Origin: Raillietiella orientalis
Taxonomy: Eukaryota
Assembly (NCBI GenBank): GCA_036172245.1
Contig: JAYWIR010000023.1
Coordinates: 2,356,001-2,420,000, forward strand
DNA: 64,000 bases
Direction of reading: 5' to 3'
Shown here piece by piece: positions 1 to 64,000 of this stretch (position 1 is its first letter; each line of letters starts with the position of its first letter). The position numbers and the translations under genes were made by a program. Under the pieces are notes generated by a model that saw only the letters and a list, made by a program, of their open reading frames with translations, ran no database searches and had not been told where the DNA came from.

Positions 1-1037
1 CACGTTCACTCATTGTGAGTTCATGTTCGTATGGATGGAACTTCCCGGACACGTGGACGTCACAAGTACGCCAAAGTGGTGTTGAGATTTTGGGGAGGAA
101 AGTTCCAATTCTACAGAGGTGGACTTTTGCATTCGTTGTCATTCTAACATCTGCGCTGTCTGTTCATCGTGTATGTCGAGTCCCTATAGGCATTTGAAAA
201 CAGGAAGTTCTTTCCTGAGGCTAACAGTGTTATGGAGGGGATCCTGCTTTTTACTGACTGTCACACCATATTGAGGAAACCATTGGGTTCAGAACAGCAA
301 ACACGCGCTGTTAGGTTGATGATGATCAATTTACGTGTGTACTATGACTACAGAATCAAATCACTCTCTGTATACAGATACGGTCTTCTGATCAAACGAT
401 CTGTTACATGTTTGTTTTTTGTTTTTTTTCAACTGATTCCGAACATCAAGCCATTTGTCAGTCATCTGCGAGCTTCAGGTGTTTGTTAGTTTTGACTTTA
501 AGCAGATCGGAGTTAACGAAGTTTGGCTAATGATCATCTGTTGATACAAGGCAATTCTGCCAAGTGCAGTTCTGCTCACTTTGATCGAATGAGGACGCAA
601 TCCCATTTGGTTGGGAATGAGGATTCACCTGCTGATGGGGATAAACACTGGTAGTTATAAAATACTCCAGCTGCTCCAGGGGAAAACGCCATTTGGAAAT
701 CTGAAGTGACGAATTACGTTTGCATGCCAGGATAGTGCACCTTGGAAAGCTTTTTCTTTATGATCCATTGTGTCAATTTCCAGGAGTCTTCAGAATAAAA
801 GGGTGGCAACTACTCTTTCACATTAGGTACCACAATAGGAAAGCGGTATCCGCTATTTCATGTTGAGTGTTCTCTTGTTACGAGCCTGCCTTGGCTGTAG
901 AAATCTTTGTGCGTGTGTTTTGAAAAAAAAGGAAAAGAGAAAGAACTTCCTCTTCCGATGATTTCTTCATGTAAGCTGGATTGACCACACCGTTTCGTAA
1001 GAAAGGTGCTCAAATCACAGACATCATTTTTTCTCAG

Positions 1038-1147
1038 GAATGGAATGACTACAAGCTTTCGTGGGACCCAGAAGAGTATGGAGGTGTGGAATCTCTTTAT
1101 GTTCCTTCTGAACACATTTGGTTGCCTGATATTGTTCTCTATAATAA
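1038..1147 (+). CDS. nAChRalpha1: nAChR alpha subunit gene 1 (alpha1-like), internal coding exon with loop A ([36 protein letters not shown]); upstream exons lie outside the window
   Basis: Acceptor ttctcag|GAA and donor AA|gtaagt; 110-nt exon; [10 protein letters not shown] motif once joined to the next exon. The orthology label is tentative. Confidence 0.92.
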
Positions 1148-1227
1148 GTAAGTACATCTTCCATCCCTATCGTAATTTTATCGATCAAAAACAAAGATTA
1201 GGAGGAGATTACGTCGTAATCTTGTTC

Positions 1228-1251
1228 TTGTTGTTGTTGTTGTTGTTGTTG
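1228..1251. repeat. (TTG)8 microsatellite
   Basis: Read directly from the sequence. Confidence 0.95.
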
Positions 1252-4200
1252 TGTTTTTCCTCTTGCCAAGAAAGTCGATAGAATTCTCTCGTTTTCCGCC
1301 GAAGATTTCTGACATGCTAAGAAAGAGCGCAACCAATTCATCTGTCGGAGCAACCAAGAGTATCGTAGGGAAATTCGGTTTTGCACAAGCAAATTCTGGA
1401 AGAGGACTAGGGACTGGCAGCCCGCTTCGCAACTTGAAACCGTTGTTTATGGGATGGTCCGACTAAGTCTAGAGATCGTGCTCTCCGTCTGCTTGGAAAC
1501 GAGAGAGCAAATAAGTATCTGTTGAAGATTGATATCAAAGACCGAGTTCCTTGCTATGGTGCTTCGAAAACAGAATCCGTGACAGTGATTTAGGTCACCT
1601 CGGCGGATGTGTCCACGAGGTCCGCCTCTGATCACTGGATTTTCTGAGCACAAGAACTTTCTAAAGCTCCAGTTTTCTTGGAAACATCGAGACCGATAGA
1701 CTCGGGACCGGGAGAGATGTGATCAGGCAGAGAGAGATCTCATCCATCGACATGCTGGATGTCGGGTTCTGGTGTTTCCATCGTTTCTTGTTTCATCCCC
1801 CATCCGCCAAAATTCTCACTTTCATGATACAATTCCATGGGGAGTGAAGATTTCGAAATTTGAGATCGAATGGCTGCTGCCTCGGAACTTTGCTTCCATG
1901 GATCGATAGCAGACCAGAGCAGCTTCCTTTCTCTTTATTAGTCTTCTCCCACCTAACTTCATCTACATTCGAGAATACACAAAGGAACTCGTCAGTGTCT
2001 CACGCCCTTCTCTCTTCGTGGAGCTATGGGAGCTGTGTTTCTGCATGCAACATGCTGCTGCTGCTGCTCTGGCATTCAGATTCCAACAGATGCAGTCTGT
2101 CGTTCCGTGTTCATTTCCCATGGAGTGCAGCTTCGGAGTCCCAACGTCCGCTTCCTGAAACGACTGCGGCGCCACAACGAAGGAATTCATAAAAGTGAAG
2201 AAATGGAGTCTTTTATGACGAAACGAAGGTGGGAGGAAACGGGAGAGGAAAGATGCATTCCTACCAGCGAGAGCATATTATATCTAATTTTCCTTTCAAG
2301 AATGGACCAGGGGAAAGTTTGCGAAGCGCGAGAAAAAATACTGACCGGAAATGCTGTGGGAACACCTGGTCCTAGACCATAAACGACGCGGTGTTCTGTT
2401 ATCTTAAGACGAGAACAGCATCATTGCACGCGATATCTGCCTCTGTTCGCGGAAATCTCAGAATGGAAAATGTTGCAGTGGTTTCCAGAAAAAAAAAAAA
2501 AAAAACTTTCGACGACAAGACCACTCTGACAAAGAGTAACCACACCAACTTCATAACCTCTATTGGGGCAATCGTGATGCTTTCTGGCCATAATCTGAGG
2601 AATGCATCGGATTCGTAAGATGCTCCAACAAAAGTACAGTGATAGCGCAATGAGAGGGGGACCAGGAATGCGATCAGAGGAGGAATTTGTCTTCGTGATG
2701 ATGAAGTCAAATTTCAGAACGAGAAGCCGGACAAGAATCCCTACAGCTCCTTATCTGATGGCTGCTTGCTCTGCACCACAGGCTCGGGATGGCTCGCAAC
2801 TCTAGGTCGCTTTACTTTAATGGCTTTATCAGGCCATGCATCCATCCCCGATTATCTTTGAAAGGATTTCTTACTACAAGGTTTTACGGCTGATTCTAGG
2901 GATTTATTCCATGCCCCACACTTTATTAAAGCATGGATACATTACTTATTTGCGTCATCCATGAGTCCAATGATGCCATGCTTCAGGTTTCAATGTCAGA
3001 AGTTTCATGAGAGGTTTTCCTCCATTTAAATTTTTACTCCATCCCTTCCCCTTCCAGAGGTCGATATGCATATGTGCATACCTGTTTTTCCTGTGCGAGT
3101 CACTACGTACTACGTGCGTTCTCTCGCCTGAGGGTGTGGTCTGACGTTTCTTCACGAGCAAGCGAGTGCTGCGTCCGGGGTACGAACGCAGTGTCAGTGC
3201 TTACTGCCTGCGTCCATTTCCAAAGCAGAAATAAGCTTTGTGGAAACAAGAAAATCTCTGGCAAACTTTCCCTCACCCCCCTCTCTCTTCCCGATAATCC
3301 TCAAAACACCAGAGTCCCTCGCTTCGACTTGCGAGTGTCGCACCGGGTTCTTTGAAGTTTCCCATCGATTTTTAATTTTCACGACGTCCATCCCAGCTTG
3401 GCTTTCTGTTTCATTAAACGTATTGTATCGTAAGTTGCGCTGACTTCCACGTAAGAAAACACATGCCGAAGCGGGTACGAAAGTTTCTTTTCAGTAGTGT
3501 GCCCTAAAACTGGGAAACAGTGTTGCCACTGAATCAGCGGAATCCTGGGAAAAGATTTTTTTTTTTCTTTCCTTTCCTCCTTGTGTGTTATGCGAGTCTG
3601 TAACGCCGGTACTACGAGGCGCTGCTTTCCTTCAGGGAACCGGTACGGTGGAGGCGCTGCATTTTAAAAATGGTGGGCGTTTGAAAAGGCCCCTTGAACT
3701 TAAAGGAGAGCATCCTGCGTCTCCTGCATCTCCTTAGATTTCGATCTGAAAAACACGCTTACTAAATGGAGGAATTCAGTTGGGCAAACTCTTCTCACTG
3801 ATGTTGTCTCCGGAAGCACAACTTCGAATCCGTCATCCTCTGACCCTTCCTCGGGACAACTCTTTGCTCAGCTCCTCGATCACATGCTTGTTGCAATCCG
3901 CATGATGTGCTTTGCACATTTACCGACGAAATCGCAGAGTTCATCCGAAGCATCACTTTTGAAACCTCGACGTGTGCCGCAATGGAAATCGAACTGCAAG
4001 AGGATTGCCCATCATTCCGTTTTTCATTCACGTCACTTCTTTGAAATGATTCGCATGGCTTCAGTATCTTCTTTTCCCGTGTTTACTTCCACTGAGCCTT
4101 TTCCCCACATCCTTTGTTTCCTATGTGATGCACATACTTCTAAGAGCAAAGGAGGAAGCGAATCTCCGCTCGCTCGTCCTGGCAGCGCAGCGGGAACCGG

Positions 4201-7200
4201 GCTCCGACAGACAGGTCTATGAGCTTCCTAAATCAGTAACGTGTCATGCATGCTCTCTTAATTCCTAGTTTAGAGTAGAGGAGCCGGCACGGATTCTGTC
4301 TCCCAGAGACAGTACTGTGAAGAAATGTCCTTTCATTCAGCAACTTTCCGTGTGACAATCTGCGCCCGTTTTTCATACGTTTCTCGGGATCGCCTCGATT
4401 CTTTGCTTCAGCATCGCTGATCTCTTCTGTTGTTTATTGCAAATGAGCTGAGAAGGACATACGATTTCTGCTGCTTGAAAATCCTCTGCGCATTCACTCT
4501 GTCTCCTTGCCTGACTTCCTCCTTGATTCCCTTTTTCAATATCTAAAGGAGATGCACGCCTCATTAATTCAGCTTTCCTCTCGAATGCACTTTCTGTCTA
4601 ACGTCTATTCCAAATTCTACGTCTATTTTGCTGCATTTAGCCGACACGACCTTCCGAGATGTGCTCACCTGGCAAAGTTTGTTCTTCAGCTATGAGGTTC
4701 TTTTCTGTCCTGAAGAGGTTCCGGGAGCAGATTCTAGTTTGTGTTTTTTAATGTTGACTTTTAGCGAATAAGAATCGATCCAACCAGTAGGCTCAGTAGA
4801 GATTTTTCTTTTTCTTGAATGCATCTAATCCTGAAAATCTGATGTCCTTTTACTCTTCTTCGGTCATCTGATTGATTGTTAAATTCCTATTTCTTCTTTA
4901 CCATAACTGAGACAGATCATCAGGAAGGACTTGTCGGTTCATCACTTTTTCCATGGTTGTTCAGTACGTTTGTGTAATCACGACACTCACGAGGGTTCCC
5001 AGAAGTTTCAGTAACGGTTTCATGATGAAAGACTGCTCAACCCAGGCATACTGGACCTTAACATTTCACTACCTTTCGACGTACAGATGTGCTTCGAAGA
5101 GTCGTAAGATGGCGATCAAGAAGCACTCGCGCCTGAGTGCTTGTGTCAAGTAGTCAAACACATTAACTCTTGTGCCAGAGAAACACTCTCGCGGAAGCTG
5201 ATCTCGTCTCTAATAAGACTCTCTTTCGCACTGAAACGAATCTCCTGGTAATGTAATGATTCCAAGTATTCACGGAGCTGGTGGTCTGGCAAATGAAGCC
5301 TGTAGCGCTTCGGTGTGGGACGGAAGTCCACTGGAAACGATGAGCTTGCCAAAACCTCTTCTGTATAGCTGGCATCATGGTTACTTCCTCTGAGTTTATT
5401 AGACAGCGTGAAAAGTGATGTTTGAGGTGAAGGAGTAGAGTTGACTTTTGTTGTCTAGAGGAAGCAAAGTGCCCTGTCGCGTTTTAATGTCAACGACGAC
5501 TTTAGGTCAAACAGTACCGTCTGCAATGTTTCCATGGCAGGCTTCTAGTAAGCGTCATTACATGCTGTTCCCAATAGTGGTGCTGAGATTCATTCTGCTC
5601 AATGATGATAGCTTGTCATGCACCCTGATGAGCAAACATCAGCTTCTTACCAATCGCTTCAGGAGATTCTATGCAGCATCTGAAAGCCACGGCAAAGTGC
5701 TGTGATTTGCAATTGTGTCCTACAACAAAGTCAAGTGGATCGAAAGGATCGGAAAATGCTCTGATGACATTGAGACAGCTTCGTCCTCTCGAAAGCGTGA
5801 TCACCCCAGTTTTCCTCGCACCTCCTTAAGCGATCCGCAGTTGATGAGGTGAACGGGAATTTGGATAAAGTCATCACCTTGACTACTCTCCAGTAGCTGA
5901 ATGCCTGAGCAACAGTCCCATTTTGGTTTTTACGAATCCGATTTCATTCTGGTCCGTATGTCGTCATCCCGCACTTCTAAATCCTTTTTTGGATTTTTAG
6001 ATTGCAGCTAGGCGAATCGGGGTATCGGGACCGCAAGACGTGAAAACATGCCGTAGATGATACGTAATTGCGTTTCATGCCATTCTGTTCCTCCGATCAT
6101 CGCTATCATCTTTTGATAAAAACACGCAAGTGATACTCTTCGAGTTCATCGAATCCTTTGCTAAAGCGAGATCCCACAGCATCGGAACGTCAACGCCTCA
6201 GCATTTCCAAGCAGATGCAATCCAAGGCCGGGAAGATTTTTTTTTACAGGAAGCTCTCCCAAAAATAAACAAACATGTGCGTACTCAAGAGGAAGATGAC
6301 AGTCAGAAAGAATGTGCAAAGATGCAGCCTTGTGAACACGCGAACGTGGTTGATCCTACTCGTAGGTTTCGTGTTCACTGTTGTAGGTCGCCAATGGAAG
6401 CAAAGAAAAAGTTGAACAAGCAATCCACCACAAAGCCCTAGTTTCTCCAAATGCGAAAAGATTCCAGAAATAGCTACTTGTGCTGGGAATGAAGGTAAAG
6501 TCCTTACGGCAATATCTGAGGAGGGAGGCACTCGAGATAAATCTTTCTATCTTGATGACGCGCATGCAAGGAAATGGGATGTGACGCCCGTGAAAGTAAA
6601 AGTGTGGAGAAGTAGATTCCTTAATTAAAAATGAGAGGAGCTTTCTTCAAACTTATAGAAAAACATTTACTTCCGATGGAAGACGGGGGGGGGGGGGGAA
6701 TGATTTTTCAAGACGGGGAGTTCTGTGAAGTGGACCCACCAGTTTTAAACCGGAGGACTAATAGTTGCCGCTCTTGCTGTTAAAGCAGATGAATCAACCA
6801 AAAAAGTTCAATTCAAGAGGAGGTCATTTTCCTGGAATGAGCATAGTCACTCGTGACAATTTATAGATTCCTGTTATTCAAAAGAAGTGATTATTTGTGA
6901 GTGAAGAACTACCGATGATTCAGCCACCATTTTGATTCTGAGTAATCTTTAAAGCTGAAACGGTTCGAGATTTCCATGAAATCTCGATGTTTTCCTTGGA
7001 TATGGACTGCTTCCACAATTTCACAAAGAGCTTATCCGTGTTCAAAGCAAAAAAAAAAAAAAAACTTTTGAAATCTTAGCTGAAAGTTTCCCAACTGAAA
7101 GCAGTGACGTGTCAGTGCTCAGATTTTGGGACGTCCATCCAGTGCAAACCTCCTGAAATTTTCTTCTTTCTTCGCCTCACATTTGCATTGACCCCATATC

Positions 7201-10200
7201 GGTAACAGTGTCAATTAAATAACCATTCAAAGACTCTCGAAGTTTCTCTACTCTTAACGAGTTTCCACGCGAGTTGGTGCTCGCTTTTTGAGATGCGATT
7301 CTTGGTGAGCACACTGTTTGCAAAATTAGCAAGGATGAGCATTAAGGATTTGTGAGTAAGGAGCCCAGGAACTTGATGCTGCATTCGACGCTTCTTTCGA
7401 GATGTCTTTTCGTGCTTTGCCGTTTGACCACTCCTGCGTTTCACAGCTTTCGGTTGGAAAGAGCGAGCAGTTTCGGCACGCAAAACAAACAACGAGGTGT
7501 TTCCGGCACAAGAGGAACCAGAATTCTTTTGCGGGGGCATTCTCCGGAACCCTTGTCTGCTGACTCCTCAGGCGAATAGTATGGACCACAAGATGAATCA
7601 GTTCTTGGGAGTTAGGACAATGACGAAGGCTGGCATTGATACGGTTCACATGGACACGATATTTAACTGGAGAGAACGTCTGAGAAGCAAATGAGACGTT
7701 CCGTCCTTGAGTTTTCTTGTTCTCAAGCTGTTTCACTAAAAGGGGAAAAAAAAAACACGGACATCGCCTTTTACGTTGATCGCGGGGATGAAGTCCTTTG
7801 TTTATGAAGTGATATGCAAAGCTAATTAAAAGGGATTACTCGAACAGAAAGACTCATTTCAGTGGACGAAAGTTTGGTACCTTGCCATGGTTAACAGAGA
7901 TTCACAAGTCTGGAATTCCATTCTTTAGGGATTTACGGGAGGAACTTGTTTCATGAAGCAAAAGAAGATCATCACGCATTTGGGATGCAAAGTATATTCG
8001 GATAATTGAATACAGGATACTCCATTTTCAATACATTGCGCATTTTATCAGGATAAATAGTGCTCTTAAGGATACTTGTACAGTAGAATAACGGAGGAGG
8101 CGCAGCTTTAGCAAACCTTTCCTTGGTCCATGGAGAGAGAACTGCAACGATCAATTATAAATTCATAATCAGTGCACGTCAGAAGGATCGCAATCCAGGT
8201 TTGCTCTCTAGAGTGTGTTATAACCGCCAACGAACGATCACAGTGACGTTTCTGGACGTTTCTTGAAACGTCCAGATGCGGTGTCATGATGATTTCCCAT
8301 CTATAGAAAGGGCTCTTAGTTTTCATCCACGCGTTCTGCTGACGAAACTTCACTCGGACGTTTTGATTATGCGGCTGCTGTGGAAAGTGTTCGGTGAAAC
8401 TTGGGAATGAATTACTACTGGCTTTCAAGAGATTGTCGAGTGGACACGTCGTTGAAGAGGGAGAGATCAGTAGCCGTAATGAACTCTCTTCACAAGAACG
8501 TTTTGCTTTCACTGGAGGGGCCATGAACTCCAAAGATTCCGACAAAGCCACTTCAGTCAATTGCATCCGCAGCTACAAACTTTTCTACACGCATCCATAT
8601 TTAAATACGGATATAAAAAATACAAGTGACCCGGTGCTTGAATCAGCGATCATTCCTTTGGTTCGGTTACTCTAGAAGATTTGACACTTTCGGAAGGTAA
8701 CTGAATATCTAATTTCAGCACTTAAGTCATTTATATGGACTTTTATGGCAAGCACGTGGCTTTGCGGTTGTGAGTACAGGTGCCGAAAACAGCAGGTCAC
8801 AGAAATCTGTGACCCGCTGTTTTCAGTGAGAAATCTCCAAGATTCACGTTGGCTCTGTTGCAAAATGGTGGTTCCTTGCTGTCGACCCGAAAGTTGACTC
8901 ATTCGTTTCTCGAATAACTGCGTCCATTTCGCGTCATCACTCTAAAGAAGTGCCGTGATTTTTTCGATGGGAGGCAGGAAATTAGGAGAAAAAGAAAAAA
9001 AAAGAGAGAGAGATTGAACATGTAAAGCTGCGAATTGTGGAAAAGGGAACGCGAAGTCTCATCTGGCATTCGTAGGATCTGTCTTATGCTAAAATCGAGG
9101 GCTCCGCTTCGTCGGAGGGGGTCACTTCAGTTGCTGATGAGTCTGGCCGTTTCCTGAAAGGACAGTCCTTATAGGATGATCTAACAAGAGCAAGCCCTGG
9201 ACTAGGTGATTTTTCTTGCTGCACAACTGCAAGTGCTTTTTCCACTGTGTACTGGTGTAGGTTTTGCTTTATAGGTACTCATGCAGGCTGGGATGTTCAT
9301 CCCGAGAGGTCATTTTCGTTTAAATAGAGCACGCTTTTGTACTTCCTGGTCATTCTTGCTTTGGTTTGGCGTCAAGGAAGCTTCTGGTATACGGAGTGAT
9401 CGTTGCTAGCGTGGATGCACTCCCGCGTAGAGATGCCCCTATTATCGACTGGATGCTCATTGCCTAGTATTTAAAAAACTCGTCCCTTAGGTAGGAAAGA
9501 GATGCAACGATGACTTTCGCTACGCTTTTTTGAGAGTGCAAGACCTCGAGGAAGAGAGCTGAGATGGTTTCGAAATGCTGTTTTTCTTGAACCGTTAGAA
9601 AGTCGAGTGAACATCACGGCCTGCTGGATGTACACGTCCACTGGCGACATTTGTTCACTGTCCACTGACAGAGTTAGCTTCATCCAAGAAATCTGTTCGT
9701 TTTCATGAACTCTATACAGAATTTCCGTGGATGCCACATGGGACCGGAGAGTTATGTCAAGGATGCAAGGCGTGAAAGTGCATCTGTATCTCCAAACATT
9801 CGAGTTCGTTCGACTGCATCCATATAACGATCAAAGTGTAATCAGGAGTCAATATTGGCTAATTTTCGTTATCATTTTCTTTTCTCGTGCATTACTGATT
9901 CTGAATAGAGTTCGTGAAAATCATCGAGTCAATGGATCGTCAGCAGTATTTTCATTCGGAGATCTGAATGAAAATACTGCTGACCAGTTGCCAGCTTTCG
10001 TCTTCGCAAAACGAAGAGATGCTCCAAGACCTACGGTTAGATGTGTTGATTAGAAGACTGCGCAGTCGCGCGCCGATTCTGTACATCCAAAAACTGATTG
10101 AGAAGAGCAAAAATACCCGATGAAGAAACAGAAGGTCGCGATTATGGCCGAATGTGAGGACAGTCCGAGGGCAATATACTACAAAACCGTTGATGCCCTT

Positions 10201-11195
10201 CGGGGGATTCTGGAGCGGCACTTAACAAACAAATAAATGCGTGAGATGCGTGCCTATGCATGACAGACAGTTCCTCCCCGAAGGAACGGTCCCATGGAAA
10301 CCATAATTCCAAGTTTTAAGTGTGATCATTTCATTCGCAATCACTTTAGAACTTAAGTTTCCTTCTCCACTCCGGTTTTTGCCGACTCTTTCAGGACACA
10401 TTCGCTAAAAAAAGCTCTTTGCATTTCTTAAAAAAGAATTGCTTCCATCTACGTTTCTTTTTTTTTTAAAACTCCTCATTCAAGATAATGCTTTCCTTAT
10501 TGCGTTTCATCCTGTAAGGAATCAGAACTGCCACTGATACTGCTCGTGCAGAGTGTGTTGAGCATAACAGCCGACCTATTCCCTTTCCGTTACGTTTTTC
10601 ATGCGTAGGGCAGAATCCTGTTGTGACACACAAATGTGTAGATTCAAGGTGCATCTTTTCTCCTTTTTTTCTTCTTCTTGGCTTTCTAGAGGTGAAAACA
10701 AATAACATGCAGATTGTTCGTCTTTGATTCTTTGAATCTGATGTCAAGATGGCAGCTTTCACACCTCCACTTCGCTCAGCACAGAGGAATATCAGGCTGA
10801 AGGCGCGATGGATATAATCAGTCAACCATCTGATGAAGCTTCTCGGGGACCCGCCGAACTTCCATCTCATGAAGATTTGCGTGCAAAAAGAAAAGATCTG
10901 TTGGGAACACGAACTTTCGCACTTGTTCCTGCTTCCGAATCGATGACACCAGTACAACTCCTTACAGCTTCCGAGTGTCGGAAAACTGTCCGTTTTCTTC
11001 TGCTACCCCCACTGTGCTTTCTAGACAGTGGAACAGGCACAGCTATCTAGTTTGTTTCCGTGGTATTCGGTTTGCAACTCGATACATCTGAAAGCTTCAC
11101 CAATACGAGACACTCAGGTGACATCCGCGTTCTTCAGTTAGTACGAGAGAAGTCTTGTGTCCGGAAAGCAATGCAACTTTTTTCCCCTGTTTCAG

Positions 11196-11376
11196 TGCCG
11201 ATGGAGACTACGTTGTGACCACCATGACCAAAGCGATTCTACACTACACTGGAGTGGTTAGATGGAAGCCACCTGCAGTATTCAAGTCCTCATGTGAGAT
11301 GAACGTGGAATTCTTTCCATTTGATGAGCAGATGTGCTTTATGAAATTCGGCTCCTGGTCGTACGATGGCCTCATG
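11196..11376 (+). CDS. nAChRalpha1: nAChR gene 1 exon with loop E, Cys-loop ([15 protein letters not shown]) and loop B (WSYDG)
   Basis: tttcag|T GCC GAT...CTC ATG|gtatga; 181 nt; phase matches the previous exon (AA+T = Asn); C-x13-C Cys-loop. Confidence 0.95.
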
Positions 11377-12479
11377 GTATGATTCACGCACAAACGTGGT
11401 CCTTGCTATCCAGGTGGCGCATTGGCGTCAGATACTAACCTTCCGTTTCACGCCTTTTAAGATCATGTGCTGCTGCAAGCATCCTCTCATCAGTTTTCCA
11501 CGGAATTTCTCTCCGTTGAAATCTAATGAGATCGGTCGTTACTTTTGAGACATTTCACGTGAAATTTCTGGGCATTTGGGGGGGGAGGAGGCAAGCAAGT
11601 CGCTTCGGTTCGTTTCATCTGTTCCCCAAGTGTGTGTTCCTGCTACTCAAAAAGTTTGCATCATCACGAGGACTTATGTGAAGGTGCTTCCGGCAGAAAG
11701 TGGCAATCAGTGAAAAGACTGCAGAAACGTGCATCATCTGGGATGATTCAAGCGTGCTCGGAAAATAGAAAGGAAAGCCAGGAGAGTTGAAAGGAACACA
11801 CGCGACCGAGTTGTGTCGCGATGACGTTAATAAATAAGCTGAATTGGGCTGGTATGGTGACATGGTCTTTCGCGCACTTCGTGACAAACAAAGGTTGGGA
11901 CTTTCGGGACAAACAAAAGGATCGGGAAGACCTAGCAAATAAGGGTCACGGAAACGCTCGTCAATGCTGCTCAGACAAGTTACGTAAGCAAAGACGTAGT
12001 GATGCTTACGAGAGCGAAGTGCACGTACGAACCAATCCAAAGTCTAATCCTACGTTGCTGCAAGAATACTGCATCTCTGATGAAAAAAAAAAATGAATCC
12101 CCGATGCTTCCTTTCGGTTCGATGTTTAGTAAGCACAGAGTATTACTGAGTAGGGGAGCAAGTGGCAAGGACCCAAATCCCAGTTCCTCTATTGAAGTTT
12201 ATTCGGGAACGCGGAGCCACCACCACCGACGAGCCGAGTGAAATCCATAAGCAAAAGCGTTTGGAGAAATAAGTACATATCTTACTATAATGGATGGTAC
12301 ACGGCTACAAATGGTCTCATGAGCCAAATATACTGTGCATCGGCGTCTCTTCCCATAGGATAGGATAGGAAATATGGCGGTATTGTTTGTGGATATCAGG
12401 AAAGAACGAGGAAAACAGGAACAGAAGATCGTGTAGAACAGAAGCGCACATGTTTTCTGCCCTCACCTATTTCCTGTGC

Positions 12480-14200
12480 TTCGGCACTCCATCCTGGTAT
12501 TTTTTTTTTTCATGAGAGTTGCCTACGGGAGCGCGCGCGCGTTCTGTTTCGGTTGCGTATCCTTTTCTTGCTATTTTCTCTCTCCCTGCAAACTACATTT
12601 GCGAATCGAGAAGCTTCTGGAAAACTGCAGACTCGCTGAGGATCCGGCAGACTTCATTTTCCACTTTCCATCTGAGCCGGGTGACGGCAACGGTGTTTTC
12701 TCGATTCAAGTCCCTGGAGTAGGAAAACCAGGGGGAAAGGAGGAGGAGGAAGAGGATGATAGAGTTCGAAATTCCATGAGCATAACTGCGAAAAAGGAGC
12801 CAACTGTTTGGGTGGCTTCGTCCAGGAAGCGACGACGAGTTTCCAGACGAGATGACAGGATCGGTGAGTGGAATTGGACTCTGCTCACAAAATCACCGGA
12901 ATCCAATCACGGAAAAATCATCAGGTTGTCACAGTGGGTGGCAAAGGTTTTGGCAATAGGAGAGGACCGAAAACAGGGCAAGCGGGCACAGAGATGGACA
13001 GTGGCTCGAAACGGACCAAACGAGTCGAAGACTGAGCCGGAATTCAGTCTTGGTCAAACGGTACCGTCATCAGAGATGGGGCAGCAGCCAACAACTCCTT
13101 TCCCTAGCCGCCCATTCGTTCACAGCCAACAGATGAACCATTCTTCCACGCGGCGGTCCCGATTCACGATAGTCGATCCGAGTTACGGCATCAACCAGTC
13201 GTTTGCCATGGTTTTCCAGGGAAGAAAGCTTTCCATTAAGAAATCCGCATCTGCCGGCAATACATCTTCCTCCGCAAGCAAGCCTCTTTATCAGGTTGTT
13301 GGTGTCTCTTCGCACCGATCACGTGAGGAACAGAGAACGAAGAGGAGATAAATAATGAAGCACTGGATGTGGCGCAGTGAGCTTTCCTAAGCCACAGTTG
13401 CAGAGCGTACATGAAGCCTTTTGCTGTTAGCGCCGCATTAGCATTCCTCCGCCGTGCAAACATCTCCATCCTCTCAAAAAAGAGTGTCCTTATTTTCTTC
13501 ATGGAGACGGAGGCGATAAAATCGTGGGAAAAAATTCTCGACTGGAACTTCCTTCGACTCCCTCTTTCTCTTCGGAAATCTTCTCGCCAACTTTGTCGAC
13601 TACCAGAGGAAGCACCGTGCGTCTTTCTAGTGACCTGGGGAGTGCCAGACATTGGTCAGATTCGCGCTCAGGGAATCCGGGACTCTCTCCTGGAAAAAAC
13701 AGCCCTTGATCCCTGGAACGTTCCAAAAGCGAATCCAGGCAATCAAGAGTCGGAAGGTGCCGCGTTTCGAAAGAAGCGTCCTCATCCTTTCTCTCAAAAA
13801 GCGAGCAATCTGTCAAGTTTCCCTTCCGCAATGTTTCCGAAGGCACGGCCTCTCGCTGTGGCAGACGCCCTCCCACAGCCGCTCTTCCAGCCCTTTCTCT
13901 CTCGCCTCCTTGAGAACGGGGTGGAAGGAGGCCTTTCCGTTTTCTCACTCTGCTGCTGCTGCTGCACGGAGGCTTGAGTGTTGACAAACGCAAACTCCGG
14001 ACTCGACCTGGGCGAAGCCCAGGGCACGTCACCACTGCTCCGTTGTCAGGAGCAGAGATGCGAGGCATCTCGAAAACGCTCACCTTCAGTGGGCAATCGT
14101 CCGTGGAGAACTGCCGTTCGCTTGCCAGACTCAAGAGCAGGTTATTCCGGAATAGATGGCCTTCTCGAAACGAGGCTGAAGGTTTCTCTGACCTCTGAAC
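12480..14200 (-). mobile_element. Probable highly decayed LINE (ORF1-like C-terminus followed by endonuclease-like remnant)
   Basis: Minus-strand RIFSHDF...ARRRNANAALTAKGFMYAL resembles the L1-type ORF1 C-terminus; SGDF downstream resembles the APE GDFN motif; many frame breaks. Boundaries approximate. Confidence 0.35.
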
Positions 14201-15092
14201 CTAGTCACATCCCCTTTTCCCGCTTGGATCCACGAAAGAACTTCAAAACAGCAACAGCAACAGGATTAGGATCGAACGCCATCGTGATCGAGGATGAAAA
14301 ACGGCGGTCGAATGTTTACGATCCTGGATTTTCCTTGGAAAGGGGGGGGCGCGGTGGAAGCGCACTCTGTGAGTTGAAAAGATGGACCCAAGCGAACTTG
14401 CTAAGTGCCTCTTCTGCCCGGATAGGTACCAGAGCCTGCAAGAACAGATCTGTTTGTCGTGCTGCTACTTTTTTCCTTTTACGAGAAATTTCTTGAAGAC
14501 TTGCATAGAGGCTCTGTCTTCATCTGTTTGGAATCCGGTAGTTCACATCTGGATGCCATCTGTGGCGGTAACCCGCTGATTTCTGACGTTCCAGCAGGAA
14601 TCAGTTCAAAAGATTTTCGCCAGACAGCCCCCGAAAGTTGCCCTTGGGTTCCGTTTATTTTATTTTATTTTTTTTCCTTTATTTTCTCCAGAGGATTTCC
14701 CGTGGTTCTCGTGAGGTTCAGCAGGCTGAGCCCTTTCCTGGTATCATCTTCATGTTATCCTCCCTCTCATACAAGGAAAAGTCTTCGCGGTTTTACTGAT
14801 CACTTGATTCTGAGAAATATGCGGTCTCTCTCTCTCTCTCTCTTTTTTTTTTTTACAAGATAAGAAAAGATGGCTGCACACGGGTTTCCCCACCGTCTCT
14901 AGCGACGGAGGCAGTCTTCGTCCCTACCAACTATTTCCGACTATAGCTCTCAGGATAAAGGAGAACCATTGCGTGAAGCAAAGATTTAAGAAACCTACCA
15001 GGAATTCACTATCTCGTCGAACGAGAATGCGACTGGCGTGATCTCGAGATTTCCTCCCGGAAGAGTTACGAACACAATTCTGTATCTTCCAG

Positions 15093-15959
15093 GTGGATCT
15101 GATGCATCTGTACCAAGAACCAAACTCCAGTGTGGTGAGCGTTGGCATAGACCTTCAAGATTTCTACCTCTCCGTCGAGTGGGACGTGATGAACGCAACC
15201 GCCCAGCGCTTCGAGAAGTTTTACCCTTGCTGCGAAGAGCCCTTCCCAGACATTAAGTTCAATCTGACCCTGAGGCGCAAGACCTTATTCTACACGATGA
15301 ATCTGATTGCGCCCTGCGTCGGCATCACCTTGCTGTCCGTGCTCGTGTTCTACCTGCCCGCCGACTCGGGCGAGAAGATCTCCCTGTCCATTTCCGTGCT
15401 TGTTTCCCTCAACGTCTTCTTCCTCCTGCTCATCGAAATTATCCCGGCCACGTCCATCACGATGTCCCTGCTAGGGAGATACTTGCTGTTTACCATGGTG
15501 CTTGTCACCTGCTCGTCCATGTGCACCATAGCGGTGCTCAACTTCAACTTCCGTTCGCCCAGTACGCATTGCATGGCATCCTGGGTGCGCACGGTGTTCA
15601 TTGATTTTCTCCCAAAGTTTCTAATGCTGAAGAAACCCAAGCAGGATGACAGCGATTCTGAGAACGAAGGATCGGAAATGCAGAGGGAACAAGATCCTCA
15701 TCTGGAGTGCCTGTTCCAGAAGCGCTCTAGCTGGGGTAGCAGCGCTCAGGCTAGCCGTTACGATTCAGGGCAATTCGACTCCCGTTTCGCTTACAGCACG
15801 GAGGACGAAGAAGTCCTAGAAGACGAAATTCCCAAGCAGTTGCCGAATCCTCTAACGTTTTCGACTGAACTCTCTACGAATTCCCCAGAACTAGACAGAG
15901 CTATCCTGGGAATTCACTTTATCACTCAGCACATTCAGAACGAAAATCGGTTTTCCACG
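15093..15959 (+). CDS. nAChRalpha1: nAChR gene 1 large exon: loop F insertion, loop C with vicinal cysteines (YPCC), TM1-TM3 and intracellular loop
   Basis: ttccag|GTG GAT...TCC ACG|gtaagg; 867 nt in frame; [10 protein letters not shown] defines an alpha subunit; [17 protein letters not shown] and [11 protein letters not shown] motifs. Confidence 0.95.
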
Positions 15960-17636
15960 GTAAGGTCACAAAGTGCTGAACAGCCTCCTCATGGGATACT
16001 GAATCCTTCCACAAGTTTTTTCTCTAACCATCTGCCGTCTAGGCACACTCTTCACTCTCCAAATGAAGGAGAGGTTAACTATTTCGGAAAGCAAAAGAGT
16101 CCTTCTAAGACTTTCGATTTCGCGACCGAAACCTCTATTTTGTTTCTTTTTTTAATACAAAATCCGCATGCCTTTATCGGTGGGATGACTGAAGGACACC
16201 TGTAGGCGTTCCGACTGTAGTGTGAGAGCAAAGAGGCAACAGCCAACAACTTTTGAACCCGAGGTTGGTGTCGTGCCTCTAGACTTCTCCTGAGATGTGG
16301 TCTGCTGTGGCTGAATGGCCCACAACATCGGAATTCGTGCTGCCCTAAATGGGTGGCAATGTTCCGCAAGCTAGAGCAATCCGTCGGGAAGAAGCGCTGC
16401 TTGCGAATTGGAGACCGGAATTTCGGGAACGGGCCGTGGCACAGACACACACCAGCCACCCACATGCTCGTTACTGAATTCAATGACGACGATGAGTTTG
16501 CGGAAATCTTTTTGCGGTCGCTCGCCACCTTACCTCGCCGTGAACGGACTTTTTTTTTACCAACTGTCATGTCTTTGGATCTGCTGACCATAGTGCCAAG
16601 TGTAACCATATAGCATTCGCGTGACCCAAGTTCCGGAGTGTTTCACGGGACAGGAGCCCACAGTGGACACTTTTCGGAACTGCTGAAGCCTTCCTTGCGA
16701 GAACTTCAGTGGTTTCGAAAAGTACTAAGCAGCTGGCGATGTCTCTTGCCGATCGCATTGGGCTACAAAGAAACAACTGAGGCAGTGATGGAAAATTGCC
16801 GTCAGGAATGTCATGTCATGAATTCCACTTGGTATTTCATCACGATGCTAAGCCAGCATCATGATGCCACTTGCGCGTAGCTGCAGCAACTACGGTAAAA
16901 CTTGACAGATAGTCGCGCCTTCACGTTCCTTCATTGAATGTTTTCACGGTGGCCATTGTCACGAAAGTGTGAATGACTGAGTGGTCGCTTGAAAACTGAC
17001 GAAAGTTCACCGGAAACCATGGAGAAGCATGTAGAACACAGAACACACAAGTATATTTGCCATTCTCATTCTTGAAAAGATAACCCTTTAGTACAGAAGA
17101 CCGCTTCTCAGGTTTTGATGACGGTGAAGACACGTTTCCAAGATATTCCGGCATCTCCATTTTGCAGATACGTTTAGATAAAGGAGGCTGCACACTGGAT
17201 CGTAGTACTCACGCCTCCACCCACTTATGAGCGTCTGAAGTTTGGGAGGGTTTTCACTTTGCTGCGATCTCCGTTGATAGGCAAAGAAAAACAAGCCGAG
17301 CGATATGCTGAATCTTCGGTGGAATTCATGTTACCAGAAGCGTTCCATGCCCTTCTTTGTGAAGGTGTTTGCATTCGTGTCGCAGTCAAGAAATGCCTTC
17401 TTGACTGCGACAAACCCACATTTGGTCCTCCCCCTCACAGTGGAAGGCATTTCCACTGTGAGAGGAAAGTAATTTGTTTCAAGGAGAAAACGCGATTTCT
17501 CCTGCCAATCTCGGTCTCGAAGATGGAAGCTACAGCTGGGATTTTGTTGTCGAATAAGTCCGGTGGAGAAACCGTTCCTCTTACTGAGGAGTTTTGCAGG
17601 AGGACGAGACTGCCGTCACGCGTCCCTCAGAGTATC

Positions 17637-17706
17637 GATCTGCGAAATTCCCGTGAATAAACACTGCACAGGATCTGCGAAATTCCCGTAAATAAACACC
17701 CACGAG
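17637..17706. repeat. Two-copy 35-bp tandem duplication (gatctgcgaaattcccgt.aataaacac...)
   Basis: Read directly from the sequence; copies start at 17637 and 17672. Confidence 0.85.
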
Positions 17707-17822
17707 GTCCAGAAACTAGCACGAATCCTTTGGGTCGAGGGAACTCGAGTCTTTTGGGTTATTCGCGCAACACACAAATCCAGATCGGGCATCCGGTGGA
17801 GTGTTTTGGTGTAGTTTGCAGA

Positions 17823-17844
17823 ACACACACACACACACACACAC
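17823..17844. repeat. (AC)11 microsatellite
   Basis: Read directly from the sequence. Confidence 0.95.
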
Positions 17845-20648
17845 GCAAAGCCAGCGCTTCCGCAATTCGGTGCACTCATTGGAGGAGCACTTCATCGCGA
17901 GTTACATTCGCATTCATCCGTTCCGTAGAAGAGCAAGAACGTCTCTCCCGTGTTTGCTCAAGCGAGCTGCTTTAGTTCTTATCCGCTCGAAGTACAGTGT
18001 AACTTCACAGTTCTCCATCTTCGTACTTTTCGGATTGGATTAATTTCGGATTTCATTCTAAATTGTGATTCACTGATATCAAGGAAGGAAACTTTCAAAG
18101 TAATGGGATGGTCCTAAGGTTTCCACTCCATTTAACCGAAGGTGCAGTTCTTAGGCATTCCAGTTTTCAGTTTGGTAATTCGAATTTCGCTTTGACTTTT
18201 TTACCTGGTCCATTAAGTCGTGGATGCTCCTTTCTTTGATCCAGTGACCCATTCCATCGCCACATGAATGGTATGTGCACTAATCTTAAACGTACTTGCT
18301 GGATGAATGAAAATCAGCATGTAATCGCTTATCGTCTACCCCTTCGTGTTTTTCCTTCTATTCTTCTTGGCGTTTGAATTCAGGTCTGCTTTTCTGATTA
18401 TAGGGAACGAGAGAGCATGCAGCCATTTTTGCTTTGCACGCTTTATCAGATTTGTTTCTCAGTGCTCGTTGCTTCAGCTTGTACATAAGGGTACACAAAT
18501 GAAGGACGGAAATGGCTCTACTTAGGAATGTTTGCTTTTTCAAAGAGATGGAACCCGAAGATACCAGGAATGCATACACAAACAAGATGCAAAACCAGGA
18601 TGACAATGAGCTTATCAAGGCTGAAGTTTTTTAGACAAGAGGGAAGACGAGCTGCTCCTAAAGTGACCAGCATGTGTACAAGCTTCTATGCTCTACGGGA
18701 AAATCAAGGAACTCAAAATGTGCAATTGGAAGAGCTGGAGGCGTGATGTACAGACAAACCGGAAAAAAAAAAATAAATAACGATGCTAACAGATGCTTCC
18801 AAGTATCTTACGCTGACACGAGCACAATATTGCCTTCATGCCATATTTTGTGTTTCTTCAGTGCAGATGATGCCGTGTTTTGCATGAGTTGCAAACGAAT
18901 GGAAATCGCTCAGCAGACACACTGCAGCAAGCAAAAAATAAAAGAGAATGGAACAAAGGCGAGAAGGTACAAGAAGATCGAATAGATGCTCCGCGGAGTA
19001 ATGTAACCGAAAATCCGATGATTTCTTCGAGGTCCTATGAAGGAAAATCGGATCGCTGAAGTGCTGCGTGTTCTATGAAAAGCTTGAAGAATCCTCAGCA
19101 CGGTCCCTGGTCCCTCAAACGAAGACAGCAGCATCATGCAGTAGTTTGAGTTTGCGCCTTGCAGATTAAAAATTTGTGTTTTTTTGCTTTCGAAAAACAC
19201 GATTTCGCGACCCAGATGAATGTTACCTGACCTACCGACGGTCGTAGATCTCTTTGAAGACATGGAAGTGTGTGTCCTAAGAGAGCATGATCAAAAAACT
19301 AAGGTGTCTGAGTGCACAGTGTCTGAGTACACGAAGCAGTGCAAAATCCTAAAAAATATCTATATTCAATTCCGAAACAATTTTCTGGATACTAATTAAA
19401 TGATCTGCATGCTACACACAAGATGTGCTGCCTTTCCTTTTTATCTATCTTGTACCAATGTGTCTGTGTGCGCGCGTTTTTTCATTTCTTAATCTGTTAA
19501 CTGCTGTGCTTTCTGAATGTCCTTATATTGTGTCCTAATGTCACTTATCGTGTGCGAAGCATCATGAGTGATAATAGTCTTTGTTACATGTGCAAATAGT
19601 GTATGTGCAAATGTACCATCTGATAACGCGTGCAATTAGAGTCAAGTCGTCTTCCATGTCTTCATGGACGACGCAAAAGAAATGCAGCGTCCATGATACT
19701 CTCAGGGGCTTCCCTAAGAAAAGACTTACAAATCAAGACTTTACTCCACCATCTGCCACGTCCATGTGACATTTTTACTTTTAATTTTCTTGTCCTCATG
19801 TGTTGAATCCATGGGTCTGCTTCTTTGGTTGGCATCATATAGATGGTTGGTTGGAATACTCTCGTGGGTTTTTATAACTCCACTTGGTTGTTACTACCCC
19901 CGTCATCAATCTCAGATGGAATCCGCTCACAGAGACGTTTCTAGTCAAAAATTCCGTTTTGGCCAGCAGCACATTTCACGTGCGTTCCAGCAGCGTCGAA
20001 AATATTTTGTCCCATGTCATCGGAGACTCCGTTCTCCTTTGAGACCTTGGCAGCTGCTTTGCTGCCTTCGTATATCACAACACATCCAAAATCCTGATGC
20101 GTGCATAATATGCGGCATTAGGAGCTGTGCCAAATGATTATGCAGCATCTGTGCTATGCTAAATCTTTAACAAGATCAAATCAGGAAGGTGTTGGCACAT
20201 TTGTTGTGAATTTCAAGTCACAGTGGCGCTCCGTAAGCCAAAAAAGGAAAAAACAACAACCACAACCACCTCAGGTTCCGTGTTGTGAGAAGCAGGCTTT
20301 GAAAGATTCCTACGTCTCAGTCCGAAGTTTCACTGCAGCAAAAATGGCAGACGCAATCTCCAGGCCAAGTGGAGGCCAAGTTCCTTTTCGGACACGCGTT
20401 TTAGAACCATGTAGCTATCAAGTTGATTGCCGATTTTGTAGCTCCGGAACAGAGGTGTGCACCGAGCGCTATTTGGCAGAGAAATTTGCACACCTTTCAC
20501 ATTTGCTCCCCTGCCGAAGTGGGTGGTGCCTCAGTCAGGGATATCCTTCATCTTTTCCAGTCCCAAGCAAATACTTCTTTATGAAATGCTTTAAGGGGAA
20601 ACTAAGCAACCGTATAAGGATGCTAACAGAACTGTCTTGTGCTTTCAG

Positions 20649-20843
20649 ATAGAGGAAGATTGGAAGTATGTTGCAATGGTTCTAGATCGCCTTTTCTTGT
20701 GGATTTTCGCCTTGGCGTGTGTCGTTGGCACTGCCAGTGTCATACTGGAAGCTCCAACTCTGTGGGATAAAAGGAGGCCCATTGATGTTCAAATGTCGAA
20801 ATTTGCGCAAAGGCGGTTCAACAGAAATCCAACGGTGCTTTGA
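20649..20843 (+). CDS. nAChRalpha1: nAChR gene 1 terminal exon, TM4 ([20 protein letters not shown]...) to stop
   Basis: tttcag|ATA GAG GAA GAT TGG; canonical [18 protein letters not shown] at 20841-20843. Confidence 0.95.
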
Positions 20844-21102
20844 GTTAGTTGTCTTCCTCTGAAATGCCAACCTGGACATCGGACGGAGCGCTGTCCTTTT
20901 TTCAAGTCAAAGTATGGAAATTTTTCAGGAGTGCAGCTTGTTCACTTTACAAAGCCAATCAAAGACGGATGACTATAAACTACTCTGAGGAAATGACGCT
21001 GGGATATCTCTGCCATTTATTATGGGCCCTGTCCATTAAGTGCTCTTGCGGAAAAGCACAACCTTTTGTTTCATTTTTCTCTGTGAACCAGTGCTGTGAT
21101 CT

Positions 21103-21108
21103 AATAAA
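21103..21108 (+). promoter_or_regulatory. Candidate polyadenylation signal of nAChR gene 1
   Basis: AATAAA about 260 nt after the stop codon. Confidence 0.55.
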
Positions 21109-21417
21109 GAAGTAAATATTTGACCATTTGTAAACCTTGTACTACGTTCCAACGGTTTACAGACATTCGAAAATAAGAGATATGAAAAGAGTTTACGTGT
21201 CTCCAATTATTAACACTGTTTCCAGAAAGGGGTATCGAATGACTGTCCCTCTGCTTCTAGGGAGACTGACCCAACCAACGTTTCTTTCCCACTAGAGCAG
21301 TTCACACGACCCGAAAACGGGCAACAACACCTTAGCTGAAAAAACTGGGGCCTTAAAGGAGGGGGGAGGGGGGAGGGAGAAACGTTGTCAAATGTTGCGG
21401 TTTACATAAAATGCATG

Positions 21418-21423
21418 TTTATT
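21418..21423 (-). promoter_or_regulatory. Candidate polyadenylation signal of TERT
   Basis: TTTATT on + (AATAAA on -) about 37 nt past the TERT stop codon. Confidence 0.55.
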
Positions 21424-21459
21424 GAACACCTAAATGCTTACTTAGAATCACATGATCAG

Positions 21460-21937
21460 TTAAGTGTACATTAAGAGGAAAGGTGCTGGTATGCTTCTGC
21501 TTATAGATCTGAAAAGTACGTGCCTTCTTTGCACACTGATCCTGCGTTTCGAAGATATCACCAGATGCTTTAATCCTTTCGTCATTTTCCCATATGTGGC
21601 TTTGTGAGCAGCTAATTTTCTGTACCAAGCCGAATATGCCAACAAGCGCATTTCCTCCGTTGTGAAACACAGTTTCAAAGAGTAATTCTTGGAGTGATAC
21701 TTCACGCGATTGATTATGTAGTTTACATTGTCCATGGCTACATAAAGGAGAAACCCCGAATTGAGATGCAAAGGAGCAGTCAGCACGTTTTTCGCGAGAC
21801 TGTGGAAGCGAAATGCAGCCATGAGAGAGAACTCGAAGAAGTTGCGCGAGATGACTGCTTCGCTATTGAAGGAAGGATCGAAAAATATGGGATTGAGCCT
21901 GACGTTAGCCACTGTTCGCATCTTCTTTAGCAAAAAC
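21460..21937 (-). CDS. TERT: TERT coding exon 3: C-terminal extension (thumb)
   Basis: Acceptor tgctttag|G; FLLKKMRTVANVRLNPIFFDPSFNS...AAFRFHS resembles the TERT CTE (P..FD...NS and A.RFH motifs); TAA at 21462-21460. Confidence 0.85.
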
Positions 21938-21998
21938 CTAAAGCAATTCAGGCAAAAGAAGCAGAAATTAGACACAATCTCTTCAGGCATTCTCATAC

Positions 21999-22244
21999 AT
22001 GCCAGGATCACTACGCAACTCCGTGCTCAGGGTTCTTATCACAGACTGACCTTCATAAATGCCATAGTCTACCGAAACAGACAAGTCTTCCAGGCTGATT
22101 TTGAAACCAAAAAAGGAAGCCGATTCTGCTGAGGAACAACAGCTTCCAGGCTGGCAAAGAGAACTCTTCACATTAGTCCTCGTCTTGTCAGAGTTGATAT
22201 AGCAATTGAAATCTTCAAAGCCGCCCTCCATTCTTTGCAGAAAT
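21999..22244 (-). CDS. TERT: TERT coding exon 2: RT motifs D and E (FLQRMEGGFEDFNCYINSDKT; SFFGFKI)
   Basis: Acceptor tctttcag|A completes the phase-2 Arg codon from exon 1. Donor AT|gtatga opens a 61-nt intron (21998-21938, ctaat branch-like site, ttag end) that restores the frame into exon 3. Confidence 0.88.
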
Positions 22245-25200
22245 CTGAAAGACAAGAGATAATGAATTCAATCAATAGGTTTCCAAGGTGCTAAAAACGC
22301 TGCACGTGCATAAGAGAACGGAATACTCGTGCGAGAAGTCTTACTGAGGTTATTTGAGGTGAATAGAAATGTTTGCTCATTTTCGCCGCCCAGGACTGAG
22401 AGGTTTCCGAAAGAATCTTTTATCACAAAACCGATGCTTTCCTCACGATCGATCCAACGTGCAGAAATAATTTCCGGATCATCGTAGTTTCTCTCTCTCT
22501 CTCTCTCTCGAACAGATAACAACGAACGGGGATCAGTGGCTGAGAGAACCATCCGCGGTCACCATTTGCAACATCTCAAATCGGCGATCTTTCCGAAGAA
22601 CTTTTGATTTTAAATCCACTCCTGTACGTCCTTTGAATACATTTTTCCCTCCTGAGGAAGAGGAAAAGGACATGAAAGTGTGCTCTCGCTTTAGCAGTCA
22701 ACTCGGATGAGTTCTAGTCCTACGTGAATCTCGTCTCTGTTGTTTGAGAGTAATGCTTTTATTCGTACACGAAAAAAGGTGAATTTATTTCTCTTCCGTT
22801 TTTCTAATGCTTTGGAAAAAAAATGCTTATCACGAGAAGAGAATCTTATCTTTATTTCCAGAGCAGAAATTAATTTCACCCGATACATCGGCCATCGTAA
22901 TTATCCATATGTCATGAACTATCTTCATAGCAGCTTAGGAAATGAAACCCTTTGATTATGAGGTTTTTTGTTGAACTCCCGCATAAAAGCGCAGATGTAT
23001 ATGTGCACAGACACTATTGCGCACAAATGTGCAGATGACACGTATGTATTAGCCAAAAGCTCAGACCCAAATATATTACAAGCATAATTAGGCTGATTTC
23101 ACAGGCCGTTTAGATCATTCGTATCTCTTGGTGATCGCGCGGCATCCAACGCAAGTTGAGCAGGTTATCAAAAGGCTCTCAAAAGCTCAAAAATTCTTAT
23201 GCTATGAATCCTGACGCCTCCAAGTTGATTCGAACTCGTACAGGAAAATTCCAAATTTATTGGATGAGTTATTGCCTCTTCTTTCAGGAGCGACACCCAC
23301 GGTCACACTGGGCGGAAGGCAGGATCGGAGGCAAGCACTTATGTGCCAAGGGATTATCCACGTAACGAAATCACCTCCCATTAGAAACGGACGTGGAACA
23401 CCCTTCGCTTTGATATGCAGTCCCTCTTTCCCCATGCGGGATTCACAGACTCCTGAGAATAACCATCTTTTTGATTTTGAATCCGTCCCCCCTGAATCGG
23501 ATCCTCAAGGTGGGAGACCTCCAACAGAAATGGATTTGTCATCGGATGCTTTTTTGTTTTTTTGTTTTCTTAACGCGTAGCAGAAGTCAGCTCCACTCAA
23601 CCATAATATGTATCATGTGCGTATCTCATTAACATATTAGCAGATGACATAAGAGCGAGCTAGCAAGAATCATTACTTTTTCCGTCCTTTCATTTATTAG
23701 CTGCTTTCTGCCCATGCTCTGGTGAGCCGCCCTTCTGCCGCTTGAACAGGGACACGTTTGTGGTTAGGAGATAAAAGGCATGAGAAGACGGAGCTATCGG
23801 AAAGGAAGATTTCCAAAGCCTGCGAGACTTGATATTTTCCATCTTTCTCGTCCTCTTTAGTAAGTGAAAACAGCATTCGGGACGAAGAAAGGAAAAACGG
23901 GTCTTCTATGCCGATTAATGTGCAGGGTCCCTTCAAAATTTTGGTCCAGATCGAAAACGTTCCGTAGCTTTCCGTCGATTCCAAGCACCTTAGTGGTGAT
24001 AAATGATCACAGTTCTTGTGTTTCCAAATCACTACAAACATCTGCTTTATATTTTTTTCTTTTTTTTCCAACAAATTGTTTAAACGGCAGCACATTCAAT
24101 ATTACGACAGATTAAATTAAGACGACCGAAAGTGATTGGCTTTTTCTTCGAATGAAATCAATTTTCCCATCAACCGCTGCACCTTTCACTCCGTTAAAAA
24201 CTTCAAGCTGATCAAAATTATACGCCAATTTTAATTTGTCATTCACAACCTGGGTTCTGTGAGCCAGGAATAGTCGAGGGTCCCATTGCATCACTCTTAG
24301 GAGAACTTCACTCATGTGTTACGAGACTTAAATGGAACAGCCATATGCGTGACGACTCGAGCAGGAACTTTGCTGCACAAGGCGAATGTAATTCGAAAAG
24401 AACTAACGTTTAATCAGTTCAAGCAGATAATTGGTGATTATTCACCGATTTCCAGTTGTTTCTCATCAAACCCTCGGAATCATGAAGTCCTGAAGCGTAA
24501 ACGGAGCCGAGAAACCATGACTTTTCAAATCCGTCACGCAGGCAGCCATTGCATAACTGCTGTAAATCTCACAGCACTACGATGGAAGCTGAGAACAAGA
24601 TTGCATTTCATCCATGATCATCATCATCATCTTTACTAGCCATCTGAAGCGGCGCTTGCACACGGATGTTCACCGTACGTTTCTGAACAGTGCCTGCATG
24701 TGCGATGCTTAATACCGCCGTACACAGAACTCCTGAACTTTATGGGTAGAGAAAAAAATCTCTCCGGAATTACTTCCAACCGGAAGGAAGGAAGCATACA
24801 CGGATGAGGATCACCACTGCGATTTGTCTGCTTGAGCAAACTCAACCTGCAAGTTTGTTTCGCACAATTCCACCGAGTTGATCTTCCCGTTGGTGGAGGC
24901 TTTTTTCTATCAGCAAAGAGATTCGGCAGCTTCGCTTCAAGAGCAGCGAACGGATAAGGGGTAAGAGAAAACCTTTCCCTTTCTCTTGGAACAGTCGAGA
25001 GAAGGAACAACACGGATCGTCAACTCTACTGATCGAGAGACGTGCTCCGGAAGCATCTCGCAGATGAAGGACGTCTATGTGGCGACCACCAAACACTTAC
25101 CAGTTTTATCAAACTCTTCCATGTGTTTTTGTTTCATTCTGTATTCGATCTGGAGGTGCTCTTAAAAGCCAACCTCGAATCTGAACATTCGCAATAACCG

Positions 25201-27421
25201 TTCCCAAATCCCAAGAACACATACTCGGATGCACACACATAAACTATAGGGAAAACAAGTCCGTGCTATACATGCAGTTTGTTTACATGGAAAAAGGTGT
25301 ACCTTAATCAGTAATGCACAATGGCAGGAGCAAGAAAGTACATCGATGTTTTAAAATTCCGAGAAGAGAGCGTCGAATTTCACGGATTTGAACAGATCTT
25401 TTAAATCGAACCCGCGGAACCAAAAACATAAAGCGGTCGCTCCATAAGAGGAAAGTAAAGATTCCTCTTAAAGAGGGAAGGTTGATGATTGTACATTAAG
25501 GGAATCGTTTCTGAAAGTGTTCCCCGTTGTCCCAGAGAGCAAATGAGTCCACGTGAGCAACACTTGCAGAGGCTCTTTGTTTCGAACTGTTGCACAGAGT
25601 AAGCGGCCAATGATTAGTGGAACACTATCTACGGCTGTTTGGAGAGTCCTGCGATTAATGTAATTTCATCTGCTCAGGAACTGCAGCGATGGAGGGTATC
25701 ACTGCTTCACTTTTGACGAAGCTTGAAAACATTTCTACAAATCTATTTTACCTCATGACAGATTTTTTTTCATTTTTTGACACTTGGAAGAATCCTTTCC
25801 TGTCGTTGTGTCAGAGGTGTTCAAGATAAAACGTATTCTCGGACATTCTTAGATTCCAAGTTTTGGAACGTGAGTGAAAGAACCAAGGCATTTAGGTAAA
25901 TCAAACAGGAATTAAAAATCAAACGTCAATTAATGCTGAAGCTGGAAACTTTATTCTGCTAGAAATGTAACTACATATGGAAGCCCACGTACAAGAACTA
26001 ACAGGTATGTTGATCACAAAACGCGAAATTAAAAGAACAAATTAGGGAACGAAGTATTTAAACTTCGTTCCCTAATTTGTTCTTTTACTTTCAAAAAAAA
26101 AAAAAAACATGCACTGGAAATCACATTTCTTCTAACTTTGTATGGAAGGACACAAATTTCCTGGTTCCCGTGTCCGCGTACACCGTAGAAAAATGGCATG
26201 ACTTGGCACAATTCAGAGTCACGTGTTCGAAGAAGCTACAAGGCGTGCGTGGTAATTAAATTGTGCAAAAACCCACGACGAAAATGACACGAGCAATCAA
26301 CTGCTTGGCAGACACAAAGATGACCTGCGAAGATAAAATCACTTGGAAAGATAACACGGCACCAAGACAGAAGGCAGACAGTTTTAGGCAGAGAACCTCC
26401 CCGGTTACACTCTTAATCAAAAGATCAATATGGGGTTGTGTGCTCGCTCTCTGGATTTAAAAGTTACTGAAGCTGTGGTTCTGTACGTATGTAGAACAAG
26501 GCTAAATCTCGCATCCAGATTCCTTGTCTAGCCGGTTCTTGATATTTTAGCTCAAAAATGCATAGATACACATACTTGTGTGTGTGCGTGCATGATGAAG
26601 TGTTATACATGTAGCTCTACGTTATACATGTATGTTTGCAAACAGTTGCTCCTAAAATGTATTGGCACATCCATGAGAAATGGAAAGCATTGTAACGAGG
26701 CGAAAGAACAGATAAGTTCCCGGAAATATCGTCTTCGACATATTAAAAAAAGGGGGGGGGGGGGAAGTTTCATTCTTTGAACTTCCAGAGACAGAAAATG
26801 ATCCAAAAGGATGGTTCAAAACCCTGGAAAGCAAAGGCTAATGCTGAGCAAGTGTCCGGCACAAAATCGAGGAATGCATGAACGGATCGAAATTTTCGTG
26901 TTTTTTCTCGAATTGCTTCTCAAGTCCGTTCTCCGCTTTTCCTGATTCTCCAAAGCACACACCATCGGTCGATTTCAACTTTGGCTTACAAAACCGAACC
27001 GACAGTCCTTAAAGACCTCTCCCGCGAATATTCACAAGCCATCACAAATCGCTGACTGAGGCTGCTCCGGGACGATCTTCCCAGCATCTATAGTTTCCGG
27101 TACTCGTGAAAAGAGCTCTGTTTCAGTGACAGCGGTTTCCCCTGCTGAATCCGATTTTTCAACGGAGTCCAACGCACTCCAAGGGAACTTCCACTCGTAG
27201 ATCATGCCGTATTTCAGAGAAAGAGAGCGACGGATTCCATAGAAAAAGAAGGTGGGCCCGCATTTCGAGGTAAGGGTTCCGAGACGTACTTTGCCCGTCT
27301 TTCTAAGAAACGGTGTGGTGTCCATTTGCACCGTGCGTTGCGGGTCGAAACAACAGCGAATGATAGCACCTTGGCCGAAGAGGTCATCCACACAAAGTTA
27401 CCACCAATAACATCCTCCTAC

Positions 27422-29568
27422 CTGGAAGCTGCATCACAAGAAGAAGTAATCAACAAATAATCGTCTACGCTTCTTGTGAGAAAGTGCTCTTCGTTGTGAA
27501 AAAATTCGCTAAGGTAAAGCTGCCCCATGTATCCGTAGTAAATATTGCACAAGAACCCTGAAAGAGGATTTCCTTGCAGCAGTCCTTGCGTTATCAAATA
27601 GTTTTTGTTGCACAGAGTGGCGATCTGTCGCTTAAGCAGTCGTTCCAACCTTTCCAGTCCATCCGAAAGATCAAAAAATCTAGATTTTGTGAAATAGATG
27701 ATACAACCTTGGGGATGGCTCTTGGAGAAGGCAACCAGATCTTCCATGTAACTGTCGGAATTCTCGATAAGAAAGGTTGCAGTTTTAATCTTTGATGAAT
27801 TCGACGTTACGAAGGCATGCTCTCGGATTTCTACACGCGTTGCTTGGAACTTTCCGAAGTAGCTGCTTAAGATTTCTAGCAGCTTATCATGGGCGACGGA
27901 TCCGTAGGCGTCAAACAAATCTATCTTCACGTAGTAGAGTTTTCTGGGCAGCGAGATTTTTCCCACGTAAGCTTTGTACTTGTAATACAATAGGTTCTTC
28001 GAATGCACGGAAACAAGCTCTGGAAACTGCTTTTCAATGCACTTGAGTACAGTAGTAAGGTCCGAGATGACCGCACTTCGTGAAGACTGTCTTTTCACCT
28101 TTGTGATCGGCCTGACGCCGTTCTTCTTGGGGATGAACCTGAGAGTGTTGATCACAGCACGCTCGGAACTTACCAACTGCTGTGCAGCGTTTCTCGAGAT
28201 AAATTTCATCTTTCCCTTGAATATTTCCATGTTGATGGCAAGATCGGTTATAGCTTGCCATACATTTTTTTTGTAGTAAAGCACTTCATGCCTCAGGTGA
28301 CTAGTTTCAGTTACATAAAAGAACGATTTTACTGTGTCTAGAAAATACTTCTTTAGAACCCAAACAATAAATTTCGAAATAAGGAATTTTCTAAGTCTGT
28401 CATCCTGTAATGGTGATATCCATTTGCAGTCATGAACCCTAAATTTACTTATAGTCTGTGACAGGTCGATGATATCGTTTTTTCCAGAATAAAGAATTTT
28501 CTTGAGAACTCGCATGAGAATCTTTCTGTTGTGATTAGATCCAAGGAGTTCATTTGGTAACACTCTCCTTCCTATTATACCACAAAACTTGACGATTTGG
28601 GCTTTGTTGGAGTAAAGCTTTGCTAATCCTTTGATTCTGAGATTCAAACTCAATGAGTCTGTTGTCACCAATTCTCCACTGTGATCTTTTGATTCACAAA
28701 ATAAATTGCTGTAATGACGAGGGCAGCAACTGTTCAATATGTGCTGATAAGGCAGATTTCTATGAGCACAAATAAATTTTTGCAAAATAGGTTGCAAATT
28801 TTCCATTACATTGGATGCCATTTCATACCCAGAAATGGGTTCAGTCTCAGTTTTAAAAAGGTCAGCTATTAATGAAGCTTTTGTTGTAATTTTTAATGGA
28901 TTCATTACATGGGAACTTGGCCAATGCCCAAAAATTCCTCTGCTATACAATATATATTTTAAATGAATAACAGGATCAGTATAATGACTATAGTATCTTA
29001 AATAATTTTGCCATTGCATGGTAGAGAAGTCATCATTGTTTAATGTATTTGTGTATGAAAAGATTGATTCATCTTCACAAATGCTTCCACTGGCAACATG
29101 GGGTTCATTTCTTATGATGGGGGAAACATTACATATTGATTTACTGTATTTCAAAAGTCTGGACTTTATTTGTATCAGAGATTTTCTTTGCAGCAGATTA
29201 CTGCTAATAAAGTTTTTATGGATGTAATCCTTTACAACAATAGCAACAAATGCATTTTCAGCAATTTTCAGATATAAAGCACAGAAATTATAAATGAACA
29301 TTGTTGCAACATCTCCAAATAATTTTACAAAACTAATGTTTACTTTCGACAGAACATCATATGATTTCAGCACTGAATCTCTCTCATTATTCTTACTTGC
29401 CAAATGAAGGTAACGCTTCAGTTGTACAATGAATTTGTTATAATTAAGCTCAGTACATACAAAAATATTGTTGATCATTTGTTCGTTTTCCACGGATATT
29501 GATAATGCTTCAAATAACTCCTTCATACTTACAATTGTGGCATAATTTCTTGCAAGCATTTCCATCAT
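27422..29568 (-). CDS. TERT: TERT coding exon 1: TEN-like domain, linker, TRBD (CP, QFP, T motifs) and RT motifs 1, 2, A, B', C
   Basis: 715-codon open frame with CP (PYQHILNSCCP), QFP (QIVKF...LPNELLGSNHN), T motif (FFYVTE...LYYKKNVW), motif 1/2 (LRFIPKKNGVRPI), A (KIDLFDAYGSV), B' (GLLQGNPLSGFLCNIYY) and C (RSVDDYLLIT); donor AG|gtagga at 27421. Confidence 0.96.
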
Positions 29569-31085
29569 CCAAAATAATGATTCAAAGGGACAACTTTTTA
29601 TTCGGGACTACACACAAATGTCAAATCGGTACTTAAAACTATGAACTTTTTGCTGAAAACGAAACAGTCAGCTTACGTGAACGTTTGTTTTCTTGCACAA
29701 AATCAAGTCCTTTGAAAGAATTCATCCCTTCTCTTCCGAATATTCTTCGGTGCACCTGCCACGTATTTCTCACGAGCATAGCAATAGCACTTTCACGATA
29801 CAATTTTGCATTTAAATTTCCCGCTCCACCTTGCTGGCGAATAATCTTGAAGAAACACATCATCCCACGGTTTCGGAACTTATTTGAGATCGTTACTTTA
29901 AAACGAAAGGAGAAAGAAACATACAAATCTATAAAGGCTGAAAATCCACATTCGTTTGTAAATGGCAATGATTCACATTAACAAGTGTAAGCTAAAATTC
30001 CCCGATGAAGTCGTAGTTTACATCACAAGAGTCGATATTCTTAACGTCAACAAGTTTATTTATTTGTAAGTACCATTATCCTGGAGAATTACTTCCTCAA
30101 TGATCTTCCAAAAATTCTTTTGGAAATGTGCAAAACGAGACGTAGTGGCACCATAAAAAATGGAAAAGCAAGAAAGAGGCGCCGAGATAGTCTAAAAAAT
30201 AAACAATTGAAAGAATACCAAGCGTTCGCGACTAGTTTTTAATACAACAAATCTACGTAAGACCAAACGGAACTCTTTGGAAATTTGGATTCTGTTTCCC
30301 AAAAGGTGCTGTGCACTAAGAAACGGAGCAGATGATTCTAAGTATGTCATGTATCGATGTATACTTTGCTTCATAGCATATTCTTTTCCATTTCATTCTA
30401 GTGAGAAGATTAAATATTTTATACACCACATCCCCGAAGAAGGCCTTGACCTTCGAAGCCTCGAGAGTTTATTATGCTCATCCCAATCTTCATATAAGGA
30501 TTAAGAAATCATAAAAAAAACAGAGGCCCAAAGTTTAATTGTTTTTTTTCTTTTTAATGTGGACATAGATGCTTAGTATTAGGGACATGGGCAATACAGG
30601 TGTCCAACGTCTATATTGCACATGTCTCTAATACTACATGTACATACGTATACGCATACTTGTATATTTGTAGCACATACCAAATACTAAGATGGAATAA
30701 ATGAAAATGAAGATTATTTAATAATTCATTTCCATCATCTCGTAATACCTTGCTGGAAATTTGCTAATGAGATCATACTCAACGGAGTGTGTCTTTAAAT
30801 TAAGTTTCAGTGCCACTGTTTATGATCTTGCCATATCAACTTTTATAGTGGATCATAAAAAATAGTGATTATTTTATCATTACATTCTTACCGATTTTTA
30901 ATTGCATTTTCTTTGCATTTTTTTTTTCTTTCAAATGGAAAGATTCACGGCCCCGTTTAGAAAACTTGGAAAATCTCTGCCATTTACATAGATCATCATG
31001 ACTGACACGCATGAAGAATCACGAAGAAAAATCAGCCATTTTATGAGCTACTTATCTCGCTAGAATAATAAAATAATCTTAGTAT

Positions 31086-31920
31086 TTGTGTATTCGTGTG
31101 GAGTGTCGCCAGTGTCCAATGGCAACGATGCCTGAGAACACCGCGATGGAGATATTTATGGGAGAGGCAAGTTCCTCCCCCCAACCTACGGAGATGAAGG
31201 CAACCGCCCCCACGGAATCATCCCCGCCGACGGTGAGGACGTGGAGAGCCGTGACTGCAGCGCCATCAGCTGCAGCCATCCCCGAGCAGACAGCGTATAA
31301 GGCCACTAGCTATAAGTCATCCTTGATCTACAAGGTAAGTGGCCTTTTCGCTGGCAATACTGCACGTTCCTTTTCGAGAGAACTGCAGAGAATTAACGTC
31401 AGGGAGGAAGAGCTTGAAGGTTCCTCCATCCTTAGTGGAGGTCAGCGCGTAGAGATGACTTGCAAAGGTGCAAGTCTGGCCCAGCGCTTGCTGAATACCC
31501 GTATTACGGTGGAGGGCTGCAAGATCTTCCCTGTGACGGAGGACCGCTCCATAGTGGTCCACCTCACAGGAGTAACACTCCGCCTGCAAAAAACCGCAGT
31601 GCATGCCGAGTTGAACGAAAATTGTACTGCCACGCGCTATGGGCCAAACCCAGCGTTTTCGAGGGCTCTGGTAAGCTCTTCAGTTGGATGGCCGCAGCGC
31701 GCGTCACGGCACACGAAACGGTGGGCTTCTCCACAAACTGAGCATCGGTAACAAGATGTCGATGACCTGGGCAAGCCCAAGTACTGTGGTCGCCGTGATG
31801 CCACGGGGCACCTGAAAAAGCGGTGCCCCGATATCCAGTGCCACTTGTGTGCCGAGGAGGGCCACTTAAGAAGAACGTGCACCAAACGTGAAACCCCGGT
31901 TCCCCCTGAAGCGATAAATG
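31086..31920 (+). mobile_element. Decayed non-LTR retrotransposon ORF1/gag-like fragment with CCHC zinc knuckles
   Basis: GC-rich island in AT-rich DNA. A 221-aa ORF is followed by CGRRDATGHLKKRC (degenerate knuckle) and CHLCAEEGHLRRTC (intact CX2CX4HX4C) at 31785-31880. No ORF2 follows. Confidence 0.7.
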
Positions 31921-33199
31921 CAGCAAAACTGGTGACTGAATTTCACATCATTTGTGTACTTTTCAGAATATGAATTCAAAATGTTTTAACTTAACTTTAA
32001 GCGACCAAGATTAAAATATAACTTTTTAAAATACAAAATATAATAATAATGATTTTCAATTTAAATCTTTTTCTGTTCCGTTGACAAGAAAAAATTAATT
32101 AGCAACTACTTATTTGCGGCATATTATTGATGGTGGTATGCAAAAAATGCAGTGAGGAACAGGAATGAATTTTCCTGATTAGATGAACTGCAAGTTTACC
32201 ACTCTTTTGCTTGAACTACTTGAACGCAGTTATCAGTTTGATGAACGGCACTCTGTGCTTGAGTTTTTCAATGGAGCACTCGAATCAGTTGATCATTTTG
32301 CAGCGAGTATTGGCACAATAATTTACTTAGAATAATGGCATTTCTTACAAGAACTTCGAAATTAAGCCATATAATGCTCAATCAAGGAAAACGATGTTTT
32401 TTGCCTGCCCGAATAGTTCTCTCCAGAGACATAAATTTAAGAGTGAATACTCTTTTATGATATCTGGACGTAAGGGCTCTTTTACTTGAGTACCCTTGCA
32501 GATACTGTATAGACTTTTTAAGAATAATTCATATAGAGAAAAGGTAGCAAATTAAGATAATAGCCGATAAAGAAATCATTGCAAATTAAAGATGAAAGAG
32601 ATGACATCAGAAATCTTAGATTCTCTCGCATATGTATATGCAATTAGAGAAGGCATTATGAAAAAAAATAACTAATGAAAAGAGTATGATTTTGATGTCT
32701 TTTACGAAATAGCAATATCATTAAAATCAGTAATAACAATTGTATCATTTTTTTTTTTTTCTAGAGTGAGCATCTTCTAGTCGAAAGTCTGTTCAGAACA
32801 AAACAAGAAACAACTTTTCGAAGTCAGATTGCTGGCAGCTTTGCCGGAATGGAGAGGAAACTGCAATCGAATATGCTACTGAGCCGTAGATCTAGGACGA
32901 ATAGGTCCCGAGTTTGATGTCCCAAGAATTCATGATCATTGAGGAAGCTGTGCCGAGTCTGTTGTGTGTTTTGGCAAATTTTTTTGTATTTTCTCTGTTT
33001 CGGTATTGCCCATTTTTTCGACTTATCAGGAAACGTTTTCAGTGTCCAGATCTTTTCCCTTTCCATTGAAACTGAATGGTAAATTTCGTATTTTACGTGG
33101 CCAAGACGGACTTATTCGTGGGAATACTTTTTTCAGTGAATCGTGAGAGAAAATTTCCATTCTCTCTGATCAAATGTTTTTCATCCTCGGGCTTGACAG

Positions 33200-33800
33200 A
33201 ACTTCACATCCACCTTCACATCCAGCCTCTGAACGCTAACACAAAAAATTCCAGATTATACTTGACCCTTCACACCTGACCAAACATCAGTGTCTGGTTA
33301 TCTGAAAATCACTTTTGTGAATTCTCCGTTTGTCTTCGCCTATAGCGCTTTCTCTGAATCAATGCTCATTCCAATGATATCTTCCAAGACTCTTTCTCAG
33401 ATTCATTTTGAAAGTCTTTCCAGTCCATCCCTGCTTCTATTCATGAGTCTTGTTTGCCATAGGAAATACTTAAACGAGAGGCTTCTAGCTAAGTGTCTGT
33501 TTACGATACTTGCAAAGTCTAAGATGAAACCGGAATCTTTCTTCATTCCATTTTGCCTTCTTCACAGTGATCTTAACCTTCTATTTACGTTAGGTTCCAT
33601 CTGATTCCTGTGGTTCCGATTAAACTTCCTTTGGATTAAACTTCCTCCGGAACTTTGCTCATTAATCAGAGTGCCTCGTATGCAGTGGAGATTGCAACTT
33701 GTACTTTTCGTAGTTTTATTCGAGACAAGGTCTCCACGTTTCATGCAGCAGTGAAACATCGATGTATTCACCCTGACCTCTTGAAAATTTGACTTTAATG
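33200..33800 (-). mobile_element. Possible decayed LINE endonuclease/linker fragment
   Basis: Minus-strand YIDVSLLHETW (APE D...LQETW-like) and MDWKDFQNESEKESW, interrupted by stops. Boundaries approximate. Confidence 0.3.
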
Positions 33801-35715
33801 GATTTTAAATTGAGTTCCTTGCTTTTAGCTATTGGCGTACGGTGGAATCTTGTGGTTAGAGTAAGAGAAACACCATGGTGTCTTGGAAATGTCCTTTGAT
33901 ATATGTCGCAGTGTAATGAACAATTTTGATCCCTGAGTTCGTCTTTTGATTATCAAGTTCCCGGCTGACTCGAATCTTTCATTCCTCATGATTTAAATCC
34001 GGTCTTTTGAATTCGAAAATGCATGAAATTTTTGATGAAAAGTTCAATGTACCTTTTACGTTCCTTACCAAAAGTTAAGATAAAATTGCTTGAAATATTT
34101 CCTTCTCACACTGCTTGATGAATATTCTTCGCACATCATAAGCTCTGGAAAGAAGTTCTTGTACATCGATTTTGCAGGCAGCATCTTTCCAGGGCTTTTA
34201 CTCGGAAGGAGGTAACAGACTCCTGTAGTATTGCCTGGAGTTCCTTATGGACCACTGCCGAGCGTAAGGCTCAAGGTCATCATCCTATGACATGAAGATC
34301 ATCACAAGAGGAGCATGAAGGTTGCTGCAACGGGAGCCATCTAACGAAGCCCTTGAAATTTTACGGACCGTAGCAAACTCGAGACCGTGTGGCATGAATG
34401 TGTACAATGCCTTAGACCTATGATAGGAGACCAATTCAAGAAATGAAATGCAAAGTTTTACCTTCGAACAGTCGTATTGTAGAAGTGGCGTGCTTACACT
34501 TTTGAGCTTTTATTTTTCGAGGCAACGGAGAACCCTGAAGAATGAGCACATATAAGAATGCTCTCATATCCATAAAGAGTTTCGTTCTAAACAGTATAGG
34601 ATTCGCTGGGTATGATTATTGAAATTGTAGGGAACAGCACTACACACTTGTCAGGCAATCCTTGTTTTTTCAACAGAAACTGCTTCAGGTTCTTCTGTTC
34701 CAGAGTGCTTATGAACCACCAACTATGTGCAAGCAAATGTAGATTTGTTCTGGGTAAGTAAAATCGCAATCATAGAGTTCCGTTCGTGTGAGTGTCCCAC
34801 AACATGATTCTCTTTTTCAACGAGGGTCAAGCTGCTTTCATCTGATGAAACCAAACTCAGATGAGCTCAGTGTAGTTACATAAAAGATGCTTGAATAAGA
34901 TCAGCACAGAGTCGCCTCGAGAGAAATGACAGAAGGGAGGGATCGTGTTGTGCTAAGATTTCCGTAAAGGCACTCCGTTCGCCTGACCTGGAAAAAGTGC
35001 AGAAAGGTAGGAGTAAAAAGAAACGCAACAAGTCGACAGCATGGCCAGATTCCTTCTAACAAGATGAGCTTCCCTGTCAGAGGTGGCCGTGGGGCACCGG
35101 CCATCGATGGAAGCTCAGAAAGTGGCCGCTTCCTCCGAACTGGGCTTACAAAGGAAGACAAACGAAAACACGACGACAGGAGTTCCATACTGGGAAGTGA
35201 TGGAAATCCGTTTTTGCACTTCCCGCGATCAATAGGAGCCGTCTGTTTCTTGCGAAAGATCCTGAATCGCCGTAGGTTTATGAGGTAGGTTCTGTGGATC
35301 TTATGGCGCATGCTTCCTGGCGTATCCCAACTTATCGAACTGCATGCACCCATTTCCCCCCTCTCCCCGTCTTTTTTTTGTTTTTACAAGTAATTCTCCG
35401 TAAAACGAAACAGCTGATAGAAAATAGGCACAATCCTGGGAAGAATTCCTTGTTGTACATGATGCAGATACAGACTCCAGCTACTTATACTCCGCTGCCA
35501 TGACGATCGATCCGCACAGGGGTTACTCCATCCCTATGCTGTTTTGCGCTAGATGGCAGAACAGACGTTATAAAACTGCACGGCAATCTCTCCGTACCAA
35601 TTTGAGCCCTTATTGCAGATTTCACGATCGAAGATACAGACATTTTCGTGTTTCGGGAAGCAGACCTAGCTTTGTATTTTGTTGTACACAATTTCCCAGT
35701 GTATTCTGCTGTTGA

Positions 35716-35901
35716 ATGCCGACGATCTTTTTATTAGTGCTTTTTCAACTAATAGGAAAGAAAGTTTTGACGAATCCAGACGTTAAAAGACTGTACGATG
35801 ACCTACTCAGCACCCACAACCGCTTGATACGGCCTGTCGAAAACTATTCTGAGACTTTGACTGTAAAAATCGGCCTCAAGCTCTCTCAGCTTCTAGAATT
35901 G
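35716..35901 (+). CDS. nAChRalpha2: nAChR gene 2 (alpha2-like), first coding exon: signal peptide plus [22 protein letters not shown]...[10 protein letters not shown]
   Basis: ATG, hydrophobic leader, [19 protein letters not shown] motif; donor TTG|gtaaga, phase 0. Confidence 0.9.
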
Positions 35902-38900
35902 GTAAGAGCATCTTACTGTGAACATTGCATTGGAAAAATCTTCGGTTTCTTGGGGAAAAAAGGGGTAAAAAAAAAAAAAAAAAAAATATGGAAAGGGGGA
36001 GACCAATCCATTCTATTGCTCAGTTTTCATTTTTATGAATCATTTGTTGAAGAGTATAGATCCGGTTTCCTTTTATTAATAAAGAGGAAAACAAAAGGCA
36101 GCTCAGATAGTCATGTTAAGCAACAGTGAAATACATTTCAAATGTTTGCTTTAAAGAGCTGGAATTCGCAGGTGCCCTCACTAGTGATTTCTTATCACAC
36201 GAGCGTTGCATTGGCCAGGCTGGTCGTCGGCGCGTCTCCAGCCGCTATTCGGTCGACGGCTCGCATCCGGAAGCTCGAGCAAACGTCACGGGTTCGTGGG
36301 CTGGGCTGGCAGCTCGTCTGGACATTCCTCACCCGTTGACGTCGACTCCACGGTCGCTCCCACCTGAAAACGCTCTCTTTTCCCTTGAACGTGGCCTCAT
36401 CGGGTTCATCTATGAAATCTGGTCCCATTCCTCTTCTTGGCGCGCTCCGCATGCCTGGTCCCGTTATGCTATAAGTTCGTTCTTTCGCCTCAGAAAGAGG
36501 GTGCCAGTCGAGAGCACGGGCTAGTGGACGCCTCATCCTAGACGACAAGCGAATGCATGCATCCTTTACCTCTCTTACCATCCTTACCTTTACCATCTTT
36601 GCCAATGGCTTGCTGTTTGTTGACATTTAGAGTCCACTTCTATTCTGCATGCATTGTCAACAACAGAAACTTCCATAAGCAACGCTTGGTGAACCTTTAG
36701 GCATGGCCCTACCTAGTCCGCCCGTAGGTCTTGGCCATCAACTCAATACCACAAATCAGTTTTTCTTTAACCCTTGATTGGCAAGCGAAAGTGGAAATCC
36801 CTTTTTATTTATCGATGAGCTCTTAAAACAATCGCTCAAGAGCTCCAAGATTCCAAAGAGCGGTATCCATTTCCTGTCTTGCAGGAGATGCACCCAGCTT
36901 TAGAATGTAGCTCGACTGCCACCGTGCACAATGCTTTCAGTTTGATATTTCGCTACCTCAGAGGGATGAAGTTTCTGACCTTGGAGGGAAATTCTAAGCA
37001 GCCTCTCTATAAGAACAATGCTCAGATCTACTACTCTCCAAGAGTTTTAACTGGGTCAGTGGCAACATTGCGCTGTGTTACAAAGGTCTCTAAGATCATT
37101 TCGAGCATCATCTGAGTATCGGGGAAATTCAACTCAAGGGTCACTATAGGCAGGTTTATGAGAATAGGATTTGTGTTTAGAGCGTAGCCAAGTGATAGAA
37201 CAGATGAAGACCATTACTCTCAATTGCATTGCAAAAGCTTAAAATAAATTGCTTGGTAGCTGAATAGGACCAGCACAGGGAAATTTTTTACTCAAAAATG
37301 AGCACTGATGTTTGAAATCTGAAGCAGGTGGTATTCTGTTCGCTGATCAACCGTAGAGGTTTTGCACCCTCATGCTTTCTCTTTCCTTCACCTGTCTGGT
37401 GCTAAAATTGTTTGTGGATTTCTTGAGGCACAAAAATAAGAAACGCAAGAAGTGGTTACTTCATTCAGAGAGACTTTGCACCAGCTTGGGACTAAAGGAA
37501 AACATCATGCACTGTGGAATGGAAATGCCCAAGAGAAGAATTCGAGTTCACTTGGAGATCAGCCATGCACAAACACAGTTTTATTCTTCCCTTATTAAAA
37601 AAAAAAAAAAAAAAAAAAAAAGTGCTCTTTTCGTGATAAAACATTTTCATCTTTTATTTTTCACTAGAATTCACTCTACAATGAAACGCACGTTATTTAG
37701 TAAGAATCTTCAGCATGGAAATAATCAACTAAGAGTGCGCAATGAAAAGAGACTGCTTATTCTGATGCACACAGTTCCCAAGATAAAGGAGGAAAGCAGG
37801 GCAAAGTAAAAAGAAAATGAAAATTAATTATAAATCCATTCTAAAAAATGCGAATTCTACCGTGCATCGATTCAGTGAACAGGGTATAGAGCTGAAGTGA
37901 TCTTTGGACTAATGGATACATGGTTTGCAATATTGCTGAAGTTTCTGCTACACAAAAAAAGGTCTTGAAAGCATTTCTTTCTAGCAATAGAGCAGAACTG
38001 TTGTTATTTTTCCTTTCTTCCACGTTTTTATGTAATCGCTTAGTGTCTCTCCGCTGACATGTAGACGGTTCAGTGTCTTTTGTTTCTTCTCTGCTGAAGG
38101 AAAAAATAGCAGGGCAGATGTGTCTCATATGGCCAAGTATCGCCGAGCTGTCGGGTAACACTTGTGATTTGATTTGTTGCTGTTTCTTTTATCCATGATC
38201 TGCCATTTCGTCTCCCAGCACGAGATTCAGTTAGTTTAGCAATATGAAACACAGTTTAGCAACCCGTGACGGCAGTTTCTCTTTGAACCGCGACTTCTTA
38301 TCAGGTGGGGATTTTTTTGCGACAGCGCATATCTGTGATCAGAGTCCCAAGTTTTCATCTTGCGAAGGGAAAAGCCATTCGCGGTTTCTTCTTGGGTGAA
38401 CTTATAATTCAAGCTGCCGATACTACAGACGCAACATTAAATAAGGGTGGAGGAATTTTCTTTCGGTTTCCCCTTCGAACGACATGTTACAGTCGTAAGC
38501 AAAAGCGGGAAGAATGCTGGACGCAGCTGAGTGTGCAGTGCCTCTCTGACTCATGCTGTACACGCTCCACGAAGAGAGCTTATTCCTCGCAGATCATATG
38601 AGCTGTTTGTACACGGCAACAAGAAGCAATGGTTAAGAGGAAGCTACTCAGAATAAAATGAGATTGCGTTTGGATGAAAACTTTTTTCCAGCCGAGTGTA
38701 CTCCTCGTCCCTCTTTTTACACCAGGAACCATTTGCAATGGATTTTTCTAGAAAGACAGCTTTCCGATTATGAGATTAGTCCACAGAGCTCGAGGTTGAG
38801 AACAGTTGCCTTCTTTCTTCAGCTTCAGTAACTCCTATCGAACTTTTAGTGAGTTTCGCCCCTTTAAATCAGGCTTCCTTTCAAGAGAGGAGAGTGGTCT

Positions 38901-41219
38901 AATGAGTATGGAAGATAAGTTTAGCCCGACTGTCGATGCTGAATCCGAATGTGATCAGACCAGCATCCTGAATTTGAATCGGCGCTGCAGTCCTGCGTAT
39001 CGGAAAGCAGCAGCCCGTAGTTGGGCTACCGAATCCTAACTTTCAGCAGCGACTCTTCCGCTCTTTCTTTTGAATGAGGCATCCACATGAACGGACACTT
39101 GAAAACAGCTTCTGCAGCCACGGAATGGAGGCGCCTGAACCATCCTCCGATTCCTACGTTCATCATCGGAAGAAGTTCATTCCGAAATGATCAGAAATCA
39201 TCTCGAATACCTGTTGGAAGCATCCAGAATCATTTTGTTTATTTTTCGAATGATGCACTCACAAAACATAAAGTTCACATCAGGAATGAAACACGAACGA
39301 AGCTACGTCCTTTTTCATGTCTTCTGATTTAGTTCTTGAGCAGCGTTATTTTTCTGTAGAGTTTAAAACCACCGAACGATCAGATGATTCATCACCCGTA
39401 AGCTTAGGAGGTTTGGAGAGGCACTTGCAAACCACCATACTTTTCCCGACAGGATGATTGCCCTCGCCTCTTGCTTTTACGGGGACATCTATCGTTTTGA
39501 TTAGCAATTTTAATGCAAAGGCCATTCAGAGTTGTCTTGCACAAGGATTTTGTACTCGAACGACGAACCAGAAAAATTCTGCATAGCAGTGATATAGTAA
39601 TGTTCATCTTCAAACCTCAAACCGACTGCAGTGCTTTGTTGCTTCATTTGCCAGCGAATGTTTCCGGAAGGCATTTTCTCATTTTTTATTTCTTTTTACC
39701 TCTCTTCCCGATTCTCTTGGGAGTGCAACCAGGGTGTGGAATCCTTCGTCACCGTGGCCGTAATCACTCGAAGGGCTCATCCGCTCACAAGAAAGTTGAC
39801 AGTCAGCAGTTGAGATTCCTTTCCAGCTTTAGTCAAAAGAAGGTTTATTTCCAATGGCATTGATGGAGAAAAGCATTTGCACTGTTTCTTTGAATTTGTA
39901 GTATCTCACAAAATAAAGGGATTCTTTGATTCGGAGCAGAGAGTTGCAAGCAAAGGAAAGAATCTTATTAACAGCAAAGTGAGAGCAAATAGCACGGCCT
40001 CGCTATCTTTGAATCTGTCTTGGAATTCCTAAGCATTTCTTGAACTTATACATGCTCCATATGACCCTCCGAACCTTTGAGAAGAGCAGTTCCTTGGTTC
40101 TTGAATCAATAAGCAGATGATGCCAGATGGTGTTTCTGCGAGCAGCGGATCGAGCTTTAACTTGCTTATTGTCCGGGTAGTACTTCATGATTGCAAAACT
40201 GCTGATGTAAGAATAAATCCCACAAACTGGAGTCATTTAGCCATGTAGGACATTGTGAGGATGCTTTAAGGAAGGAAAGACCGACCAGCGTTCAAAGCGC
40301 CAACGAATTATGAAACGGAGATGAAGTGAAGGACTGCAGTTTCTTCATGTTTTGTCGGGATTTGGAAAAATAGACTCAGGAGGTGTGGCACCTTCGGCTA
40401 AATAGGCACTCCTTGTTTGAATCTAGCACCGAGTTTATCTTCTCACGTCCAGGTGATGATCACCTAATGTAATGACCCTGCTGCCTTCCCAACTGTATCT
40501 TCTTCCACAGCGTGCAAACGACACCTGTGTGTAACTGAAAGGAAACCGGAAAAACAACAGGATAGTTGGGCATTAGGATAAAATGTAAACCAAAAGAGAG
40601 TGAAGACCTCATCAGCAATAAAGCTACCGATCTCAAAGAAACTTGTGCACTTTTTAGTGTGATAAGAGGTTCGTTTCCGTATCCGAAATGTGAACAGATT
40701 TCTAGTCGAGAGATTTATATTTGTGTAGCCAAAATCTTCTGCTCCTGTGATTTCCTCATTACTGGAACAATCAAATATGGTTCAAGAAATGGTAACGAAA
40801 AGCTGTTATAGTCATTGAAATCATTAACAGAGCTCCTTAGAAAGCTTTTTGAGATCGCATATTTACTAAGCATGCATAGTTTTTGATATTTAAGTATGGG
40901 TAGGGTCTAGCAATTCCTCTGTGGTCTCTCCTGTCAGAGGAATGCAATGCCTCTTGTTGAAGACTAAAGCTAGCAGGCATCTGGGCACTTCGTTCGGGTC
41001 TCTTTGTGCTCTCCACCGAGAAGCTTCGCTGACTGCTTAATGAAGGACTTTGGCTCCATGTTTCCTCCCGAAATGATCTTTGGCGACGTGCAAAAACATC
41101 TCTGTCTGAGGTTCGCTAAGTACCTCTCCGAGCCGGTCGCGTGCCTCGAGGCACACGTGGCTCTTTTAAACACACTGTTTTGTTTCCACGCCTCTCCCCT
41201 GCGACGACCCCGCAGGGTA

Positions 41220-41970
41220 TCGTGTAATTCTTCAGGGGGCACCCCAGATGGGGGTCCGCCCCATGAATCCAGGAAGGACTCGGAGTCCGTTCCTCTCACG
41301 CTTGGGGAGTGATCCCCCTGGATGGGGGGCATCGCACCTCCCACCCTGGTTGTCTCCGAAGGGTAACCCCGAAGGGAATCTCCTTCCTCATTCTCTCCAG
41401 AGGGACACCCCCCTAATGGGGGCGGTCCTCTCCATTTCATCTTCTCCGAAGGGAACTCGGAATGGATCCGCTAGTAGAGATTTCTTCTCCGGAGGGAACC
41501 CGCAAGGGAACCGCTCCTGTTCACTCCTCTGAAGAGAACCTAGAAGGGACACTTCCGAAACTCAGAAGGGGCGCTGCAGCTTCCCGCAGGGAATCGCTCT
41601 CGCTTGCTTCCTTGCACTCTGGGAAGAGGCGACGACTCGAAGGGACCTCCCGCAACAGGGGGAGTCTGCTCCTTTGAACAACTGGAGAGGTGACCGTTAG
41701 GGCTCCTGCTCCATCTTGAAACCGGTGAGGGGGGGTCCGCTCTCTTATTCCTGGAAGGACCCGAAGGTCGACTCCCATTGTTCCGGCCTTCATCGGGGGT
41801 CTTCGGCTTAATCCAGCGCCGGTGCCACGCCCGAATGATTAGGCCAACCAGCGCCATTTTGCAGGAGAAACTCGGAACCCAACGACGCAGTGGCTCAGTT
41901 TCTGCCGGAGTATTCGAACCCTCGATGCATGGTGCCACGCGCGGAAGCCTTAACTACAAAGTCTCCGACG
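41220..41970 (-). mobile_element. tRNA-headed SINE-like repeat, copy A (head plus GC-rich internally repetitive body)
   Basis: B-box-like GGGTTCGAATAC at 41921-41910; homologous by eye to 50270-50445, 50930-51500 and 56745-56870. Confidence 0.6.
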
Positions 41971-42294
41971 CGTGCCTCTCTGTCTGTGGTGCAGTTGGTA
42001 TCTTCTGTCATGTTCTGTTCCGATATTGTCAACAAGCACAGAGTTAAAATCACTGGTGTCATCTAGTACAAGAGCACAACTAGTGTTAGTATAGAAATGA
42101 AAAGAAGAGCCGAGGCAAAAAGCCTTTCCACCCAAACTGCAGTCACGTACCGGAATGGCAATTTTTCCAGCAAAATCTACTCCTTGCAAGAAAGCACTGA
42201 CATTATTTACCTTTTTTACTCTTTCTAGTTAAGGAAACATTCTTCCGTGAATATGAAATCGACGCAGTCTATTCCAGCTACTTAATCTAATGCT

Positions 42295-42328
<34 letters not shown>

Positions 42329-42330
<2 letters not shown>

Positions 42331-42373
42331 CCTGAAGGATCAGATTCTCACCACCAATGTCTGGGTGGAACAC
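42329..42373 (+). CDS. nAChRalpha2: nAChR gene 2, 45-nt exon with loop D (NLKDQILTTNVWVEH)
   Basis: T28 tract then ag|AAC...CAC|gtaagt; NLKDQILTTNVW is typical of insect alpha2-type subunits. Missed by the ORF track. Confidence 0.92.
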
Positions 42374-45300
42374 GTAAGTAGACCTCACTCCTAATACTTC
42401 TGGCAAGGGCAATTCTTCCGTTATGCTGAGATTCGATCAGATGCGAGAAAAATGACTTCGATCGTTTTCTGGAGCTTTCATTTCTGCTGTTAATTGCGTT
42501 GATACAGAGCTTTCCTTTTGACTGTTCGAAAGAAGGAAAGCTTCTAACTTGTTCCGTCCATTTTAGATGTAAAACGTTTTACGTATCTCTTCATCAGTTG
42601 TCGAGGTATTGGGGGGGAGGGGGGTTCGTACTTCGATTCAGATAACTGTTTCCTTCGTCACCCGTCCGACATTAATGATGTGTTTTCATTCCTACTTCAA
42701 AAAGATTGCCAGAAAGAAATTTAGTGGGCGAAAACGCGAACATCCACCAATTAAGTCAAGTGCAAATGTACAAATGTGGTCTGCAGAGATTCCTCACGCG
42801 TCTGGATTGATCTGAACTATCTATGGGATACGAGCTTCCGAACGAATCCTAGATATTTCGTTCCAGGGTCCTGGAATGTCAAAGAAATCCCAATTTTCGG
42901 AACTCTTATTTGCTGTGCGGAAGCTATTGTGGACTCAGGGAGGCGGGAGTCCAGACTTGCTTTTTGATGAGCCACAACAGTGGGAATAGGGGAATATGGA
43001 AATCATGTTGTCAGTTTATGTAAAGTTGAAAGGCCCGTGACTGTCCTGCCGCGCTTTGTAAGGACGAAAAAGAAAACACTGACAAACCCTGCTTTTTTCT
43101 TTGCATAGCAGTTATAAGAAAAGCTCGAAGGTTTCTAAAGCAAACAAGCCAATGTGGAGGGAGCAAGAAGCTCTCGGTAGAATCCAATGCAACTGAATAA
43201 CGGCAGCGCAATGGATGAAGAGGAAAACAAGCTGGAGATGACCTTTCCCTTGTGGATGACAAGCAGCTGCATTACAAGCAGTATAGAGAAAGTGTTTTAA
43301 GAGAGAGAGTCCGGAGTGAGAAGAACTTTTCTTCTTATCACCAGCAGAGTCCTGCTAACAGAATTTCTCCTTTATTCACCTTCTGCTATTACAGGATGCA
43401 GTGCTGAGATTTACATTTCCCTGGTTACTTTGCACGTTCTCGATTTTTGTCCCAGACTTTCTATCTCTGTACATATTAGAACGAAGAATTTCGCCTTCTC
43501 CTTCCATGTGAAATTGCTAGATGTACTTTTGAATACAGTGACGAAAAGCATTGGAAGCCTATTTTAGCATCAAGCATCAAAGAAACATGTTTTGCATCGA
43601 AGGTTTGGACCAGCAAACTGGCCTCGGATCATGGCATGCTAGCCGACTTTTCTGGTGCTACGTGATTATTTCCACTAGAAGGTCCGCACCATGGAAACGG
43701 AGGTCACACGATCTGATCATCTGATACAAATAGAGAAACTTCCATAGGATTTTCATCATTTTTAGCAAAATAAAAATCCCTGTTCGCATGGCCACTGCTA
43801 TGAAATGAGTTGATGTTATTGGTGCCTAAAGAACATACGTGGATTTCGTGAAAATCTCGAGACTGTATTTTTACTTTGTAAATTTGATGGTGAAACACAT
43901 TCTGAACTGGTTGAATTGGAGTAGCTGTGGGGCAGCAAGACACTTATGACAGGGTAGTATGTCACAGTGCTACATGATCTGGAGAAAAAAAACCTCAAGT
44001 TGGACCGATGAGCCCTCATAATATGGGGCGTTTGCTACAGCCTCTTGGTTTTCTACTTCCCATTTGGTGGTTATTAAAGATGAAAATTCGTAGCGTTCGA
44101 TGATGTTTGACGCAGTATTGAAAATTTCCGAAAACTTGATGACTCATATTGCTGAACTGAAGTCCTGTATTAAAACAGGAGTTTAGCAAAGGTGCAGTTA
44201 TTATATAGAAATATTTGCTTGTAGGTTTCATCTTAATTCGTTTACCGTGAGAATCAGGTCACAGATTAATTTCCATGACACTGTCACTTGACTCAACCTC
44301 AAATCTGACTCTGAATCATCTGACAAAATTCAGATGCAAGCGTTCTCTAAGTTCGTGCATCTCCTCTCTGGCTTTAGCGCCGCCCTTCTGTAATATCCAT
44401 GCTTCTCTCTGAATCTGTCTTCCAACAACTTGGAGCCGAAAGAACTGTCTTTTTTTTCTTCTCTTTTTGAACCTTTGCTTCGATCTTATCAAGGTGTAAC
44501 ATCTTTTCTTGTCAACTGATAAAACTATCCACCTGACTGCTGGTAGCTCCAACTACCCGGCGGTTCATTTCCAAATTTAGCGCGAAACTACTGCGACCAA
44601 AGCTCTGTGATGGAAAGGTACTCGAGTCATGATCATGTCAACATCTTTAGTCTTATTTTTGTTTGTTAACCCTTTTTTTTTTTTTATTTTGGAGGGAGGG
44701 GGACTTCGGGGCAGTCCAGTAGCGTTTGCCAACAGTGTGCTCATTTGCTAATTTATGGACTTTTCTTATTGTGTTCCACTGAATTTAGTATTGTATCGAC
44801 CTCTTGTTGTCTAGAGTTCACAACACAGTTCCTCTAGTTGTTCAGATTATGGAATAACAATCCATCTCAAGCTTTTAGGAAAGAACGATTGCTTCAGAAG
44901 TATCGTCTTGAAGCGGTGACTCCCGGATTGACGCTTAATTTCAGAGCTCTTGAGCTGCTCTGCCTCGATTCATTAGGACTTTGAGCACGGGAACACAAAT
45001 ATGTGACGTACAGGAGCAACCACCGAGCAGCTCTCGTTGCGTCTAATTCAACTTCCGTATCGAGGCATTCATTTTAAGCACACCGGAGAGAATATTTCAT
45101 GAAAATCATGCTGAGATGTTACCCGCATATCATCCCAACGCTGAATGCGCTCTGTGTATCTCTCTGGATCAATAGAACGCAAGGCTTGTTTCTGAGAGCA
45201 AGTTCTGCTTCCTCTAGTCAAGATCGCGACTGATCTACTGAAACAGGTGCAGCCAATACCAGGCAAATTATTATTAGCAGGAGTGAGGATTCATCGTGAC

Positions 45301-48300
45301 TCGTCTTGAGCAGGAAAATGCTTCTCATGAGAATCTCTTACAGTTGACACATTCCTCACCACTTAAAGATGAAAACAGCTGCATTTTTTCCGGATAATTC
45401 AAAGGCGTTACAACATGGCTGTTTTTCTCTTTAGTGAGAATGCGAATGGGATTCTATCAGTAGATGTGCGACAGCCGCGGTTCCACCCTCACCTTTCAAA
45501 AAATCACGTGAGTTCTTACAGCAGTTTCAGAACTCCCTTGCAGATTAGGAAGCACGCAGTTACACCGCAACTCTTTGCTCTTCATCTTTATTACCTTTTC
45601 CTTCATCGCCTGCATTTCTATGCAGCAAGAGGTTTTCCGGTTTCCGCTGCGAGGCATACGATAGGCGCAGCGATTGGTTGGTAGAAAGAAGGAGTCTTTG
45701 CCCATCTAAAGTGGGGCTGAAAGAGCAGTCATAGATCTTTGTGCACCATACTGTGTACAGTTAAGATGTTGAGGCGAAACGGTCTATACGAAACTCATCA
45801 CACAACGAATGCGTTACACTAAAGATGTGTACATCACAACCCTCGCAATTGTATCTCTGTATCTGTTATTCCTATATCTCTGCTTCGCTCATCTTTTTTG
45901 CCTCAAGTTAGCATTTGGGATTATGACCTTCGGCTCATGTATTTGGACAATCCTGGAGCACGAAAATGCTTCTGAGGTATTTGCTTACCCGGTGCTCTCC
46001 CTTTTCTTCCTGAGAGGAAAAAAGATAATCTAATTCAAGGCGGTTTGCATTTGGTAGGCCTTTTGGGTATGGTTTGTGTCGTGTTCATTAGTTCCGGAAA
46101 AAATGACCATGCCTTTCTGGGAGAGGAGTTGGTATGCAAAAGAAATTGGACATATTGTAAGAAAAAATATTTTCCGAAATCTTTCTTCGCCCCTTTTGTT
46201 CCTTTTCAGCTCTAACGGCGATAAATCCCTCAACCTCTAAGAGCTCTAAGGAAACCCTCACAGATATTCCATCCCTCACCCTTTCGTCCTATATGCTGGG
46301 TGGATAATGGCTACCTTCCTGTTCCCTCAGGTGTTTCCAATGCTTCCAGTGCCAACGTCCACTTCGCAGAAACTTTCTTTCATTTGATCTGACGATTTCG
46401 GGGAGGGATGGGGGAGACAGATCCTTGTGTTTCATCTCCAGATATTCTTGGTTTCTTTTCTCCGGTAACACTGTTGATCGACTCGAGAATTTCCAAGTAC
46501 TCAGAACTCTCAGGAAAAAAGAGAAATGGGTTGAGTGATTTCCCACGAGCAGTGTGGGTAGGAAGACACGTCGTTGACAGCACCTCAGGACTGCATCTCC
46601 AGTCAGAAGTAGTGCCGGGGCGCAAGAATTTGCGCCCCGGCACGAAAATCCCTTCCCAAGTTTGTATCGATTGAGCGGGTTTCACACACGGCAGCCGCGC
46701 CCGAGAAGGCGGAAGGCCTACCGGAAGTTCACCGAGTGCTGCGTCTGAGTTCCGGCATGAGTTGGTGAGATCTTCCGGGACAGGAAAGCGGAAGACGGAT
46801 TTTTGCATCTGGAGACTGGGGCGCGCGATTCACAAGGAGATGGAGGTGCTGCTCTTTCTCGAGAGATTCCCGAAAGCAAAGCCATCTTCAGGAGACGGCT
46901 TAAGGCAACAACGAAGATAACTTAGCGATGTCAGGATAAGCTTCATTACGTTTCTCATCTTTCTACTTGTTTGACTTTTCCTTGAGATTTGTTTTCCGTT
47001 TCTTCCCTTGTGATTGCTTTCTCCCAGCTCACCCTTCCTTTCCCTTCGATTCATTTGCTTTCTCCACGAAAGACCAAGATCTCTTGTAGATGAAATGTGT
47101 TCGAACCAATTAGAACAAATCAAATATGAAATCAATCTCGTGGACCAAGGAAATTATTAGATGCGTCCCGTATTGAATTCAAGTGGAATGTGATGCATCC
47201 TAGCAGGTATTGCTTTTGCTGGACCCCGTAACTAGGTCGAGGACCAAATCTTTGATCTCGTGGAATTGTTTATGGCTTATTTCTGTCGCACAGAAACGCA
47301 GAAAAATGGAGCATAGAGAGCAGCATCAGCTACTGACATCTCTTGGAAAAAGAACCGTAACGAGTTCTTGAAATGCTGAGGGGGGAAAGGGGGTGACTGA
47401 ACTGAATTGAGGAAGGAGAAAGGCAGAAGGGAGTCCTACTGGATTTCTGGAGGCGATTCACCGCGCTCGGCTTCCATCGCAGACCACGCTGTGACGTTGA
47501 ATGATTATGGCAACGTATTCACCCTGTGACTGACTACATCACATACCCATGGTGAGGTGCTCAGGCGTGCTTGAGCCCTCTGCCCTTCCGTGTGTCGAAA
47601 AATATACCCTGTGAACAGTCATTTCCGGAAACGTCACCGGGACTTGTGAAATTTCGCGACTGACTAACGCTCCCTCGTGTGCTGACCTTGAAACTCCAAT
47701 GGTGATCCGAGCTGAGGGTGCCTTTCGGCTACCAGTGCGAAGAATGACTTCCTTGCTGCTCTTATCCCTTTGAAATACGACATTCAGAGAAATCCCGAGT
47801 TTCCGTGATTAATGCATTCAATCAGAAAAGTTATTATCTGATCACGTAGGAGCAAATCCCTCACACAAATTTCGATCTTTCATATTTGCGACTGTCGCTC
47901 GTAAAAGTTAATCCGCTACTTCGGGATGGAAACATTTTTCAAAGAACGCTCCCTCGCAAAGAAACAAATAATTTCTTCCGCCGAAGCGGCGTCATGCGGG
48001 ACTACGCTGCTCGCTGCTAGCTGGACCATTCTTCATGCTCCTGGGACGATGCTTTCGGACGAATAGCAGAAGTTGCTTTGATCTTTACGAATCCAAGGCC
48101 GCCGCCAGGTGACCCGAGAAGGTCCGTTCGCAGGAACTGATACGAAAGGGTCACGTGTTTGGATTGGCTTCCGGTACTAAATGAGTTTTTTTTCGCAAGT
48201 GGAGGTGAAGCGCTGCTACATATCGCAACCAAGGAAATAAACGTCGAGCACAAGGGAAACCCTTGTTAGAGACACCGTCCTTCGTGGGATTATTAGAGTG

Positions 48301-49264
48301 CCTCCTTCACGCAGTTCCTGTGCATTCGGTATGAACTTAACGAATAAGAAAGGTTTCCTTGAGCTCGAAGTAGCGTTCAAGGAGCCTGTAATTCCGACTA
48401 ACACCATCATCCTGGAGATTCCCTTTATTCGAGATGTGTTCTTCTGTAACTGGATGCCGAAGATGCGTTTCTTCTTCCTGAAGACAATGAATGCTATGTT
48501 TTCCGGTCCGCGTTCCGTACAATGCTTATCTCGAGTGTCCTATCTGATCTTTCTTGCTGAAGTTCATTAACAGTGCTGAAAAGCATCAGTTCCGTAGTGA
48601 CGCAGGAGCTTCTCTATTCCTCGAAGCACAGCTCACAATGGACGAAGTCGATTTCCTCTGTGGTTGATCACAAAAAGCAAAAAAAAAAACAAAAAGAAAA
48701 GAAAATCGTAGCCACGTTCTGGTCTCCCGGATTTCCATTTATTTCCTCGAATACGCTAGATCTGATCAAGAGATTGTTTCAAAACCACATTCCTCAGAAT
48801 GAACAACAACTGTTTGTTCTATACAAATCCTTTGAAGTGCAGTACACTGGATCCATTCTTACCACGAAAACAAACGCAGAGTGCAGCCTCTGAATTCCCT
48901 GCGCTGTGGAAAATGAACAGGAAATGAGTGGTTGTATTCTCTTGATGTGCTCTCCTGAGGGCGAGGAAATTGGGAAAACTTATGCTTCAAGCAAGCGACC
49001 TTGATGACTACTTTTCGACATATTTTCAACGGGACAGGCGAAAGACTGTCCCCGGATGGAAAGTAGGAATCTTGGTCAAGAAATATTACTAAACAGGAAC
49101 AGTTCGTTTGCGGTAGATCCTTGGAGAGAAAACCGGCATACTCTAATAGAGAACAGTTTTCCGATTCCTGGTAGCGCACGGAATGTTCGAATGCCAGCGA
49201 TGCGGAAGACAGCAGAGTCTAGCGTGAAACCAAGGGTTTTCCTTTGAATGCTGGCGTTTCTATT

Positions 49265-49662
49265 CCGACCACATGCGTCTTCGTAGCTGAGTAGGGGGCG
49301 TTGCGCGGTGGTTAAAAAAGGAAACCCAATTCTTCCGTGTGTCACGGAGATTTGTGCCGCGTCGCTGCTATCAAACGAGAAGCTGAAGAATGGGACCGGA
49401 GGCCGGGTGCACCTGAGCACCTTCCCGAGTCCGTGAAGGATGTCCCCGCTCGAGAGTTCACATCCGTCCAATCCAGCGGCCATCACTTTGCACGCAGATG
49501 CTGGCTGAAGAGGGCGAGCGAGGGGGAGGAGGAGAATCACGGAGGAAGTGCCCTACGAGATATCCGATGGCAGCACGGATGCGTGCGTCCGGAGTCTCTG
49601 GCAGTATCGGAACGGTAAACGCGCGGATTTTCATTTCGCACCGAAATTGCGGAGGACCGCTG
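49265..49662. repeat. Left arm of a 398-bp inverted repeat
   Basis: Reverse complement of 52465-52862 with three mismatches by eye; the ORF track shows near-identical peptides on opposite strands. Confidence 0.95.
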
Positions 49663-50269
49663 TCCATCTGCGAAGCTGATGCCATGATTCTGGAAGGCTG
49701 GACAGCTCTGCGCCAACCGGTCGCCGGCGTGCTTTAACTCCAGTCGTGTGTGTGCACTCGACGAATACAGATTGCAAAGTGTCCTCCCACTCGTGTTTGA
49801 CTAATCCCTGGCATTCGAGGAAGGATGCCAAGGATTGCCGATGCCGAGGGCGTCGTTCCCGTGAGGCCCTGCAGTGACTGTTTCTCTGCATACTGATTCG
49901 GTCTTGGTCGTTTGCAGCTCGTCGTAATCAAACTGGAAGAATTTAGCAAATTGCAAAACGGTTCGGCGATCATGGCGTCGATCTTGAAATAGCATGGGCA
50001 CTGTTTTGTGGAAGAGTGCTTTATGAAGGCTCCCAAAGGGCTTCCTCTCTTTCTCACTGGCTTCAGGCCCTAAAAGTTTTATTCGCTCCCCATAGGAATG
50101 TGAAAGTGAAACCAGGTCGTGATAATGAAACGTGATGAATAAATAAGCAGCCAGTGGACGAAGAAGGCAGTGAGCGGATCAAAAACCCTTTTGGAAGAGA
50201 CGAGATTGTGCCACGTGAACAACAACCGTACAACGGAATTTACCGTAGCCACACGGTCCACGCTGGCGA

Positions 50270-51500
50270 CACCGTGGCTACTGCGGTCTCCGCGTCAGCG
50301 CTTGGTGGCACCAAGCATTGGGCGGGTTCGAATCCCACCCGGGGAAGGATCGATGCCGAGAAATGGGCGCGTCGTGGGTTTCGAGTTGCTCCTGCAGAAT
50401 GACGCTGGTTCACCTACGGGCTTCGGGTGCGGCGCTGGTTGACACCCGGTCATGCCGGAGCGTTTCTTTTTAAACCTCCATGTGTGTGGCAGGACGTTTG
50501 ATCCTGCCACGTTACTTATGGATACGAACAGGAACGTGCCGGGATCTGGCACGCAGGCCAGCAGGGTGCGCTTCGGCAGCACGAGGGAAGGGGAGACAAA
50601 CAAAAAGAGAAAAACGAACCAAAAAAACTGCAGTCGAAAAGGACGAAGGGGGGGGGATGTTCGGGAAGGTATCACTGTGTGTTGGAGGGCGCCCGCTGCA
50701 TCCTCGTAAGGATGCCGGCAAGTTCCTGTTTTATGGTTCCCAGATGGGGTCATCTTGACGCTGTCCTCATGTAGAGAACAGCAAAATGGATGGCATCCTT
50801 ATCATTCTGGTCTTTGCTCGAAGTTCCACGCGCGACCACGATCCCGCGTAGGCAGCACAGTGCTGCTAGGGATGCGACCGGCGAGAGGGCGTCGCTCAGG
50901 AAGAGGCGCTTTAAAACGTTTCTGGCGTTGCCGCCAGGGGTTCCAAGTGCTGTGTCCAAGCGTTGCCGAAGGGGCCGGAGGGCGGCACAGTCTACTAGGG
51001 TGTGCGGCTCTGGTGGAGACCGGAAACCGGATGCTCCTGTTGACTGGCCGGGACTGGAAGTCGACGGTCTGAGGTCCTTCCAGGACCAAAGAGGTGGTTC
51101 CTTCTGGTTTGTGAGAATGGAGCCTCTTCCCCCCTCGGGGGGTTGTTGCCTCTCCGGAACGTCAAGAAGCGCGCTGTTCCCTTCGGGGTTGGAAGCTCCC
51201 TTCAGGGAAATAGAGAAGCGTCCCTTCATGGTTCTCTTCGGAGGGGGAAACGAGGAGCGGTTCTCTCGCGGGTTCCCTCCGAAGAAGAAAAGGATGGAGA
51301 CCCCCATTTCTTCTCCTGAGAAGGAACCCCCCACAAACCAGGAGGTTCCTTCGGATAGAACCAGGAATAGATTCCCTTCGGGGTTCCTCTACCTTCCAAG
51401 CGTAGGAAGAACGCTCTCCGTCCTCCGGAGCCTCCATGGATTCACAGGGTGGCCCCTACTGGGTCACCTCCTAACTTGAAGAGTTGACATGCACCCTCAG
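50270..51500 (+). mobile_element. tRNA-headed SINE-like repeat, copy B (head 50270-50445, body about 50930-51500)
   Basis: A-box-like GTGGCTACTGCGG and B-box GGTTCGAATCC (50325-50335). Body shares blocks such as accccgaagggaatct and ggagggaacccgc.ag.gaaccgctcct with copy A, in inverted orientation on the + strand. Confidence 0.6.
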
Positions 51501-52464
51501 GTAGTGCGGACAGCTTTAAAGAGCTTGGTGAGACCCCCCCTAAGGAGTCGAGCAGTTCTTCAGTACTCTTGGGAAACCTCCCTCTTCCCAAAAGGAGACT
51601 CCCACGCTGCGTACCGAGAGCCCTGCCCACTCACGCGGAGCGAAGAAGGGAGATTGTGCCATGCGAGCATCAATCACACAACGGAATTTTCAACTGTCGA
51701 CTTGGATGCAAGTCTTCTGCTCGTTTCTGGATGTCGCTCAAGAGAACGTTGAAGGCTCGAAGGTTTTCGTTATCCACGTGCGGTTGGTGGAGGAAGAGTC
51801 TTGCAACCTCACGTTCACCGAGGCAGCCGCCTCTCCGTAGCTCGCGTTTCGCTCAGGTTTCTGTTGCTCCTCCTCTCGAGATTTCCCGAGTGCGCATCCA
51901 CCGTTTCGCTCCAGCGTCCTCGCAGCTCCACTCGCTTTCCGATCTGAGATCTCCTTCCATTACTGGAATAGACCTGGAAAGAGTCACGAAAGCTACACGC
52001 AATGACTCGAAAGAACGAGCTCGCTTCCCACCGGGGCTGGGATCGAAACCCTCTATTTCCGTTCGACCGTCCCCGGTCCATGTCTTCTCTTGTTTACCCT
52101 CGACTCCTTTGGATATGGCCGTTTCAGTTTCCTCATCCGCAATCCGAAGATTTCCCATTCCTTTCGCTGATTTGAAAACACATACACATACGAAATGAAG
52201 TAAAAGCTCAGGAAGGGCAGCTGCAGAGGATCGTCGGGTAAAGGAACGCAAGCGCAGAAGACTAGTCAGAGGGAAAGGGAAAATGGAATCCGGAAGAATC
52301 GCGTGCGGGAAAAGAGATTCCCGCGCCGAAGGATCAGGGCGTCCGAGCAAAGAGCGCGGGTACATTAGCAACGTGGAGGGTTGATGGGATCCTTGGAGGG
52401 CAACAAGAGGCGAGGGAAACACCTGCGGCTGAGATGGCAACGCCCGATCGATCATCGCGATTGC

Positions 52465-52862
52465 CAGCGGTCCTCCGCAATTTCGGTGCGAAATGAAAAT
52501 CCGCGCGTTTACCGTTCCGATACTGCCAGAGACTCCGGACGCACGCATCCGTGCTGCCATCGGATATCTCGTGGGGCACTTCCTCCGTGATTCTCCTCCT
52601 CCCCCTCGCTCGCCCTCTTCAGCCAGCATCTGCGTGCAAAGTGACGGCCGCTGGATTGGACGGATGTGAACTCTCGAGCGGGGACATCCTTCAAGGACTC
52701 GGGAAGGTGCTCAGGTGCACCCGGCCTCCGGTCCCATTCTTCAGCTTCTCGTTTGATAGCAGCGACGCGGCACAAATCTCCGTGACACACGGAAGAATTG
52801 GGTTTCCTTTTTTAACCACCGCGCAACGCCCCCTACTCAGCTACGAAGACGCATGTGGTCGG
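52465..52862. repeat. Right arm of a 398-bp inverted repeat
   Basis: Reverse complement of 49265-49662. Confidence 0.95.
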
Positions 52863-55800
52863 CAAACCCAATTTTTGCAATTTCGGTAAGAGCAGTTCTT
52901 TTCCGTCCACGGACGAATTCAAGAAACCAACTTCTCGCGATTTATCAAGATGGCTACTCCTGCGAATCGAAGATAAATGGAAGATGCAGACCTCGTTTTG
53001 ATTGGATGAAAGCGGTCCTTGTTCCATGGTCTTCTTCTTCAAAGAGACAGACGGACTAAGTGGAACTGTTCTAAGATTGCTTTGGGTGAATGTAGACTGG
53101 CCTTGCTCTCTCTCGAAGATGCACGCCCCTTTCCTCATGTGCTCATGCCGCTTTAATCTCTTGGGATACATAAACTTCTTTGCTGCTAGTATCGATAATG
53201 ATCCCTTTCCACCGAAGGAGCTTCCATCGGTTTCCGTCCCTCAACCTTCCTTGAGACAAAAACAAGAACAGATTTCTTTATATATTTATATATATACATG
53301 TATGTGGGATCCACGAAAATTGTGCATACGTGACACGCACAGTCTTCGTGTCACACACTGCTGTTAAAAAAAGAATTTTTCTTCTTAAACGCAGCCTTCT
53401 GTGGCTGGGCTTCAAACGTATGGCTTTCGCATGCGTGATGAAATGCCACGCGCTAGAAGAAGAAAAGCAAAGGATCACGTTGTGCGTTTAGCTAATAGCA
53501 GGTGCGCAGTGGATCCATCCAGAAATCCCAAAGGCAAGTTTCCTCCTACTTGTACCAGTGCGTGAAATCACTGACGGACTGAGAACGGGGAAAGTGAAAA
53601 ATGGAAGAGAGAAGAAATCTTTGATTTTCTGAATTATGATGAGGCTTAGAGTCCTGATTGTGATTGATTGTCCTGTTGGACGCAGGAGAAAGGGTAGGAG
53701 TATAAATGACGTCCAGTGACTGGAAGATGGGGAAACGCAGAAGTACAGGCTGGTTCCAAACTTTAAGATCGAAGACCTGATTGATGTTGGAAATTTTTGA
53801 AGTCAATGTGTAGCGAACAGTTACTGAGCTAGAGGGAGAATTCTCGATCCCTGATCTATTAAATTGATCTTCTAAACGAGATCTTCCAAATTGTACAGTG
53901 GTTCCCATCTTGCTCAAAGGAAATCTCTCGCAGCATATGAACGATCGATCATCTCTCACTCTGGAAATCGCATGATCTCTTTTTATCGTGAAGAGGTTGA
54001 ATTCTATTAGATTTGCGCGTGCATAGGGACACTGTTGGAAGCCATGTAAGGAATTTTTCAATCAAATCAAGGAGCCAAAAATGCGGAGGACAAGGAATTT
54101 TCTGACACATCGGACCCACTCCCTATGAAGGACTAGCACTCAAGAGCCACTTTCCCAATAAAATGTGCAAGCAAGAGCAAGGAAGTCATGGGTGCCTTCT
54201 GGGGTGGACGAAATGCGGAAATTTCCCAGAAGGATTTCCTCATCGTAGGAGGTGCGGTTGCTCTTGCGTGCCTCGAAGACTTTGAGGAAAGGAAGGAGCC
54301 AGTGACAGCCGACGGCCTCTCTGAGCTCTGAGCACGTAATAACGAATCCCTGCAACAGTAATAGAAAAACAGTAATAGGAGAGAAGAGCGATTACTTGAT
54401 TTTGATTGTGGGCATCTGCTTGATCGCCATCATCTATTCAGTGAGAACGATACAGCGTCTCCATGCCGGCCCCAGCGACCGCGATGCTCCGATGCGATTT
54501 ACGTGGGCATTTCCGATACCCGCCAGCCAAAAGAAGGCTCTCGGTGAAACGAGCGATGGGAACGCGACGGTGAGAAAGCAGTTCCGTTGGAGAAATAACT
54601 GGTGGAAGCTTTCCATCTTCGAGTCGGTGGCTGCCAGCAGGTTGCCACGTCGACTGAAAGAGAGTTTCCTCATCTTCAAGGAAATCGTGCGCTTCGTCGT
54701 CATCGCTTGGTTGAACGATCGATTCCTCCCACTTCTAAAAGCTTGGCTCTAAAAGACGTTGGATCTCGGTCGTCTGTCAAGTCCGAATCTCAGAAGGGTC
54801 CTCCCTTCTGAGATTCGGACTTGCATCCCGTTCTTTCCTCGTACCCGCAACGGTTTAAACATGTTCGCTAAGCTTGGAATGAAAGTCATCATGATGCTCT
54901 CGACGGGATGCATCTCGGTGATGCGCTTGCAGCTTTCTTGACTGAAATCTCTTCTGTCTGCGTGTGCGTGCCGGACGCGGCGGGATCGGCAAACACTTAG
55001 GAGGCAACTTGCCTTTGGGATTTCGGGATGCCATGGGTTCTCTGTGCATCTGCTGATAGCTAGACAGCAGCAACGTGATCTCTCTTCTTTCCTCTTCCCC
55101 CCTCCTCCCATTCCAACTCTTAACATTGCATCACTCGTGCGAAAGCCACACGTTTGAAGCCCAGCCACATACATCGCGGAAAGAGATAAAGACGTCTGCA
55201 TCTGATTGTGGCTCGAAAGATTCATCGAGCCGGAACGCAATGGGCGCTCCTCGAAAGAAGGATTCTTGGAGAAATATACCTCGCCTTCGATCAGGGAACC
55301 GACGAGTCCACTTAGGATGCTCTCCCGGGTAGGCGCTTTCCTCGAGAATTGGGACTTAAGTCTGTTGTTCCTTGATAGTGCTTTGCGCTTTATCTTCCTG
55401 GAGGAAGTTTTAAATTCAAGTTTCCTGAACTGAGGTGTGGGGAAGATAGCCGATCGACTCATTTCCTTCCTGGATGAGATCAGGACGAAAACGTTCGGCT
55501 ATCCAATCGCATGCCTTAGAAGTGGATTCTCCATTAAAGTGGCAGCAGCCTGAATTCCAGCAATTATGATTCCAAGGTTACCAGATCCTGTTAAGCAGAA
55601 GAATCCTCCTCTTTAACCGGGTCCCTCGTCCTTCCTCGTCTTTCCAGACGGAATCTTGCTCTCCTCTCTTCCTTCGCTCTCGCTTTCTAATCCTTTCCTC
55701 AGGAAGCCCTGCCCCCTCTATACGCAAACTCGTTCCTAGAAGTGCCCGTACTGAAAACCACCTACGTTTGCGTCCCTCCGCTGCTCTTCTCGGACCCTCT

Positions 55801-56744
55801 GTTTCTACGCCGTAGTGTCGGCGATCCAGAGTCCGGTGCTTTCATCCCAGACGATGAGGGTGGTGGACCCCGTGCACCAGCAAATCTGCAAGCAACAAAG
55901 CTCGTCCTCTCTCCGTATCCCCCCCTCTTTCCTCGTCTCGCTATGGGAAAAGGGTACGAGCTGGCTGCAGCTTGCGGGAATGGCTCGGGCGGCGGTGGCC
56001 GTTTCTTTGGATGGATTTTGGCAGGAGATAGCGCGACATCGTCTGACGTCGCCCAGTCCATATGGTGGTGGTGGTGGCGATGCAAAAGGGAGCGATGGAG
56101 TGCAGAGGTAGCAGTCCTTACGATCTTCCACTCGCCTCCATCCTTCGTTTCTTTGAGAAAGGTGTGCGGCAAACGAGCTCTGGAGTTCCTCGAGCGTAAA
56201 ATGGGTCCTGCTGGCGACGAAGCAAGCATTCCCGAAGGGTCTTCTCACTGTACCGAGACGGCTTCGTTTCTTAAAGAGAGTTTCCCAGATCTGAGTGGAC
56301 GTAGCGAGAAACAATCGATGGTTTCTGGATACAAGAGGGAACTGCTGTTTCGGCATCGTCTCCCTCTGAGCGGGGGGGACACAGTGAGTGTCCTCAGGGA
56401 AGGGCACAAGAGAGCACGGAAAAACTTCACGGGTCGTGAAGCCAGCAAATCTTCCTCAGTTTCTTTGTCCGACTGAATGTAAAGCTACGATGAGAAAAAC
56501 ATTTCAGATGGAAAAAAATCATTACTCGATTTATTGAAAGCCTTTTGATGGCAAAAGGCTTTTAATATCGGTAGTTCTTCCAACGTCTCGTGACGTCGCA
56601 GAATCAGTGTTTGCGTGTGCGTTGCCACGCTCCTCCTATGTTCCCAGAGTGGAGTTCATCCTCAATCGCCCGCGTCGGACGGTGTTGTCGCAGGGACGGA
56701 ATTTCCTCTTCGCTCCTGCATCCCTCATGATCCACGCGTGCAGG

Positions 56745-56870
56745 CGTCGCCGTATGCGCGCGGCACCTAGCGTTGCGGGTTCGAACACCCCTCTCACGGA
56801 TCGCGGGCTGAGTTGCATGCGCCGCCGGTTTCGAGTCCTTCCGGGAGATGGCGCTCGGTTGGCTGAGGCC
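56745..56870 (+). mobile_element. tRNA-headed SINE-like repeat, copy C (head region)
   Basis: gcggcacctagcgttgcGGGTTCGAAC...ggtttcgagt...atggcgctcggttggc matches copies A and B. Confidence 0.5.
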
Positions 56871-58853
56871 TCGGAGGCGTTCATTGGGGAAGGACGCGTT
56901 CGCGCGCCCACGACCAGCAGCTGTGAGTGACCCCTTAGGAGTGCCCTTCCCCCTCCTGCCTCACGCTCACCACCTCGGGTGAGTGGTAGTGGGATCGCCC
57001 CGTGCACCCTCCACGTGGAGGCGTTGTTGGGCTTCTCCGACGGCCTTATGGAAACGAAGCAAGGATTCTTGAGTACCTGAAAGAAAAGAGCGATTAGCAT
57101 ATTCTGAAGCAAAGGGAACAGCAGAGTCGAAACCCAAAAAGTTCCCTGAGCGACAGGCACCTTCCCTGATCCATCAGAAGGCAGTTTTTTCGTCCGTCCT
57201 CTGCTTCTCGGCCCTTCTCTTCCACGTTGTAGTAGTGTCAGCTACCCAGAGTCGTGTCGTTGTTATCGCAGGCGATGATGATGGACGCAGAGAGCCAGCA
57301 AACCTAAAGGCTACAAGGCCCACCCTATCGTTCCATCCCCTTTCCTTATCACCCTACAGGAAAGAGGACGACCTTCGACAGCGTCGACTTTTATAGACCA
57401 ATGCTCTTCCTGCTTCCCGATTTTGAAGCGGAACAGAGGAAGAGCCACCCTACCGCAGGCGAGGAGTCCTATGACTGGCCTACTCGGGAAAAGGACCACA
57501 TGGGCAGCGTTAGGGGAAAAAGAATCGCAAAGAAGCTCCCGCTTTCCTCAGCAAGCTGTTTGCTGCTTCCATTTTCTCTCACTTCTGAGACTGGTCTCGG
57601 TCGTGCTGCGTCTTCGAGGCCCGCAGTCGGTGCTGCCAGGAAACGGGTTCCCGCCTGGTGGCATTGTCGTGCCCCTGAGGATCCTTTTTCCTGGAGTTTC
57701 TGATGATCGAAACATCTAAGCGAAGGCTTCAGGGAGCGCTATTCAGGAGAGAGCAAGAATCTTCTCCTGGAGGCCGTCCTGGTCGTCCAGCGTCCGCGTC
57801 TGGATCGGCAGCCCCTCTTGTCACCCATCGCGACCGGATTCTCGTCGCTCCGGGGCGCGCGCGGACTCAAGGAGAACCACCACCTCTGTTTCGACGCAGC
57901 GGGAGTGCGCCAATTGGCGACGGAATCCTGACTCCCAACTCCCTACTCCGTGCATCCTGAGTGCGCAGTTGCGGATCCCTTCTGGTCGTCACCATCATCT
58001 CTCCCAGCTTCCACCCTCGGGCCCCCTCAACCTTAAAGAGTTGCTTCTTGCCTGAAGAAGTCTTCTGCCCCTCGCTGCGTAGCGGTGCAGGAGTCCCGGA
58101 TGGAAAAAAAAGAGTTACTGGATTTGCCCTTCCTTGCCTCGGTCTCGGCTCGAGCGGATGGAAGGCGGAAGGGTAGGGAGAAGGAATCTCCGCTTCCGTT
58201 CGCGCTTTCCTGCTCACTCTGACAGCTCCCAGTGCCCTTGCTGGCTGCCTTCTCTCTCCTTTCTCGACTCTTAGAAATCAGGCGGCTGTTCCCGTGACAA
58301 GTTCCGGGCGCCCTGGCCTCTCCGAGCCGTGTTTCTGCTGCACTTCCACATTTAGAGAGTTCTCCCCTCGATGGGTGTATGCCGTGAATGCAGATGCAGG
58401 GCCAGCCTCCCTCCGACGTGGCAGTTGAGCTCCTTCTTGCTCGAGCCAAGTACCTCCTGCAGCTACACCCAATCTTTCTTTCCTATGAGGCTCCCTTTCC
58501 CTCCTTGCCTTGAGGGTTGCACTTTACGATGCCATTCGCTGACGAAATTGGCTTCTGAGCCTCGCCATTCCCTCCGAACTCCGCAGTAATTCGCTTCATG
58601 TAACCCGGTGGTCAGTCAGAACCACTCGATATTGTGATGGGAGGCGAACCTCCACCGGCTCTCCTCTTTGAGCCTCTCTCTTCGTCTGGCTAAGCGACTC
58701 TTGCATTCGCAACTCCTGAAGAGCTCCGGGCAATAATTAAAACGCAGTGCGTTGTGGGATTACGGGACACAGTCCCTGATCGTTCTACTCCGCGTTCCGA
58801 GGGATCCATAATGCTACTGGTTGCAAAAGATCCATGGACTGCTTTTGTTTCAG

Positions 58854-58963
58854 GAATGGTGGGACTATAAATTTCTCTGGGACCCGGAGGAGTACGGAGG
58901 AGTCACCGAACTGTATGTTCCGGCGGAACACATCTGGCTTCCTGACATCGTTCTTTTCAATAA
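58854..58963 (+). CDS. nAChRalpha2: nAChR gene 2 exon with loop A ([36 protein letters not shown])
   Basis: tttcag|GAA...AA|gtgagt; 110 nt, same size and phase as exon 1038-1147 of gene 1. Confidence 0.93.
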
Positions 58964-59549
58964 GTGAGTCATCTTTCAGGACGGTGAGGATGGGTCGCTT
59001 CTCCTGCACTCTGACCCTCCCTCCTCCCCTCCAACATTTCTGCGTCTCGTTTCCACTTGGGTTTTAGTGGTTCTCCGCAACACCGCCGTCTTCCCTTCCT
59101 TAACCGTGCTTTCTTGTTTGTTTGTTTGTTTGTTTCGCTGGAGCCAATGACGTGCAAAGTAGTGAGGAACTCCGACTAAGCGAGCACAGTTCAACGATGA
59201 TGCTGACGATGACAAGCTGTCCATGGGAGGGTGGGAGCGTGTCAGGTTTGCTTCGATCAAGGACAGAACTCGGAACCCACAGATGAACATTACGTGATGC
59301 GTTAGGATTCCGTCATTCGGCGACAGAGATCACACGAAGATCGATTTTTGATGTGTACGTTGGATTTGCGTGTTGGCCTGGCCGAATGTTTCGAAAACGC
59401 TGAAGTGTTCGAAAAGGGGAAATTGTTTTCGTTCAAGCGGCGGCCGTGCTTCGATCTGGGGAATCCCCGGTCCCGAGATCGGTTTCGAGAAAGTTGTCGC
59501 ATGGCGGTTGCTCTCGGGTGAATTTCGCAGCTACTCTGTGTTTTTATAG

Positions 59550-59730
59550 TGCAGATGGAGAATACGTAGTGACCACTATGACCAAAGCGACCCTTCATTA
59601 CACTGGGAAGGTGCTGTGGACTCCGCCTGCGATCTTCAAGTCGTATTGTGAAATTGACGTGCGTTATTTTCCCTTCGACCAGCAGACGTGCTTCATGAAG
59701 TTTGGATCCTGGAGTTACGATGGATTCAAG
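59550..59730 (+). CDS. nAChRalpha2: nAChR gene 2 exon with Cys-loop ([15 protein letters not shown]) and loop B; gene continues beyond the window
   Basis: ttatag|T GCA GAT...TTC AAG|gtaaaa; 181 nt; [13 protein letters not shown] and [15 protein letters not shown] are alpha2-type. Loop C is outside the window, so alpha status is inferred. Confidence 0.93.
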
Positions 59731-62700
59731 GTAAAATTTCATCCTTGCCGAGTTTCAGCTGATGCTAAAACTCGGCGTGGCAACGGAAACAACAAATCCT
59801 CACAAGCACTTTGCGGTTGCAGCACTTCTTTTGCGCCCTCGGCCTGGTATCAGATTTTCATCCCGTAGTTTTTTGTCTTCCTGTTTCATTTCAAAGTTAA
59901 CATCCCTAAATATGGAACTTGTTCTACTATATATAAGGAATGTATATCAGATGCAGGGCAAATCTATAGCCATTGCCATCTGCGTTCCGTAAAGTGCATT
60001 TTAGAATACTGTTCTTTAGTCAAGTCAAATTCCGAGAAACGACTTATCTCGAAATTATTTATTTATTTAAAATTTATTTATCTATTAAAAAATATTGATT
60101 GATCCATTCATTTATTTATTTCTTCAAAATTTTGACTAACTATTCCAACTACCGCTTCCCGTCTTTCTTCACTAATTATCTTCTCTTCACCAGCTTCAAT
60201 TTCAACCAAAAATCAGCTGCTTCGTGTTTAATTTCTTCTTCAATTGGTGATTCAATGTCTACAATTTGCTTCTCTGCATATCTTCGTACTGTCCTTCGTA
60301 CTGGTCTTGAGAGTTCTATTCATGAATTTCATGCAAAGTTCATTGTCATTGGTAGTGTCACCCTAAACTGATGTAGAAAAATGTATGGTGAAAACAGTGT
60401 ATTAAGCATACATTTGGATGTGTACGTTTCTCTTGGCGGCTACTGTAAAGTGTACCTTGCATCGCGTGTGCATGTTTACGCACGTATGCAGATTTTCTCG
60501 CAACTGTTGCATGCGTTAGTGTCGATATGCCAACTTTGTCAAATTCCACATTAGCCATAAACGAAAGATTTCCCATTTGCATGACCATTTAAGGAAAAAA
60601 CATCAAAGATGGAAGCGTTTTATGAATTTCGTTCCACTTGTAAGGGGCCGGTCGGAAGATTTCGGAGGAAGGAATCAGCATGATCGAGAGGCACAAATAA
60701 GCTGGTAGTCTCCACCCTCGTCAACCTCCATGCAATTCAAAAACTGGAACAAGTGAAAAACTTCGAGGGGACTCCAGCTGAGCGGAAAAAGATTTTCTCA
60801 TGGTTTCGTATCCATGAGAGAATGACCTAACATTTTCCCGGTCATCACAGGAGCGACCTAGCATTTCAGTGAAGGCGAACCATGGTCTAAACTTGCTTTG
60901 TAGCCCTGAACTAAAGATCTTTGAGGCTTTCTTGAGTTTTGGGAAGACATGACAAGGAAGAGAGAAAGACGGGACAAGGACCAAGCACACGATGGAATTT
61001 TCCCGCCTATGTTTGGAAAATGCATTGAAACACGAACTGAGCAAGGCTTACCTGTCACGGGCAAGAAAAGGATGAGAGAGTATGTATCTGTAGCATCATC
61101 AGCAAAACGTGGATAGAGAATTTAGGCAATGGAGAAATAAATAAAGCATGCTGAGGATACAGCGAGGAATAAGATTGTCGAAGATTTACATGGAACCGTT
61201 GGATTTCTGTGCAAGTTTCGAAAGGTATCAATGACAGGCGCAGGTCTGAAAGGGAGAGAGCTATTCCTTGGTAAACTTTTGGCAATCATTTTAGAAAATG
61301 GTAGAGTACAATAGTCAAACACAAAAGGCGTACAGTTCTAAGAGCGTTTCTTTCATTGTGTGTCTGACTGCTTCTCAGGCGCAATGTGGGTCGTTCTCTC
61401 TTACGCTTCATTCACACACTCGCTTAAGTGGACGATTGATGCTTGCAATCATCATGAAACTGGGTGATGGCTTCAAGTGGTTGGAGTAACAGAGAAGGGA
61501 AGTTGCTTATTGAGGAAAATGTTTGCAGCTCCAGAAACGCAGCTCTGAAATGAAAGAGAGTGCGAGGGCTTTGATGATCGCGGGCATTTTCACATTAACT
61601 GGGCACACAGAAAGATCCATGTTTTCACTACAAGAAGTTCAGGAATGTCTTCCACCAAGAGTTATGAATTGATGGTCAACAATTTTGACTTCCTATCTTA
61701 GTCTGCATCTTTGAGAGTTTCGTTCTTGAAGTCACTCTTCATTTTTCAGGCATTTCTGTTGATGTGTCCTCCTGTTGCTCTTTTAAAGCTGTTGATTCGA
61801 CTCAAGTCTTTCACCTCTGCTGCAAAAGATCACTCTTGTTTTTCCTGGATTCCCCCTTGTGTCTGGAATTCTCATAGTTGCAGCTCTGAGAAAGGTCATT
61901 CCATTCCGTTCCGTTCTGCTTTTCCTTTTTTTGAATAAAGTCGGTATGATGAAGCAGCACACTTTTCGATTCTGCTTTCGAACATCTCTCATGTAAGGAG
62001 GAAGCTTTCTTCAATGTCTCGAAACGAGAAGCAAATCCTGCCCTCAGTCAAATCTCTATTTATTACGGTTATTCGAGATTCAAAGGCAGCTTCAGTTTCA
62101 TCAGCATGCAATGGTATGTCTTGCAAGGAGTCCATAATTACTTCGAAGAACCCATTTTCTTCCGCCCTTGTGTTTTGAATCTGGAGGCTCGTCGTGTTTG
62201 TATTTATGCAATAAGAAACTCCTCATGGTCTGTAATTTGCTTTTCTCTTCACTATTTTTTTCTTTCGAGCATGTCTGCTCCAACCGACGTCTGTGTTTTC
62301 CGGTTTCTCTTTTGGAGATACCCATTTATACTTCTGTGTGCAAATATCTTTTCGAACTAAGGAAGCGCATTCTCGGATCTTCCACTCTTGCAGAAATTGA
62401 GTCTTTCCTTAATGCACTCTGAGAAGCTCTTTATTGCGTTTGAAAGCAGAGTAGGTGCACCAAGTCTTTGATTTCCCTCCGAATGATAAGTTGCATTGCA
62501 TGGCCTCATGAATTTTGTTTCCATGGATTTTTGCTTCTCGGCATAAGTACGAGACCGTTCTTCTCGTACACCCTTCCCAAGCTTTCCCTCGAAAAACAAA
62601 AAAGGAAACAAAAAGGAAAAACTTTCTGTTCTCCCGCCCTGCGTCTTGGATCGATTTCTACTTCTCTTACCCACGTGGGTGCCCTATTTTTCATGATAGC

Positions 62701-62889
62701 AAAACGGCTTGGAATTTTCGTGCAGACTGAGTTAACTCGAGGAAAATGCATTTTGCAAATGCTCGCAGCCAACGGCAGCTGTGCTCCCCAGTCACGTCAA
62801 ACGAGAGAGAAAAAGGAAAAAGATGCACGTCGGCATGAAGCAAATTGAAAACCCTCTATTGGACTTAAAGGTCTTCAAAGCAAATCACT

Positions 62890-63665
62890 TTGTGAATGGA
62901 AGCTGGGGAGATACTGAAATTAATTCGTAAACTTCGCGCTTCAAATTCAGGTCCACTGGTGAAGGTCTGGAGTCTTATTCGGAATCAACTTGAGGAGGAA
63001 GGCATGAAAAAAAGAAGCGTTGCTAAGGATTTTGGAGTTAGCTTGCGTATTTCACACCTTACACTGGTTTATCGAAGGCTCTATCCCTTGCTTCCAAGAA
63101 CTTCCAAACTTCTTCGAATGTCGCGAGTTGTGTCATCAGGAAGACCCCGTGATTCGAGTTACTGCACGAGCTTGAATTTCATCACCAATAACTGTATCAT
63201 ACCTCTTCCATATGGGGGATTTCTGGAAATTTTCACGGACCTGATGTTTGGAATGTTTGAGAAGTGAATTTGAATGGCCATCCTCCTGTCATCAATTCAG
63301 AGTTATTGCATACGAATGAAAGCTTGGTGTTTCAGGAAGGCAATTTCTTCCAGAAGTTATCCCTTTATTGAAGTCTTCACGATAGTTTAAAATAGAAAAC
63401 CAGATTGCCAAACGAGAACTTGATGAAGAAATCGGCCTAAGATCCTGTTAGTGACGGATTAGAGATTCCAATAGATATGACGTTTCTGTCTAGGAAAAGA
63501 GACGTCTTTCGGTCCAGAGGAAAGATTTCAACCATCCGAGGGAACTTGCTAAAGACCTCCTAATCTATTAATGCTTCCTCCAAAAGAGTATCTCCTGATC
63601 TTCATATGTTGCAAACATGAACCTAGTTGAACTGATATGGAAGAGGTATGATACAGTTATTGGTG
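62890..63665. mobile_element. Decayed LINE RT fragment with probable internal inversion and a 31-bp inverted repeat
   Basis: + strand EILKLIRKLRASNSGP (pre-RT K.PGPD-like); - strand LGWLKSFL (W..SFL..R-like); perfect inverted repeat 63183-63213 / 63635-63665. Confidence 0.4.
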
Positions 63666-64000
63666 CTGTAACTGAGAGTGGACCACTAGATAAATTGTTA
63701 GTATGTGTCACTTGTCTTATATGCTATATACTATATCTATCAGTCTTAGATAAGAAATGAAAGAGTAAATCGAAAACTCTGAATAACTAGAAAAAAATGC
63801 ATACCCGCACAAATCGGAGCTACTAACGAATTTTTTTAAAAAAAAAGAAAAATGGAAACACCCAAGAAAACTTGAACCTTAAATCATGGAAGCAAGCAGA
63901 CGCTTTCCAGCTTTCCATTGAATAAGTTCCTAGTGATGCTTGGATCACCGTCGTTCTTTTTCTAGAAACTAATGAAAAAGCACAAATATGAGGGGGAAAA

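Follow-up and report, generated by a model that had tools for sequence, protein, structure and literature searches.

A three-exon TERT gene between two nAChR genes of a likely pentastomid, with intron sites common to likely copepods

In this study, we analyzed a window of 64,000 nucleotides of genomic DNA in which a TERT gene lies between two nAChR genes. The evidence makes a strong case that this gene is the only detected TERT of a likely pentastomid and a predicted maker of TTAGG repeats, that its three exons likely go back to early pancrustaceans, and that it likely came to its present place by rearrangement at the DNA level.

Spliced at junctions predicted from sequence and homology (Table 1), the minus-strand gene yields a frame of 956 amino acids with one terminal stop and is presumably spliced and expressed in this form. 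As the first-pass annotation had claimed, the TERT is intact over ∼956 amino acids with all three catalytic aspartates—D550, D702 and D703 of the RT domain, invariant in a 42-sequence alignment—and its first 715 codons form one exon, the only two coding introns lying past motif C. Pfam profiles match the protein at Telomerase_RBD (PF12009, E 6e-29, amino acids 324-446), RVT_1 (E 2e-7) and TERT_C (PF21399, E 6e-7, above the cut-off), so that the TRBD, the RT domain and the C-terminal extension (thumb) are certainly present, whereas the TEN domain is borderline: amino acids 80-110 align with the TEN profile where such a domain would be expected, but equally high scores arose in 3 of 200 and 3 of 500 shuffles. 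The first match in the Atlas is a telomerase cluster at 0.82, which is a lead only. The TRBD and RT motifs, including the T motif, align with the human TERT chain 7qxa_A (E 1e-39), with D702/D703 at human D868/D869, whereas the Gln of the GQ motif is not kept. The protein would act in the manner of other TERTs: the RNA would be bound by the TRBD, and the RT domain would extend the 3' end of the chromosome by copying a short template rich in C, with TTAGG repeats like those at one contig end as the predicted product. The CpG observed/expected ratio is 0.23 in the first coding kilobase of TERT, a stretch picked after the data had been seen, against 0.88 in the whole window, a contrast that gene-body methylation of long standing would explain. 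An Rfam scan of the window at gathering scores gave no match.

Table 1. Positions of the TERT gene, its receptor neighbors and a repeat within the window
Feature	Position	Strand	Remarks
TERT exon 1 (coding part)	27422..29568	-	2147 nt; codons 1-715 + 2 nt; possible degenerate TEN-like aa 80-110, TRBD, RT motifs to C
TERT intron 1	22245..27421	-	5177 nt, GT-AG, phase 2 in R716; column and phase common to L031 and L035
TERT exon 2	21999..22244	-	246 nt; RT motifs D-E, start of thumb
TERT intron 2	21938..21998	-	61 nt, GT-AG, phase 2 in M798; column and phase common to L031 and L035
TERT exon 3 (coding part)	21460..21937	-	478 nt; C-terminal extension, stop; TERT_C
AATAAA, predicted poly(A) signal of TERT	21418..21423	-	37 nt past TERT stop
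nAChR alpha gene A, part inside window	1038..20843	+	first exon ∼20.6 kb before window; AATAAA 21103-21108
nAChR alpha gene B, part inside window	35716..59730	+	last exon ∼12.8 kb past window
Repeat fragment between TERT and gene B	31106..31789	.	67-73% like stretches at C17 start and near C13 end

The first-pass annotation had raised the prospect of another multi-exon TERT elsewhere in the genome; we found none, with one match each for PF12009 and for the RT region in the 210-Mb host genome when the best candidates were scored. As these searches score the best candidates only, a second TERT that is highly diverged and divided into many small pieces might escape them. At the protein level, a word-index search with the TERT returned 2 matches and phmmer 1,288, the best 150 of them at 22-35% identity. 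Two of 164 proteins (P0079 and P0087) end exactly at the arginine of intron 1; P0005 ends near it and was left out of this count, as it differs from its cluster mate in the way that a frameshift would.

Both introns recur in two (L031 and L035) of six related metagenome loci, where they match in phase and in alignment column. L031 (contig JAAUXU010005445.1) also has the same three-exon plan, with a first exon of 523 codons. Its two phase-2 introns, 61 and 64 nt long, lie at columns 1229 and 1319 of the alignment, exactly at the sites of the present TERT; the locus differs from the latter in its ∼28% identity, its shorter N-terminus and its intron 1, 61 nt long compared to 5.2 kb. The best named match of a neighboring gene is Tigriopus, and L031 is thus likely a copepod. 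It forms one clade (support 98/93), with the present TERT outside, together with L036 and L035; the latter, likely also a copepod locus, branches first and has extra introns. Neither intron is found in the other four loci: the introns of L036 are different ones, and L032-L034 are uninterrupted and could be either intronless genes or assembled transcripts. The basal pancrustacean split separates Oligostraca, including Pentastomida, from Altocrustacea, including Copepoda. The exon plan is thus older than this lineage, given that L031 and L035 carry the same two introns at identical column and phase; we consider it likely, judging by gene structure, that the three-exon layout was inherited from early Pancrustacea and does not stem from a recent cDNA that was only partly processed.

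It is very unlikely that the ancestral gene was instead intronless and that this lineage and the copepods each acquired both introns on their own. Such gains would require two exact coincidences, and the probability of sharing both introns with L031 by chance is 4e-7 for uniform sites, or 4e-4 if only 10% of the sites after motif C are usable. In all three genes, intron 1 does interrupt an arginine codon as AG/A, where parallel gain could occur, whereas the bases flanking intron 2 differ among the three junctions and hold no common motif, which speaks against parallel insertion into a proto-splice site. The absence of both introns from L036, nested among the copepod loci, would also fit independent gain, but since the first-branching L035 has both, loss in L036 explains this more simply. 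Thumb intron sites do vary among crustaceans, and TERT intron sites are labile here: the Daphnia-like ORFs, and one that is malacostracan-like, are interrupted elsewhere in the thumb.

Intron-poor crustacean TERT is already published, with one intron in Daphnia pulex and three in Parhyale hawaiensis according to the consulted part of Lai et al. 2017 (PMC5405514). The present gene resembles these in being intron-poor, in its very long first coding exon and in its TRBD-RT-CTE protein. Daphnia-cluster genomic ORFs run for up to 957 codons and then stop after motif C, and they differ in that the two intron sites described here are not seen in them. Branchiuran and copepod names (Argulus; Tigriopus, Lepeophtheirus, Eurytemora and Calanus) are absent from the searched non-FASTA material of 11 of the 18 supplement files of PMC5405514, and no pentastomid name turned up there either.

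Compared to human TERT, which has 15 introns, the present gene has two, and these align to human codons ∼882 and ∼968. We take the human leader to be 55 nt, which would put the introns flanking exon 11 in codons 885 and 948, and the introns described here would then be near but not at the human sites. Human exon 11 spans cDNA nt 2710-2898 in the consulted part of PMC3085100. The present gene also invites comparison with insects, where TERT is intronless in Lepidoptera and aphids in the consulted part of PMC5405514. The ancestral 5' introns have been lost here as in those TERTs and in the Bombyx and Tribolium genes, but the present gene keeps two introns common to a distant crustacean lineage. 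For Bombyx and Tribolium, retroposition has reportedly been proposed. On a much older time scale, the three-exon plan could be the Cambrian-age fossil of one retroposition, in which a fully processed TERT cDNA replaced the intron-rich gene in stem Pancrustacea (or arthropods) and two introns were then gained at nonhuman positions and kept in pentastomids and copepods. We regard this as rather unlikely; if true, that retrocopy would be the ancestor of every crustacean and insect TERT, and its origin could have fallen together with the change of telomerase RNA type in arthropods.

In agreement with the first-pass annotation, TERT lies on the strand opposite to two same-strand nAChR alpha genes and between them; it is intergenic, outside the receptor introns. 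Both receptors have the vicinal cysteines in loop C that define alpha subunits. The stop of gene A is 616 nt from the TERT stop, and gene B starts 6.1 kb from the TERT ATG. By their motifs, gene A is presumably alpha1-like and gene B presumably alpha2/alpha8-like. Vertebrate nAChR chains, the sole references used here, align with the exon of gene A only from residue 14-20, which would be compatible with a loop F insertion. The other nAChR subunit with a long transmembrane exon, on contig C24, lacks the vicinal cysteines and is, as we assume from its motifs, beta1-like. The pair recalls the insect cluster of alpha1, alpha2 and beta2(alpha8) outlined in Jones and Sattelle 2007 (PMC2064938, consulted in part) in that two same-strand paralogues, presumably of the loop-F-insertion type, stand close together; it differs in that TERT sits between the two and in that no third member of the alpha1/alpha2/alpha8 group was seen within the 204 kb read. 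The repeat fragment between TERT and gene B has no Pfam match and is likely a LINE ORF1 remnant.

That the nAChR-TERT-nAChR order goes back to the pancrustacean ancestor and was later lost in copepods and other groups seems quite improbable. The clustering of alpha1 and alpha2 is old in insects, at least in the accounts of Drosophila, Anopheles and Apis consulted in part, and the 3' end of TERT lies only ∼300 nt from the predicted poly(A) signal of gene A. However, the nAChR transmembrane exon has no match in L031 (19.5 kb), L035 (15.1 kb) or L036 (8.5 kb); among the ORFs listed, the neighbors of L031 (GRASP55, F-box/LRR and aldolase) and L035 (Vps55 and serpin) differ even from each other; and a literature search by title found no report of such synteny. 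The first-pass annotation had asked whether the same order and intron pattern are widespread and already described: both introns recur in L031 and L035 and intron-poor crustacean TERT is in print, but the order does not extend to the three loci. Since the copepod TERT loci have other neighbors, the position between receptors is probably a lineage-specific DNA rearrangement.

The relocation into a receptor cluster proposed in that annotation thus remains plausible, but the partly processed cDNA that it invoked as the vehicle is not supported, given the same introns in L031 and L035. We hold it to be highly improbable that the gene arose in this lineage by reverse transcription of a partly spliced TERT mRNA and insertion of the copy between the receptors, followed by loss of the multi-exon parent. 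The large intronless 5' part of the gene, the failure to find a second copy, the different neighbors in copepods and the many LINEs and snRNA-derived copies in the host genome would all suit such an event. But L031 has the same three exons with no nAChR nearby, so no event within this lineage is needed to account for the lack of 5' introns. Among the marks of a retrocopy, introns missing relative to related orthologues are not seen, as L031 has the same plan and the first exon of the Daphnia cluster is even longer, and neither is a multi-exon parent, the genome match being single. There is no genomic A-tract after the AATAAA of TERT, though an old one would have decayed. cDNA-mediated intron loss usually takes 3' introns first, the opposite of the pattern here.

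Contig C13 ends in a 1,094-bp (TTAGG)n array, with the G-strand running outward 5' to 3' and made up of 211 TTAGG, 9 TAGG and 1 TGG units; such an array stands at 1 of the 40 contig ends read. It leads us to reject a non-TTAGG telomere repeat. The first-pass annotation had envisaged a lineage without TTAGG, with an uncharacterized repeat and telomerase RNA; the array overturns the former. Telomerase RNA, known from few arthropods, was sought by the type-3-promoter method of PMC9841428: the upstream regions of U6, U6atac and MRP have only a CATATA-like box in common, without a usable PSE, and the best five U2 matches are interrupted copies.

The host is a pancrustacean, probably a pentastomid (tongue worm, a parasitic crustacean), as judged from mitochondrial data. 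The top 3 of 120 COI matches listed are Armillifer and Linguatula, at 72-73% compared to 68-71% for the others, and a COI tree of 17 rows, with insects as sole outgroups and a long query branch, places the host as sister to Armillifer/Linguatula (100/100). The mitochondrial order, read by eye, is cox1-trnL2-cox2-trnD-atp8 without trnK, identical to that of Argulus japonicus; this order is of the ichthyostracan type and does not tell Branchiura from Pentastomida. COI and gene order together rule out a spider host and place the genome in Pancrustacea, not in the spider-like lineage that had been entertained.

A literature search by title found no pentastomid telomere study, and the TERT and telomere repeat described here are apparently the first from a pentastomid. 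The current view of how telomerase works is unchanged by these results, and TERT's place between the receptor genes has no evident functional meaning. The novelty, which is modest, would lie in two introns common to both sides of the basal pancrustacean split, whose exact match makes them a usable marker for timing the ancestral intron loss of TERT. Our data extend TERT and the TTAGG repeat to the pentastomid lineage and suggest that a reduced endoparasitic crustacean likely keeps an ordinary telomerase.

The telomerase reverse transcriptase (TERT) gene of Raillietiella orientalis has a structure, predicted from sequence and homology, of three coding exons, read from the minus strand and dominated by the first. 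Its two introns, of 5,177 and 61 nt, are both GT-AG and phase 2, and fall in codons R716 and M798; an AATAAA signal lies 37 nt downstream of the stop. The spliced protein matches the Pfam domains Telomerase_RBD (E 6e-29), RVT_1 (E 2e-7), and TERT_C (E 6e-7) and aligns to human TERT (E 1e-39), whose D868/D869 correspond to D702/D703 here; together with D550 these catalytic aspartates are invariant in an alignment of 42 sequences. The first-pass annotation had described the gene correctly, with its intact frame, three aspartates, and flanking plus-strand nicotinic acetylcholine receptor (nAChR) genes, here A and B. A TEN-like segment at residues 80 to 110 has the expected location, but its score is not clear of shuffles; its first Atlas hit, at 0.82, is a telomerase cluster. 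TEN profile scores of 12 to 26 bits were seen in the TERTs of Daphnia, Periplaneta, Ixodes, and Lycorma (P0313, P0020, P0098, and P0289), and the GQ motif is stated to be absent in arthropods (PMC5405514).

Coordinates of TERT and the adjoining receptor genes in the window
Feature	Position	Strand	Remarks
TERT coding exons	29568-27422, 22244-21999, 21937-21460	minus	spliced 2,871 nt, 956 aa, single terminal stop
Open frame	27418-29607	minus	729 codons
nAChR gene A, end	20843	plus	vicinal cysteines
nAChR gene B, start	35716	plus	vicinal cysteines

Genome searches of 210 Mb in 491 contigs, in which the best candidates alone were scored, gave a single PF12009 match and a single reverse transcriptase-region match, both being this TERT. 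CpG observed/expected in its first coding kilobase (window 28569-29568) is 0.23, and is lower in just 2 of 204 fixed 1-kb bins, this stretch having been picked after the profile was seen. Such depletion would be consistent with a gene body that has long been methylated and transcribed. It is sharp, with low GC3 over the first 300 codons and normal CpG immediately upstream and downstream; a comparable stretch lies at ∼2,442 to 2,452 kb of contig C23.

The first-pass annotation had inferred that TERT was relocated, perhaps by way of a partly processed cDNA. Two of 164 homologues, both called as ORFs on metagenome contigs, terminate precisely at the arginine that ends exon 1, and a metagenome scan reduced 533 pattern matches to six related loci (L031 to L036). 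The first exon of L031 runs to 523 codons and its two introns measure 61 and 64 nt; L035 carries both introns and additional ones. When the genes are jointly aligned, R. orientalis, L031, and L035 all have phase 2 introns in columns 1229 and 1319. For L031, the probability that both sites coincide by chance is 4e-7 if sites are uniform and 4e-4 with the strictest null model applied; for L035, which has more introns, it is 3e-5 to 0.02. L036 has neither intron and others instead, and the TERTs of L032 to L034, which may be transcripts or intronless genes, are uninterrupted. L031, L035, L036, and P0291 form a clade (support 98/93) with R. orientalis outside, and the GRASP55 gene beside the L031 TERT has its best named hit in Tigriopus. 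The basal pancrustacean split separates Oligostraca, including Pentastomida, from Altocrustacea, including copepods (PMC6684935). Because the introns are shared with copepod-like loci across this split, both introns and the intronless 5′ two-thirds of the gene were likely inherited from the ancestor at that split, and the identical sites in L031 and L035 speak for an inherited crustacean layout in place of the lineage-specific cDNA. Daphnia-cluster TERT ORFs reach 957 codons and break at another thumb site, so the giant first exon is general while individual intron sites come and go. According to Lai et al. (PMC5405514), crustacean TERTs have few introns, one in Daphnia pulex and three in Parhyale, and those of aphids and Lepidoptera are intronless.

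On human TERT, the two introns align to about codons 882 and 968. Assuming a human leader of 55 nt, we place the exon 11 borders in codons 885 and 948, so that the introns fall near but not at them. Exon 11 comprises cDNA nucleotides 2710 to 2898 (PMC3085100), and Lai et al. counted crustacean introns as shared with human (PMC5405514). If the offsets hold, an intronless TERT stage in early arthropods, followed by intron gains, is possible.

The remaining exons of both receptor genes were located within 204 kb around the window. By its motifs, gene A looks alpha1-like and gene B alpha2/alpha8-like; likewise, a subunit on contig C24 (1949887-1961800), which has loop B to TM3 within a single long exon, looks beta1-like. 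The predicted poly(A) signals of gene A and TERT converge, with ∼310 nt between them (window 21103-21423). The alpha1, alpha2, and beta2/alpha8 genes are clustered in Drosophila and Anopheles, and alpha1-alpha2 in Apis; the cluster is broken in Tribolium (PMC2064938). The TERT of L031 adjoins GRASP55, F-box/LRR, and aldolase genes and that of L035 Vps55 and serpin genes, the nAChR transmembrane exon had no match at any of the six related loci (1.6 to 19.5 kb per locus), and a literature search on nAChR-TERT synteny gave no title on such a gene order. Evidently, the neighbors of TERT change often. Since its introns are likely ancestral, the gene most simply moved as DNA; it may have entered the receptor pair, or the pair may have been rearranged with TERT in place.

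The annotation had also considered the case of a host lineage without canonical TTAGG telomeres, as reported for spiders; against this stand COX1 and mitochondrial gene order, which point to a probable pentastomid and not a spider, and a terminal TTAGG array. The best COX1 match in the assembly is contig C282. With 8,000 candidates scored, the top 3 of the 120 hits listed are pentastomids, at 72 to 73% identity versus 68 to 71% for the others, and 23 columns are common to R. orientalis and all three but occur in <3% of the other 117 hits. A tree with 16 hits places it as sister to Armillifer and Linguatula (100/100), although with insect outgroups alone and a long query branch, attraction is possible. 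The order read by eye, cox1-trnL2-cox2-trnD-atp8 without trnK, is identical in Argulus (PMC10999652, Table 1). Decayed copies of C282 on C33 (83%) and C50 (94%) indicate that the mitochondrial contig belongs with the nuclear assembly. The host is almost certainly ichthyostracan, and a pentastomid outside Porocephalida is highly probable. On C282 (L030:1746-2310), trnL2 past cox1 is followed by ∼500 nt unassigned and a second partial trnL2 ahead of cox2, and nad3 follows a tRNA block, not trnG directly. The genome has 54 COX1 matches, most of them broken, on C33, C34, C50, C220, C285, and others, which points to abundant nuclear copies of mitochondrial DNA.

Six tandem TTAGG units matched the genome 172 times in forward and once in reverse orientation (control pattern, 0), with 99 of the 100 listed places at the end of contig C13. 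There, a 1,094-bp array (211 TTAGG, 9 TAGG, and 1 TGG) reaches the last base with its G-strand outward, the only array at the 40 ends of contigs C1 to C20. This array and the genome-wide pattern make it very likely that the telomere repeat is the usual arthropod TTAGG. C13 also has a repeat in common with the stretch adjoining TERT; an interstitial tract of ∼7 units lies on C11 (L002:1490-1535).

Arthropod telomerase RNAs have been described from Hymenoptera and Lepidoptera/Trichoptera (PMC9841428, PMC12133305). An attempt to define an snRNA promoter in the Raillietiella genome yielded none. The five best of 46 listed U2 matches (L090 to L094, on C3, C34, C30, and C389) lack the U2 5′ end and share a start base after an A-rich tail, and upstream frames of four resemble the end of a restriction-like-endonuclease LINE; they look like insertions of a U2-targeting retrotransposon, presumably of the Utopia type. 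U6 copies are dispersed at 48 places; only two of eight inspected (L037 to L044) combine an intact end with a TATA-like box, and the rest look like retrocopies. U6atac has 14 matches.

The intact catalytic subunit, for which no second copy was found, and the terminal array suggest a mechanism in which TERT, if spliced as modeled and expressed, would bind a telomerase RNA and add TTAGG. As we found no pentastomid telomere studies in the open-licence literature, the lineage record and the shared introns appear new; the gene itself is real but an ordinary TERT, its crustacean layout likely inherited and the telomere repeat of its host very likely TTAGG.
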